In this document: piece after piece, positions 1 to 50,193 of the stretch
Numbering within the stretch: the stretch's first letter is position 1
Layout: each line of letters starts with the position of its first letter
Source: a virus
Taxonomy: Duplodnaviria; Caudoviricetes
Reading direction: 5' to 3' (one strand)
Length of the DNA stretch: 50,193 nucleotides
Virus record (IMG/VR): IMGVR_UViG_3300037439_000206
Location: 1-50,193 of that record
Program-made: the position numbers and the translations under genes
The notes under the pieces: generated by a model
Told to the model about the DNA's origin: nothing
Database searches by the model: none
The model's input: only the letters and a program-made list of their open reading frames with translations

Positions 1-127
1 GGATCGACGCCGATGCCGGCAGGCTCAAGGTCTGGGGTGTCGCAGGCGAGCGCACCGCCCTGCCGTCGATCACAGACAGCACCCCGTACGACTGGCCGAT
101 CAGCGACTTCACCGACCAAGAGGGCTG
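1..127. repeat. 127-bp terminal direct repeat, identical to 50067-50193; circular assembly overlap
   Basis: Exact identity of both ends. The length matches a common k=127 assembly overlap, and a reading frame continues across the join. Confidence 0.95.
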
Positions 128-1376
128 GTACTACAAGGCCGGGGCCTACAACAAGACCACGATCACGTCCGGATCGTCCGGCGAGGGCATCGCCAAGATC
201 TCGTACCTGAACGTGCTCGAGCCGGGCGACCCCGAAGAGCCGACGTCGGTCACCTACAGCAAGACCGGTGGCGCGGCCCCCCGCGGCGCCGGGTCCGGCG
301 CGAAGACGCTCGTCCCGGCCACCGTGCACGCGAAGGCGGGTGGGGCGGCAGCGGCCGGAGCGGGCTCTGGCGCGCGGGTCGTCACCCCCGCGGCCGTGCA
401 CGCCCGCGCCGGTGGCGCCGCCGTCCTCGGAGCAGGCTCGGCGGCGCGGGCCACGACCTCGGCCACGACGTACAGCCGGACCGGCAGCGCAGCGGCGAGC
501 AGCGCGAGCTCTGGTGCCGTCGTGCGCGACAGCGCTACCGTCTACGTCGAGCTCGGCGGGGCCGCTACTGGGTCCACCGGGTCCGGTTCCGTCGAGCTCG
601 TCCAGCCCGCCGTGCACGAGCGCACCGGCGGAGCGGCGGCGAGCACGTCCGGTGCCGGCGCCCGGCTGGTCTCGCACACGTACGCCACGACCGGTGGCGC
701 GGCCACGACCGGAGCGGGCTCCGGCGCCAAGGACGTCACGTCCATCCACAAGACCGGTGGCGGCGCAGCGCGTGGAGCCGGTAGCGGCGACCTGCAGACC
801 GGTGGCGGCGTCACCTACGCCCGCACCGGCGGGGCGAGCGCCTCGGCGGCCGGGACGGGGTCGCGCGCGACCCAGAGCGCGACCGTCTACGACCGCGCAG
901 CTGGCGCGAGCACCTCGGTCGTCGGATCCGGCGTGGCCGACGTCCAGCCCGCGGTAGTCCACACCCACACCGGTGGCGCGATCGCCTCTGCGGCCGGCAC
1001 AGGGGCCGCTGAACACGTCCCTGCCGTCCGGCACGATCGCGCCGGCGGCGCTGTGTCGCGCGGCGTCGGCTCGGGCTCCGTCGATCTGACGGCCGGTGTC
1101 GTGCACGTGAAGGCCGGTGGCGCGAGCGCGGCCAGTGCGGGCACGGGCACGCAGGAGATCGGCACGGCCGAGGTGCATGTCCGGACCGGTGGCGGAGCGG
1201 CGCAGGCCGCAGGCATCGCCCTGATCGAGGTCATCCCGGCCGCCGTGCATGTGAAGGCAGGCGGGGCGGTCGCGCTCGGCGCGGGCTCGGCTCGTGGCCG
1301 GGTCGGCGGCCGGTTCCACGCCGCCGTGCCGGTGGCCGTCGGCCAGCTCCGGTCCGGCACCCCAGTACGGAGGTGA
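1..1376 (+). CDS. 3' part of a ~921-aa tail fibre/spike that starts at 48677 and crosses the junction: end of PL7 lyase domain, then Gly/Ala/Thr repeats
   Basis: Frame is open from base 3 and in frame with ORF 213..1376. YYKAGAYN lies at 129-152, followed by ~23-aa repeats of type YxKTGGAAxxxAGSGA. Confidence 0.85.
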   Translation, partial: IDADAGRLKVWGVAGERTALPSITDSTPYDWPISDFTDQEGWYYKAGAYNKTTITSGSSGEGIAKISYLNVLEPGDPEEPTSVTYSKTGGAAPRGAGSGAKTLVPATVHAKAGGAAAAGAGSGARVVTPAAVHARAGGAAVLGAGSAARATTSATTYSRTGSAAASSASSGAVVRDSATVYVELGGAATGSTGSGSVELVQPAVHERTGGAAASTSGAGARLVSHTYATTGGAATTGAGSGAKDVTSIHKTGGGAARGAGSGDLQTGGGVTYARTGGASASAAGTGSRATQSATVYDRAAGASTSVVGSGVADVQPAVVHTHTGGAIASAAGTGAAEHVPAVRHDRAGGAVSRGVGSGSVDLTAGVVHVKAGGASAASAGTGTQEIGTAEVHVRTGGGAAQAAGIALIEVIPAAVHVKAGGAVALGAGSARGRVGGRFHAAVPVAVGQLRSGTPVRR

Positions 1377-1379
1377 CCG

Positions 1380-3116
1380 GTGGCCACCTTCGGCAGCACC
1401 GCCGACAGCGCCAGCACCACGGCCTCCAACGCAGACAAGCTCACGCTCTCTCAGGCTACGACCGGCGCGGCTGGCACGATCCAGTCTGCGACCGCGCGGA
1501 TCTGGATGGGCACCGCAGGAGGCAGCTCGCAGGTCAACTTCGTGGTCTATGCCGACTCCAGCGACGAGCCTGGCGCGCTGGTCGCGACGTCTGACCAGAT
1601 CACGCTCAACTCGTCAAGCTCGCCCGACTACCTCACCGAGGCGGCACGCACCTTCACCTTCTCCGGCGCCAACCTGATCGCGGTGCCCGCCAGCACGGCG
1701 TACTGGATCGGCGTCGCCTGGCAGAAGCCGAACGTGTCGCCCGGCTTCACGATCTCCCGGGACGCCACCGGCAGCGCACGCCGCGAGATCTCATTCACCT
1801 GGCCGAACATCCCCACGTCCGGCACCGGTGCGGTGGTCTTCACCGGCATCATCGACGCCTACGTCACCTACTCGACCTCGACGACCTACGAGAAGACCGG
1901 CGGCGCAGCGAGCTCCGGAGCGGGATCGGGCGCGAAGGTCGTCACTCCCGCCACGGCGCACACCAAGCCCGGCGGAGCGGCGACCGCCGCTGCCGGCAGC
2001 GGTGCCAGGACGCTCACCCCGGCCACGACCTACGACAAGGCCGGTGGCGCGGCCGGAGCCGCTGCAGGCTCGGGCGCGCGCCAGCTCGTCCGATCGTTCA
2101 CCGGTGCGGCCGCCACGTCGGCGGCCGGGTCCGGCGCGGTCGAGCTCACGCCCGCCACGACCTACGACCGGACCGGCGGAGCGAGCACGCTCAGCGCGGG
2201 CTCCGGCGCGGCGGTGCTCGACGAGCCGACGACCCACGACCTGACCGGCGGGGCGACTGCGAGCGCAGCTGGTAACGGCACGGTCACGGTCGTCTCCCTG
2301 ATCGACCGCTCCGGCGGCGGCGCTGCGACCTGCGCGGGCACCGGTAACCGGGCCCTGGTCCGCTCGTTGAACGGAGGGGCGGCGCTCGCAACGGCCGGGG
2401 GAGGGTCGGCGAGCGTCGTCCCCGCTACGGTCTACGACCGGACCGGCGGGGCAGCTACGCTCGCAGCGGCCGACGGCGCGCTCGTGCTCGACCCGGCCAC
2501 CACCTTCACCAGAACCGGCGGGGCAAGTACGGCCAGCGCAGGCATCGGCGCGGCGGACGTGCAGCACCCCGCCTCGTACGAGCGCACGGGCGGCGCTGCG
2601 GCTCTCGGATCAGCCGACGGTGCCCGCCAGTACGTGCGTTCGTACACCGGCGGGGCCGCTGCGCTCGGGGGCGGCAGCGGCCCCGCCGACCATGCCCTGC
2701 CGGCGCGGCACGAGCTCACCGGCGGCGCGGCGGTGTCCGGCGCGGCCACGGGCGACGTCGAGCACCAGCTCGCCGAACGGCACGACCGTGCCGGTGGCGC
2801 GGCTGCGACCAGCGCAGGTAACGGCGCGGTCACGGTCACCCACGCCACCGTCTACGAGAAGACCGGCGGTGCCGGTGCGGCCTTCGCGGGCATTGCCCTG
2901 GTCGAGGTCATCCCGGCCGCCGTCTACACCCGGACTGGCAGTGCGGCGGCCATCGGCGTAGCCATCGGCCGCGGGAGAGTCGGTGGCGATCTGTGGGCCG
3001 GGCGACCGGTCGCGTCCGGCCAGTACCACGCGGCCGAGCCGGTGACCGGGGAGCACCTGTACGCCGGCGTGCCGGTCCTCGTCGGAGCGTTGCACGCGGG
3101 CACGCCGGTCGCGTAG
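1380..3116 (+). CDS. Second repeat-rich tail fibre/minor tail protein, paralogous to the upstream gene
   Basis: GGAGG RBS, N-terminal beta-rich domain, the same TGGAA..AGSG repeats, and a similar C-terminus (GIALVEVIPAAV...GRVGG). Confidence 0.8.
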   Translation: MATFGSTADSASTTASNADKLTLSQATTGAAGTIQSATARIWMGTAGGSSQVNFVVYADSSDEPGALVATSDQITLNSSSSPDYLTEAARTFTFSGANLIAVPASTAYWIGVAWQKPNVSPGFTISRDATGSARREISFTWPNIPTSGTGAVVFTGIIDAYVTYSTSTTYEKTGGAASSGAGSGAKVVTPATAHTKPGGAATAAAGSGARTLTPATTYDKAGGAAGAAAGSGARQLVRSFTGAAATSAAGSGAVELTPATTYDRTGGASTLSAGSGAAVLDEPTTHDLTGGATASAAGNGTVTVVSLIDRSGGGAATCAGTGNRALVRSLNGGAALATAGGGSASVVPATVYDRTGGAATLAAADGALVLDPATTFTRTGGASTASAGIGAADVQHPASYERTGGAAALGSADGARQYVRSYTGGAAALGGGSGPADHALPARHELTGGAAVSGAATGDVEHQLAERHDRAGGAAATSAGNGAVTVTHATVYEKTGGAGAAFAGIALVEVIPAAVYTRTGSAAAIGVAIGRGRVGGDLWAGRPVASGQYHAAEPVTGEHLYAGVPVLVGALHAGTPVA

Positions 3117-3181
3117 CCCGCTGCGGGGATGAGTCGTTGGAGGAACAAGGCCCTGCCCCGAACGAGGCCGGAGAACCACAC

Positions 3182-3478
3182 ATGTCCGTCGAGATGATCT
3201 CGGCTGTCTTCACGGGGCTGACCGGGCTGCTCGCCGGGCTGGCAGCCGTACTGGCCAACCGATCGCGTCGGGTCAGCGAAGATTCCCGTGCGATACGCCG
3301 TGGCTACCGCGAACTGCAGCGGAAGTTCAACGTCGGACTCACGCACATCTTCACCCTGGAGACGCTGCTTGCCCGGCGGGGCCTCCCAGTCCCGGAACGT
3401 CCGAAGATCCTGGAGATGGACGAGGGCGATGACGACGGGTCCACACCGCAACGGACTGGCGCTCATGCACCCCCATGA
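3182..3478 (+). CDS. Small membrane protein (N-terminal TM plus coiled coil), lysis-cassette type
   Basis: GGAG RBS, ATG at 3182, hydrophobic N-terminus followed by a charged helix. Confidence 0.7.
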   Translation: MSVEMISAVFTGLTGLLAGLAAVLANRSRRVSEDSRAIRRGYRELQRKFNVGLTHIFTLETLLARRGLPVPERPKILEMDEGDDDGSTPQRTGAHAPP

Positions 3479-4328
3479 GTCCGCGCTGGCCGACGGCGCA
3501 CACCGCAAGGACGACGAGCGACCGGCCTCCCGCTGGTGGGTGATCGCGATCGTGATCGTCGGCATCCTCCTGGTCGGATCCGGGGTATGGCTCACCCAGG
3601 CTGGTGGCGTCGTCGAAGACCAGCGGGACGCGGCCGTGCAGCAGAAGGACGACCTGGCCGACCGGGTCATCTCTGCGTGCGCGGCCGGTGGCGAGTCCTC
3701 TCAGGAATTGCAACGGATCGGTGCCTGCCAGCAGGCCGTCGAGGCTCGCGCCGACCCGGCGCCCGACACGGTGCCAGCGCAGGGCGAACGAGGGCCGGGG
3801 CCGACGCTCGAGGAGATCCAGGCTGCGGTCGAGTCGTACATGATCGCCCATCCGCCGCCGCCGGGAGAACAGGGCCGCCCGCCCACGCCCGCCGAGGTGG
3901 CCGCTGCGGTTGCCGAGCACATGGCGGCGAACCCGCCGGAGCCCGGCCGTCCACCTACGGCGGCCGAGATCGGCGACGCGGTCACCCTGTACTTCGCGGC
4001 CAACCCGCCCGAGCCGGGCCCGCGAGGTGACCGCGGGGCGACCGGTGAACGCGGCCCCGGGCCGACTCCGGAGGAGATCCGGGCGGCGGTCGTAGCCGAG
4101 CTCGCGCAGAACCCCCCGCCGCAGGGCGAGCCGGGCGAACAGGGCGAGCCGGGTCCGACCTGCCCGCCCGGCAGCACGCTGGAGCCGGTCCTGTTCGCCA
4201 GTGGCGAGAGCGGTCTCGGCTGTGTCACGGGAGACGGGCCCAACCCGACGACCGTGCCGACGACGACCGACCCGCCCACTGAGACCACGATGTCCGACGA
4301 GGGGGACGGGGGGCTGCTCGGTGGTTGA
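3465..4328 (+). CDS. Membrane-anchored Pro-rich/collagen-like protein
   Basis: TM segment WWVIAIVIVGILLVG, G-X-Y triplets (GPRGDRGATGERGPG), and repeated PTxxEIxAAV units. Confidence 0.75.
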   Translation: MHPHESALADGAHRKDDERPASRWWVIAIVIVGILLVGSGVWLTQAGGVVEDQRDAAVQQKDDLADRVISACAAGGESSQELQRIGACQQAVEARADPAPDTVPAQGERGPGPTLEEIQAAVESYMIAHPPPPGEQGRPPTPAEVAAAVAEHMAANPPEPGRPPTAAEIGDAVTLYFAANPPEPGPRGDRGATGERGPGPTPEEIRAAVVAELAQNPPPQGEPGEQGEPGPTCPPGSTLEPVLFASGESGLGCVTGDGPNPTTVPTTTDPPTETTMSDEGDGGLLGG

Positions 4329-4689
4329 TGCCGAACCGAGCCGGTCCCAGGTGGACGGCATTCGCGTCGCCACCCTGGCCGTGCTCGCCGTGGACACCCT
4401 CGTCGTCGTGTTGCTCGCGGTGTTCCTGGTGACCAACGTGCAGTCCCAGCGCCGGACGAACGAGTGCTACCAGGACCAGGCCGATCAACTGCTGTCGTCG
4501 ATCGTCGCTGGTCGTCAGGCAGCCGTGCAGGACCGCGCCGCGCAACTCACGATGCTGAACACGATCCTCGACCCGAGCTCTGGTCCGGAGACTCGTCGCG
4601 CCGCGGTCGAGGGTTGGCGCCAGGCGCTGGCCCAGGCGGACCGTACCCGATCCACCAGTCCGATCCCCACGCAACGCTGCGCGCGTTGA
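4321..4689 (+). CDS. Membrane protein, hypothetical (start uncertain)
   Basis: One TM helix then a helical domain with two Cys; overlaps the upstream stop. Confidence 0.65.
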   Translation: MVDAEPSRSQVDGIRVATLAVLAVDTLVVVLLAVFLVTNVQSQRRTNECYQDQADQLLSSIVAGRQAAVQDRAAQLTMLNTILDPSSGPETRRAAVEGWRQALAQADRTRSTSPIPTQRCAR

Positions 4690-4732
4690 GCCGTCTTTCA
4701 TCAAGAAGGACGTCGCCCCCATAGGAGAGACC

Positions 4733-5365
4733 ATGATCCGCAAGACCGCTCTGCTGGCCGGCGCCGTCCTGGCGCTGTCCGTTATGACAGCCCCGGTCGC
4801 ACTGGCCCAGGACGACAGCACCAGCTGCGACGTGGCCAAGGACAGTGTCGCGAAGCTGGAGAAGAAGCTCGACGTGGCCGTGTTCGACGAGCGCGTGAAG
4901 GAGACCGAGAAGCGAGACGAGGCCAAGCGCGCGCGCGACGCCGCACAGGTCGACGTCGACGAGTTCGTCGCCGGCGAAGGTACTCCGACGCTCGATGAGC
5001 TGAAGCGGATCCTCAAGGACGCCAAGGAGACCCTCCGCGACGCCCAGGAGAAGCTCAACAGCGACTCGAACAAGCTCGTCGGACTGCGCGCCCAGGTCAC
5101 GTTGGCCATCGCCGAGCGCGACGAGGTGTGCGGTGGCGTGACCACCACACCCGCGACCCCCGAGCCGGAGAACGACGTCGACTGTGACGAGGTGGGGGCC
5201 AGCGAGGCGCAGCGCATCCTGGACGCCGACCGCAACGACCCGCACAACCTGGACCAGGACAACGACGGCATCGCGTGCGAGATCGACGAGGTGCTGGTCG
5301 ACGACGATGACGACGAGGTCGTCGTCCCGTCCGGTGGCGTGGCCACCGGCGGCGGCCCGGCGTGA
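4733..5365 (+). CDS. Secreted protein with coiled coil, Excalibur-like Ca-binding motif and C-terminal VPSGGVATGGG; probable sortase F substrate
   Basis: AGGAG RBS, Sec signal ending ALA-Q, DVDCDE...LDQDNDGIACE motif; coupled to the sortase by a GTGA overlap. Confidence 0.8.
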   Translation: MIRKTALLAGAVLALSVMTAPVALAQDDSTSCDVAKDSVAKLEKKLDVAVFDERVKETEKRDEAKRARDAAQVDVDEFVAGEGTPTLDELKRILKDAKETLRDAQEKLNSDSNKLVGLRAQVTLAIAERDEVCGGVTTTPATPEPENDVDCDEVGASEAQRILDADRNDPHNLDQDNDGIACEIDEVLVDDDDDEVVVPSGGVATGGGPA

Positions 5366-5961
5366 GACTGCTCGCCCTCCTGCTCGGCGCCGCGCTCCTG
5401 GCGGGGTGCGGCGCCGAGTTCGTCGACGAACCACCGCGCGAGCCGCGGATCCAGGTCGTCGACCCGCCGTCGGTCGTCGACCCGACCGCGATCAGCATCC
5501 CGAAGATCGGCGCGCAGTCGTCGCTGATCCCGCTCGGCCTGACCGAGACGAACGAGCTCGACGTCCCACCGGTGAGCGAGCCCGGCCAGGCGTCTTGGTA
5601 CGCCGGCCGCGACCCTGCGTTCGACGGCGACGAGTGGCAGCCGGGCGAGAACGGGCCGGCCATCATCGCGGGGCATGTCGACGGGACCGGTCCGGACGGC
5701 CGCAAGGGCTACCCGGGCGTGTTCGCCCGGCTGACCGAGCTGGCCCCGGGCGACCAGATCGTCATCGAGCGCTCGCCGAAGGCCCCGCTCACGTTCGTGG
5801 TCACCGGCGTCGAGCAGGTGAAGAAGGCGGCGTTCCCGTGGGACCGGGTGATGGCCGGAACCGATACGCCGACGTTGCGCCTGATCACCTGCTCGGGACC
5901 GTTCCAGCGGAGTACAGGTCACTACGTCGAGAACACGATCGTCTGGGCCGAGCTCGGGTGA
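5362..5961 (+). CDS. Class F sortase with lipoprotein signal
   Basis: LLAGC lipobox; ISIPKIG, ASWY, PGENGPAIIAGHVD, LRLITCSG and HYVENTIV motifs typical of actinobacterial class F sortases. Confidence 0.9.
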   Translation: MRLLALLLGAALLAGCGAEFVDEPPREPRIQVVDPPSVVDPTAISIPKIGAQSSLIPLGLTETNELDVPPVSEPGQASWYAGRDPAFDGDEWQPGENGPAIIAGHVDGTGPDGRKGYPGVFARLTELAPGDQIVIERSPKAPLTFVVTGVEQVKKAAFPWDRVMAGTDTPTLRLITCSGPFQRSTGHYVENTIVWAELG

Positions 5962-6107
5962 ACCTGCGCTGGCGCTGGCGCTGCGTGTCCTGCCATCACC
6001 GCAAGGACGCGCACTGGCTGCACAACGGTCCCTGCCTCGCCTGTTACTGCCCGCGCTATGCCCCGCCGTGGTGGGTGCCCCTGTGGAGGTGGCTCCGTGG
6101 ACGATGA
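5958..6107 (+). CDS. Small Cys/His-rich protein (CxxCxH...H...CxxCxC)
   Basis: GTGA overlap with the sortase stop; zinc-finger-like pattern. Confidence 0.55.
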   Translation: MNLRWRWRCVSCHHRKDAHWLHNGPCLACYCPRYAPPWWVPLWRWLRGR

Positions 6108-6315
6108 GACCGCTCGCCAGTGGCTCGTGTTCGCCGCGCTCATGCCCTATGCCGTGCACCACGACCACCGGGTCGCCCGCGTCGAGGAAGAGCAGCGCCG
6201 CGCCCGGGAACGGGCGCACCGGCTGATGACCCGGATCCCGGTCCAGCGAACCCGGACCATCACGCTCCCCCAACGCGAACCTGTGCCACGGGGGACCCGG
6301 CCGTGGCACGGCTGA
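6097..6315 (+). CDS. Hypothetical protein
   Basis: GGAGGT RBS before GTG at 6097. Confidence 0.55.
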   Translation: MDDETARQWLVFAALMPYAVHHDHRVARVEEEQRRARERAHRLMTRIPVQRTRTITLPQREPVPRGTRPWHG

Positions 6316-6509
6316 GGAACTGGCTACCCGCCACCCGGACCGACCTGCGCATCCTCTGGGACTACGTCCTCGGCCAGACCCACCACCACACCAAGCTCGC
6401 CGAGCGCGTCGCGCGCCTGGAAGCAGACCTCGGCGTCCGGCCGGATGCTCCCCAGCGGCCGGACGCCGACCCAGACCGAGGGGGGCCCAATGGGCGACTG
6501 GCGCCTTGA
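6303..6509 (+). CDS. Hypothetical protein with short coiled coil
   Basis: Overlapping operon position; LAERVARLEADL helix. Confidence 0.5.
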   Translation: MARLRNWLPATRTDLRILWDYVLGQTHHHTKLAERVARLEADLGVRPDAPQRPDADPDRGGPNGRLAP

Positions 6510-6678
6510 TCAGAACGAGCGGTGGGTCTACCACGAAGGCGACCCGGCGAGTGACCCCACCGCGACCTCGCTGATGCCGGCCGTCGTGGACAACACGGTC
6601 GACGTCCCACCGCGGGTCGACGACTGGTGCGAGGACCGCCCCCCGGGCGAACTGACCGACTCCGACGAGCGGGAGTAG
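6490..6678 (+). CDS. Hypothetical acidic protein
   Basis: GAGGGGG RBS before ATG at 6490. Confidence 0.55.
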   Translation: MGDWRLDQNERWVYHEGDPASDPTATSLMPAVVDNTVDVPPRVDDWCEDRPPGELTDSDERE

Positions 6679-6683
6679 GGCGA

Positions 6684-7508
6684 ATGCCGTACATGACGTG
6701 GCTCGCGGACGCCCTGCGCGCGGGCGGGCTGCAGGTCCGCGAGATCGACGGGTGGCGCACCCGCGGGCACGGCGCCATGGCCGACGTGCGCGGCGTGGTC
6801 TGTCACCACACCGCCGGTGCCGCCAGCGGCAACTACCCATCGGAGAGGGTCGTCGTCAACGGCCGGACCGGGCTGGCCGGGCCGCTGTGCAACCTCGGCC
6901 TGGCCCGCGACGGGACGTGGATCGTGGTCGCCGCCGGTCAGGCCTGGCACGCCGGGACCGGATCCGCGTCCTGGTGCCCGGCGAACACCGGCAACTCGCG
7001 CCTGATCGGTGTCGAGGCCGAGAGCGTCGGCACCCGGGACGACTGGACGCGCGAGCAGCGCGAGTCCTACCCCCGTGGTGTGGCGATGCTGCTGCGCTAC
7101 CTGAAGCTGCCCGCCTCGCGCGCGATCGCGCACCGGGAGTGGGCGCCCGGCCGGAAGATCGACCCCGCGTTCTGGGACATGAACGAGTTCCGCCGCTCCG
7201 TCGATCGTTACCTCGCCCCGCCCGTAGCCGTTGTACCTGCGAAGACGCTCCCCGTCGCGCCCCCACGAGAGGACGCCATGCTCATTCGATCCCAGCCGGA
7301 CAAGTCCAAGCCGGACGTGGTGACCGGTCTGCTGTCCGGCTTCAACTTCGTCGGCCTGGGTCGCACCGAGACGCCGAGCGACGACGAAGCGCGCAAGCAG
7401 GGCATCCCGGTCATCTGGGTCGAGTACGGCACCTGGCTGGAGTTCGACCGGCGCAGCCACGTGATGCTCGGCGACCGCCCCGAGAAGGTCTCAGCCCCAA
7501 ACCTCTGA
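6684..7508 (+). CDS. Endolysin, N-acetylmuramoyl-L-alanine amidase (Amidase_2 type)
   Basis: WLADALRAGGL, VVCHHTA, AWHAG, IGVEAE and AHREWAPGRKIDP motifs. Confidence 0.92.
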   Translation: MPYMTWLADALRAGGLQVREIDGWRTRGHGAMADVRGVVCHHTAGAASGNYPSERVVVNGRTGLAGPLCNLGLARDGTWIVVAAGQAWHAGTGSASWCPANTGNSRLIGVEAESVGTRDDWTREQRESYPRGVAMLLRYLKLPASRAIAHREWAPGRKIDPAFWDMNEFRRSVDRYLAPPVAVVPAKTLPVAPPREDAMLIRSQPDKSKPDVVTGLLSGFNFVGLGRTETPSDDEARKQGIPVIWVEYGTWLEFDRRSHVMLGDRPEKVSAPNL

Positions 7509-7555
7509 GGCTCGTCAGTCCGACGAGCCTGCTCACTCAGTCCCCGGAGGACACC

Positions 7556-7819
7556 ATGGCCAACATCGAGGGCCAGCCCGACCACGCCGCCGCTCCCGTC
7601 AAGACCGTCGGCCTGTCGCCGAAGGCGATCGCGGGCACCACCGTCGCCGCACTGGTCGGCGTCGTGGTGACCATCCTCAACGCCGTACAGGAGAACCCCG
7701 ACCTGCTCGGCGTGCTGCCCACCTGGGCCCAGTCGCTGATCCTACTGCTGGTGCCACCGGTGATCGTCTGGCTGGCCACCTACCAGGCCAGTCCCGGTAC
7801 CGTCGTCGAGAGGAACTGA
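7556..7819 (+). CDS. Putative holin (2 TM)
   Basis: GGAGG RBS, two hydrophobic helices, directly after the endolysin. Confidence 0.75.
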   Translation: MANIEGQPDHAAAPVKTVGLSPKAIAGTTVAALVGVVVTILNAVQENPDLLGVLPTWAQSLILLLVPPVIVWLATYQASPGTVVERN

Positions 7820-7821
7820 TC

Positions 7822-7992
7822 ATGAACCTGGCCGCGATCGTGTTCGCCATCCTGGCCGTGCTGTGCTTCCTGCTCGCGCTGTTCGGTGCGGCGATCGGTG
7901 TGGACGCCGCCGTGCTCGGCCTGGTCTTCACGGCCGTCACGCTGCTCTGCATGAACCTGCCGGTGGCGTCCTGGGGACGACGCGCTCCCTGA
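7822..7992 (+). CDS. Small 2-TM membrane protein (second holin-like), 56 aa
   Basis: Translated by hand: MNLAAIVFAILAVLCFLLALFG...WGRRAP; GAGAGG RBS. Confidence 0.65.
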   Translation: MNLAAIVFAILAVLCFLLALFGAAIGVDAAVLGLVFTAVTLLCMNLPVASWGRRAP

Positions 7993-8049
7993 TCTTGCAC
8001 AGCCTGTAGGCTGACGAGGTCGATCGGGACTGTCCTCTCGTTGACACAG

Positions 8050-8081
8050 AAGAGCCCCCCGTCTTCGGACGGGGGGCTCTT
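8050..8081. terminator. Bidirectional intrinsic terminator between the convergent late and early arms
   Basis: Perfect 14-bp stem AAGAGCCCCCCGTC/GACGGGGGGCTCTT with a TTCG loop. Confidence 0.9.
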
Positions 8082-8103
8082 TCCGTGCGTCTGAGGTCAG
8101 GAG

Positions 8104-8292
8104 CTATCGCGCCGGGCGGCTGATATCCAGGGCGGCCTGTGCGCCGGCCCGGAGCGTGCACCCGCGCGAGTGACACAGCGGGCAGTGCCCGGTCGCGTCC
8201 GGGGCGTGCGTGGCGACCAGCCGGCGCAGGTTGGGGATCGGCGTACAGCTCTGGAAGGTGCGAACGAGCATGAGCATGTCGGCGTGATTCAC
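8104..8292 (-). CDS. Small His/Cys protein (H...CPLC...C)
   Basis: GAGAGGAC RBS 3 nt before GTG; ends at the terminator. Confidence 0.65.
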   Translation of the reverse strand: MNHADMLMLVRTFQSCTPIPNLRRLVATHAPDATGHCPLCHSRGCTLRAGAQAALDISRPAR

Positions 8293-8347
8293 GGAGTCCT
8301 CTCGTTCGTTGTTGGTGCGCAACGGTTCGCTCAGGACAACAGACCTG

Positions 8348-9931
8348 TTAGCGTCCCGCACCCGGCTGCTTGCCGTCGAGCGCCCAACGGAGCGCACCGG
8401 TGGCCGCGTCCACAAGATCGTCATTCACCTTCGGTGACGGGAACATCACCATCTCCCGCTCCAGCTCGGTGTGCTCGATCGCGTGGAACACCCGGCCGGT
8501 CTCGTACCACTGCAACGCCTGCTCGCACCGGTCGCGCTTGCTGTCGCTGGACCAGTCGGTCTCCAGCCGGACGTGCCGGGGCAGTGGGTCGTGGCGCGGA
8601 CTGAGCATCTCCCGCCAGCGCTCGCCGCCCTGGTTGCGCTCCACGATGATCGTGCGCAGCGTCGGCTTACGCTCCAGCATCCGATGGATCCGCTGCCGCA
8701 GCGTCTCGGCCGTGATCCGGAACGCCTGGGCGTACTCGATGACCGCGTGCCGTCGGGCCGGGTCCCGCCCGACCACCACGATCGCCGTGCCGTCCGCGCC
8801 GGACTTGTCCGACATCGACGGGTCGATGTACATCGCGTGCTCCCAGACCCCGCCGAAGCTGGCCGAGGTGCGCCGCTGGAACAGCTCCGGGCGCCAGAAC
8901 GAACCGGCCTCGGTCCCGAACGGGCTCGGGTCCAACAGGTAGTTGAGCTGGAACTCGCGCGGCGTCTGCCCGTCGTGGGTCAGGCGCAACTCCTTACCGA
9001 AGTGCGTCTCGGTCAGCGGCCAGCGCTCCGGCCAGATCGAGCGCTCCGCGCCGGTGTCCGGGTCCACCTGCACGCCCGGGAACACTCGGGCGGTGATCCC
9101 GGCGTTCTCCACCCACTCCATCCGCTCCCGGCTGCGGGCGTGCTGGGCCAGGTCGTGGATGACCGAGCCGTAGGACGTGGTGGTGCCCAGGATGATGGCC
9201 GCGGAGTTGTCCGACCCCATCGGCAGCGCCGCCCGGGTGATGGTCGCGATCCGGCTGCGCTTCTCGACCTCGCTCATGGTGTCCTCGAGCGGCTCGATGT
9301 CGTCGAACACCAGCAGGTCCGGCCGGTCCGCCCCGGACTTGCGACCGAGCGTGTTCTCGCCCAGCCCGGACGCGGCGATGGTGCCGCCGTTCGCCACCAC
9401 GGTCGCCTTGGTGTTCGACCCGCCCCGCCCACGGCGCGGGGTCAGTTCCGGGTAGTCCTGGCGCAGGAGCTTGTTGTCGTCGAGCTCCATCCGCAGGTTC
9501 GCGAGCTGGCCCTGGGCCATCACGGACGTGTCGCTGAAGGCCATGAAGTAATGCCGGTGCCCGTGGGCCAGAGCCCACAGCGGCAGGATCAGGAACGCCC
9601 ACGAGGTCTTGCCGATCCCCCGCGGCGCGATCCAGGCCTCCCGCCAGCGCTTCGGCTGTTGCCACTGCTTCGCGGCCCGACACAGCCCGAGGTGCAGTTC
9701 GTTGAACGTCATCACCGGCGGGGTCGAACCCTGGAGTACGAGGTGGTGCGGGAAGTAGACGAGCGCGAACCGCAGCGGTGACTCCCTGGTCCAGTCCCGG
9801 CGGAACTTGGCCGAGGTCGCGATCGAGGGCGTGCGCAGCGGCGCGGTCTCGTTCTCGAACCAGCGGAACCACGGACCGGCCGGCGGCCGAACGACCGGCT
9901 TGGCCGGCGGCGGGACCAGGGACAGGGTCAT
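8348..9931 (-). CDS. terL: Second terminase large subunit (TerL-2), 527 aa
   Basis: Walker A APRGIGKT, Walker B RPDLLVFDDIE, GTT coupling motif, RNase H-like nuclease residues YIDPS, DGTAIVVVG and DDLVDA; ATGA-coupled start at 9931. Confidence 0.9.
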   Translation of the reverse strand: MTLSLVPPPAKPVVRPPAGPWFRWFENETAPLRTPSIATSAKFRRDWTRESPLRFALVYFPHHLVLQGSTPPVMTFNELHLGLCRAAKQWQQPKRWREAWIAPRGIGKTSWAFLILPLWALAHGHRHYFMAFSDTSVMAQGQLANLRMELDDNKLLRQDYPELTPRRGRGGSNTKATVVANGGTIAASGLGENTLGRKSGADRPDLLVFDDIEPLEDTMSEVEKRSRIATITRAALPMGSDNSAAIILGTTTSYGSVIHDLAQHARSRERMEWVENAGITARVFPGVQVDPDTGAERSIWPERWPLTETHFGKELRLTHDGQTPREFQLNYLLDPSPFGTEAGSFWRPELFQRRTSASFGGVWEHAMYIDPSMSDKSGADGTAIVVVGRDPARRHAVIEYAQAFRITAETLRQRIHRMLERKPTLRTIIVERNQGGERWREMLSPRHDPLPRHVRLETDWSSDSKRDRCEQALQWYETGRVFHAIEHTELEREMVMFPSPKVNDDLVDAATGALRWALDGKQPGAGR

Positions 9932-10137
9932 CGCCGTGGCTCCAGGAAGTCCAGCGTCCAGGACAGCGCCCGCTTGAGCGCGACCCGCACCGTCCGCCAC
10001 GCCTCCGACGGGCGGTCCTCGGGCATCGGCACGTCGCGCCGCGCCAGGGCCGCGCCGATGAACGGAGCGACCAGCACCCCGATCCCGGCCGCGGTCATGA
10101 CCACGAACGCGATCCAGCCCCACCACGGCAGACTCAT
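9928..10137 (-). CDS. Small membrane protein
   Basis: GGAGG RBS, TM helix, ATGA overlaps at both ends. Confidence 0.65.
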   Translation of the reverse strand: MSLPWWGWIAFVVMTAAGIGVLVAPFIGAALARRDVPMPEDRPSEAWRTVRVALKRALSWTLDFLEPRR

Positions 10138-10258
10138 CGCCAACCGCCCTTCGGTGTCCAGATCCAGGTGCGCCAGCACGTCGGGCAGGTCCACTTGAGC
10201 ATGTCCGCGTGCGGATGGGTGAACCCGCCCGCGGGCGGGGTGCATGCGTGCTTGCCCA

Positions 10259-10609
10259 TCACTGCACCGGCCCGGGCATCGGGTGGCGCCACGGCCAGTG
10301 CGGGCCCGGCCGGAAGCCCCGGCCCCGGCACGGCGGGCACGGCTTGCGGACCCGGCCACCGGGCAGCGCCTGCGCGCCCTCGTCGTAGGTGGCGAGCTGT
10401 GCCTCGTCCCCGGTCAGCTCGACGAGTCCGGTCGCGCCGCACTCCTCGCACGGCTCGGTCGGGGCCAGCTCGCAGTGCAGCGATCCGGTGGACTCGCCCA
10501 TCCACTGGTCACCGACCAGGGACACCGACTCGTGGTTGGAGTAGCGGCACTTGCCGCGCACGCCGAACAGCGAGCCGGTGCGCCAGATGCCGGCCAGGGT
10601 GCGGCCCAT
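10259..10609 (-). CDS. Zinc-ribbon protein with DnaJ-type CxxCxGxG repeats
   Basis: CEECGATG and CPPCRGRG motifs. Confidence 0.65.
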   Translation of the reverse strand: MGRTLAGIWRTGSLFGVRGKCRYSNHESVSLVGDQWMGESTGSLHCELAPTEPCEECGATGLVELTGDEAQLATYDEGAQALPGGRVRKPCPPCRGRGFRPGPHWPWRHPMPGPVQ

Positions 10610-10610
10610 G

Positions 10611-10916
10611 TCAGCTGCGCCCCATCTGCCGGTCACCACGGGCGGCGGCCTGGGTCAGGCCGTAGGTCAGGGTCCAGCTGGCCCAGAGCAGGAGCGAGGT
10701 GCCGGCCCCGCCGAGCAGCCAGAGCCAGTTCCCGCCACTGGCCCAGAGGCCGGACAGGCCGCCGGCGAGCAGCATCGGGACCAGGGATGGGCCGGTCTTC
10801 ACCGGCAGGGCCTGCGTCCTGTCGGTCGGGTACGTTCCCGGCGGGTAGTGGCGGTACTCGCCGACCCAGTCTCCGCGGCCTCGGGGGGCCGGGTTGATGT
10901 CATCCGTCGAGTCCAT
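10611..10916 (-). CDS. Small 2-TM membrane protein
   Basis: Two hydrophobic segments; operon position. Confidence 0.6.
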   Translation of the reverse strand: MDSTDDINPAPRGRGDWVGEYRHYPPGTYPTDRTQALPVKTGPSLVPMLLAGGLSGLWASGGNWLWLLGGAGTSLLLWASWTLTYGLTQAAARGDRQMGRS

Positions 10917-11460
10917 CGGTCTTCTCCATGTCCTTGGTCTTCTCTGCGTGCTTGTCCACGGCCTTGCGCAGCTCGTGCAGCACGGCCATGTTCGGGCCGA
11001 TCGGGTCGCCGTTCGCGTCCTCGACCTGGAGCCGGGTCGGCATCGACGCGCCGGTCACCTTCACCCAGAGCGTCTCCAGGGACACGTAGCGGGCCATCGC
11101 CTTGTCCAGGGCGCTGTGCCCCTTCTCGAAGTCCAGCTCGCCGGTGGACGCGCCCACGGCCAGCTCGGTGATGGTCGCCAGCTGGCGCTCCAGGGCCGCA
11201 TCCAACCGGCCGATGGACGTGGCCCGGCTCTGGGCCGGGCCGACGAAGTCCAGGAACCGGGCCCGGTCCTGCGCCTCGCTGATGAGCTCGGCCACCGTGG
11301 TGTGGCTGACCGGGTCGCCACGGTCGGTGAACATCTTCGCGATCGTGCGCAGGGACCGGCCCTGGTCCTTCAGGTTCCAGGCCTCGTCACCGAGCTTCGC
11401 CCGGCTCTCCGCGTCCGCGCTGAAGCGGCCGCGAGGCGGTCCGTCTTCGCTGACAGTCAC
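10900..11460 (-). CDS. terS: Second terminase small subunit-like HTH protein (TerS-2)
   Basis: AWNLKDQGRSLRTIA HTH, RLDAAL, and KVTGASMPTRLQV...GDPI. Same architecture as 30354..30791; lies upstream of TerL-2. Confidence 0.7.
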   Translation of the reverse strand: MTVSEDGPPRGRFSADAESRAKLGDEAWNLKDQGRSLRTIAKMFTDRGDPVSHTTVAELISEAQDRARFLDFVGPAQSRATSIGRLDAALERQLATITELAVGASTGELDFEKGHSALDKAMARYVSLETLWVKVTGASMPTRLQVEDANGDPIGPNMAVLHELRKAVDKHAEKTKDMEKTDGLDG

Positions 11461-11893
11461 GGATCAAGGTCCCTTCTTACGGTAAGTTGACATTGCGTTC
11501 ATGATCGTTGCGCTCTGTGATCAGCGCAGGTAGAGCGCGGCGTGAATGGCGATCCCGTCCACGAACCAGCGCATCCGACCCCGTCGGTGGTGCCGGCCGC
11601 GGTAGACCAGCGCCCGCCAGCCGGTCAGCAGCGGCCGCAGCTCGCGGCGAACCTCGTCGCTCACAGCCTCGGCCCCCGATCCAGGTCGTCCAGCGCCCGG
11701 CCGAGCTCCGGCCACAGCCGACGGACCTGTACCCGGCGCTCGGCGGTGAAGGTGCCGTGCACCCGCCACTCACCCAGCACCCGGGCCGAGCAGGACAGCA
11801 GTTCGTTCAGGTCGCGCTCGCCCAGGTCGGCGATCGCGATCCGGGTCCGCAGCTCGCCCGCGCTCATCGCCCCGCGAAGGGGCTCGTAGCCGC

Positions 11894-12196
11894 TCACTGC
11901 GGGGGCTCCGTCGGGTCGCCGCTCATGTCCCAGTCCTGATCCCGGGCGCGCCCGTGTGTCTGCTGGTAACCGGCCTGGCTGCGAGCGGCCTTCGCGGCGT
12001 CCTCGTGTTGGACGTAGAACTTCACGGCCGGAACGCCGAACGCGATCGCGCCGAGCAGGAACCCGATCCAGGGCCCACTTGCGGTCAGCGAGGTGACCAG
12101 GGAGACGGTGCAGAAGAAGAACCCGACGTAGACCAGCCAACGCACCACCTGGCCTTCGGTGATCTCGATCGTGCGCTTGTCGTTGCCGTTGCTCAT
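11894..12196 (-). CDS. 2-TM membrane protein
   Basis: Two hydrophobic helices. Confidence 0.65.
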   Translation of the reverse strand: MSNGNDKRTIEITEGQVVRWLVYVGFFFCTVSLVTSLTASGPWIGFLLGAIAFGVPAVKFYVQHEDAAKAARSQAGYQQTHGRARDQDWDMSGDPTEPPQ

Positions 12197-12201
12197 CGCG
12201 C

Positions 12202-12441
12202 TCAGCCCGCCGGGTGCGGCTGGCCGTCGAGCCCGCGGTACTGCGCGGGCAGCACCTCGTCGGCCTTGATGTCGTGCAGCTCCAGGAGCTCCCGGGCGTG
12301 GCGGCGCATCGAGCGCTGCACGCTCGCGCCGATCGCGGTGCCGGCGTCCTGCGCGTTGGCGGCGTCCCAGATCGCGGACGCCAGCGTCTCGGCGGCGACG
12401 TCGCTCTTGGCGATGGTCAGATCCTGCGGTCGAATGGCCAT
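12202..12441 (-). CDS. Hypothetical protein
   Basis: GAGAGGAC RBS; GC-rich third codon positions. Confidence 0.7.
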   Translation of the reverse strand: MAIRPQDLTIAKSDVAAETLASAIWDAANAQDAGTAIGASVQRSMRRHARELLELHDIKADEVLPAQYRGLDGQPHPAG

Positions 12442-12750
12442 GTCGATGTCCTCTCGTGGTGTGCGCTACGCCGGGTCAGGCGTAGCAGGGCGGGATCTTG
12501 CAGTGGCGATCCGCGTAGCAGTGCGCGCAGACGCACCAGCACTTGATGAGTGCACTCGTACCCGGGTCCGCCCCGGGCGCAGTCCGTGGACGCGCCGTCG
12601 GTAGATCCGTTCGCAGATCACCAGCGGCACCACCGAGCACGCGGTCAGGAAGACCAGGACCGCCAGCGCGGTCACTTGTTCGGTCGGGGGTAGCGCGGGC
12701 AGCTCGGCCAATGGCCGGAGACCGCGTCACAGTCGGGGCAGTTCGCCACG

Positions 12751-13071
12751 TCATCTCTCCTCGGCTCGAAAGTGGTCGTCGTTCGCGGTGTCGGCGTCCA
12801 TGTCGACGTGCAGCCGGGCCAGGCCCTCGTGCTTCTCGGGCTTGCGGTTCTCCTGGACGGCGTCCCGGATCGCCTCCTCCAGTTCGCGCCGGGCCAGGTG
12901 CGGGGCCTGCAACAGTCGCACGATCTCGGCCGACAGCGCGCCGATCAGACCGATCGCGCCCGCGAACAATCCCCACACCGGGTTCTCGCCCTGGCTCGAG
13001 TAGACCGTGGCGAACAGCACCGACGGCACGATGACCGAGGCCGCGAGCGGGAGGATCCAGCGCCGGAGCAT
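12751..13071 (-). CDS. 2-TM membrane protein
   Basis: Two hydrophobic helices; TGATG coupling to the upstream gene. Confidence 0.7.
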   Translation of the reverse strand: MLRRWILPLAASVIVPSVLFATVYSSQGENPVWGLFAGAIGLIGALSAEIVRLLQAPHLARRELEEAIRDAVQENRKPEKHEGLARLHVDMDADTANDDHFRAEER

Positions 13072-13331
13072 CAGGACTCCAGCGTCTTGCGTCGCCAGTG
13101 CCGGGTGGCCGGGCCGCGCACGATCTCGTGCACCGAGCTGCGGTCCAGCCCGACCGCGGCGCAGATCGTGGACACGGACACGTGGTGCGTGTTGCGCAGC
13201 GTGTACATGGCCTTGTTGCGTTCCTGGCGCTTGGCCTCGGCCGCGACCTCGAGCTCTACGGCCTCGGTGGCGAGCCGCCCCGCCGCAGCGAGCCCCGCCG
13301 CGACCTCGTCGGTGTCTTCCATGGTGGTCAT
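13071..13331 (-). CDS. HTH DNA-binding protein
   Basis: SVSTICAAVGLDRSSVHEIV helix-turn-helix. Confidence 0.75.
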   Translation of the reverse strand: MTTMEDTDEVAAGLAAAGRLATEAVELEVAAEAKRQERNKAMYTLRNTHHVSVSTICAAVGLDRSSVHEIVRGPATRHWRRKTLES

Positions 13332-13630
13332 CGTAGCCTATTCCCTACAGTCGACAAAGGGTGGTCGGACCGGCGGGTCGTCCAGTCGATGCCGACCGTC
13401 CACATCCCGAGGTAGCCCCGGCGCCAGCCCTGGTCGACGGCCGAGGCCCGGTCCGGGGCATCGAACTTGGACCGGATCTTGCGCACCTCCCAGCGGATCG
13501 CGTCCTCGGTGGTGCGCAGCCGGACGGCCATCTGTGAGTCGGTCTGCCCCTTGGCCGCCAGTGACAGGATCTCGACCTGGCGCACGGTCAGGGCCTCGCC
13601 CAGGGGCGCCGGCCGTCTCGGGGTGCTCAC
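13328..13630 (-). CDS. Stand-alone LuxR/GerE-type HTH regulator
   Basis: LTVRQVEILSLAAKGQTDSQMAVRL...IRSKF...RASAV...GYL; GTG start at 13630. Confidence 0.8.
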   Translation of the reverse strand: MSTPRRPAPLGEALTVRQVEILSLAAKGQTDSQMAVRLRTTEDAIRWEVRKIRSKFDAPDRASAVDQGWRRGYLGMWTVGIDWTTRRSDHPLSTVGNRLR

Positions 13631-13929
13631 GGCGTCTCCCCGAGCAGGGCCCGCCCGATGGCCTCGACCTCGTCCGAGGGCAGGCATCGAAGCTCGACAC
13701 CGACTTGCGCCAACCGGGTCCCGACGTACAGGTCGACGGCCACGTCCGCGGCCTTGCGGAACCGGTCCGGCCAGTCGATCGGGGCGGGGTCGCTGCTCTT
13801 TCGGCCGCAACCCTGCTCCAGGCAGTAGGCGACATCCGCGCCCCACTCGACTCGGCCGCGCCGGTGCTGGCTGCATGTCCAGAAGCGGACGCGGGCACTG
13901 GCCAGCGCCTCAGGCAGCTCCTCGCTCAT
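13627..13929 (-). CDS. Array micro-gene, hypothetical (Cys/His)
   Basis: Starts at the repeat's ATG with its GGAGG RBS. Confidence 0.7.
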   Translation of the reverse strand: MSEELPEALASARVRFWTCSQHRRGRVEWGADVAYCLEQGCGRKSSDPAPIDWPDRFRKAADVAVDLYVGTRLAQVGVELRCLPSDEVEAIGRALLGETP

Positions 13930-14150
13930 CGGTCCTGCCCTCCGGCCTCGACGGGAACGAGCCGCCACGACGCGACGAACGTCCCGGCAGTGCCCGGCTT
14001 CCGGCCCGGGTCCTCGTCGGCCTGGAACGTGACCGTGATCAGGTCGCCGGTGACCTGCCAGCCGAACCAGCCGTCGAGGGCGTCGTTGTAGTCGCTGGCC
14101 GCGTCCTCGCCGTGCTCGGAGAGGTTGCGCAGCATCTGCTCTGGGGTCAT
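13926..14150 (-). CDS. Array micro-gene, 74 aa, ends GGQDR
   Basis: Bounded by junction repeats. Confidence 0.7.
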   Translation of the reverse strand: MTPEQMLRNLSEHGEDAASDYNDALDGWFGWQVTGDLITVTFQADEDPGRKPGTAGTFVASWRLVPVEAGGQDR

Positions 14151-14386
14151 CGGTCCTGTCCTCCGTCCAACCCGAGCTGCGCCATCGCCGTCCGGACTGC
14201 CAGGTGCGATGCCTCCGCCCACGCAATGCCGGCACGCGTGCGGCCGTCGTGCGGGTTTGCGTCGCGCGTGATGCCGTACGTGTCGTACAGGCAGTCGGCG
14301 AGGTCCTGGCGCTGCTCGGGGGTGAGGTTCCCGAGCAGGACCCGGGTCCGGACGACATGCTGGTCTGCAAGCGTCTCGTCGCTCAT
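14147..14386 (-). CDS. Array micro-gene, 79 aa, ends DGGQDR
   Basis: Bounded by junction repeats. Confidence 0.7.
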   Translation of the reverse strand: MSDETLADQHVVRTRVLLGNLTPEQRQDLADCLYDTYGITRDANPHDGRTRAGIAWAEASHLAVRTAMAQLGLDGGQDR

Positions 14387-14529
14387 CGGTCCTGCCCTCC
14401 GTCCTCGTCGAGCGTGTCTTCTGCGGCGTCCAGCTCCCGGCGGAGCGCGGCCACCTGCGCGCGCTGCTCGGCGCGGGCGTCGGCCTCCTCCTCGGCGGTC
14501 ATGGTCCTGATCTCCCACTGCTTAGCCAC
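14383..14529 (-). CDS. Array micro-gene, 48-aa coiled coil, ends DGGQDR
   Basis: Translated by hand; bounded by repeats. Confidence 0.65.
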   Translation of the reverse strand: MAKQWEIRTMTAEEEADARAEQRAQVAALRRELDAAEDTLDEDGGQDR

Positions 14530-14647
14530 GGTCCTGTCCTCCGTCCTCGTCGTCCTGGTCAGGCCCCGGGCACATGTGATTGGCGCGGGAGTCGGTCATG
14601 CACTCGCACACCGGGCAGAGCACGTAGTCCTCATGGAGCCAGCTCAT
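14522..14647 (-). CDS. Array micro-gene, 41 aa (CPVC...HMC), ends DGGQDRG
   Basis: Translated by hand; bounded by repeats. Confidence 0.65.
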   Translation of the reverse strand: MSWLHEDYVLCPVCECMTDSRANHMCPGPDQDDEDGGQDRG

Positions 14648-14796
14648 CGGTCCTGCCCCTCGTCCTGCCCCTCGCCCTGCCCGAGCAGTGCCCGCCGGAC
14701 GTCGTCGGTCGTGAGCGTCGCCCCGCCAGGTGTGCCGTGCTCCATGTCGCGCACCTCCAGATCGTCGAGGAGGTTGGCCACGTCCAGGTCGTTCAT
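14644..14796 (-). CDS. Array micro-gene, 50 aa, ends EGQDEGQDR
   Basis: Translated by hand; bounded by repeats. Confidence 0.65.
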   Translation of the reverse strand: MNDLDVANLLDDLEVRDMEHGTPGGATLTTDDVRRALLGQGEGQDEGQDR

Positions 14797-15125
14797 CGGT
14801 CCTGTCCTCCGTCCTCGTCCTCGTGCGCGCGGGCCAGCGCAGCGAGCGTGTTCGCCAACGCCGGGTAGCCGCTCCTTCGAAGGCGTTCCGCCTGGTTCGG
14901 GTGGAGCTGGAACACCTGCACGACGGCCTCGGCCACCTCGTCCCGTGCGCGCAGCTCGGCCAGTTCGGCGGCCATCTCGTCCATGGCGTCGGCGGCCATC
15001 AAGTAGCCGTGCCGGACCCCGGCCAGGAACGAGTCGTGCGGGTTGCCATCCAGCTTCGCGGCAGACGCCCGAAAGTTGGCCGGGTACTTTGCCACGTCGG
15101 CCGGGGCGGACTGGTCGGCGGTCAT
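14793..15125 (-). CDS. Array gene, 110 aa, ends DGGQDR
   Basis: TGATG-coupled start; ends in a repeat. Confidence 0.7.
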   Translation of the reverse strand: MTADQSAPADVAKYPANFRASAAKLDGNPHDSFLAGVRHGYLMAADAMDEMAAELAELRARDEVAEAVVQVFQLHPNQAERLRRSGYPALANTLAALARAHEDEDGGQDR

Positions 15126-15250
15126 CAGTCGCATTCCTCGTGTCGCAGGATGGCGGGGTCGTCAGTGACGAGCTGCTCGCCGCAGGTGTCGCAGTCCTTC
15201 ACGTGCTCGTCGACCCACTGGCCAGGCCGCCGGGCGGTGTGCTCGCTCAT
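15125..15250 (-). CDS. Array micro-gene, 41 aa (CDTC...HEEC)
   Basis: Starts at the repeat's ATG. Confidence 0.6.
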   Translation of the reverse strand: MSEHTARRPGQWVDEHVKDCDTCGEQLVTDDPAILRHEECD

Positions 15251-15316
15251 CGGTCTCGCCCTCCGGTCGAGGCCGGCGGCTCGTTCACGTTCATGTTCAT
15301 GTCTCTCGTCCTCTCG

Positions 15317-15499
15317 TCAGCAGTTCGGGCACGGGCACACGCCGCCCCGGGCAGTCCGGCCGCAGGCGTTGCCCTTGTTCCAGCCGCACATCTGACCGCA
15401 CGCACGCGGAGCGTCCTGTGGCCGGGCGGAGATCTGGGCGGCGATCCGGCGGTTGCACGAGCAGCGTCCACGCCGGCCGCAGATCTGGCACTTGCTCAT
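15317..15499 (-). CDS. Cys-rich small protein (10 Cys in 60 aa)
   Basis: GAGAGGAC RBS; CQIC, CSC, CGQMC and CPCPNC motifs. Confidence 0.7.
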   Translation of the reverse strand: MSKCQICGRRGRCSCNRRIAAQISARPQDAPRACGQMCGWNKGNACGRTARGGVCPCPNC

Positions 15500-15845
15500 C
15501 TCGATGTCCTCTCGCCCTCGGTCAACGGCACCGGTCGGCCCGCTCCCGTTCCTCGTCCTCGGACAGCGAGCCGGAGTCCGGGTCCGCCTCCTCGACCGCG
15601 ATCCGGTGCAGCCGGGCCCGCAGGGCGTCGATCTCGCGCAGCGGCGCGGCGTCGAAGAAGCCCTGCGCGGGGTCGATCTCGCGCATCAGGACTCCAAGTA
15701 GGCATCGGCCGCCGTGCGAGCGTCCTCGATCGTGGCCGCCTCGTCGGCGATCCACTCAAGAACACGGTGTGCGTCGGGCTTGCGTGCCATCTCGGTCACG
15801 ATCTCGTCGAGCGTCATATCCTCGTCCTCTCGCTCTGTTAAGTCC

Positions 15846-15874
15846 AGTGTAGGGCACGACCGACATCAGGTCAA
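15846..15874 (-). promoter_or_regulatory. Sigma70-type promoter TTGACC-N17-TACACT driving the micro-gene array
   Basis: Consensus-like boxes with 17-nt spacing, just downstream of a hairpin. Confidence 0.8.
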
Positions 15875-15880
15875 GAGAGA

Positions 15881-15905
15881 GGCCCCGCCCGGTTCGGGCG
15901 GGGCC
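15881..15905 (-). terminator. Intrinsic terminator hairpin
   Basis: GGCCCCGCCCG/CGGGCGGGGCC stem followed by TCTCTCTT on the minus strand. Confidence 0.75.
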
Positions 15906-15911
15906 GGCCGA

Positions 15912-16208
15912 TCAGCGGCGCGAGGCCTCGGACCTCCAGAAGCGGACTGAGTCCCGGTCCTTCTCGGCGGCCCGCGCCGTGGCCGTAGCGACGTCCTGGA
16001 GCATCCCGGACGGGATCGCGGTCAGGTCCATCGTGACGAACAGGTGAGCCCGGATCTCGAACAGGTCGGCCAGCGCGGACGCGCGCAACCGGCGGGCACC
16101 GGGCTTGAGACCCCGGCCGTAGTCGTTGGCCTCGATCACCTGGGAGATCCGGGCACTGACGCCCGGGATCGTGTCCAGGTCGGCGAGCGTCTCGACCATC
16201 TCGTTCAT
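15912..16208 (-). CDS. Hypothetical protein in its own promoter-terminator unit
   Basis: GAGAGGAC RBS; flanked by a promoter and a terminator. Confidence 0.75.
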   Translation of the reverse strand: MNEMVETLADLDTIPGVSARISQVIEANDYGRGLKPGARRLRASALADLFEIRAHLFVTMDLTAIPSGMLQDVATATARAAEKDRDSVRFWRSEASRR

Positions 16209-16237
16209 GCCCTCGTCCTCTCGTTGCTGTCCCCTGT

Positions 16238-16266
16238 AGGTTACACCCGACAATGGGGCTACGCAA
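16238..16266 (-). promoter_or_regulatory. Promoter TTGCGT-N17-TAACCT, preceded by hairpin 16267-16297
   Basis: 17-nt spacing; hairpin GAGGGACCCCGG/CCGGGGTCCCTC abuts the -35 box. Confidence 0.7.
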
Positions 16267-16694
16267 GAGGGACCCCGGACTGCACCCGGGGTCCCTCGTC
16301 ACGAGCACGCACACGCTGGCCGGGATGACCTCGTCGTGCAGGTCCAGGCCGAGATACTCGATCACCACATGCTGCACGTCGTCGGGCTGCAGCATGCCGA
16401 GATCGAGCTCGAGATCCTGGGCGGTCATGTCCTCAGCCATCAGAGGTCCCCTCGCGCTGCGACCTCGTTCAGGGTCTCGGACATCTCCGCGACGGCTTCC
16501 TGAAGTCGGTCGAGCTCAGCTACGACCGTGTCCAAGGCATGTTGCGCGTCAGCGGGAACCGTCCCCGCCAGGATCGCTACCGCCGCCTGTACCTCGTCGA
16601 GCTCCTCAGCCACGGTGCACCTCCGTGTCCGCCGCCCACTCGGCACGGTACGAGTCTGGCTGCTCGGGGTCGTGTCGATGCCGCCGTTCCTCGG

Positions 16695-17021
16695 TCACGT
16701 CGTGTACCTCGACCGCTCGAGCGAGACCACGAGCGCGGCCAGGACCACGACCGTGACCGTGGCGCCGGTCAACTGCCAGGCCGCGATGCCGCCGAGCCAG
16801 GCCAGCCAGGCGCCGAGCGCCTGCTCGGCGGTCCGGTCGGCAGGGTTCACCCAGCCGAACGGCCGGGTGGTCTCGCTGATCGCCAGCGGGACGGCCGGTG
16901 GGGCGGCGACCACAGCGGGCACCGGCTCGACGGCCGGGGCCTCGTCTGCGTCGTCGCCCCCGCCGCCGAACGCGAGCACGAGCGCGACGCCGACCACGAC
17001 GACCAGCTCCCTGACCCTCAT
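16695..17021 (-). CDS. Membrane protein
   Basis: N-terminal and C-terminal hydrophobic segments. Confidence 0.6.
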   Translation of the reverse strand: MRVRELVVVVGVALVLAFGGGGDDADEAPAVEPVPAVVAAPPAVPLAISETTRPFGWVNPADRTAEQALGAWLAWLGGIAAWQLTGATVTVVVLAALVVSLERSRYTT

Positions 17022-17245
17022 CTCAGACCTTGCCCCATCCGTCGCTCGGGTTGCCGCCGTGGAGGTCGTCGATCATCTTGTCGTCGGCGAGGATGTCCTC
17101 GATCGAGTCCGGGTCCTTGCTCATGTGCGCGTCCTCTCGTTGTCGGTCGTGCGGGAGTTGGTCGCGGCCAGGTGCGGGGTCGGTCGGCACTCGCACCCGG
17201 CCGAGGTCTTCGTTACCGCCGTTGCCATCCGTGCTTGTCCCCTGT

Positions 17246-17274
17246 AGGCTACACACGACACGACAGGGTGTCAA
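17246..17274 (-). promoter_or_regulatory. Near-consensus promoter TTGACA-N17-TAGCCT
   Basis: Exact TTGACA, 17-nt spacer, TAnnnT -10 box. Confidence 0.85.
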
Positions 17275-17290
17275 CGAGAGGACTGAGACC

Positions 17291-17852
17291 ATGGACGAGA
17301 CCTACGACTGGGAGCCGGCAATGGCCGAACTGCGCACACGGATCCTGCGGTACGAGGCGATGGAGGGCCGCGCCCGACAGCTGGCCGTCACGCCCACCCT
17401 GGGCGGCGCGGCGATGACGCAGGCGGCGGCCGGCCGGTACGTGCTCGGTCTGTCCGCGATGCCGGTGCAGGTGACGTCGTGATCCGGACGGTCGCGAGCA
17501 TCGTCGCGCAGCTGCGCGACGGCTACGGAAGTGCCGACGGTCGCACGGCCGCCGACCTGATCGAGCGGCTGGCCGACGAGCGCGACCAGGCCCTGATCCG
17601 CGCCGAGGCGGCCGAGGCCGAGCTCGAGGCCTACCGCAGGGCCGAACGGAAGGTGTCGTGAACCCCTGCGGCGCGGCACTGGACCGCTGCCAGTGCGTCG
17701 GCCCCGTGCCCCGCACGGCGGCCGAGGTCACGGCGGCGCACCGGGCGTCCGTCGCCCGAGCGCGGCGGTCCGGGTTCGCCGCCCAGCCGATCCCCGGGTG
17801 GGCGGTCGCGGTTCTACTGCCCGATGCCTGGACCGAGGAGAAGGTGGCATAG
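17291..17852 (+). CDS. Three small coupled hypothetical genes (17291-17482, 17479-17661, 17658-17852) oriented against the early arm
   Basis: GAGAGGAC RBS at the first ATG, GTGA overlaps, terminator downstream. Confidence 0.65.
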
Positions 17853-17866
17853 CCCGCACATGACGA

Positions 17867-17897
17867 AGGGCCCCGTACCGGATCGGTACGGGGCCCT
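17867..17897. terminator. Bidirectional terminator
   Basis: 14-bp stem AGGGCCCCGTACCG/CGGTACGGGGCCCT between convergent genes. Confidence 0.85.
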
Positions 17898-17921
17898 CTT
17901 CGTGCGCGTTGCCAGCCGGGC

Positions 17922-18086
17922 TCAGACTACCGTGTCGTACTTCCCGGCCTTCACCTCGTCCAGGAACACCGACCACTCGTCCGCCTCGATCCAGGCGATC
18001 TCGTCCGGGCGCCGGGTGCTCCACACCTTCACCTGGCGGTCCTGCGGCCAGACCGCGACACAGTAGCCTCCGCTGCACTCGTTCAT
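17922..18086 (-). CDS. DUF397-like small protein, 54 aa
   Basis: Translated by hand: MNECSGGYCVAV...VKVWSTRRP...EWSVFLDEVKAGKYD. Confidence 0.75.
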   Translation of the reverse strand: MNECSGGYCVAVWPQDRQVKVWSTRRPDEIAWIEADEWSVFLDEVKAGKYDTVV

Positions 18087-18526
18087 GATCCTGTCCTCTC
18101 GTCGTCCATCCCGATCAGCACGCGTTGTGCGGGCGGGTCCTGCAGGTAGGCGATCGCCCGGCGCAGCGCGTCGACGCCGTACCGGCCGATCACCACGTGG
18201 TTACACGTTGAGCAGAGCAGCCCGCGCACCGACTCCGCGCCGGTCAGCCGGTGGTCGTGGTCGACGGCCAGGCGGCGGGTCTCGCCGGTGGCGCGCCGGC
18301 AGATGTAGCACCGGCCGCCCTGGGCGGCGTACATCGCCGCGTAGAAGCCGGGCGAGACGCCGTAGGTGCTCACGACGTAGGTGTCGTGCCGGGCTGCCCG
18401 GGCGAGCTTGCGAGCCGCGCGCTTGTGGGTGGCACACCGGGGCTTGCGCGGGGCGCCGTCGGTCGGGCGCGGCTTGGCCGGGCGCTCATCGGCCGGCAGC
18501 GCGGCGCAGTCGACGCAGGTCTTCAC
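18083..18526 (-). CDS. Endonuclease VII-type Holliday junction resolvase
   Basis: QGGRCYIC, LAVDHDH and VRGLLCSTCN motifs. Confidence 0.9.
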   Translation of the reverse strand: MKTCVDCAALPADERPAKPRPTDGAPRKPRCATHKRAARKLARAARHDTYVVSTYGVSPGFYAAMYAAQGGRCYICRRATGETRRLAVDHDHRLTGAESVRGLLCSTCNHVVIGRYGVDALRRAIAYLQDPPAQRVLIGMDDERTGS

Positions 18527-18846
18527 GCGATCCCCTCCTCGTCGATGAGCGCGACCAGGCCGCGCCCGTGCTCGGTCAGCCACCACCGGCGGTGCCAGAG
18601 GTGGTCGTCGCCGGTGGCCGTGACCAGCTCCAGCGCGACCAGCCGGGCCAGGGTCTGGCGCTGCACCCGGTTGGTCTTGCGCCCGATCTCTCGGCCGATC
18701 TCGACGGCAGTGGCGCCGGGCACGGCGGCGAGCAGCCGCAGCGTGGTCAGGCAGTTCGGGCTGTAGTGCGCGCCGATCGGCTGGTCGGCCTGGGCCAGCG
18801 CGTCGTACCCGCGCCAGACCTGCGGCGGGCGGGTCACGGTGGTCAT
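18523..18846 (-). CDS. Winged-helix (MarR-like) protein
   Basis: TAVEIGREIG...LARLVALELV...LTEHGR. Confidence 0.7.
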   Translation of the reverse strand: MTTVTRPPQVWRGYDALAQADQPIGAHYSPNCLTTLRLLAAVPGATAVEIGREIGRKTNRVQRQTLARLVALELVTATGDDHLWHRRWWLTEHGRGLVALIDEEGIA

Positions 18847-20204
18847 GCTGCTGTCCTCTCGATTTCGGCTCGGCGGTCCCTGGCCGCCGAGGTGTGCCCT
18901 TCGGTCCAGGTCTCCTTGTGCTCGCGCCAGAGCGCGAGCAGCGCCTCGTACGTGTCCGCCTCTGTGATCAAGGTGAGCACGAGGTCAACTCGTTGTGTCG
19001 CCTGTAGGCCACATGTTACATTGTCCTCATGGCCGAGACGATCCGCTTCCGCACCCACGCCGAGCTCAAGGCCACTGGCCTGCCCGACTGCAGGTGCGGG
19101 CACCCCGCTTCGATTCACGGACTGCTCGCCCAGCATGTCGGCGGGTCCGGCTGCTTCCGTACCTCGTGGAAGGACGGCAGATTGGATCGCATGCGCGTCT
19201 TCGCCGGTGCGTGCCCGTGCGACACGTACCGGCCGACCGGCAGGGCGTGACGCGCGCTCGCGCTGCTTCGGGTCGTTCACCCGCCACTGCGCCAGGCGGC
19301 AGTAGTCGGCGGACAGGTCCACGCTGACTCCGTGCCGGCCGAGCATCGTGGCAACCAGGGCAGTGGTGCCTGTGCCCCCAAATGGATCGAGAACCGTGCC
19401 GCCGCTCGGGGACCAGCCCAGGATCAGCCTGCGCGGCCACTCCATCGGGAACGCCGCGAAGTGGTCGATGCCCAGCTCGGCGGGCACGCGCAGGGGCTGA
19501 GTGGCGATCTCCCACACGCTGCCGGGCAACTTCCCGAGCGAGTCGGGCTGCCGAACGTATTCCTCGCGGATCGAGTCGACCGCCGCGAAATACTTGGGCG
19601 ACTTCGTCAGGTGTACCCAGTCCTCGTGCGAGCGGCGCACCCGATCCGTCACGCTTTCCGGCATGCCGTTCGGCTTCTGCCAGATCACGACGGCGCGGGC
19701 GATCAGGCCGAGTTCGTCGACGCACGCGATCCGGTACCGCTCGGGCAGCAGTAGGAGGGACTTGGGCGGCACCCCGTACTGCGGATCACGGCGCGCAGCC
19801 TGCGAGGTGGCGTAGGTGGCCGCCTGCGCGCGGTCTGCGCGCTGGCCGGTCTTGCCCTGCGGCCCGAACTGTCCGGGGCGCTGGCTGTACTTGTCGCCGA
19901 GGTTCAGGAAGATGCTGCCGCTCGGCTTGAGTACGCGCACCATCTCGCGGGTGCAGCCGACCAGCGCGGCGATGAACTCGGCGGGGGTGGGCTCGGCCCC
20001 GATCTGCCCGTCGTAGTGCTCACCGCCGTCGGTGTACGACCTGAGGCCGAAGTACGGCGGGCTAGTGACGATGAGGTCGACGGATTCGTCGGGGAGCGGG
20101 AGCCTGCGGGCGTCGCCACGCAGGACCACCGGCATCGGTCCCTGAAAGGACATCGCCCCCGTACCTCCTTTCCTGACAGTCACTCGGGGAGCGTCCTTGC
20201 TCAT
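18843..20204 (-). CDS. DNA N4-cytosine/N6-adenine methyltransferase (beta class) with a C-terminal extension; start may be 20153
   Basis: LIVTSPPY catalytic motif precedes the VLDPFGGTGT SAM motif; HFAAFP. Confidence 0.9.
   Translation of the reverse strand: MSKDAPRVTVRKGGTGAMSFQGPMPVVLRGDARRLPLPDESVDLIVTSPPYFGLRSYTDGGEHYDGQIGAEPTPAEFIAALVGCTREMVRVLKPSGSIFLNLGDKYSQRPGQFGPQGKTGQRADRAQAATYATSQAARRDPQYGVPPKSLLLLPERYRIACVDELGLIARAVVIWQKPNGMPESVTDRVRRSHEDWVHLTKSPKYFAAVDSIREEYVRQPDSLGKLPGSVWEIATQPLRVPAELGIDHFAAFPMEWPRRLILGWSPSGGTVLDPFGGTGTTALVATMLGRHGVSVDLSADYCRLAQWRVNDPKQRERASRPAGRPVRVARARTGEDAHAIQSAVLPRGTEAAGPADMLGEQSVNRSGVPAPAVGQASGLELGVGAEADRLGHEDNVTCGLQATQRVDLVLTLITEADTYEALLALWREHKETWTEGHTSAARDRRAEIERTAA
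19029..19250 (+). CDS. Small zinc-finger-like protein nested antisense within the methyltransferase ORF
   Basis: CRCGH...H...C...CPC pattern; TACATT -10 box at 19017-19022 ends 6 nt before the ATG (leaderless). Confidence 0.65.
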   Translation: MAETIRFRTHAELKATGLPDCRCGHPASIHGLLAQHVGGSGCFRTSWKDGRLDRMRVFAGACPCDTYRPTGRA

Positions 20205-20578
20205 CGTGCGTCCTCTCGTGGTGGTAGTTCGAGCACGGCACGCCGGCCGAGAATGTGCGCACGGGCGGCCGGGCCGGCGGCCAGCGGCCAGAGCTCGCGC
20301 AGCTCGCCGACGAATCGGGCGGTCGCGATCGCGCGCAGCACCGGGTCTTCGGTGCGGGCGATGTCCCGTTTGAGCCGCGTGGTCGTGCGCTCGATCAGGT
20401 CGCGGAGCGCGGACTGAGAGAAGACCTCGCGCCGGGCCTCGTCGTAGTAGAGGCTCTCGGCCTCGTCCCGGTACCACGTCCGCCCGTCCGGGCCCAGGAT
20501 CGTGGCCGGGCCCGGGGGCCGGGGCTTCGGGGGCGCGTCCTCGATCGGGGCCAGGCCGCGGACGGGTCGGCGGGTCAT
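20201..20578 (-). CDS. Hypothetical protein
   Basis: ATGA overlaps on both sides. Confidence 0.7.
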   Translation of the reverse strand: MTRRPVRGLAPIEDAPPKPRPPGPATILGPDGRTWYRDEAESLYYDEARREVFSQSALRDLIERTTTRLKRDIARTEDPVLRAIATARFVGELRELWPLAAGPAARAHILGRRAVLELPPREDAR

Positions 20579-21264
20579 GCGGCACGCTCCGGCAGGGCCG
20601 CCAGGTGCGTGCGCACCTGGCGGCCGATGTGCTCCGTGTACAGGGGAGGTATCGCCTCGACGAGCTCGGCGTTCGTCATCCAGTCGATGCCCATGGCCGC
20701 ACAGCGCAGGGGGAACTCGCCGGTGTAGTTGCAGTTGCCGTGCACGCCGACTACGGACGCGAGCCCGCCGCGCTTGACGATGCGCGAGTCGAGCGACCGG
20801 AACCGCGGCGTCTGCCAGTCGTGGTCACAGGCCGGTGCGACGAGCTCGACGTTGGACTCGAACAGCCGGTGCCGGCGCACGTCCAGCCCGAACGACGAGC
20901 CGCAGTAGCGCACCGGGTCGACGAGGTGGGGCCGAGCGAACTCGACATTCTCGATCACGTACGGCAGCCCGGTCGCGATCAGGTGTTCCCGCGTCGGGGC
21001 GATGAGGTCGGGGTAGGTCGCGCCGTGGTGCTTGCGAGCCTTGCCCGATGCGGTCGTGTACGCCTGGCACGGTGGCGACGCCGCGATGACGTCGAACTCG
21101 TGGCCGTGCTTCCGGACGAACTCGAGCGCGTCGGCCTGGTGGAACTCGAACGGGTAGCGAGGCTGTGGCGCGATGTCGATGCCTACGACGTCGAACCCGG
21201 CCCGGCGGTAACCCGTGCTCGCGCCGCCTGCGCACGAGAAGAGGTCAAGCAGCCGGGGCCTCAT
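20575..21264 (-). CDS. Short DNA C5-cytosine methyltransferase
   Basis: LLDLFSCAGG, ASPPCQ, VIENV, RRHRLF and EAIPP motifs. Confidence 0.9.
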   Translation of the reverse strand: MRPRLLDLFSCAGGASTGYRRAGFDVVGIDIAPQPRYPFEFHQADALEFVRKHGHEFDVIAASPPCQAYTTASGKARKHHGATYPDLIAPTREHLIATGLPYVIENVEFARPHLVDPVRYCGSSFGLDVRRHRLFESNVELVAPACDHDWQTPRFRSLDSRIVKRGGLASVVGVHGNCNYTGEFPLRCAAMGIDWMTNAELVEAIPPLYTEHIGRQVRTHLAALPERAA

Positions 21265-22448
21265 GCCCGCCCCAACCGCGAACCGACCGGCGTGGCAAGC
21301 CGCGCCTCGACCTCGGCGGTGTGCGCCGGCGTCCATACCTTCGCGTGCTGCGACCAGAGCTTGAGCAGCCTGTCGCGCAGGTCCGGTCCGGCGGGCATGG
21401 CCGCGATCATCGACATCAGGCCGGCCGCGGACAGCGCGCCGTCCAGCGGGATCCGCGGCGGATCGAGCGGGATGACGAGCCCCTTCAGCTTGCGACGGTC
21501 TTGCACGATCTTCGCGAGCCTGGCCAGCTCCAGCCCCTGCACGAGGTCGACCGCGTGCAGATCGGCCGTCGACCCGCCGGACGGGACGTGCATGATCAGG
21601 CCGACGTCGCGCCGGGGCGCGATCCCGTCCGGCCAGGACAGGTACTCGCCCCGGGTGATCGCGACCTTGACCTTGAGCGGGAGCCGCTGCATGTCGTCGA
21701 GAGACATCTCGCGGTCGTAGCCCAGGCGCTCCAGCTCGACCCGGTCCACCCAGCCGCGGTACGGCGTGCCGTGGCTGTAGATCAGCTCTTGCACAGCGAA
21801 CTTCAGGCCGAAGTACGTGCTCGTGCTGGAGGTCTTCAGGTCGTCGATGACGCGGTCCTCGGGCGAGATCGTCAGGTCCAGCTCCGGGACGACGAGCTCG
21901 ACCTTCGGCGACAGGAGCCGATCGAACGTGCCCGCGGCGTCCAGCTCGGGACACACCACAAAGGTCTCGATCGCGTGCACCGTGAAGTGCTGGATCATGT
22001 TCGTATACGCGGCCATGGCCGGCCGTTCGTCGTCGTCCAGGTCCGGCAGTGGTTCGCCTCGGTCGAGCTTCTCGCTGATCGCGTGCAGCGCCGTGCCGAC
22101 CTGTGCTGCCTCGTTCGAGTCCGCGTAGTCGAACGCGTCCCAGGCCACCCGGCCGAGCTCGCGCTTGTCGTCGAGCTCGGTGGTGGTCGTGATGGCCTGG
22201 GCGCGCATCCGGATGGCGCGAGAGTTGGCCACGCCCCATGCGACCTGGCGCATCCGCCACACGCCCAGGCCGGTCTGGTCCTCGAGCACGGACCCGAGCG
22301 AGGACGCGCGGGTCATCGGTCGGACGTCGCCGTCCGGGGCCTGGATGAGCGGTCGCTTGTACCCGTCGCGCAGGATCTCGCGTGGGACATCGGACGTCGG
22401 AGCCTTGGTCGGGTTCGGGGGCGAGGCCGGAGCCTTCACCAGCGCCAT
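21261..22448 (-). CDS. PD-(D/E)XK exonuclease (RecE/Cas4-like)
   Basis: GTALHA, AGTFDR, IDDLKT and QELIY motifs. Confidence 0.85.
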   Translation of the reverse strand: MALVKAPASPPNPTKAPTSDVPREILRDGYKRPLIQAPDGDVRPMTRASSLGSVLEDQTGLGVWRMRQVAWGVANSRAIRMRAQAITTTTELDDKRELGRVAWDAFDYADSNEAAQVGTALHAISEKLDRGEPLPDLDDDERPAMAAYTNMIQHFTVHAIETFVVCPELDAAGTFDRLLSPKVELVVPELDLTISPEDRVIDDLKTSSTSTYFGLKFAVQELIYSHGTPYRGWVDRVELERLGYDREMSLDDMQRLPLKVKVAITRGEYLSWPDGIAPRRDVGLIMHVPSGGSTADLHAVDLVQGLELARLAKIVQDRRKLKGLVIPLDPPRIPLDGALSAAGLMSMIAAMPAGPDLRDRLLKLWSQHAKVWTPAHTAEVEARLATPVGSRLGRA

Positions 22449-22478
22449 GGTCGTCTCCTCGTGTCAATGATCGTTGCG

Positions 22479-22545
22479 TGGACCCGCCAGGAATCGAACC
22501 TGGATCAGCCGGACTAGGGCGGCTCTTCCATTGAGCTACGGGCCC
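22479..22545 (-). ncRNA. tRNA-like RNA (67 nt) with alanine identity elements and a shortened anticodon arm
   Basis: GGGCCCG/CGGGTCC-A acceptor, TA, GCTC/GAGC D stem with GG loop, CCAGG-TTCGATT-CCTGG T arm; only 18 nt between the D and T stems. Confidence 0.85.
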
Positions 22546-22586
22546 GAGAGCCCCGAGCACAGGGAGTGTGCTCGGGGCGATCTTGC

Positions 22587-23057
22587 TCAGAACGGAGCGA
22601 CGTCCGAGTCGTTGGCCGCCGACATCGGGATGATCCCGGCCTCGATCAGATCGGGGCCCTTCCACGCGGCGTCGCCGTCCCCGTAGAAGCGCTCGATCAG
22701 CTCGTAGTCGTCGTCGTTCGGCGTCTGGGCCGCGACCCACTCGGTGGCGCCGGTCTTCTTCAGCTCCAGCCGGGCAGCCACCTCCTTGTCGCCGTTCGCC
22801 CAGGCGCGCCGGAGCGGGCCGGTCACACCGCGACCGATGCTGCGGTAGCCGCGCAGCACCTTGCCCTTGTCCGGGCCGGAGCAGACGACCATGTCCGCGG
22901 TCACCGGCTGGACCTTGCCGTTGGCCAGCTCGATCTCCTCGTGCAGCTCGACCGTCTTGAAGACGACCTTGGTCTCCTTCTTCGCGAGAGCGAGCAGGGC
23001 CCGCTTGATGTCATCGAAGTCGGTGTCGCCACCGGAAGCGGCTCGCGTCAAAGCCAT
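22587..23057 (-). CDS. Putative single-stranded DNA-binding protein
   Basis: Beta-rich core, acidic tail ending DSDVAPF, adjacent to the exonuclease. Confidence 0.65.
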   Translation of the reverse strand: MALTRAASGGDTDFDDIKRALLALAKKETKVVFKTVELHEEIELANGKVQPVTADMVVCSGPDKGKVLRGYRSIGRGVTGPLRRAWANGDKEVAARLELKKTGATEWVAAQTPNDDDYELIERFYGDGDAAWKGPDLIEAGIIPMSAANDSDVAPF

Positions 23058-23099
23058 CAGTTCTCTCCTCTGTTCGGGGTATTTCGTGGTACATGGAGG

Positions 23100-23145
23100 A
23101 TCATAGCGGTACACATGGACACGCGCAAGCTCAGGGGGGTACATT
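23100..23145. promoter_or_regulatory. Overlapping divergent promoters: leftward TTGCGC-N17-TATGAT (23128-23100) and rightward TGGACA-N18-TACATT (23116-23145, leaderless)
   Basis: Box spacing; rightward -10 is 7 nt before ATG 23153; three GGTACA repeats across the region. Confidence 0.75.
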
Positions 23146-23152
23146 GACACTC

Positions 23153-23356
23153 ATGACCACACCTTCCTCTTGCTCGACGTCGCCGCCCGGGCCGTGGCTG
23201 ACGCGGGCACAGGCCGCAGCACGGCTACAGGTCTCGCCCGCGACCATCGACCGCTACGCCCGCGAAGGACTGCTGCCTCGGCACCGAGCGCGCCCCGGCT
23301 GGCCGGCCCGCTACCACATGGACGAGGTCGACCAGGTCCAGAAGGGCAAGCCATGA
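23153..23356 (+). CDS. Excisionase/MerR-like HTH protein
   Basis: WLTRAQAAARLQVSPATIDRYAREGLL...RYHMDEV. Confidence 0.85.
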   Translation: MTTPSSCSTSPPGPWLTRAQAAARLQVSPATIDRYAREGLLPRHRARPGWPARYHMDEVDQVQKGKP

Positions 23357-24513
23357 ACCCCTCGGCCGAGATCTTCGAGACCCTGGTTCAGCTCCCGGAC
23401 CGGACCCCGGCCCAGCGCGCGGACGACGAGCGGTCGGCCGCGATCCTGCGGGACGCGGACGCGCTCCGTGGCGACGAGGAAGTGTTCACGTCCGAGGACG
23501 TGGACCTGGCCATCGCCGCCGAGCTGCGCACGCCCGCCGAGGAGTTCGCCCCGAGCGCGAAGCGGCCGCGGGCGATCCTGCTCGAGCGGGCCGAGGAACT
23601 GGAGGCGTCGTGAACGACACGACGAGCGGGCCGGCGCACGAGATCATCCACGTCGAGAGCCGTGGCGACCGGGTGCTCCTGAGCCTCGGTCCGGACCGGG
23701 GTACCGAGCTCGACATGCCGTGGCAGACCGCGCTCTGGTTCGCGCGCGAGCTGGAGAAGGCGGGGCGAGCGGCGTGGGAGGTCGCGTGCGCGGACATCGA
23801 CGAGGTGATCCCGTGACCCTCCCCCGCGGCGTGACCATGCTGCTGAACAAGGCCGGCGACGGCTGGACGCACCGCGTGCGCCGTGCCGCCGGCACGGTCG
23901 AGGCCCAGACCTACGGCGACCCGCGCGGCGACGGCACTCGGCCGAAACTCACGGTCGAGGTCCCGGCCGAGTCCATCGGCCTGCGCTTCGACCACCCCGA
24001 CGGCCGGGCGGCCGTGGCGATCTGGGCCAGGCGCGAGGACGCGACCTCGTTCGCGTTCGCCGGGGCGCAGCGTGGCCGGCACGCGGACGAGAACGTGCCG
24101 GTGACCTTGAACGCGACCGAGCTCGGGGTGTACCTGAGCGGGACGGAGGAGGAGTCGTGACGACCTGTCCGAGGTGCGGGGCGAAGCGCGACGAGCCGTG
24201 CACGTACACCGCTCCTCGCAGCCCGTACTACGCGGAGGAGCAGCTGCGAACCTGGCCGTCGATGCACGCTCAGTTCGAGCGCGTCGGCTCGCCGACCAAG
24301 CGCTGGCACGAGGAGCGTCTGCGGGTGGCCGGGCAGCAGGTCAAGCGACGCTCGGCCGCGGAGCGTCGGGAGCGAGAACTCGCCATGGCGGAACGTGCTC
24401 GTCGACGGCACCCGGCGTTCGCGATCCGGCACGCCGAGGCGGCCTGGGATCGGCAGGAACGGCAACAGCTCGTGACGTGGCTTGCGCGCTACGCCGACGT
24501 GCTGACCGGATGA
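23353..24513 (+). CDS. Four coupled hypothetical genes (23353-23613, 23610-23816, 23813-24160, 24157-24513; the last has CPRC...C...H)
   Basis: ATGA/GTGA overlaps and RBSs. Confidence 0.7.
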
Positions 24514-24566
24514 CCACGTACGCGGCCGCGATCGCGGCCCGGCTGCAGGGACGAGAGGACGAGGAC

Positions 24567-25097
24567 ATGAGCAAGGACGAGGACATCGAACGCGCAAGGG
24601 CGCTGTTCGATCGGCTCCGCGACGACTACGTGAACGTACTCCTGAGCCAGGACGCGGACGTCGGCCGGGTGGCCGAGCTGGAACGGGCACGTGAGGCCGA
24701 CCTGGCCGCGGTGACCGAACTACAGCGCAAGCTCATGGACGCCGAGCGCGAACTGGCCGCGGTGAAGGAGACGCTCTGGCAGGTCACCGCGCACCGGAAC
24801 GCGGCGGCCAACCGGGGCGAGGAGCTGGAGCAGCTCCTCGCCGTCGCCTACGTCGCCCGCGAGGTCCCGTGGACGGACGTGGCCGCGGGGATGATGACGA
24901 TCGCCCGGGACGGCACGCCGTGGATGGTCGAGACCTGGGTCGAGGGCGACTACCTCAAGCTGCGCAACGGCACGGGCACGTTCTCGAAGTACCCGAAGTC
25001 TGGCGAGACCGTGCGCGTGCTCGTGCCGTACGTGACCGACGAGCAGGCCGAGGGCCTGGTCGCGTCCGAGCTCGGCGGACGAGAGGTGGGGTCGTGA
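24567..25097 (+). CDS. Coiled-coil protein ending EVGS (start 24510 also possible)
   Basis: GAGAGGACGAGGAC RBS; ends in a junction repeat. Confidence 0.7.
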   Translation: MSKDEDIERARALFDRLRDDYVNVLLSQDADVGRVAELERAREADLAAVTELQRKLMDAERELAAVKETLWQVTAHRNAAANRGEELEQLLAVAYVAREVPWTDVAAGMMTIARDGTPWMVETWVEGDYLKLRNGTGTFSKYPKSGETVRVLVPYVTDEQAEGLVASELGGREVGS

Positions 25098-25625
25098 ACG
25101 TGGATCACGTGCGAGTGCCGTCCAACTGCATCGGGTGCGTCACGGCCGCGGACGTCGACATGGTCGAGCACGGTGCGTACGTCGTGCACGTGCACCCCGC
25201 GTGCCCGGTACACAGCGAGCTCGTGCAGCTTCGGGCCGAGGTACGGCGCCTGCGGTCGGGTGCCACCGGGCAGTGCAAGGTCACCGAGGAGTGGACACAC
25301 CTGCCCGGCACCAACGTGGAGATCCGACTCCGCCCGCCGATGCGATCCGGCTACGTCGGGTACCGGACGGAGGTGGGGTCGTGAACACCGACGAGGCGCT
25401 GGAGCGTGCCGACGAGATCGATGGCATGTTCGCCGTGCCGACGGTCTCAGGCGCGCTCGCGGCCGAGGTGCGGCGGCTGCGGGCGGTCACGCGCGAACAA
25501 CTGCCTCGGGTCGAACAGGTCTCCGAGCAGATCAACGCCGAGCACGAGTTCCTGTCCGAGATCTTGGACGACGCCGTGCACGCCTGGCGGACTGCGCTCG
25601 GCGGGACGGAGGTCGGGTCGTGAAC
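25077..25625 (+). repeat. Three copies of junction repeat GGACG(A)GAGGTSGGGTCGTGAAC, plus a degenerate copy at 24141-24160
   Basis: Copies at 25077-25099, 25365-25386 and 25604-25625; each encodes EVGS-stop overlapping GTG-AAC. Confidence 0.85.
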
Positions 25626-25985
25626 GTGGACGAGGCGCTGGAGATGGCTGAGACCTGGACCGCACTGCCGGACGCGAACGGGGCCGCGCACACGCTCGCG
25701 GCCGAGGTGCGGCGGCTGCACACCTGGGACGGGCTGATGTCCTTGCTCGACGAGCACTACCCGTCCGACGTCATGACGGGCGAGTCAGGGGATCCCGGTC
25801 CGCGGATCCTGCGCCTGACGCGAGAGGTGCACCTGCTCAAGCTCGTGGTGGACCAACTCCGCGCCATGCGCGATCGAGCCGAACGGGTTCGTGACATGGC
25901 GGACGCGCACCCGGGCTACGGCAAAGGACGCGGGCAGGCCGCGCGGGAGATCCTCGGCGAGTCCACAACCGACGGGGGCGCGTAG
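25094..25985 (+). CDS. Three array genes (25094-25384, 25381-25623, 25620-25985) sharing an LxAEVRRL motif
   Basis: Each starts GTG AAC within the repeat. Confidence 0.75.
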
Positions 25986-26056
25986 ACGTCCCGGGTACCG
26001 TACGAGCACCTGGCCGGACGCTCCCCCCGTCCCCGGCCGAGTGCCTGACAAACGAA

Positions 26057-26087
26057 AGCGGCGGACCCGTGTGATGGGTCCGCCGCT
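26057..26087. terminator. Hairpin upstream of the primase gene (terminator-like on the minus strand)
   Basis: 12-bp stem AGCGGCGGACCC/GGGTCCGCCGCT preceded by AAACGAA. Confidence 0.6.
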
Positions 26088-26113
26088 CCACAGCCTCTTG
26101 CGAAAGGCAGTTC

Positions 26114-28300
26114 ATGTTCCCACATCCGGACCCCACCGCGAAGGGTGATCCCGCTCAACCCGTCCTCGACCTGGCCGCGGTGCACGAGGAACTGAGCCGC
26201 TACCACGACGCACCCGGCCTGGTCTGCGTCTGGTCGGTCCCGTCCAAGCGCTCGTACACGTTCGCGACCGACAACGCCTCGTTGGTCGCGGCCGCGCAGC
26301 GGATCCGCGACTTGGACGTACAGGGCGAGCACTCGATCTACGTGCAGGGCACCACGCTGGCGCGCGACGTGCCGGCCGGCCGGCGGGGCAGCAACGACAA
26401 CGTGGCCGCGTACATGGGCGTCCAGTTCGACGTCGACTACGGCAAGGTGCTCACGCCCGAGGAATCGGCCAAGGACCCCCGGCCGTACGCGCCGGACCTG
26501 GAGACCGTGCTGCGGCTGCTCGACAAGGCCGACCTGCCGCGCCCGACCGTCACCATCGGGTCGGGCCACGGCGTCTACCCGCGGTGGGACTTCGCCGAGC
26601 CCTCGGCGGACATGGACGGTGCACGTCGGCTTGCGCTGGACATGGCCGCCGAGATCCGCCGCGTGTTCGACGAGGCGGGATACCGACTGGACCGCCACCT
26701 GGGCAAGGACCCGGCCCGGGTCTGGCGGGTACCGGGCACGGTCAACCGCAAGGCCGAGTACGACCAGGCCGTGCCGTGCCGGGTGCTGCGCAACGGCGGG
26801 CCGCATCACCGGCTGGCCGAGCTGCGCGCGGCCGTGCACGGAATCGACCAGTCCGAGGGATCGGCGCCGGCGAGCGGGTCGCGGCTCGTGCGGGCCGATG
26901 GCGGCCACTCGTTCTCCGACGAACAGGCCCGGTCCTACGTGGCGCGCGAGGCCTGGGATCGGCTCCGCGACGCCCGGCACCACGTGGACGTCAACGACTC
27001 GCTCAATGAGGCGTCGGTCGTGGTCGGCCACTTCGTGCGGGACTGGTACGAGGGCGACGCCGCGTCGGCCGCGCTGCGCGTCGCGCAGAAGTACCGCGAG
27101 CTGGTGTGTCGGCGCTATGGCTGGCCGGACCTGGACGAGACGGACGTGGCGACGATCCGGTCCGGGCTCACGCACGGCGCACAGGAGCCCTACACGCGCC
27201 GGAAGGAAATGCCCGCGGACGAGGTTTTCGGCGCTCCTGGAGCACCTGAGGGCTCATCCTGGGCAGCTGTGGACCTGGGGCCGTACCTGCGTGGCGAGGT
27301 CGAGCGGCCTCGGCCATCGGTCGGGGCCACGCGCGAGGACGGGCTGTGCTTCCTGTACCCGGGCCGCGAACACGCGTGCATCGGCGAGATGGAGTCGGGC
27401 AAGAGCTGGTTCGCCATCGCGTGCGCGGCGGCCGAGCTGCGCAAGGGCAACCGCGTGGAGTACATCCACTTCGAGGAGGCGGACCCCCAGGGGACCGTGG
27501 ATCGCCTGGTCGGGATCGGCGTGTCGGTCGAGCGGATTCAGGCGGGGTTCACCTTCCGCGGGCCGGAGACCCCGATCACGGCCGACATCGTGGACGAGAT
27601 CAGGCGCGTCCCGCCGTCGCTGGTCATCCTGGACGGGCAGAACGAGGCCATGGCGCTGCACGGCCAGGAGATCCGCGAGGAGAAGGGGCCGGCCGAGTAC
27701 CGGCGCAAGCTCGTGAAGCCGTTCACGGCGATGGGCGCGGCGGTGCTCTCGCTCGACCACGTGGTCAAGGACAAGGACCAGAGCCGCAACGGCTACGCCC
27801 TGGGCTCGATCATGAAGGGGAACGGGCTGTCCGGCTCGCTCATCCTGCTCGAGGGCAAGGACCCGTTCGGGCAGGGCCGCAAGGGCGCCTCGCACGTGTT
27901 CGTGACCAAGGACCGGCCGGGCTCGCTGCGCACCGGCGGGCGGGCGACGGGTGTGGCGCGCAAGTTCTACATGGGCACGTTGGTCGTGGACGGCACCGGC
28001 GGCGAAGTGGCGCTGCGGCTGACCGTGCCGCCCGACGAGCTCGATCCCGATGACGACTTCGGGGCCGCCGCGCTGCGGCGGCAGGACGAGGCCGTGTTCG
28101 CGGCCCTCCAACGGTTGGAGGCCGCGGACGAGCCGGCGACCCAGCAACAGGTGTACACGGCGGCGCGCGAGTCGTACCCGCTCCGGAAGGAGGCGGCGGC
28201 CTCTTCACTGCTCCGACTCAACGAGGCGGGCCGGGTCAAGGTCCGTCTCGGAGCCCGTGGATCGAAGATCTACACGACCTGTTCCCGGGAAGATCAATGA
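26114..28300 (+). CDS. DNA primase (AEP/RepB-like) fused to a RecA-like/AAA helicase
   Basis: FDVD, SGHGVYPRW and ARVWRVPGTVNRK primase motifs; GEMESGKS Walker A, LVILD Walker B, LDHVVK. Confidence 0.9.
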   Translation: MFPHPDPTAKGDPAQPVLDLAAVHEELSRYHDAPGLVCVWSVPSKRSYTFATDNASLVAAAQRIRDLDVQGEHSIYVQGTTLARDVPAGRRGSNDNVAAYMGVQFDVDYGKVLTPEESAKDPRPYAPDLETVLRLLDKADLPRPTVTIGSGHGVYPRWDFAEPSADMDGARRLALDMAAEIRRVFDEAGYRLDRHLGKDPARVWRVPGTVNRKAEYDQAVPCRVLRNGGPHHRLAELRAAVHGIDQSEGSAPASGSRLVRADGGHSFSDEQARSYVAREAWDRLRDARHHVDVNDSLNEASVVVGHFVRDWYEGDAASAALRVAQKYRELVCRRYGWPDLDETDVATIRSGLTHGAQEPYTRRKEMPADEVFGAPGAPEGSSWAAVDLGPYLRGEVERPRPSVGATREDGLCFLYPGREHACIGEMESGKSWFAIACAAAELRKGNRVEYIHFEEADPQGTVDRLVGIGVSVERIQAGFTFRGPETPITADIVDEIRRVPPSLVILDGQNEAMALHGQEIREEKGPAEYRRKLVKPFTAMGAAVLSLDHVVKDKDQSRNGYALGSIMKGNGLSGSLILLEGKDPFGQGRKGASHVFVTKDRPGSLRTGGRATGVARKFYMGTLVVDGTGGEVALRLTVPPDELDPDDDFGAAALRRQDEAVFAALQRLEAADEPATQQQVYTAARESYPLRKEAAASSLLRLNEAGRVKVRLGARGSKIYTTCSREDQ

Positions 28301-28528
28301 TCTATCCCCTCCGCGACCTGTTCCTGTTCCCCTGTCCCCTACAGCGGGGGACACGGGAACAGGTCACTGACCTGTTCCGGGAACAGGTGGGAACAGGTGG
28401 GAACAGGTCAGGTGAGGGCGCCCTAAAAGTGCCCTTGACCTGCGAAAACGTCGAAACGATCAGCTGAAGATCAAACACAAGATCGACCGAAAACGCCCTG
28501 ACCTGCAGGGATCAGGTCGGGAACAGGT
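28277..28528. repeat. GGGAACAGGT iteron-like cluster, putative replication origin
   Basis: Direct copies at 28355, 28379, 28389, 28399 and 28519; inverted copies at 28277, 28316 and 28370. Confidence 0.75.
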
Positions 28529-28553
28529 CGTCAATGGCTGAAAAGAGGGACCT

Positions 28554-29291
28554 GTGAGCTGTGCCCTGGGCGACCGCCGGAGCGCCGATGTCGGGCTGGT
28601 CTGCTACCACCACCACGACCGGCTGGCCGACCTGCTGGACCCACGCAACACCGGCAGCGTGTTCGACATCGACCGCCCCGAGGACCAACGGGTGGTCGCG
28701 TCCATCCCGGTGCTGTATCGCCGGCTGAGCGCCCGGCGTGGCGGCGCCGGACTCGCCGCGTTCGGCCCGCCCGCGTTCGACTCCCGCTCGCCGGCCGACG
28801 ACACCGTGCTGGTGCTGCGGGACGAGCGCTCGCGGCCGGACGTGCTCGGGCCGGACGACGTCGAGCGCGCACCGCGCCCGACGCTGATCGCCCTGCGCTG
28901 GATCGTCCGGGAGCTCGACGGCCCCCGGCCCACGACCGTCGCCGGTGCCTCCTCGTGGCTGTACGGCTCGCTGAGAGCGTTGGTGGCCGTCCCGTGGGTC
29001 ACCGACGCCTGGACCGAGCTTCGTGGCCTCTCCGGCGCTTTGAGGGCCGCTTTGGGGGATCCGCCACCGTCCTCGGTCGGCACCTGCCGGATCGTGGTCG
29101 ACGACGAGGGCCGGGAAGACCCGCACGGCGCCTGGCGTTGCGCCGCGCCGCTGTACCTGCCCGAGCTGCCGCCGCGGGCGATGGACGAGCCGTTCGCGCC
29201 CCCGGCCCTGCGCTGCTCGAGCTGCGGGCATCGCTACACCGGTGGCGAACTGGTCGAGATCGCCCGCAACCCGCTGGCGGTCGCAGGGTGA
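28554..29291 (+). CDS. Zinc-finger-containing protein, possible late regulator
   Basis: N-terminal C...CYHH, C-terminal CR...C and CSSCG motifs. Confidence 0.75.
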   Translation: MSCALGDRRSADVGLVCYHHHDRLADLLDPRNTGSVFDIDRPEDQRVVASIPVLYRRLSARRGGAGLAAFGPPAFDSRSPADDTVLVLRDERSRPDVLGPDDVERAPRPTLIALRWIVRELDGPRPTTVAGASSWLYGSLRALVAVPWVTDAWTELRGLSGALRAALGDPPPSSVGTCRIVVDDEGREDPHGAWRCAAPLYLPELPPRAMDEPFAPPALRCSSCGHRYTGGELVEIARNPLAVAG

Positions 29292-29614
29292 AAATCGACC
29301 ACCAACTGGACGGGACCACGATCGCCGACACGATGGCGATCGCAGCTCTGTTCGCCAGGCCGCGAGCTACCGTGCGGCGGTACTGCCGACGCCATCCCGG
29401 CGGCTATGACGTGGCCGTGTGCGAGGTGGTCCTGAACACCGCCCCGGACCTGATCCTGATCACCGCCCGGGACGCGCAGCGGTACCTGAACATCCCGGCC
29501 GGCACCGTGCGTGCGTGGGCCTGCCGGGCCGCGATCCGCAGCTACGACCACACGGCCGAGGGCCGGCCGCTGTACGACGTCGGGGACCTGCTCCGACTGA
29601 AGGAGAACGGATGA
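29288..29614 (+). CDS. Tandem MerR-like HTH protein
   Basis: IPAGTVRAWACR...GRPLYDVGDL. Confidence 0.75.
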   Translation: MKIDHQLDGTTIADTMAIAALFARPRATVRRYCRRHPGGYDVAVCEVVLNTAPDLILITARDAQRYLNIPAGTVRAWACRAAIRSYDHTAEGRPLYDVGDLLRLKENG

Positions 29615-30202
29615 CCAGCTACGGCATGTCACCGACCGTCCGATGCCCCGGTTGCACGCAGGCGATCGAGATCGATCACCAGGTGCACCGCACGCTTGAC
29701 GGGAACAAGCTCTACGTCCCGATCCAGAGCGAGACCTCGGCGCTGGCCGAGCACATGGACGAGTGTCCGAACGTCGAGAGGGGCGAGCAGTGAAGAACCA
29801 GCCCGTACCGGACATGACCCCGATGCTCGAAGCGAGCATCACCATGTTCGAGATCTTCGAGTCTTACGTGAACGCCGGGTTCAGCCGCGAGGAAGCGCTG
29901 CAGATCGTCATCGGGATCATGACCCATGGAATGGGGAGCAGCCAGTGATCGACAACTTTGCCCCGCAGCCGTACCCGCTCGAGTGCTCGGTCGACGGCGA
30001 GACCTGGGAGCTGGTGATCGGCTGGCGGAAGGAGCCGACCGGCGAGGTCCGGCCGCTCACCGCGGACCAGGGCGGCGTGCAGTACCGCGTTGTGCAGAAC
30101 CCACAAAACGCCCGGTTCGTGTCCTCGACGTCCTCGCCCTCCATGTCGCCCAAGACCGTGGGCCGTCCTGAGCGTGCCGCCAAGCGCCCTACCAGCGAGT
30201 GA
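29611..30202 (+). CDS. Three small coupled hypothetical genes (29611-29793, 29790-29948, 29945-30202)
   Basis: ATGA/GTGA overlaps and RBSs. Confidence 0.65.
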
Positions 30203-30353
30203 CCCCGTTTTGACCGCGCCCTGACCTGCGTGCAACACTGCGCCCGGCCCCGTCTGTCCTGGATCCCCTCCCGGCGACGGGGCCGATCGCTTTTGTAGGA
30301 ATCCCACAACGAGCGTTGCCGGAAGTCCATACATCTCGCGGGGAGGTGCCCCG

Positions 30354-30791
30354 ATGGCCCGCACCGGACGGCCGCCCTCGATCGAGGCCGCAGAGAAGCG
30401 TCGGGACGCGCTCCTGGCTCGTCAGCGTGGCCACTCCTGGGCCGAGGTCGGGCGCATCGTCGGGTACGCGGACGCGAGCAGCGCGCAGCGAGCCGCCATG
30501 CAGGCCCTGCGCGACATCCCCCGCGAGGCGGCCGACGAGCTGCGCAAGGTCGAGCTGGAGACGCTCAACGAGCTGCAGGTCGCACTGCGCGCGAAGCTCG
30601 AGGAGAAGCCCTCCGCGTTCCTGGTCGACTCCATCCTGAGGATCATGGAGCGGCGCGCGAAGATGCTCGGTATCGACGCTCCGCTGGCCATCCGTACCGA
30701 AGTCGTGACCGTGGACGCGGTCGACGCCGAGATCCAGCGGCTGGAGGCGCAGCTCGAGCAGAGCAGCACCGTCACCGAGGAGTCCAGATGA
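30354..30791 (+). CDS. terS: Terminase small subunit (TerS-1)
   Basis: N-terminal HTH (GHSWAEVGRIVGY), ERRAKMLGIDAP; first gene of the virion operon. Confidence 0.8.
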   Translation: MARTGRPPSIEAAEKRRDALLARQRGHSWAEVGRIVGYADASSAQRAAMQALRDIPREAADELRKVELETLNELQVALRAKLEEKPSAFLVDSILRIMERRAKMLGIDAPLAIRTEVVTVDAVDAEIQRLEAQLEQSSTVTEESR

Positions 30792-30943
30792 TCGTGCTCG
30801 GGATAATCCTGCTCGTCCTCGGTCTCGTGACCGGGATGTCGATCCTGTACACGCTCGGCGTGATCCTGATCGTGATCGGCATCGTGCTGCTCGCCCTGGG
30901 CGCGTCCGGGCGCGCCATCGGCGGTCGGAGCCACTGGTACTGA
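30788..30943 (+). CDS. Small membrane protein, DUF6131-like
   Basis: Translated by hand: MIVLGIILLVLG...GRAIGGRSHWY. Confidence 0.75.
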   Translation: MIVLGIILLVLGLVTGMSILYTLGVILIVIGIVLLALGASGRAIGGRSHWY

Positions 30944-30957
30944 CGACGGGGGGCAGC

Positions 30958-32454
30958 GTGAAGACCGAAGCCGCGCCCATCCGGATCGAAGCACCGCTCG
31001 ACAAGCTGCGCCGACTGCGCGAGCTTCAGCGCCAGGTAGACGAGCTGCATTGGGCAGATGCACAACGCTGGCGCGAGGACGGCTCGGCCTGGGTGCGCGA
31101 GCGCCTGGACGAGCACGTCTGGTCCAAGCAGGACGAGGTGCTGGCCGGCATCCGCGACCACCGGCGCACCGCGGTCCGCTCCTGCCACGGCGTGGGCAAG
31201 AGCCACATCGCCAGCCGAGCGGTGGCGTGGTGGCTGGACACCAACAGGCCCGGCGAGGCGTTCGTGGTCACCACCGCGCCCACCTTCGCGCAGGTGCGGG
31301 CCATCCTCTGGCGCTACATCCGCCAGGCGCACCGCAAAGGCGCGTTGTCCGGCCGGGTCAACCAGACCGAGTGGTCGATCGACGGCGAGCTGGTCGCGTT
31401 CGGGCGCAAGCCCGCCGACCACGACGAGGGCGCGTTCCAGGGCATCCACGCCAAGCACGTGCTCGTGATCCTGGACGAGGCCTGCGGCATCCCCGAGGAC
31501 CTCTGGATCGCCGCGGACGCGCTCACCACCAACCCGGGCTGCCGGATGCTGGCCATCGGCAACCCTGACAACTCCTCGAGCCACTTCGCCCGGGTCTGCA
31601 AGCCGACCTCGATGTGGCACCAGATCGGCATCTCGGCCTACGACTCGCCCAACTTCACCGGCGAGCAGGTGCCCACCGAGCTGGCCGAGCTCCTGATCCA
31701 CCCGGACTGGGCCGAGGAGAAGCGCCTGGAGTGGGGCGAGGACAACCCCATCTACCGGGCCAAGGTGCTCGGCGAGTTCTCGGCCGACGACCCCGGCAAG
31801 GTGGTGCGGTTCTCCGATGTCGCCTCCTGCCGGATGCCTCAGGACACACCGCGTACCGCCGTCGAGCTCCTACCGATCGAGCTCGGTGTCGACGTCGGTG
31901 GTGGCGGCGACGAGACCGTCATCCGGGAGCGGCGTGGCCCGGTCGCAGGCCGGGAGTGGCGCGAGCGCAGCGATCAGCCGAACACGATCGCGCCCCTGGT
32001 GCTGCGGGCCATCCGGGAGACCGGCGCCACCCGCGTAAAGATCGACTCCACCGGCATCGGCTGGGGGCTCGTCGGCGAGCTGGTCAACCTCGGTGCCACC
32101 GGCGCGCACCAGGCCGTCATCGTCGGCGTGAACGCGGCCGAGGCCAGCCTCGAACCCGAGGTGTACAAGAACGCCCGCGCCGCCATGTGGTGGATGGCCC
32201 GGCTGCACTCCCAAGAGCGCACCTGGGACCTGTCCACCATGGAGAACGCGGACGCGACCGTGGCGCAACTCCTTGAACCGGGCTGGCTCCTGGACCTGCA
32301 GGGCCGGATCCAGGTCGAGAAGAAGGAAGACGTCATCGAGCGGCTCGGCCGCTCCCCGGACAACGCCGATGCGCTGTTGTTGGCGTACTACAACCCGCCC
32401 GGCGACGCGGCCTCCGCGCTCGACTGGCTCGCGCAATCGAAACGTGCAGCGTGA
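30958..32454 (+). CDS. terL: Terminase large subunit (TerL-1)
   Basis: SCHGVGKS Walker A, LVILDEA Walker B, IGNP, GVDVG...DET and SPDNADA motifs. Confidence 0.93.
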   Translation: MKTEAAPIRIEAPLDKLRRLRELQRQVDELHWADAQRWREDGSAWVRERLDEHVWSKQDEVLAGIRDHRRTAVRSCHGVGKSHIASRAVAWWLDTNRPGEAFVVTTAPTFAQVRAILWRYIRQAHRKGALSGRVNQTEWSIDGELVAFGRKPADHDEGAFQGIHAKHVLVILDEACGIPEDLWIAADALTTNPGCRMLAIGNPDNSSSHFARVCKPTSMWHQIGISAYDSPNFTGEQVPTELAELLIHPDWAEEKRLEWGEDNPIYRAKVLGEFSADDPGKVVRFSDVASCRMPQDTPRTAVELLPIELGVDVGGGGDETVIRERRGPVAGREWRERSDQPNTIAPLVLRAIRETGATRVKIDSTGIGWGLVGELVNLGATGAHQAVIVGVNAAEASLEPEVYKNARAAMWWMARLHSQERTWDLSTMENADATVAQLLEPGWLLDLQGRIQVEKKEDVIERLGRSPDNADALLLAYYNPPGDAASALDWLAQSKRAA

Positions 32455-32466
32455 CGAGAGGAACCC

Positions 32467-32760
32467 ATGTCAGCACTCGAAGCCGTCGACGCAGAGTCCG
32501 AGGCCGTCAGGACCGGCTTCCGGATCACGCTCGACTACATGAAGTCGCACGTGGCCAGCGCCGAGAACATCGAGCGCGGCGTACTGAACATCTGCCTCAT
32601 GCAGATGGACAACGGCTACTGGCTGGTCGGGAAGTCGGCCCCGGTCGACCCGTCGAACTACAACGCCGAGTACGGCCGCCAGCTGGCCTACGACGACGCG
32701 CTTCGCCAGGCATGGCCGCTGTACGCCTTCGCCCACCTGGAGACGACGAACAAGGCGTGA
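32467..32760 (+). CDS. Gp49/Gp66-like phage protein
   Basis: ICLMQMDNGYWLVGKSAPVDPSNYNAEYGRQLAY...AWPL pattern. Confidence 0.8.
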   Translation: MSALEAVDAESEAVRTGFRITLDYMKSHVASAENIERGVLNICLMQMDNGYWLVGKSAPVDPSNYNAEYGRQLAYDDALRQAWPLYAFAHLETTNKA

Positions 32761-32900
32761 TTGGGGTCGGCCGCCGAGAGGGCAACGCCCCCGCAGTAAC
32801 GCGCACGCCACCCTGCGGGTCGCTCGACGCTTCTACTGGCCCACGTGTTCGCCCCTGGGCTCGCCTTCCGATCGACACGATAGAGCAGGGGCGGTGAGTC

Positions 32901-35726
32901 ATGGCCAAGCGTCGTCGTAGCCGCCGTCCCGTGCAGCAGGGCGTGGAGAAGTCCACCGCGCTCGTCCCGACCACCAACCAGAACCTGGCCGGGCGGCTCT
33001 ACACCGCCGAGCAGGTCGCCGGCCTGCTCAACCGCCAGCAGGAGACCGGCAGCCTGGCCGAGCCGCTGCCCCGCGACCAGTTCCCCTACGCGTTCGGGCC
33101 CGGCATCCCGCTGGTGCCCGCGCCGCTGGACCCGACCCGGCGCGACGGTCGCGCCGAGCCGCGGATCTGGGAGTACCCGGTCTCCTGGAACCTGCCCGGA
33201 CACTCGTCCCGGCTGGTGCCGTGGAAGACGCTGCGCGACGCCGCGAACCTGCCCCTGCTGCGCGACTGCATCCGCATCCGCAAGGAGGAGATCCGCGGCC
33301 TGGAGTGGGACTTCGGCCTGACCCGGCGCGCCCTGGACGAGGCCCGGCGCGACGAGCCCGACGCCGGCCAACTCGACGTCGAACGCGGCCTGCGTGAGAA
33401 GTTCGCCCAGACCATCAACGACGCCATCGAGTTCTGGGAGGTCCCGGACCCGGGCAACGGCTACACGTTCTCGGAGTGGATCAGCCAGTTCCTGGAGGAA
33501 CAGCTCGTCCTGGACGCGCTGGCGATCTACCCGCGCCGCACCCTGGGCGGGCAGCTGTACTCGCTGGAGATCCTGGACTCGACCACGATCAAGCCGCTGC
33601 TCGACCACCGGGGCGGCCGGCCGATGCCACCCGAGCCCGCCTACCAGCAGAACATCCACGGCTTCCCGCGTGGCGAGTTCACCGCTGACACGTCGGACAC
33701 CGAGGGCCGGACCGTCGTCCCGAACGCCTACGCCGCCGACCAGCTCATCTACATCCGGCGTGAGGTGCGCGCGAACACGCCCTACGGGCTGTCCCCGGTC
33801 GAGCAGTCGCTCATGGATATCGACACCTGGATGAAGCGGATCAACTGGATCCGGTCCGAGTACACCGACGGCGTCATGCCGTCCGGGTGGCTGCTCAACG
33901 AGCAGACCACCGGGCACCAGTGGACCCCGTCGCAGGTGCGCGAGTACGAGCGCGAGCTCAACGACTACCTGTCGGGCAACACCGGCAACCGGCACCGCTA
34001 TCGGGTGCTGCCGCCCGGGTTCAAGCCCGACGACTCCGGCTCGTCCGACCAGCAGGCCGAGAAGTACAAGCCCGACTTCGACCTGCACCTGCTCAAGCTC
34101 GTCGTCGCGCACTTCGACATCACGGTGCACGAGCTCGGGTTCACCGAGCCGAAGGGCCTGGGCAGCCAGGGCCACGCCGAGGGCCAGGACCGGCTCAACG
34201 AGCGGCGCGGCCGCAAGCCGGTGCTGCGCTGGATCGCGTCCCTGATCACAGACATCTCCCGGGCGCACCTCGACCTGCCGCGCGAGCTGGAGTTCAAGTG
34301 GCTCGGGATCGAGGACGAGTCCGACTCCGACGAGGACGAGGACACCACCCTCGAGGACGTCGCGTCCGGCGTGCTCACCCTGAACGAGGCCCGCGACCGC
34401 CGTGGCCTGCCCCGCTACACGTTCCCGGAGGCAGACAAGGCCGCCGTCATCAACGGCGCCACCATCACGTTCGTCGAGGGCGCCGAGGAACGCGCGGCGG
34501 CCGCGCTTGAGCTGGAAGCCCAGGTGGCCGACGCTAAGGCGAACCCACCTGCCAGCGGCCCAGCCGGTCCCCCCGCCGGCAAGGGGCCGCAGGGCGGCGG
34601 CACGGGCTCATCCCCTGCCGCCGCCCGCCCTGCCTCCGCCAAGTCGGGGGGCTCATCGGCGAAGGCGGCCGAGGCCGCTGCGTACCGCAAGTGGGCGTCG
34701 AAGGGGATCAGCGCCCGGCGGTTCCAGCTCGAGCACATCGTCGAGCCCAGCGACCTCCTGCAGTTCGGGATCGATCCGGCCCGCGTTACGTTCGCGGGAA
34801 AAGCTGAGGCCCCGCGGGACGGGGCACTCGACCGGATCGCGCAGGAGTGCGCCGCCCGACTGCGCCACGTCGCGCTGAGCGCGGTCGACTGCGACGAACT
34901 GGCCGCGGCCTGGGCCGAGCACTACGGCCTGGACAAGGGCCTGCGCGACCTCGTGCAGATCGCGCTGGCCTGGCTGCACGGGCGGGCCATCGACCTGACC
35001 GGCGCGCTCGGCAGCGTCGTGCGCGGCGCGGTCAGCGACGGATGGGACGCCGGCCAGACCGACGCGCTGGACGCGGTCGGTGACGGCGCGCGTTTCCCGT
35101 CCGGCCAGCTCCTGGAACAGGCCCTCGATCGGGTCGACATCACGATCTCGTCGGTGGCCGCGACCAGGTTCGACGAGCTCGCCGAGGTTCTGGCCACCGG
35201 CGTCAAGCAGGGCCTGTCGGCGAGCACGTTGGCCAAGGACCTGCGCGACGCGCTCGAGGACGAGCGCTGGGCCGAGACCGTCGCCGTCACCGAGACGGCC
35301 CGGGCCATGTCCGCCGCCACCCAGGCGACCTACCTGGCCAACGGTGTCGAGCGCAAGACCTGGCTGCTCGCCCCTGACCAGCGGGTGTGCGACCGCTGCG
35401 AGGGCAACGCCAGTCAGGGCGCGATCCCGACCACCGACCAGTTCGCCAGCGGCGACGCACACCCACCAGCGCACCCACGCTGCCGCTGCGCGCTGGTGCC
35501 GGTGATCGAGCTCGCCGACGACCCGGACCTGACCAAGGCCGGGGACCGCTACCAGTTGCGCGACTACTGGCTGCGCGGCGAGGGCGCGGCCCGGTGGAAG
35601 ACCTGGACGCAGCTCTACCGCCACCTGAAGGACCACGTCAACGACGAGAGCGCCAAGCGCATGGCCGCGTCCTGGTACCACGCGAGATATGGCCGCTGGC
35701 CTGGAGAGAAGGGCCACGATGACTGA
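32901..35726 (+). CDS. Portal protein fused to a MuF-like minor head domain
   Basis: YGLSPVE and LTLNEAR portal motifs; AVTETARA, VCDRC and PPAHPRCRC MuF motifs in one ORF. Confidence 0.9.
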   Translation: MAKRRRSRRPVQQGVEKSTALVPTTNQNLAGRLYTAEQVAGLLNRQQETGSLAEPLPRDQFPYAFGPGIPLVPAPLDPTRRDGRAEPRIWEYPVSWNLPGHSSRLVPWKTLRDAANLPLLRDCIRIRKEEIRGLEWDFGLTRRALDEARRDEPDAGQLDVERGLREKFAQTINDAIEFWEVPDPGNGYTFSEWISQFLEEQLVLDALAIYPRRTLGGQLYSLEILDSTTIKPLLDHRGGRPMPPEPAYQQNIHGFPRGEFTADTSDTEGRTVVPNAYAADQLIYIRREVRANTPYGLSPVEQSLMDIDTWMKRINWIRSEYTDGVMPSGWLLNEQTTGHQWTPSQVREYERELNDYLSGNTGNRHRYRVLPPGFKPDDSGSSDQQAEKYKPDFDLHLLKLVVAHFDITVHELGFTEPKGLGSQGHAEGQDRLNERRGRKPVLRWIASLITDISRAHLDLPRELEFKWLGIEDESDSDEDEDTTLEDVASGVLTLNEARDRRGLPRYTFPEADKAAVINGATITFVEGAEERAAAALELEAQVADAKANPPASGPAGPPAGKGPQGGGTGSSPAAARPASAKSGGSSAKAAEAAAYRKWASKGISARRFQLEHIVEPSDLLQFGIDPARVTFAGKAEAPRDGALDRIAQECAARLRHVALSAVDCDELAAAWAEHYGLDKGLRDLVQIALAWLHGRAIDLTGALGSVVRGAVSDGWDAGQTDALDAVGDGARFPSGQLLEQALDRVDITISSVAATRFDELAEVLATGVKQGLSASTLAKDLRDALEDERWAETVAVTETARAMSAATQATYLANGVERKTWLLAPDQRVCDRCEGNASQGAIPTTDQFASGDAHPPAHPRCRCALVPVIELADDPDLTKAGDRYQLRDYWLRGEGAARWKTWTQLYRHLKDHVNDESAKRMAASWYHARYGRWPGEKGHDD

Positions 35727-37221
35727 CACCACGGCCGTCTACGCGGAGATCGTCAAGCACGAACGGGACGCCAACGGTGACCTGGTCGTGTTCGGCCGCG
35801 CCACCGGGCCCGACCTCGACCTGGACCGGCAGATCTGCGATCAGGACTGGCTCAAGGAAGCCATGCCCACCTGGTTCCAAACGGGCGCGAATTTGAGGGA
35901 GCAGCACTCTTCCATCGCGGCGGGTGTCGGTACCGAGATCACGCAGAAGCCCGATGGTGGATGGGACCTCAAGGCCCTGGTCGTCGACACGAACAGCGCC
36001 CGCAAGGTTGAGCGCGGCGTACTCAAGGGATATTCGATCGGGATCAGAAATCCGCGAGTAGTGAAAGATGCGGCAGCGCCCGGGGGTCGGATCGTAGCCG
36101 GGACCGTCGTAGAGGTCTCACTCGTCGACAGGCCGGCCAACCCGACCTGCTCGCTCACCCTGGCCAAGGCGCTCAAGCCCGGCCCGCTGGCGGTCACGCC
36201 CGGGACGGTCGACTTCGAGCGCAGCCTCGTCAAGGTCGAGGAACTGCACGAGGACGCGGTCGTGAACGCGAGGTTCGACGAGGACATAGAGAAGCGCGAC
36301 TTCTCCGCGGGTGAGCGTCGCGAGGCCGCGTCCGAGGGCCAGGCACAGTCCGACGGCTCGTTCCCGATCAAGAACGCCAGTGACCTCAAGAACGCGATCC
36401 GCCTCGCCGGCAACGCCAAGGACCCGGCGAAGGCCAAGGCGCACATCAAGCGCCGCGCGGCCGCGCTCGGACTCAGCGACAAGATCCCGGACAGCTGGAA
36501 GGCCGCGGACGCGCTGGACCTGCTCAAGGGCTACGACCTGGTGGCCGTGCGCAAGGGCGACCAGTCCGGGGACATCGCGAACGCCGAGAAGGCGATCGCC
36601 ATCATCGCCGGTCTCATCCAGGCCGAGGCCGTGCAGCTCGCCGACGGCACCCCGTCCGAGGCGTGTGACATCTACCTGCTCCTGGACGCCGTCAAGGCGC
36701 TGGAGTTCTTCATCTGCCGTGAACGGAAGGAGCCAGCGATGGCCCACGTCGAGCTGTCCGACGAGTCGGACGTCGAGAAGGCCGCAGGCCCCGACGTCTC
36801 CGGCGATGACCTCGAGAAGAAGGACAAGCCCGCGTTCCTCGCCGACAAGGACGAGGACGCGGACGACGAGGAGACCGACGCGGACGGGGAGAAGAAGCCC
36901 GCCGCGAAGAAGAAGCCCGCGGCCAGCAAGTCGGCCGAGGGCGAGAGCACGAACGAGAACGACGACATTACCGAGTTGGTGAAGGCGCTCAGCGCAGAGG
37001 TCAGCGAGCTCAAGGGCGAGCTGACGAAGGCGATGAGCGCGCCGGCACCGGGCGGTCCCGTCCTCACTCGCACCACCGAGGCCACTTCCCAGGCCGAGAC
37101 CCGGGAGAGCCACCTCAGCAAGGCCGCGCACTTCAAGCGCCTGGCCTACGAGGTGAACGACCCGCAGGCCAAGGCCGGCTACCTGCAGATGGCCGCTGAC
37201 GCGACCGCTGCCGCCAACTAA
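35719..37221 (+). CDS. Capsid maturation protease with C-terminal scaffold (internal start at 36739)
   Basis: LREQH, LKGYSIG and EVSLVDRPANP motifs; AAGGAG RBS before in-frame ATG 36739. Confidence 0.88.
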   Translation: MTDTTAVYAEIVKHERDANGDLVVFGRATGPDLDLDRQICDQDWLKEAMPTWFQTGANLREQHSSIAAGVGTEITQKPDGGWDLKALVVDTNSARKVERGVLKGYSIGIRNPRVVKDAAAPGGRIVAGTVVEVSLVDRPANPTCSLTLAKALKPGPLAVTPGTVDFERSLVKVEELHEDAVVNARFDEDIEKRDFSAGERREAASEGQAQSDGSFPIKNASDLKNAIRLAGNAKDPAKAKAHIKRRAAALGLSDKIPDSWKAADALDLLKGYDLVAVRKGDQSGDIANAEKAIAIIAGLIQAEAVQLADGTPSEACDIYLLLDAVKALEFFICRERKEPAMAHVELSDESDVEKAAGPDVSGDDLEKKDKPAFLADKDEDADDEETDADGEKKPAAKKKPAASKSAEGESTNENDDITELVKALSAEVSELKGELTKAMSAPAPGGPVLTRTTEATSQAETRESHLSKAAHFKRLAYEVNDPQAKAGYLQMAADATAAAN

Positions 37222-37231
37222 GGAGATCGTC

Positions 37232-38899
37232 ATGGGACATGCCGTCCCGAAGCCGTCCGACATGTTCTCGGACGCGACCGACGCTGTGCAGGTTGCGCAG
37301 CGGTTCGAGCAGTACAAGGGTGCCCTGACCGACGAGCACACCAAGGCCGCTGCTGGCGGCCGTGGGTTCGCCCCGGGCGTCGGCATCGTCGAGGACCCGG
37401 GCGCCAAGTCCAAGGCCATCGCGTCCCGCGTCGAGGCCATCAGCAAGTCCATCGGCCCGGACGTGCTCGCGTCCGTGCAGGGCGAGATCGACGCCCTGAA
37501 CAGCGCGCTGTCCGCCGACATCGGCAAGGACTGGTCGCTCCCGGGCACCGACCCGAACAACGCGACCCTGGTCCCCTACGACCTGGAAGCGCCCGCCAAG
37601 CTCCTGGTCCCCCGCCTCACCCCGCTGCGCAACTCGCTCCCGCGCGGCAAGGGCCAGGGCACGGCCCGCCAGTTCCGCGTGGTCGACGGCTGGTCGAACT
37701 CCGGTATCGGCGGCGTCGCGGACAAGAGCCCGTTCATGGACTCGCAGTCCGACGTCGGCGTGCCGACCTTCGGTTCGCTCGAGCTGCGCCGCGGTCAGAA
37801 GATCGAGTACGCGTCGCACGACGAGTCCGTCGCCTACGTCGAGATGTCGCTGTCCGACCAGGTCAACTGGGTGAGCCAGTTCGCCGGCCAGGGCTACCAG
37901 GACATCCGCTCGCTGTCTCAGACCGCGCTGCTCTGGTCGCACCTCGGCGGCGAAGAGCGCGCGATCCTGTACGGGCGCGGCCCCTCGGCCAACGGCTACT
38001 CCGGTGCGGTCTCCGCCCCGGTCATCTCCTCCGAGACCGCCACCACGGGTGGCAGTATCGCGGCCGGCACCTACCCCGTGGTCGTGACCGCGAAGACCGG
38101 CTTCGGCGAGTCCGTGATCAGCAACAACACCGCGCAGGTCACCACCGGCGCCGCGTCCACCATCACAGTCACCGTGACGTCGGCTCCGGTCGGTGCGCTC
38201 GGCTTCAACCTGTACGTCGGCACCGCCGGTGGCGCCGTGGGCACTGCCAAGTTCCAGACCTCGTTCTCGGGTAACACGGTCACCGTCACCTCGCTGACCA
38301 CGACCGGCGCCACCAACCCGGGCACGACCGACAGCTCCGTGCAGGCGCGTGGCTACGACGGGTTCCTGACCGTGCAGTCCGACCCGGACCGCACTGGCTA
38401 CTTCAAGAACCTGAACGCCGCGCTCACTGACACCACCCCGGGCGCCGAGTTCCAGGACGCATTCCTGTCGCTCTACCAGAGCGTCAAGGCCGACCCGGAC
38501 AACATCTGGGTCGACGGCGGCACCGCGCGCAACCTGGGCAACCTGCTCCAGACCGCGCAGGGTTCCTCGTCCTACCGGCTCCAGCTCAACGGGGACGGCC
38601 ACGGCCACTTCCTGGGCAGCGTGGTGACCGGGATCGAGAACCAGGTCACCCGCAAGATGGTGCCGTTCAACGTGCACCCCTGGATGCCGGAGGGCTGCGC
38701 GCTCATCCGGTCCGAGACCCTGCCGATCCCGGACTCGAACGTGTCCGCTACGGCGCAGGTCATCTCGGTGCAGGAGTACATGAGCGTCGACTGGCCCGTC
38801 GTGCAGTTCACCTACGACGCCAGCACGTACTGGTACGGCACCATGGTCCACTACGCACCGAAGTGGTCCGGCCTGATCACCGGCATCGAGTCGGCCTGA
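37232..38899 (+). CDS. Major capsid protein with an internal Ig-like insertion
   Basis: Position, TAAGGAG RBS, strong codon bias, TPLRNSLPR and VHPWMPEG motifs. Confidence 0.85.
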   Translation: MGHAVPKPSDMFSDATDAVQVAQRFEQYKGALTDEHTKAAAGGRGFAPGVGIVEDPGAKSKAIASRVEAISKSIGPDVLASVQGEIDALNSALSADIGKDWSLPGTDPNNATLVPYDLEAPAKLLVPRLTPLRNSLPRGKGQGTARQFRVVDGWSNSGIGGVADKSPFMDSQSDVGVPTFGSLELRRGQKIEYASHDESVAYVEMSLSDQVNWVSQFAGQGYQDIRSLSQTALLWSHLGGEERAILYGRGPSANGYSGAVSAPVISSETATTGGSIAAGTYPVVVTAKTGFGESVISNNTAQVTTGAASTITVTVTSAPVGALGFNLYVGTAGGAVGTAKFQTSFSGNTVTVTSLTTTGATNPGTTDSSVQARGYDGFLTVQSDPDRTGYFKNLNAALTDTTPGAEFQDAFLSLYQSVKADPDNIWVDGGTARNLGNLLQTAQGSSSYRLQLNGDGHGHFLGSVVTGIENQVTRKMVPFNVHPWMPEGCALIRSETLPIPDSNVSATAQVISVQEYMSVDWPVVQFTYDASTYWYGTMVHYAPKWSGLITGIESA

Positions 38900-38903
38900 T
38901 CGC

Positions 38904-39322
38904 ATGTCTGACCTGACCAGGGTGGCCGCACCCGACGGGGCGGTGCACGCCGTCACCGGCATGTCCGGGCGTGAGTACCGCTCGCGCGATGGCATGTTCC
39001 AGATGAGCCCCTCGGACGCGGCCGCCCTGGTCAAGGCCGGGGGCTTCGCGCCCTCGGCCGCCGGCCGGATCCGGGCCGCGGGCTACCCGTGCCCGTGTGG
39101 GTTCCACTCCCTGTTCCGCACGTGCTCGCGCTGCGGCACGACCAACGAGAGGGCGGCATGACCGACGAGAAGGCGCCGGCCGAGAAGCCGGACGAGGACG
39201 AGAAGCCGGTCCGCCGTCGGCGCGCGAAGGCCGAAGGCGAGATCTGTGACCAGTGCTGGCCCAACGGCTGGCGCGAAGGGTCCGCGAACGCGAACTGTGT
39301 CCACGGCACCTGGAACCGATAG
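38904..39322 (+). CDS. Two small Cys-containing head-region genes (38904-39161, 39158-39322)
   Basis: CPCG...CSRCG and CDQC...CVH motifs; ATGA coupling. Confidence 0.7.
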
Positions 39323-39334
39323 GGAGGTGGACCG

Positions 39335-40198
39335 GTGCTCGAACACCCCTACGTGACGGAGGCCGAGTTCCGGTTCCACCCCACGTTCATCGACAGCCGC
39401 AACCTGATCACCGGCGGCACCGCGCTCCAACAGAACGCGTCGCTGACCAACCTGCTGCTCGAGGCCAGCCAGTGGGCCGACGAGAAGGTCGACATGCCGC
39501 TCGGAGCGCACGTGCGCACCGAACGCAGCCGGATCACGGCCAGCAAGGGCGGCCAGCTGCGGTACCACCCCGAGCACGCACCGGTCATCACCGTGACCGC
39601 GATGTCGTTCGGGGCCACCCCGGACACGCTCGCTGCACAGACCGATCCACAGGTGTGGACGGAGAACGACGGCCGGATCGTGGTCGCGTTCTCGCCGTCC
39701 GGCGGCAGCGGACTGGGGAGCCTCCAGTTCGGCTCGCCCCCGGCCATGGTCGAGCAGCTCGTGAGCTGGACCTACGTGGCCGGCTATCCGTCAAGTCAAC
39801 TTGCAGAACCTGCAACCGCGGGCGTGAGCACGATCGAGCTGCTCGACACGACCGGGATCCTGACCGGCACCGTGCTGCGGCTGTGGACCCCCGGACTGGA
39901 GGAGGCCGTCACGGTCGACTCGGTGTCCGGGACCACGCTCACCCTGACCCGAGCGCTGGCCAACGCGCACCCGGCCGGCTCGTCCTGCTCGTCGCTGCCG
40001 GCCACCGCGCGGCAGGCCGTCATCAACTACGCGTGCATGCTGCTGATGCGCCCCGCCGGTGGCGGCGAGTCGAACTACGGCAAGGGCGCGATCGCGCCGT
40101 CCGCGACCTCGACCGACAGCCGTCGCCAGCACGGCGGCGGCGGTGTCTTCTACGACGACGCCTGCAAGCTCCTGAAGCCGTTCAAGAGGATCCGATGA
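39335..40198 (+). CDS. Head-to-tail adaptor
   Basis: PYVTEAEF start, TYVAGY, ends LLKPFKRIR. Confidence 0.75.
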   Translation: MLEHPYVTEAEFRFHPTFIDSRNLITGGTALQQNASLTNLLLEASQWADEKVDMPLGAHVRTERSRITASKGGQLRYHPEHAPVITVTAMSFGATPDTLAAQTDPQVWTENDGRIVVAFSPSGGSGLGSLQFGSPPAMVEQLVSWTYVAGYPSSQLAEPATAGVSTIELLDTTGILTGTVLRLWTPGLEEAVTVDSVSGTTLTLTRALANAHPAGSSCSSLPATARQAVINYACMLLMRPAGGGESNYGKGAIAPSATSTDSRRQHGGGGVFYDDACKLLKPFKRIR

Positions 40199-40749
40199 GC
40201 GAGGTCCAGCCGACCACGCTGCGCGGCGTCCGGGACGGCGTGTGCCGCTGGTTCGGCGGCCCCTACGACGAGCGCACCCGCTCCTACCGGACTCCACAGG
40301 TCGAACTCCTCGGCGCGGTCCGCCGCGCCCGGCCGAAGTCCGTCGACGAGAGCGACTACTACCTTGGCGCGCCCGCGTCCGGCGCCCTGATGGGCTCGTC
40401 GATGCTCGTGCACGTCGATTCCGGGATCGAGTCCCGAGCCGCGTTCGCGGGCGCGTTCGGCGGGCTGAAGTTCCTGACCAGCTCGGTGATGCTGCACGTG
40501 TTCATGCGCTCGAACAACGACTTCGCCGAGGACGCGCAGGACGCGTTCTATGACCTGCTCGACGGCCTGAAGGCCCGCATCCGCGAGGACCGGTGCATGG
40601 GCACCGGCGGGTGGGAGAACGGCGGTTTCGACGTCGGCGAGGGCGACCCGTGGCTGCGCTGGAACATGGCGCCCGCCGAGGTGGCGGTCGAGCGCACCAC
40701 CGGCTACCTCGTGATCGAGTTCCAAGCCCGCTACTACGAGCAGGGGTGA
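40195..40749 (+). CDS. Probable tail terminator/neck protein
   Basis: Size and position before the tail tube gene. Confidence 0.6.
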   Translation: MSEVQPTTLRGVRDGVCRWFGGPYDERTRSYRTPQVELLGAVRRARPKSVDESDYYLGAPASGALMGSSMLVHVDSGIESRAAFAGAFGGLKFLTSSVMLHVFMRSNNDFAEDAQDAFYDLLDGLKARIREDRCMGTGGWENGGFDVGEGDPWLRWNMAPAEVAVERTTGYLVIEFQARYYEQG

Positions 40750-40922
40750 TCATGCCGAAGTTCGAGTTCACCGGCGGCGACCCGATCGAGCATTTCTGGG
40801 CCGGCCACGTGGAGCCGGGCGACGTCGTCGAGCTCGACGAGGACCCCGGCCCGCCCTGGAGGGCGACCAAGCGCAAGCCGAAGGCCACGCCCTCGGACGA
40901 CACTGAAGAGGAGGGCTGAGCC

Positions 40923-42044
40923 GTGGCTACGCCTACGACCTACACCCCGGCCAAGGAGTTCCTGGGCGTCGCCCCGGAGACCGAGGCCGGTACCGCCGTA
41001 CCGATGATCGCGACGATCCCGTTCACGAAGGTCGACTTCGAGGACCAGATCAAGTGGCTCGACGACCCGTCGTTGCGCGGCTCGATGGCCGGCCTGTACG
41101 GCCGCTACCAGGGCGTGCGCGAGGTCGACTTCAGCATCGAGGGCCCGGCGTACGTCGACACCTTCCCGCACCTGCTGCAGTCCATGTTGGGTGACCGCAC
41201 CACGACCGGCGCCGGTGATCCGTACACGCACGCCTTCTCGCTGAACAACTCGTTCAGCGGCCAGCCGATCACGCACACCCTGACCTGGTTCACCGGCATC
41301 ACCGACACCGTCGGCGCCCGGACCTACCCCGGCGCGGCGCTGTCCGAGCTGTCCATCGAGTTCGACATCGAAGGTGGCGGCGGCGGCGGCAAGGGCGGCG
41401 GCGGCGGCGGCGGCAAGGGCGGCGGAGGAGGCGGCGGAGGAGGCGGCAAGGGCGGCGGCAAGGGCGGAGGCGGCGGCAAGGGCCTCGTCCAGTACAAGAG
41501 CAAGGGCCAGGCCTGGGGCAGCTCGGTCGCCCTCGCCGAGCCGGTCGCCGCGCCGTCGAGCGTGCCACCGTTCGCGGCCTGGCGCGCCCTGCTCGGCATC
41601 GGCGGGCCGGCGTCGGGCGGCACCCTCGTGGCGAACGTCAGCACCGCGTCGTTCGTGTTGAAGAGGAAGCTGGACGTGATCTACACGTTCTCGAACCAGC
41701 AGCAGCCCTACGTGATCCAGCGGGGCGCGCTCACCGCTGAGGGCAAGGCCACGTTCATCGCCGTCGACGAGACGCCGCTGCTCACGATGCTGGCCGGCAC
41801 CGTGCAGCCGCTGCAGCTGGTGCTCGACAACGGCGTCGTCGGTGCAGGTCAGCGCGCGATCCAGATCGACATGCAGCAGTGCATCTACGAGAAGGTCAAG
41901 ACCGAGGACGGCAAGGAAGCGACGATGTTCATGGTCGACTTCGACGGCATCGCGAACAGCACGAACGCGGGCGCGACCGGTGGCCTGTCTCCGATCGAGG
42001 TCACCGTCACCAACGGCACGGCGGGGACGGTGTACAGCGCATGA
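40923..42044 (+). CDS. Major tail (tube) protein with a poly-Gly/Lys insertion
   Basis: LGVAPETEAGTAV and YTHAF motifs; position before chaperone and tape measure. Confidence 0.85.
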   Translation: MATPTTYTPAKEFLGVAPETEAGTAVPMIATIPFTKVDFEDQIKWLDDPSLRGSMAGLYGRYQGVREVDFSIEGPAYVDTFPHLLQSMLGDRTTTGAGDPYTHAFSLNNSFSGQPITHTLTWFTGITDTVGARTYPGAALSELSIEFDIEGGGGGGKGGGGGGGKGGGGGGGGGGKGGGKGGGGGKGLVQYKSKGQAWGSSVALAEPVAAPSSVPPFAAWRALLGIGGPASGGTLVANVSTASFVLKRKLDVIYTFSNQQQPYVIQRGALTAEGKATFIAVDETPLLTMLAGTVQPLQLVLDNGVVGAGQRAIQIDMQQCIYEKVKTEDGKEATMFMVDFDGIANSTNAGATGGLSPIEVTVTNGTAGTVYSA

Positions 42045-42448
42045 CCCGCCACGTACTCAAGACCGACGGCGCCTGGGTCGAACTCCGCGACGTCGAAGAC
42101 CTGCGCGCGAAGGACCGCAAGGCCGTCGAGAACGCGGTCATGTCGGCCGTCGAAGTCGACATGGACACCGGCCGGATCGCGGCCGGCAAGGGCGCCATCC
42201 AGCAGATCATCAACGGCGCCCCGGACGCGGTCGCCGAACGGCTCATCGTCGGCTGGGAGATCCCCTACCTGCCCGACGCGCCGCTGCCCAGCGCGGATCC
42301 CGAGCAGCTCGGCGAACTCCGGCTCGACGACCACCGACGGCTCATGGAGCTGATCGAACCGGCCGTGAACCTGCTCATGCCGGGCCGCTCCAACAACCCG
42401 GACGACCACGACGACCCGTCGTCCCCTTCCGAGCCCGCCAGCGACTGA
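42041..42448 (+). CDS. Tail assembly chaperone; probable -1 frameshift extension to 42663
   Basis: Position; the -1 frame is open to 42663 and encodes WADRYGWPPDVVD. Confidence 0.75.
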   Translation: MTRHVLKTDGAWVELRDVEDLRAKDRKAVENAVMSAVEVDMDTGRIAAGKGAIQQIINGAPDAVAERLIVGWEIPYLPDAPLPSADPEQLGELRLDDHRRLMELIEPAVNLLMPGRSNNPDDHDDPSSPSEPASD

Positions 42449-42655
42449 GGTCCGCGCTGGCGGGGTTCCCGGTCGGCCCGGCCCACCCGGGGGAGCCGAA
42501 GCTCTGGGACCAGGTCTTCACCGACTACTGGTTCTGGGCCGACCGGTACGGCTGGCCACCGGACGTGGTCGACCGCCAGTCCGCGGTCGTACTGCACCGG
42601 CTGCGCGAGGTGGTCGTCGTGGTCGAGGACTGGCGAGCCGAGCAGGCCGAACGCG

Positions 42656-43081
42656 ATGGCTGACCTGGACGGCTTCGATGCCATGCTGGCGCAGCTGCAG
42701 GGCATCGCGGCGCGGGTCGTGGCGACCACGCCGAACGCGCTCGGCAAGGCGGCGCACTACCTGGAAGGCCAGATCAAGACCGAGCTGTCGCGAACCTCGC
42801 ACCCGCCCGGCACGCCCACACCGTCGCCGCCGGGTTCTCCACCGTCGCTGGTGACAGGAAACCTGCGCCGCTCCGCGCAGGTGGAGGGCCCGACGCAGAC
42901 CGGTCCGGCGTCCTGGTCGGCCAGCGTCGGCATGGAGTCGGTCTACGCCCGCGTGCAGGAGCTCGGCGGCGGCCCGTCCAACCTGCCGGCCCGCCCGTAC
43001 GTGGCGCCCACCTTCGCAGCCTCCCTGCCCGCCATGGGCGCTCTCATCGAGTCCGCCTGGGCTGACGCCCTGGACACCTGA
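42656..43081 (+). CDS. HK97 gp10-like tail completion protein
   Basis: TGNLRRS, YARVQELGG and LPARPY motifs. Confidence 0.8.
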   Translation: MADLDGFDAMLAQLQGIAARVVATTPNALGKAAHYLEGQIKTELSRTSHPPGTPTPSPPGSPPSLVTGNLRRSAQVEGPTQTGPASWSASVGMESVYARVQELGGGPSNLPARPYVAPTFAASLPAMGALIESAWADALDT

Positions 43082-43103
43082 CACGGACGGGGGTGGATCC
43101 CCC

Positions 43104-45194
43104 GTGGCGCTGCCCGAGGTCACCGCGACGCTCGACGCCGACGTCTCAGGCTTCGTCGCCGCCTGGGACCGGGCCGCGGACGCCGCCGAGCGGGCCGCTG
43201 CCCGGATCCGAGCGGCACAAGCCTCCATCGGCGACATCAAGGTCGACACGGACGGCCTCCGCGGGGTCGGCGCCGAGCTCGACAAGGTCGGCGAGTCGGC
43301 CCGCAACGCGGGCGCGGAGTGGGACGAGTCGGCGAAGCGCTGGCGCGATGCCTCCGGCCAGTTCGTGGCCGGCGCGAAGTCGGCCTCGGAGTCCATGAGC
43401 GGCTTCGGCCGCTCCGGCTCCATGGCTGCGCGGATGCTCGGCCCGCTGGGTGCCGCGGTCGCTGCGGCTGCAGCCCTCCTACCTGCGGTCGCCGCCGCAG
43501 GTCTCGCTGCTGGTGCTGCGCTGCAGGGCCTGGGCGTGGCGGCGCTCGTGGTCGCCGGCGGATGGCGTGGGCTCGAGCAGGCCGGCGAGCGACTCAAGGC
43601 CAGCCTGGGCGGGCTGCAGAAGCAGCTGGAGTCCATCTTCCGGTCCGAGCTGAGCCAGGAGTTCACGAAGCTCGGGCAGGCGATCTCGGGCCTGGACGGC
43701 CCGATCAAGGGCATCGCGCACAGCGTCTCCGATGTGATCAAGGAGTTCACTGGCTGGATCCGCTCCGCCGCGGGCCTGGAAGAGATCAACCAGATGCTCG
43801 GCGGGGTCGACAACATGGTGAAGCAGCTCGCGCCCGGAGCGAAGGCCCTGGCGCAGGCCTTCACCGCCTTCGGTGCGGCTGCGGCTCCGGCGATGGACGA
43901 GGTCGGCAAGGCTCTGTCTTCGGTCTTCGTCGAGCTGAACAAGGTCATCCAGGAAGCGAAGAAGAGCGGCCAGCTGGAGAAGGCGTTCCAGGCGGGGGCG
44001 AAGGCCATCGAGGCGTTCGGCAAGCTCGCCGCTGGCGTGCTCGCGGTCTTGATCGAGTTGGCCGCGGAAGGCGGCGAGCCGGCGGCGGCGTCCATCGGCA
44101 AGCTCGGCGACGCGCTGAAGGAGAACGCCCCGCAGATCGCGAAGATGGTCGCCGAGATCTCCCGGACGGTCGACAACATCATGTCCCTGATCCAGGGGTT
44201 CAACCAGGCGAAAGCGGCCACCGGCGGGTTCGGCGACGCCGTGATGAAGCTGTCCACGGACATCGCCAAGGGTCTCGCGATCGGTGACTGGACGTCGTTC
44301 TTCAACACGATCAAGAAAGGCTTCCCGGACGCGGGCAAGTCGGTGTCGAAGTTCGGCACGGACGCGAAGAAAGCCCTGGACAAGTTCAAGGACGACACGA
44401 ACAAGAACATCAACAAGACCCTCGAGGACACCAAGAAAGCGATCGACAAGTGGAAGGACGACACCAACAAGTCGATCAATAAGTGGGTCGAGGACTGGAA
44501 GAAGGGTGTCGACAAGTGGAAAGACGACACCAACAAGAACATCAACAAGGGTCTTGAGGACGCGAAGAAGGCGATCGACAAATGGAAAGACGACACTAAC
44601 GAGTCGATCAACGAGTTCGTCAGCGAATGGCTCGAAGCCGTCGCGAAGTGGTGGGAAGACACAAGCAAGAACATTCAAGAGGGCGTCGACAAGGCGGTCG
44701 AGTTCATCTCGACCCTGCCGGACAAGGCCATGCAGGCGCTGTCCGGCTGGGTGAAGGACATGAAGCAGATCGGCAAGGACGCGATCGACGGCATCGCCGA
44801 AGGCATCGAGTCCGCCGTGGGGAACCTGGTCGGAGCGGCGACCAAGGCGGCGAAGGCCGCGCTCGCCGCGATCAAGGGCACGCTCGGGATCCGCTCCCCG
44901 TCGGCGGTGTTCCGTGAAGAGGTCGGCATGATGATCTCGGCCGGTATCGCTGAGGGCATCATCGCGAACGCCGGCCGGGTCACCGACGCCGTGAACCGGA
45001 CCGGACTCGGCGCGCTCGTGGCCACCGGCGGAGCGTCCGGCGGGGGCATGTCCGTCGGACGCGGTGGCAGTCAGACGCTCACCATTCAGGTGCTCGGCGG
45101 CGCGGACTCCGCAGCTGGCACGTTCATCGCCCGCCTGGCCCAGCAGGGCAAGCTCAAGATCACGGCCAACGCAGTGGTTGGGGGCCGTCGGTGA
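43104..45194 (+). CDS. Tape measure protein (696 aa)
   Basis: Ala/Gly-rich helical sequence, 22-aa KWKDDTNK repeats, LGIRSPSAVF. Confidence 0.88.
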   Translation: MALPEVTATLDADVSGFVAAWDRAADAAERAAARIRAAQASIGDIKVDTDGLRGVGAELDKVGESARNAGAEWDESAKRWRDASGQFVAGAKSASESMSGFGRSGSMAARMLGPLGAAVAAAAALLPAVAAAGLAAGAALQGLGVAALVVAGGWRGLEQAGERLKASLGGLQKQLESIFRSELSQEFTKLGQAISGLDGPIKGIAHSVSDVIKEFTGWIRSAAGLEEINQMLGGVDNMVKQLAPGAKALAQAFTAFGAAAAPAMDEVGKALSSVFVELNKVIQEAKKSGQLEKAFQAGAKAIEAFGKLAAGVLAVLIELAAEGGEPAAASIGKLGDALKENAPQIAKMVAEISRTVDNIMSLIQGFNQAKAATGGFGDAVMKLSTDIAKGLAIGDWTSFFNTIKKGFPDAGKSVSKFGTDAKKALDKFKDDTNKNINKTLEDTKKAIDKWKDDTNKSINKWVEDWKKGVDKWKDDTNKNINKGLEDAKKAIDKWKDDTNESINEFVSEWLEAVAKWWEDTSKNIQEGVDKAVEFISTLPDKAMQALSGWVKDMKQIGKDAIDGIAEGIESAVGNLVGAATKAAKAALAAIKGTLGIRSPSAVFREEVGMMISAGIAEGIIANAGRVTDAVNRTGLGALVATGGASGGGMSVGRGGSQTLTIQVLGGADSAAGTFIARLAQQGKLKITANAVVGGRR

Positions 45195-47593
45195 GCACGT
45201 CGTTCCTGACCACCGCCCCCGACGCGCCGGATCTGCGGATCGCCGTCGAGGTGGCGTGGGGCGCGGACTTGACCGACCTCACCGGTGCGTCGTGGACATG
45301 GGACGACGTCACCGACTACGTGATCCTGGAGCACGGCGGCGGCGCCGGGGGCGGTAGCGGTGCAGGCAGCGGCGCGTCGGGCGACGCGCAGGGCGGCAGC
45401 ATCTCCATCGACCTCGGGCGGCCGGACTTCTCCTCGGAGACTCAGACCACGACCATGGTCTGCGAGCTCGACAACCGCGACGGCCGGTTCTCCGAGGGCG
45501 GGTTGAGTCCGTACTGGCCGAACATCCGCCGGGGCACGCCGGTGCGGGTGCGGGTGTCCCCGGACGGCGGGAGTATCTGGCACCTGCGGTTCCAGGGGCA
45601 GGCGAACGGCTTCACTCCGAACTGGCCGGAGAAGACCGGCCGGTGGGCGACCGTCACGCTGTCGGCGTCCGGACCGCTGCGGCGGATCAACCAGGGCACC
45701 CTGCCAGCCAAGTCGGTGTACACCACGGAGATTCCGCGCTCGGCGAGCTGGCCCAACATGATCGCGTACTGGCCGTGTGAGGGTGGCGACGGCTTCCGGG
45801 ACAACCCACCCGCAGTCCCCACGGGCGGACATCCGGTGCTGCGACTGGACGACGCTTACACCCCGAAGGTCGCGAACGTCCCGTCTACCGAGGCTTTCCC
45901 GCTGTCCGGCCCACTGCAGTCACACATGAAGATGTACACCGGGCAAAGGTTCGGAGAGGGCGAGGACTTCCCGACCTACACGAGCTCGGGCGTCATCCAG
46001 TTGCGGTTCCTGTTCGCCGTTCCGGGCGCGTTGCCGACCCATGAAGAGATCCAGGTTGACGACACGGTCAAGCAGTTCCCCGGCATCCACTGGCAACCGC
46101 TGTTCTACCTACACATGGCGGGCGGCAGCATCCCGGGTTGGGCGCTCCAGATCAACGACCTCGGGGACATGCGAGTCATCGGCTACAACAGCGCAGGTTC
46201 GGTCGCTCGGACCGGCGGTGCGGTCGCCTGGGCTGTCAGCGGCGCCCCCTGGCTCTGCGGGGTCACCATCTCAAATAGTGGCTCTTCGGTGAACGTCCTG
46301 GTTCGAACGAAGGACTTCAAGACGGGTACAAACCTGGCCAACACCTGGAACTTTTCGTCGACCAGCATTAGCGGTCAGATCGTCGGGCTCGAGCCGATCG
46401 CCCCGGACTGCTCGCCAGCAGGCACCGGCACCGAGAACGTCCTCATTGCGCACCTGTCGGTACACACCGGTAGTGAGCAGATCAACACGACTGGCGTGAA
46501 CAATTTGATGTTCGGACTGCCCGGCGAGAGCATGGCCGTTCGCCTGGCGCGACTCTGTGACCGGCACCAGATCTACGTGGAGACCCTGGACTCGGCGGCG
46601 GGGGCGACCACCTCGATCACCGACACCATGGGGCCGCAGTACTACGACACGCTCACTGAGCTGTTGCGCGAGTGTGAACGTACCGGCCAGGGGCTGCTCT
46701 ACGACGGCCTCGGCTCTGGACTGACGTACGTGACGAAGCGCCGCCGTGAGACCAACGCGAACAGCGCCGCCACCCTGGTCCTCGACGCCAGCGAGGGGCA
46801 GTTGATAGAGCCGTTCGCGCCGATCGACGATGACCAGCTCACGATCAACCACTGCGACGTGAGCACCCGCAATGGCACCGCGATTACCTACATCGACACC
46901 GGCGGGCCCGTCGGGGCCGAAGCGATCGGCGACTACGCCACGAGCTTTACGGTGAATCCGGAGAGCGATGCCGGGCTCATCCGCTATGCCGAGTGGGCGG
47001 TCGGGCTCGGCACCCAGCAGGGCTACCGCTACCCCACGGTGTCCTTCGCTCTGGACGCCAGCCCCGAGCTGATCGACGGCTGGCTCGCCTGCATCCCCAC
47101 CTCGCGCGTCGACGTCCAGAACATCGCCTCGATCCGCCGCCAGCACTCCGGCGAGACCATCCGGCTACTGCTCGAAGGCTGGCACGAGGAGATCGACGCC
47201 TTCACCTGGCGTGTCACCGCGAACACCAGCTCGGCCGAGCCGTGGCGGGTCGTCGAGCTCGCTGCCGCCACCGGGTCGGCCGGTGACGGGATCTGCCACC
47301 TGCAGACCGAGTCCTCGCAGCTGAACGCGGACTACACCAGCGGCACCACGATCAGCGTGCGCACCAACACCGGCCTGCGCTGGATCACCACCAGTGAGGA
47401 CGCGGACTCGTTCCCGTTCGACATCTCCGTCGGCGGGGTCAAGGCCACCGTCACCGGCATCACCAGCACCACCAGCCCGCAGGCCTTCACGCTCTCGGCC
47501 GTGTTGCCGCGCACGTTCACCGGCTCGACGACGGCTGGCTCTCCGCTCGGCACGCCGGTCGAGGTCTGGCGCCCGCCCGTCTACGGACTGTGA
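45191..47593 (+). CDS. Minor tail/baseplate protein
   Basis: LDNRDGRFS...YWPNIRRGTPVRV, AYWPCE and RYPTV motifs; follows the tape measure. Confidence 0.8.
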   Translation: MSTSFLTTAPDAPDLRIAVEVAWGADLTDLTGASWTWDDVTDYVILEHGGGAGGGSGAGSGASGDAQGGSISIDLGRPDFSSETQTTTMVCELDNRDGRFSEGGLSPYWPNIRRGTPVRVRVSPDGGSIWHLRFQGQANGFTPNWPEKTGRWATVTLSASGPLRRINQGTLPAKSVYTTEIPRSASWPNMIAYWPCEGGDGFRDNPPAVPTGGHPVLRLDDAYTPKVANVPSTEAFPLSGPLQSHMKMYTGQRFGEGEDFPTYTSSGVIQLRFLFAVPGALPTHEEIQVDDTVKQFPGIHWQPLFYLHMAGGSIPGWALQINDLGDMRVIGYNSAGSVARTGGAVAWAVSGAPWLCGVTISNSGSSVNVLVRTKDFKTGTNLANTWNFSSTSISGQIVGLEPIAPDCSPAGTGTENVLIAHLSVHTGSEQINTTGVNNLMFGLPGESMAVRLARLCDRHQIYVETLDSAAGATTSITDTMGPQYYDTLTELLRECERTGQGLLYDGLGSGLTYVTKRRRETNANSAATLVLDASEGQLIEPFAPIDDDQLTINHCDVSTRNGTAITYIDTGGPVGAEAIGDYATSFTVNPESDAGLIRYAEWAVGLGTQQGYRYPTVSFALDASPELIDGWLACIPTSRVDVQNIASIRRQHSGETIRLLLEGWHEEIDAFTWRVTANTSSAEPWRVVELAAATGSAGDGICHLQTESSQLNADYTSGTTISVRTNTGLRWITTSEDADSFPFDISVGGVKATVTGITSTTSPQAFTLSAVLPRTFTGSTTAGSPLGTPVEVWRPPVYGL

Positions 47594-47625
47594 GAACCCG
47601 ATGACCTTCCACGGAGGAGATCCCC

Positions 47626-47772
47626 ATGGCGAACCGGTACGCGGGGCAGAAGCTCCGCTCGTCCTACGTCCCCAGTTCGTCGGTCGGGCAGAGGCTGCTT
47701 GCCTCGGCCGCCCCCGCGGCGGTGAACGCGGTCGCGGGGCGGGCGCCCAAGGCTGGGACCGGATGGAGCTGA
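47626..47772 (+). CDS. 48-aa ORF, possible truncated tail fibre remnant
   Basis: GGAGGAG RBS; MANRYAGQKLRSS start. Confidence 0.45.
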   Translation: MANRYAGQKLRSSYVPSSSVGQRLLASAAPAAVNAVAGRAPKAGTGWS

Positions 47773-47776
47773 GCTG

Positions 47777-48145
47777 ATGGCCGGCCCGTTCACCCTGCGC
47801 CCGGCCGCGACCGAGATCGACTGGGAGATCATCAAGGGCGACCAGTTCGACATCCTGATCCCGGTCCTCGACTCCGACGGCGTGCAGGTCGACATTGCTG
47901 GCTGGACCGCGAAGGCGCAGGTCCGGCACAGCGAGGACGAACCCGTCCTGCATGAGTGGTCCCTCGACGAGGGCAACATCGAATGCTCCGTCGAGGGCGT
48001 GACCCTCAACGTGCTCGGCTCACAGACCTCGCTGTGGGACTGGACCAAGGCACTGATCTCGATCGAGATCTACGAGCCCATCACCCTCAAGCCGCGGGTC
48101 ATCGCCGAAGGCACGATCCGCGCGCTCCCCGAGACGACCCAGTAA
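47777..48145 (+). CDS. Ig-like tail adaptor protein
   Basis: IIKGDQF...VDIAGWTAKAQVR...IAEGTI pattern. Confidence 0.7.
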   Translation: MAGPFTLRPAATEIDWEIIKGDQFDILIPVLDSDGVQVDIAGWTAKAQVRHSEDEPVLHEWSLDEGNIECSVEGVTLNVLGSQTSLWDWTKALISIEIYEPITLKPRVIAEGTIRALPETTQ

Positions 48146-48156
48146 GGAGAATCGCC

Positions 48157-48645
48157 ATGGCTCTGATCATCCCCACCGAGGGGCTGGACTACATGGTCGC
48201 CCGCATCGTCGAGGGCGCCACCGCTCCGGCCTCGCTGTGGATCGGCCTGTTCACCGGCGGCGACGGCACCACCGTCCCCGCGGCCAGCGCGACCCGTGGC
48301 ACCATGGGCGGGGCGTTCGCCGAGGCCCTCACCGGTAGCACCTACCCCGGATACGCGGCCGTCGAGATGACCGCCAACACCGAGTGGGGCGCGATCGGTG
48401 CACAGACCGTGTGGGGCAACTCCGTGCGCGGGTCCGTCGGCACCCAGCAGTCGTTCGCCGCAGCGACCAGCGCGGCCGGGTCGGCGAACATCACCGGGTT
48501 CTTCCTGGCGACCGCGGTCACGGGCGGCACCGTGATCTGTTACTCGAACTTCGATGACGAGACCCCGATCGCGTCCCTGGCTCTCGGTGACATCGTGCGC
48601 GTCACGCCCACGTTCGGGCTGATGAGCGCGGTCGAGATCCCCTGA
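48157..48645 (+). CDS. Tail fibre-associated structural protein
   Basis: TAAGGAG RBS; LWIGLFTG...GYAAV...ATAVTGG. Confidence 0.7.
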   Translation: MALIIPTEGLDYMVARIVEGATAPASLWIGLFTGGDGTTVPAASATRGTMGGAFAEALTGSTYPGYAAVEMTANTEWGAIGAQTVWGNSVRGSVGTQQSFAAATSAAGSANITGFFLATAVTGGTVICYSNFDDETPIASLALGDIVRVTPTFGLMSAVEIP

Positions 48646-48676
48646 TCTGAGTCCGTCGAGCGGAGGGCGGTGACCG

Positions 48677-50193
48677 GTGGCCGCACCGACGATCGCCGCT
48701 GCCGGGACGCTCACCCCGGGCACCGACGCCCCGGGCAGCACGCAGTCGTTCGCCAAGCCCTCTGGCGTGGTGAACGGCAGCCTGCTGCTCGCGATCTACT
48801 CGTGTGAGCACAGCACGGCCGGCACGTTGCTCTCCGCGCCGTCCGGCTGGACGAAGGCGCCGGATTCCGACGGTGCGTTCCAGGCAGTCTCCAGCGGCAC
48901 CGCGGGCTACGCCTTCTACAAGATCGTCGTCGATGCCGGGTCCGAGCCGGCCAGCTACGCCATGCCGGTGCAGGACGGCCGGTGGCGCCGGGGCGCGGTC
49001 CTGCGCATCGCCGGTCACGACCCATCGAGCCCGTTCGACGGCGGGGACGGAGCGGTGGCCGCGTCGAACACCAGCGCGCCGAGCACCTCGGTCACCACCA
49101 CCGGCGGGGACCGCCTGCTGATCTGGCACGCGGCCTCGTACAACCTCTCAGCATGGGCGACGTTGCCCACCGGGTTCACCGAGCTCGCGGCCTATGCCAG
49201 CACCAGCGACGTGAACGTCGTCGCCGAGCGTGTTCTGGTGAGCGCGAGCACGTTCACCACCGGTGGCATCGCCACCGGTGCGAGCGCGGGCAAGGCGGCG
49301 TGGCTGGGCGCGATTCGTCCTGCGAGCTCCGGCACGACCTACAGCAAGACCGGTGGCGCGGCCGGTGCTGGCGCAAGCTCGGGCGCGAAGTCGGTCATCC
49401 CGGCCAACTTCATCAACCGAGCCGGCGGCGGGGCAGCACGTGGCGCTGCGTCCGGCGCTCGGATCGTCACCGTCCCGAAGATCCGCTCGGGCGGTGGCAC
49501 TGCCCGAGCAGCCGGGTCGGGCGCGAAGACGGTCATCGTCGTGCCGCCGCTACCCAGCGACGTCCTGGATCTGTCCTACTGGCACCTGACCACGCCCGAG
49601 GACGAGGGCGACGGCACCGCCGAGCAGATCGACCAGCCGGCGCTGGACTCCTACGAGTCGACCAACTTCTACGTCGACGAGGACGGGCTCGTCGTCTGCA
49701 TCGCCCCGGTGGACGGATACTCCACGTCCTCCTCGTCCGGCGCGACCCGGATGGAGCTGCGCCAGCACCGCAAGAGCGGCTACGCGAACGCGGCGATGGA
49801 CCCGAACGGGTCCGGCCGCTGGCAGATGACCATCACCACCAGCGCGGACCCGACCAGCATCGCCGGTGGTTCGAACCCCCGCCAGGAACTGATCATCGCC
49901 CAGATCCACGGTGCGGGCGACTCGCCGATCCCGCTGATCCTGTCGGCGGAGTGGACCTCGGGCGGCAACCCGGTCACGCCGCGTGTGCGGATCTTCAAGA
50001 ACGGTCCCGGCCTGGCGAACATCATCACGGGCATCACGACCAGTACCCGGCTCTCGATCCGGATCCGGATCGACGCCGATGCCGGCAGGCTCAAGGTCTG
50101 GGGTGTCGCAGGCGAGCGCACCGCCCTGCCGTCGATCACAGACAGCACCCCGTACGACTGGCCGATCAGCGACTTCACCGACCAAGAGGGCTG
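48677..50193 (+). CDS. 5' part of the junction-spanning tail fibre, with a PL7 polysaccharide lyase domain (absent from the ORF track)
   Basis: GGAGG RBS, GTG at 48677, no stop to the window end; DLSYWHLTTP (49568), RMELRQ (49748) and QIH (49901). Confidence 0.85.
   Translation, partial: MAAPTIAAAGTLTPGTDAPGSTQSFAKPSGVVNGSLLLAIYSCEHSTAGTLLSAPSGWTKAPDSDGAFQAVSSGTAGYAFYKIVVDAGSEPASYAMPVQDGRWRRGAVLRIAGHDPSSPFDGGDGAVAASNTSAPSTSVTTTGGDRLLIWHAASYNLSAWATLPTGFTELAAYASTSDVNVVAERVLVSASTFTTGGIATGASAGKAAWLGAIRPASSGTTYSKTGGAAGAGASSGAKSVIPANFINRAGGGAARGAASGARIVTVPKIRSGGGTARAAGSGAKTVIVVPPLPSDVLDLSYWHLTTPEDEGDGTAEQIDQPALDSYESTNFYVDEDGLVVCIAPVDGYSTSSSSGATRMELRQHRKSGYANAAMDPNGSGRWQMTITTSADPTSIAGGSNPRQELIIAQIHGAGDSPIPLILSAEWTSGGNPVTPRVRIFKNGPGLANIITGITTSTRLSIRIRIDADAGRLKVWGVAGERTALPSITDSTPYDWPISDFTDQEG

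What the first reader, a model, noticed from the sequence alone, without database searches (positions are those of the whole stretch)
8348..11460. Second intact terminase pair (TerS-2 + TerL-2) in the early arm of a phage with one portal and one capsid
Seen: besides the TerS/TerL at 30354-32454, a minus-strand 527-aa ORF keeps Walker A (APRGIGKT), Walker B (LLVFDDIE), the GTT motif and nuclease acidic residues (IDPS, DGT, DDLVDA). A TerS-like HTH gene lies 1 kb upstream, separated by four small genes. The two TerLs differ greatly, so this is not a recent duplication. No second portal, capsid, integrase or primase accompanies it, and neighbouring genes use the phage's own CGAGAGGAC RBS (8296, 12448). 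Established: tailed phages normally carry one terminase, satellites use their own TerS to redirect packaging, and Avs defence ATPases sense TerL. Inference: it could be a second packaging specificity (host or other DNA, i.e. dedicated transduction), an interference module against co-infecting phages, an early nuclease or decoy against terminase-sensing immunity, or a captured fragment of another phage.
Basis: partly seen in the sequence, partly recalled or inferred. Interest (0 to 1): 0.87.

Follow-up and report, generated by a model that had tools for sequence, protein, structure and literature searches.

The report
Portal-less terminase with a membrane partner
Besides its normal DNA-packaging enzyme, this phage keeps a second, intact packaging-type enzyme pair that lacks the tail normally used to dock on the capsid entrance and travels with a small membrane-protein gene in many unrelated phages, so it likely cuts DNA, possibly that of rival phages, instead of packing it.

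Summary
Confirmed. 8348-9931(-) is a complete large terminase (phrog_38, E 2e-69) with ATPase and nuclease sites intact; 10900-11460(-) is a small-terminase homologue. Neither resembles the portal-linked pair at 30354-32454. It is not a chimera or relic: the same module sits at the end of the leftward arm in related contigs and is under purifying selection. All 9 related virus records at least 70% complete also carry a separate TerL beside a portal, in three different TerL/portal combinations, while a sister phage with the same head arm lacks the module. In a tree, 20 portal-less copies form one clade inside portal-linked relatives (MiniFlayer, Yara, OscarSo). Portal-linked copies have a 23-40-residue C-terminal tail; 19 of 21 portal-less copies have 12-21. 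A two-helix membrane gene (11894-12196) lies upstream of TerS across deep lineages and in 0 of 29 packaging loci. Best reading: a TerS-guided nuclease freed from packaging (about 0.65), most likely against rival phage DNA (about 0.4 overall); no function is shown. No paper found in nine searches.

The parts
8348..9931 (-). TerL-2: 527-aa portal-less large terminase (phrog_38 family); ATPase and RNase H-type nuclease sites intact; short C-terminal tail (19 aa after DDxxD)
10900..11460 (-). TerS-2: 186-aa small terminase homologue (HTH, two long helices, extended strand, extra C-terminal helix)
11894..12196 (-). 100-aa two-helix membrane protein conserved upstream of TerS across deep portal-less lineages; inferred third component
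10259..10609 (-). 116-aa CxxCxGxG-type zinc-finger protein, kept in 5 close relatives; a similar finger is fused to the membrane protein in L241
9928..10137 (-). 69-aa single-pass membrane protein overlapping the TerL-2 start (ATGA); kept in 7 close-clade loci only
10611..10916 (-). 101-aa membrane protein between TerS-2 and TerL-2; found in 1 relative only, probably a passenger
10134..10262 (-). 42-aa ORF with a CxxC motif; no relative found
8104..8292 (-). 62-aa His/Cys zinc-finger-like gene after TerL-2, kept in 6 close-clade loci; last gene of the arm
8050..8082 (.). GC-rich hairpin between the converging leftward arm and lysis genes; likely terminator (read by eye; the consensus scan did not list it)
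12202..13630 (-). Upstream block kept in the close clade: LuxR-type HTH, HTH, two-helix membrane gene, 79-aa gene
30354..35726 (+). For contrast: the phage's own packaging module, TerS-1 (phrog_645), TerL-1 (phrog_2), portal-MuF fusion (phrog_2662)

Best explanation
This is an intact second TerS-TerL pair from a conserved portal-less lineage that lacks the tail by which its relatives likely dock on the portal, so it likely works as a TerS-guided DNA-cutting enzyme rather than a packaging motor, most likely against the DNA of rival phages or satellites. Shown: intact genes, purifying selection, independence from the head module, short tail, co-occurring membrane gene. Inferred: (1) the lost tail is the portal-binding element (from T3, lambda, SPP1, P22 and from the context correlation; about 0.8); (2) the kept product is a nuclease whose ATPase domain grips DNA and gates cutting (about 0.65 overall); (3) TerS-2 picks a site or end on foreign DNA and the membrane protein holds the complex where DNA enters, making a superinfection-exclusion or competition module (about 0.4 overall).
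For: Independent of the head: a separate TerL beside a portal is present in the window and in 9 of 14 other virus records with a portal-less copy, including all 9 at least 70% complete (G001, G002, G003, G009, G016, G013, G014, G420, G421; G009 and G016 hold the same locus). Their head modules differ: phrog_2 TerL with portal-MuF, phrog_9 with phrog_104, phrog_9 with phrog_12/2662. Dispensable for packaging: 0 of 5 records with TerL-1 relatives carry it, among them G004 with 85% TerL-1 and the same structural arm. Selected: dN/dS 0.10 (L001/L086, 23 synonymous, 7 non-synonymous) and 0.17 (L012/L013); between the window and G001, TerL-2 is 74% and TerS-2 79% identical, against portal 73% and TerL-1 56%. 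One origin: 20 portal-less rows form one clade (SH-aLRT 93) nested among 26 portal-linked rows; one change also. Tail: 24-37 aa in 33 of 33 portal-linked and 23-40 in 57 of 57 further ones, against 12-21 in 19 of 21 measurable portal-less copies. Deleting C-terminal residues blocks portal binding in T3, lambda, SPP1 and P22 (PMC13595956, passage). Catalytic residues kept in 23-24 of 24 portal-less rows, but E213 after Walker B, invariant in 102 of 102 portal-linked rows, is Q or D in 5 of 24, as expected if motor work is relaxed. The ATPase domain is needed for proper nuclease activity (PMC13595956 section 5), which explains why it is kept. Membrane gene: profile hits in 9 of 25 non-portal loci, 0 of 29 packaging loci; leave-one-out ranks 6 of 8 distant candidates above all unrelated rows among 248 small membrane proteins; out of sample it hits 1 of 71 new loci, L241, which is portal-less.
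Against: No target, cut site, expression timing or phenotype is shown. Two portal-less copies (L028, L127) keep 34-35-aa tails, and no second TerL was found in their partial records. L313 has a 19-aa tail yet lies beside a portal (its genome has another TerS/TerL pair), and L119 has a 20-aa tail inside a head cluster. The window's copy keeps E213 and the conserved Arg before Walker B (R203), so a working ring motor is not excluded. The membrane gene is 434 bp upstream of TerS-2 with two genes between, is absent or unsupported in L024, L029, L139, L140 and L243, and binding is untested. The lineage is separate from today's portal-linked relatives, so there is no sign of recent capture from a rival. 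Clade support is SH-aLRT only, and branches are long. dN/dS at larger distances (0.41-0.46) is inflated by saturation, like that of portal and capsid (0.42-0.43).
Confidence: 0.4

Rival explanations
1. Same non-packaging nuclease, but aimed at the host chromosome (takeover and nucleotide supply), with TerS-2 targeting or restraining it.
For: Lies in the leftward arm with exonuclease, endonuclease VII and methylase genes. SPP1 TerL has unspecific nuclease activity (PMC3592435, passages). TerS-2 is more conserved between the window and G001 than TerL-1, and TerS-1 has no BLAST match there, which fits a slowly changing target.
Against: Also found in integrase-carrying phages (G009, G012). Keeping a sequence-reading TerS and a membrane gene is more than bulk degradation needs.
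Confidence: 0.15
2. It cuts the phage's own replicating DNA: making ends for recombination-driven replication, or the first cut that TerL-1 then packages from.
For: TerS normally reads its own genome (PMC13595956 section 12); recombination nucleases lie in the same arm.
Against: Occurs with three kinds of packaging module, each with its own TerL nuclease; G004 packages with the same head arm without it.
Confidence: 0.15
3. A membrane-docked DNA pump: the small membrane protein replaces the portal and the TerL ring moves phage DNA across membranes or hyphal cross-walls.
For: Walker A/B and R203 kept; membrane gene co-conserved; sister phage G004 carries an FtsK/SpoIIIE ATPase, DUF2637 and GntR genes in the same slot; Pfam FtsK rang in 0 of 5 two-terminase records against 2 of 5 records without TerL-2.
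Against: E213 is Q or D in 5 of 24; nuclease site stays invariant; G012 has both TerL-2 and an ORF with FtsK-like motifs (read by eye), and portal-linked loci L011 and L017 carry FtsK relatives too; the slot is a general accessory region.
Confidence: 0.1
4. A second packaging specificity that loads host or other DNA into the phage's own heads (dedicated transduction).
For: Complete enzyme and TerS; two portal-less copies keep long tails.
Against: TerL-2 copies 64% identical sit with unrelated portals (window versus G002); tail missing in 19 of 21.
Confidence: 0.08
5. A decoy or dominant-negative: it soaks up terminase-sensing Avs proteins, or poisons the motors of rival phages in mixed rings.
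For: Best fold match is the terminase bound by Avs3 (8dgc); that Avs reads active-site residues is recalled, not checked, and would keep those residues. A tail-less subunit could block a mixed motor.
Against: Does not explain TerS and the membrane gene; a faithful terminase would be expected to trigger rather than silence Avs; only about 34% identity to portal-linked relatives makes mixed rings doubtful.
Confidence: 0.09
6. Neutral captured fragment or assembly chimera.
For: Variable small genes between TerS-2 and TerL-2; reads not examined.
Against: Conserved position in independent contigs, dN/dS 0.10-0.17, homing-endonuclease inserts tolerated in frame, one clade.
Confidence: 0.03

Closest known systems
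[quoted passage not shown]
   Same: 32-35% identity over about 90% of TerL-2; same motifs; homologous TerS.
   Different: There the pair heads the head-gene cluster before a portal and TerL has a 25-27-aa tail; here no portal follows, the tail is short and another TerL stands by the portal.
Satellite packaging redirection (SaPI TerS plus interference protein, PICI Rpp, cf-PICI own TerS/TerL; PMC10690885 introduction, passages)
   Same: An extra terminase component that could alter which DNA is processed in a co-infected cell.
   Different: Carried by an autonomous tailed phage, includes a whole TerL, has no capsid or portal genes of its own and no sign of being a separate element.
Split or alternative terminase annotations in print (phiPDS1 split TerL, PMC10773633; Xap phages with two TerL alleles in different isolates, 10.1101/2025.11.25.690537)
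   Same: Two TerL labels appear.
   Different: Those are halves of one gene or alternatives in different genomes; here two whole, unrelated TerS/TerL pairs coexist.
FtsK/TraB-type transfer modules of actinomycete elements
   Same: Ring ATPase with small membrane proteins; occupies the same slot in sister phage G004.
   Different: Unrelated ATPase family; TerL-2 carries a nuclease and a TerS.

Membership tests
Large terminase (TerL) protein family | N-terminal ATPase with Walker A and B, C-terminal RNase H-type nuclease with acidic triad | tested here: met
Small terminase (TerS), phrog_645-like actinophage group | HTH plus helical oligomerisation core, homologous to annotated TerS | tested here: met
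   Iterated profile hits the gene before TerL in 27 of 29 packaging loci, among them annotated TerS of OscarSo and KimJongPhill; BFVD hit to KimJongPhill TerS E 2.6e-3; phrog_645 E 0.007
Phage packaging motor (TerS-TerL-portal) | Cognate portal and head genes in the same module | tested here: not met
   No portal after TerL-2 in the window or in the portal-less loci; a different TerL stands by the portal
Phage packaging motor (TerS-TerL-portal) | C-terminal portal-binding tail as in its own family | tested here: not met
   19 aa after DDxxD (11-17 in the 55 best protein hits) against 23-40 with frequent S/A-Y end
Phage packaging motor (TerS-TerL-portal) | Binds portal and translocates DNA into procapsids | not testable with these tools
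   needs biochemistry
Phage satellite (PICI, cf-PICI, MiniFlayer type) | Separate element with integrase or own replication and/or own capsid genes | tested here: not met
   Module is embedded in the arm, uses host-phage codon bias and shares synteny with relatives; no integrase, capsid or repeat borders found
Superinfection-exclusion or anti-phage nuclease module | Blocks or degrades incoming phage DNA | not testable with these tools
   inferred from anatomy only; PADLOC was not searched
FtsK/TraB-like DNA transfer module | FtsK/SpoIIIE ATPase | tested here: not met
   PF01580 absent from the window record

The most novel reading that the evidence does not exclude
An old lineage of terminases has left the capsid altogether and docks instead on a small phage-made membrane protein, forming a three-part machine (membrane anchor, TerS reader, TerL ring) that seizes and destroys rival phage genomes as they enter the cell, or pumps DNA across membranes: the first non-packaging job for a complete viral terminase.
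Probability: 0.3. Interest if true: 0.92.

Novelty: new variant of a known kind. Interest (0 to 1): 0.79.

Why it matters
Tailed phages are taken to have one terminase, used only for packaging, and TerL is a standard single-copy marker for trees and for predicting packaging mode. A widespread, selected second terminase that is decoupled from the portal breaks that rule, can mislead marker-based classification, and points to an undescribed use of the enzyme, probably in phage-phage conflict. The tail difference also gives a natural experiment on how TerL docks on the portal, and the L313 genome may show how a motor is displaced and freed.

Tried and rejected
Single-sequence scan of viral contigs found nothing; alignments were needed. 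Chromosomal domestication: the family matched 2 of 401 sampled Actinomycetes genomes, both portal-linked, and the one genome-collection scan gave 1 locus, portal-linked. A conserved (T)GATCAC upstream of TerS-2 in six relatives overlaps a stop codon and GATCAC occurs 54 times in the window: not claimed as a site. No sigma-70 promoter found. Direct TerS-2 versus TerS-1 comparison was not significant; PDB search of the TerS-2 model gave only generic helical hairpins. ESM Atlas named neither TerS-2 nor the membrane protein. L119 was first counted as portal-less and removed when MuF, scaffold and capsid genes were found behind it; L245 and L313 were first labelled portal-less and moved when other portal families were found; L120 (1.7 kb downstream only) was counted as portal-less from its layout. 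Membrane-gene candidates in L139 and L140 failed leave-one-out. Mutual exclusion with FtsK/TraB is not strict. A complex prediction of TerL-2, TerS-2 and the membrane protein was queued but gave no result: no verdict. Read-level checks of the assembly and of genome ends were not obtained. Literature: searches found no description; the library lacks most subscription papers, and bioRxiv supplements were not visible, so a passing mention may exist.
Full report
Observation. The window is a circular assembly of a high-GC tailed phage (127-bp end duplicate), by its relatives an actinophage. A rightward arm holds TerS-1 (30354), TerL-1 (30958, phrog_2), a portal-MuF fusion (phrog_2662), head, tail and lysis genes. 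A leftward arm runs from about 23 kb to 8.1 kb and ends, facing the holin and endolysin, with a 527-aa ORF (9931-8348) that matches phrog_38 at E 1.9e-69 and keeps Walker A, Walker B, the GTTT motif and the nuclease acids. Its model (pLDDT 84.8) matches whole terminases. It has no BLASTP similarity to TerL-1. The 186-aa gene about 1 kb upstream is a TerS: a profile grown from it finds the gene before TerL in 27 of 29 packaging loci and in 19 of 25 non-portal loci, and its model hits the annotated TerS of KimJongPhill.

Not a chimera, not a relic. The protein search gave 162 hits, the best 55 at 44-78% identity. Contigs L001, L002, L003, L082, L083, L085, L086 and L087 show the same layout: end of the leftward arm, converging on lysis genes, no portal. 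Close pairs give dN/dS 0.10 and 0.17; between the window and G001 TerL-2 (74%) and TerS-2 (79%) are as conserved as portal (73%) and capsid (76%) and more than TerL-1 (56%). More distant pairs give 0.41-0.46, as do portal and capsid, because synonymous sites saturate at this GC. Reads were not examined.

Independent of the head. I searched 14 other virus records that carry a portal-less copy. Nine hold a separate TerL next to a portal, and these are all nine that are at least 70% complete (G009 and G016 hold the same locus); the five without one are 37-57% complete, and G018 was searched with phrog_2 only. The partners differ: phrog_2 with portal-MuF (window, G001), phrog_9 with phrog_104 (G002, G003, G014, G421), phrog_9 with phrog_12/2662 (G009, G013, G420). 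Conversely 0 of 5 records with TerL-1 relatives carry TerL-2, including G004, which shares the structural arm and 85% of TerL-1. Members include integrase-carrying phages (G009, G012) and genomes where I found none. In 401 sampled Actinomycetes genomes only two family members were found, both portal-linked.

One lineage. Loci were labelled by whether a portal follows. FastTree on 90 rows separates 46 portal-linked from 23 portal-less rows with one change, shuffled mean 19.5 (L119 was later removed from the portal-less set). IQ-TREE on 50 rows places 20 portal-less rows in one clade (SH-aLRT 93) inside the portal-linked ones, with L119 and L313 as sister; the 32-row tree left the root unresolved. 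The portal-linked side includes MiniFlayer, MulchRoom, Yara, KimJongPhill and OscarSo.

What changed in the protein. After the last nuclease motif (DDxxD), portal-linked copies carry 24-37 residues in 33 of 33 and 23-40 in 57 of 57 further sequences from a later scan (a few repeat earlier tails), mostly ending S/A-Y-x. Portal-less copies carry 12-21 in 19 of 21 measurable cases; the window has 19, of which about 11 are the last helix. Exceptions: L028 and L127 (34-35 aa), and the head-linked L313 (19) and L119 (20). [quoted passage not shown] That this tail does so in this family is inferred. Catalytic residues are kept in 23-24 of 24 portal-less rows; E213 is invariant in 102 of 102 portal-linked rows but Q or D in 5 of 24 portal-less ones. 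Whether E213 is the catalytic base is not established; the window keeps E.

A third gene. The 100-aa two-helix membrane gene at 11894-12196 has homologues upstream of TerS in 9 of 25 non-portal loci (eight of the 25 have under 1.5 kb upstream) and 0 of 29 packaging loci. In leave-one-out tests the candidates of L004, L012, L025, L030, L120 and L128 rank above every unrelated row among 248 small membrane proteins from the same loci; L139 and L140 do not. Among 71 new loci the profile hit only L241, which proved portal-less, short-tailed and two-terminase. These lineages all fall in one 14-row subclade (99). Co-occurrence is shown; binding is not.

Mechanism. A TerL that cannot dock, with nuclease intact and TerS kept, is most simply a guided nuclease; the ATPase domain is needed to bind DNA and set nuclease activity in other terminases (PMC13595956 section 5). 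I put a non-packaging nuclease at about 0.65-0.7 in all. For the target I favour rival phage or satellite DNA (0.4): the module is accessory, moves between unrelated head modules, occurs in temperate and apparently lytic phages, sits in the accessory slot beside the lysis genes, and travels with a membrane gene of the kind that would act at DNA entry. Host DNA (0.15), own DNA (0.15), a membrane-docked pump (0.10; G004 has an FtsK module in the same slot, but exclusion is not strict), a decoy or poison subunit (0.09) and second packaging specificity (0.08) remain.

Known and new. It is a TerL and a TerS by family, but fails two tested features of a packaging motor. Nine literature searches found no such module; the three papers opened for 'two' or 'second' terminase describe split genes, alleles or two families in different phages (passages). 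Satellite background is from passages of PMC10690885. The scan's own notes report the same kind of module in at least five other genomes, one with the missing tail and one with the rival-DNA idea; I had reached the lineage and tail results before looking, and the notes are not counted as support. Verdict: real, conserved, unexplained; new variant of a known kind; interest 0.79.

Noticed in passing
L313:350-2784 and L313:9923-13026 (G422): Another two-terminase genome: a phrog_2 TerS/TerL pair about 7 kb upstream of a short-tailed phrog_38 TerL (19 aa) that still lies beside a portal; with L119 it is sister to the portal-less clade, a possible intermediate in motor displacement.
   Followed up: partly
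L198:12434-19119 (G004): Temperate sister phage with the same structural arm has an FtsK/SpoIIIE ATPase, DUF2637 and GntR-HD genes in the slot that holds TerL-2 in the window.
   Followed up: partly
L086:3632-6349, L087:8486-11272: TerL-2 copies with an in-frame insert of about 400 aa just after Walker A; proteins of this size carry a LAGLIDADG domain, so likely inteins.
   Followed up: no
L241:8802-9335: The membrane protein is fused to an N-terminal CxxCxGxG zinc finger, directly before TerS.
   Followed up: partly
L119:134-7049: TerS-TerL followed by MuF, scaffold and capsid genes with no portal between.
   Followed up: partly
window 13911-14825 (-): Six short genes in a row end in a repeated motif that encodes GGQDR-like ends and supplies the next ribosome site; looks like a recombining gene-cassette array.
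   Followed up: no
window 30354-30791: phrog_645 is labelled 'RNase E' but its members here are small terminases.
   Followed up: partly
window 4733-5961: Secreted Excalibur-domain protein and a sortase between tail and lysis genes, conserved in relatives.
   Followed up: no
window 41357-41490 and 44336-44599: Glycine-rich repeat inside the tail tube gene and three 66-bp repeats in the tape measure gene.
   Followed up: no
L224:12807-14567 (G010): Head-region ORF with an ADP-ribosyltransferase-like C-terminal domain.
   Followed up: no

Follow-up and report, generated by a model that had tools for sequence, protein, structure and literature searches.

How does a phage come to carry a run of very small genes that are joined, one after another, by nearly the same short sequence, and does that sequence help genes to come and go? 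The locus that raises this question lies on the minus strand of a phage record of 50,193 bases (IMG/VR record IMGVR_UViG_3300037439_000206, analysed over its whole length and here called the window), which has direct terminal repeats, 70% GC and an estimated completeness of 63%. Database profile matches show that the genome encodes a terminase, portal, tape measure, amidase and polymerase/primase, and it also encodes an exonuclease (phrog_466), an endonuclease VII and two DNA methyltransferases. No cultured close relative was found: when the array was compared by blastn with 50,697 phage records, the matches were short and covered at most 2%. One colinear relative of 52.8 kb, G402 (the same sequence as L002, L030, L031, L032 and L018), shares most core blocks with the window at 68-83% nucleotide identity. 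G402 is also found in the bin of a Pseudonocardia MAG, which gives a weak indication of the host group. It has the same surroundings of the array (promoter-like site, Cys-rich ORF and LuxR/GerE-type HTH gene, the last 57% identical in the two phages), and the genes between them differ. The promoter-like site is a member of a phage-wide promoter-like repeat (family D15), and a GC hairpin (15905-15881) is found directly upstream of it. The positions that an earlier note, made from the sequence of the window, had given for this promoter and for a 17-aa leader ORF were both confirmed, with three further ORFs sitting between the two.

That note had described seven copies of a repeat of about 22 nt exactly at gene boundaries, each supplying the C-terminus of the upstream protein, a ribosome binding site and a stop/start overlap, with one copy using GTG. 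The seven boundary copies were borne out. The 22-mer found six matches within 3 mismatches (copies 2 to 7 in the table below), compared with none in 100 shuffles under the same threshold, and the seventh copy, at 15247-15268, has 4 mismatches. Every copy sits at a gene junction on the minus strand, the whole set is confined to a 1.35-kb block (13926-15268), and no sequence in the rest of the 50-kb genome comes within fewer than 6 mismatches of the 22-mer. Translation likewise agreed with the described anatomy: the encoded tails are GGQDR in four copies, EGQDR, GGRDR and, in the copy that is one base short and has the GTG start, GGQDRG; a GGAGG-type site lies 8-9 nt ahead of the next start in every copy (GGAGG in six, GAGGG in one); and ATGA stop/start overlaps are present in 6/7. 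The length had been understated, as the 22-mer is real but the shared stretch is about 29-31 nt (GACGAGGACGGAGGGCAGGACCGATGAGCGA) and reaches into the first codons of the next gene. There is also a partial eighth copy at 14516-14499, ahead of an alternative ATG (14502).

The repeat is not simply what coupled genes look like in this phage. The 36 other NTGA-coupled junctions of the genome all differ from it at 9-16 of 22 positions, and translational coupling alone therefore does not make the motif. Near-copies with at most 2 mismatches occur in 30 of 401 genomes of the family around G001 (a tally that includes genome G124, whose match is an unrelated tandem repeat), compared with none for a reversed control. 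These near-copies are single and lie at ordinary junctions or in coding DNA, and the array genes are found only in G001. Their presence as single copies at ordinary bacterial junctions suggests that the motif is a natural form of the SD-plus-ATGA junction, and as such what needs explaining is the clustering of the repeat.

Features of the array and its surroundings (positions in the window)
Feature	Position	Strand	Basis or remark
Promoter-like site TTGACC-17-TACACT	15846..15874	-	1 found vs 0.2 expected; predicted
Cys-rich 60-aa ORF, conserved upstream anchor	15317..15499	-	58% identical to syntenic ORF in L002 (=G402)
17-aa ORF ending in repeat copy 1	15247..15300	-	Translation
Repeat copy 1	15247..15268	-	4 mismatches, GGRDR
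41-aa ORF	15125..15250	-	Translation; plain TGATG overlap to next ORF at 15125, without repeat
110-aa chimeric ORF	14793..15125	-	N-half common with database proteins P0003/P0004; C-half with L031 (=G402), L035, L037
Intragenic shared box 1 (ELRARDE)	14916..14958	-	Window, G402, L035, twice in L037
Repeat copy 2	14793..14814	-	Exact; relatives remain homologous upstream as far as 14840
50-aa ORF, repeat at both ends	14644..14796	-	Translation
Repeat copy 3	14644..14665	-	2 mismatches, EGQDR
41-aa ORF ending GGQDRG	14522..14647	-	Translation
Repeat copy 4	14525..14546	-	One base missing, GTG start, 8-nt overlap
48-aa ORF (39 aa if begun at the alternative ATG, 14502)	14383..14529	-	Translation
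Repeat copy 5	14383..14404	-	Exact
79-aa ORF, repeat at both ends	14147..14386	-	Translation
Repeat copy 6	14147..14168	-	Exact
74-aa gene, clearest mobile cassette	13926..14150	-	Conserved family, n=12; tail in 2
Repeat copy 7	13926..13947	-	1 mismatch
100-aa chimeric ORF	13627..13929	-	Family in all 5 arrays
Intragenic shared box 2 (PIDWPDRFRKAADVA)	13737..13788	-	98% over 46-52 nt in G402, L036, L037
Intragenic shared box 3 (EVEAIGRAL)	13636..13676	-	Sequence comparison of arrays
LuxR/GerE-type HTH gene, conserved downstream anchor	13328..13630	-	PF00196, E 3e-6

Behind the 17-aa ORF, the chain consists of ORFs of 41, 110, 50, 41, 48, 79, 74 and 100 aa. The 17-aa ORF, which has an RBS and start context like that of the first, 183-aa ORF in G402, is likely to be either a collapsed first cassette or a coupling leader, and it recalls the leader of the bicistronic design as this is described. 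The picture of a repeat at each spacer holds for the seven copies but fails at the first spacer, which is two ORFs joined without a repeat. Within the window no two ORFs are related, in line with the note, but two are members of families that turn up in relatives as chimeras. The 74-aa gene is one of 12 family members with 44-83% identity and invariant W and G residues, and at least this cargo gene probably encodes a genuine protein that was taken up from a larger pool. The pN/pS values were 0.73 for the 74-aa gene, 0.42-0.45 on sub-regions and 0.92 for the HTH control. The 100-aa ORF, used as a query, matched nothing but itself. In PHROGs, Pfam, NCBIfam and PADLOC there is no match that names a function for any cargo ORF, the weak matches being those in Pfam at E 0.01 or above and one in PADLOC at E 0.004. 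The proposal that the cargo consists of host-takeover or anti-defence proteins found no backing here, as no family match names any function; small size and a position behind promoter-like sites are what would fit this guess.

The relatives show whether gene content between the repeats is fixed. Scans for the exact pattern yielded 2 viral loci, 1 in a genome and 9 in metagenomes. The nine metagenome loci with the exact 21-mer include four relatives (L032, which is G402, and L035-L037), and the other five, single copies with no other similarity, were left out of the counts. Among 26 viral loci with a looser 18-mer, an array-protein match was present only in L018 (G402 again), protein-seeded locus searches gave G402 as the only useful relative, and further pattern scans of the repeat revealed no additional array. 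L029 was rejected as a relative, its match being to an unrelated LuxR gene. This leaves five arrays with 18 copies (window 7, G402 3, L037 4, L035 2 and L036 2). Three of the arrays are on contigs of 1.0-2.4 kb, and L035 and L036, which share a prefix in their record names, are perhaps not independent. Gene junctions hold 16 of the 18 copies; the other two are inside a fused ORF, namely the 183-aa ORF of G402, where two of that genome's three copies are read-through variants with neither stop nor start. Gene content between repeats differs among the arrays, as the earlier note had anticipated. The 74-aa gene provides the one clean case of an apparent whole-gene transfer: its alignment to L037, 246 nt at 89% identity, begins and ends in a repeat, and the genes on either side differ. 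L037 and G402 are 99% identical over the 151 nt that lead into a repeat and, from a later repeat on, 97% identical over 158 nt, and between those flanks L037 has two genes where G402 has one 32-codon stretch. In L036 the repeat lies in another gene context, with an HTH_17 gene on one side and a cytosine methylase on the other.

The ends of shared blocks lie both at the repeats and elsewhere. Among shared blocks of at least 100 nt, 5 of 10 ends fall in the repeat compared with 9% of array DNA (binomial p about 0.001), a count that excludes two contig ends, that is made up of ends which are not independent, and that is inflated because alignments run through any sequence which both sides share. 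Four of the other five ends are at intragenic boxes and one is at a plain junction. These boxes are 30-52 nt long and up to 100% identical between arrays, with unrelated flanks, and in the family of the 100-aa ORF the N-terminal and middle parts have been exchanged among all five arrays. With half of the block ends at boxes or a plain junction, many of the ORFs appear to be chimeras, and not only whole cassettes. The claim that recombination between repeats moves whole genes thus survives in part: breakpoints are enriched at repeats and the 74-aa gene appears to have moved from repeat to repeat, but the other half of the ends lie at boxes or a plain junction. Comparison of the arrays suggests that whole-gene swapping at the repeat is one part of the exchange, the unit of which is often part of a gene. 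In the contigs of the one public run that contains this DNA, in which rare variants are dropped, there were no repeat-to-repeat joints or deletion variants; the same contigs held two weak joints, with 21-nt sides, away from the repeats.

On the sequence evidence, it is probable that the repeat is a translation-coupling junction which was duplicated as new genes became fused to it, and whose copies then served as short homology for the gain, loss and exchange of genes. With the ribosome binding site and the overlap at each copy arranged as described above, known termination-reinitiation would allow any ORF between two copies to be translated as part of the chain that is read from the upstream promoter; no promoter match was found inside the array. 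A new gene would enter when, in a rare event of non-homologous joining, its 3' end is fused to a junction already present, and such entry would explain the other tails carried by family members elsewhere. A gene flanked in this way could then move by crossover between copies of about 30 nt, either within one genome or between co-infecting phages, events to which the pattern of blocks ending in repeats points, and boxes of 30-50 nt inside ORFs would be used likewise, giving the chimeric proteins that the arrays contain. A dedicated recombinase would not be needed; the phage exonuclease together with the SSB-like protein and endonuclease VII, or the host RecA, could serve. The three phage proteins are candidates only for such a recombination role: the exonuclease had no PDB sequence match, and the SSB-like ORF (22587-23057) takes its label from an acidic tail ending in PF and a sub-threshold likeness to DUF669. 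A stretch of about 30 nt is short for RecA-type recombination.

The same features might have arisen without crossovers, if illegitimate recombination inserts genes and the survivors are those that keep a downstream translation signal, the repeats being relics. Ten of the 12 members of the 74-aa gene's family have other tails, and therefore at least one non-homologous join must have happened; half of the block ends lie away from the repeat, no annealing protein was found (no match to the RecT, ERF, Rad52 or AAA_24 families in the genome), and in the published comparison most mosaic boundaries are described as having no boundary sequences (PMC3029335). This filter is unlikely to be the whole explanation, however, as flanks of 97-99% identity stop inside the repeat at either edge of a replaced segment, one gene lies between repeats in two different contexts, and in arrays with unrelated neighbours the copies reach 100% identity over 29-31 nt. 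At the other extreme, the repeat might be the site of a dedicated recombinase supplied in cis or in trans. Integron arrays, with their IntI, attI and attC, are tandem promoterless ORFs, each with a repeat, read from an upstream promoter, and here too unrelated promoterless ORFs lie behind one promoter and this same repeat occurs in the other phage context of L036. We nevertheless rejected the integron, and regard recombinase-driven exchange as the least probable reading of the array. Profile search of the genome, at its 63% estimated completeness, found no tyrosine integrase, serine recombinase or IntI (PF00589 0 matches, TIGR02249 0), in agreement with the earlier proposal that no integrase is involved. 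The coding repeat has no palindrome and nothing resembling an attC hairpin or other stable fold on either strand (6 folds over 4/7 copies, z -1.06 to 1.05), there are no Rfam matches in 12400-17400, and exchange occurs also at unrelated boxes inside genes.

Two further readings place the function in the repeat itself, with shuffling secondary. GGQDR followed by a stop is found in 13/18 copies, and could be a functional C-terminal tag for degradation, packaging or targeting that is common to unrelated proteins. The earlier suggestion of such a tag did not hold up, and we consider it very improbable. The tail is absent from 10/12 members of the 74-aa family, being present only in the window and L037, and is found in 1/5 members of the 100-aa family. 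Variants among the copies include EGQDR, GGRDR (twice), GGQDRG and two read-through forms, and near-copies of the motif occur singly where ordinary bacterial genes meet. For the second Gly, all 18/18 copies use GGG or GGA, compared with 150/541 Gly codons (28%) in nine core genes, although the copies share descent and the 18 are therefore not independent draws for codon bias. Codon choice thus follows the DNA motif and not genome usage, and amino-acid changes are tolerated; codon constancy and tail-less family members together make the tail a by-product of the junction. The repeat could instead be a regulatory site, bound by a phage or host factor, like the start-associated sequences (SAS) of cluster K mycobacteriophages, with shuffling as a side effect. 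Its conservation extends beyond the SD core, as is described for the SAS (PMC3203893), and a LuxR-type HTH gene follows the array. This is distinctly unlikely, as the SAS are described as spread over the non-structural half of the genome in 11-19 copies whereas the repeat here is in one block, copy number ranges from 2 to 7 among arrays, two G402 copies are without stop or start inside an ORF, and palindrome and stable fold are lacking.

A translation-coupling junction that doubles as short homology has published analogues, and the design is likely not unique and may be a general feature that has so far been little described; it is likewise likely that the array is better read as a variant of a boundary sequence than as an integron. 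CRISPR-like arrays were rejected, with a spacing of 119-454 nt, coding spacers and no Rfam match. Boundary or linker sequences, an idea of Botstein and of Clark et al. 2001 as presented in later accounts, are short conserved elements that are repeated at gene boundaries and shared between phages, as is found here (18 copies in five arrays), and mosaic junctions coincide with them, as they do here in a small sample (5/10 ends vs 9%). Judged by this likeness, the repeat appears to work like a boundary or linker sequence. Recombination at shared 3' ends of about 50-60 bp (PMC3029335) and at PeSLs (PMC2839356) is described as precedent. Closest in kind may be the AU phages (Giantsbane, Arthrobacter; bioRxiv 10.1101/2020.01.10.891226), actinobacteriophages in which about six copies of a 32-bp repeat are described around genes 37-41, with a repeat of about 30 bp flanking each cassette gene, deletions and translocations, and homologous recombination proposed. 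The AU repeat is intergenic by description, whereas that of the window consists entirely of coding sequence and itself provides SD, stop and start, and the AU account reports no intragenic boxes, which are present in the arrays compared here. In Island3, the unrelated neighbours 67 and 68 are described as sharing their last codons at the DNA level, with recombination at these shared 3' ends inserting or deleting a gene (Pope et al. 2011, PMC3029335). That case comprises a single event and two copies, each about 60 bp long, in contrast to seven copies of about 30 bp in an array common to several phages. In the T4-type PeSLs (Arbiol et al. 2010, PMC2839356), a repeated expression signal in hypervariable regions serves as the linker at which ORFans are gained, lost and replaced, with no integrase involved. 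These are described as intergenic, of about 100 bp, with a sigma-70 promoter and a stem-loop terminator and with mini-circles shown experimentally; a 30-nt coding translation junction with no promoter match or stable fold was rejected as a PeSL.

The SAS, known from mycobacteriophages of cluster K (PMC3203893) and Microbacterium phages of cluster EF (PMC7302621), precede small non-structural genes and, as described, are asymmetric repeats at the RBS position that are conserved beyond SD pairing, all of which is true of the window repeat in form. At 13 bp, dispersed and in 11-19 copies, they are proposed to be translation signals, and the accounts describe neither a fixed stop/start overlap nor a role in swapping. 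The repeat was rejected as a cluster K SAS, being confined to 13926-15268 and unlike the cluster K consensus GGGATAGGAGCCC in sequence. Termination-reinitiation at ATGA overlaps (Huber et al. 2019, PMC6728339) is described with the SD inside the upstream gene, as in the window. It is general and without a repeated sequence elsewhere, as at the other coupled junctions of this genome. In the literature searched, which included few subscription journals, we did not find an array with a repeat that combines C-terminus, SD, stop and start.

These comparisons bear on the old question of whether phage mosaicism arises through conserved linkers or through filtered illegitimate recombination. Clear linker cases in actinobacteriophages are few, and the array is a compact one. 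Here the linker is the translation junction itself, and each swap would therefore leave the chain expressible, and the boxes inside genes show a route by which small orphan proteins may be reshuffled. More tentatively, and with considerable doubt on our part, the repeat may be a standard translation adaptor, selected and shared across different phage lineages of one host group, which, with the boxes, makes up a communal, recombinase-free parts system. Such a system would move ready-to-express genes and build chimeric small proteins, and would be an analogue of the integron made from coding junctions.

The second small-gene array carries copies of GGACGGAGGTSGGGTCGTGA at 24141, 25365 and 25604, with a looser copy near 25077, and the protein tails at these junctions are TEVGS or REVGS. 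The first 9 nt of GGACGGAGGTSGGGTCGTGA are common to it and the main repeat, the stop/start repeat at the gene junctions of the first array. None of the eight ORFs of the second array had a match in the stretches compared of G402, a 52.8-kb colinear relative of the window, while its LAAEVRRL family has a match in L036, a related array with two main-repeat copies in another gene context.

In G402 (L031 4554-5105), an insertion in two main-repeat variants deletes the stop, so that three segments are joined as a 183-aa ORF, and such stop-less variants provide a possible route from an array to a multi-part protein. In an unrelated viral contig of 55% GC (L080 2299-2530), two small-gene ends lie close together and have similar DGGQ tails, which suggests convergent junction repeats.

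Features of the window outside the main-repeat array
Feature	Position	Strand	Remarks
Sortase-domain gene	5362-5961	+	PF04203, E 2e-19; phage lysis region
Terminase-large-subunit-like gene 1	8348-9931	-	phrog_2; adjoins portal
Promoter-like repeat TGTCG...TACA	13335-13360, 15841-15865, 16228-16252, 17236-17260	-	precedes several small-gene groups
Two DNA methyltransferase genes, side by side	18843-21264	-	
Second small-gene array	23353-25985	+	junction repeat GGACGGAGGTSGGGTCGTGA, different from main repeat
Terminase-large-subunit-like gene 2	30958-32454	+	phrog_38; strand opposite to gene 1

Both terminase-like genes are kept in G402, where the methyltransferase pair has partial or no match. 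The satellite phages MiniFlayer and MulchRoom are among the best cultured matches of the phrog_38 gene (~32-35%). Between two conserved genes, 310 nt (12441-12751) contain no confident ORF, and no Rfam match was found for them. The promoter-like repeat is also present in G402, and may represent a second class of linker, similar to the PeSL cassettes of T4-type phages, which are intergenic linkers of ~100 bp containing a promoter and a stem-loop.
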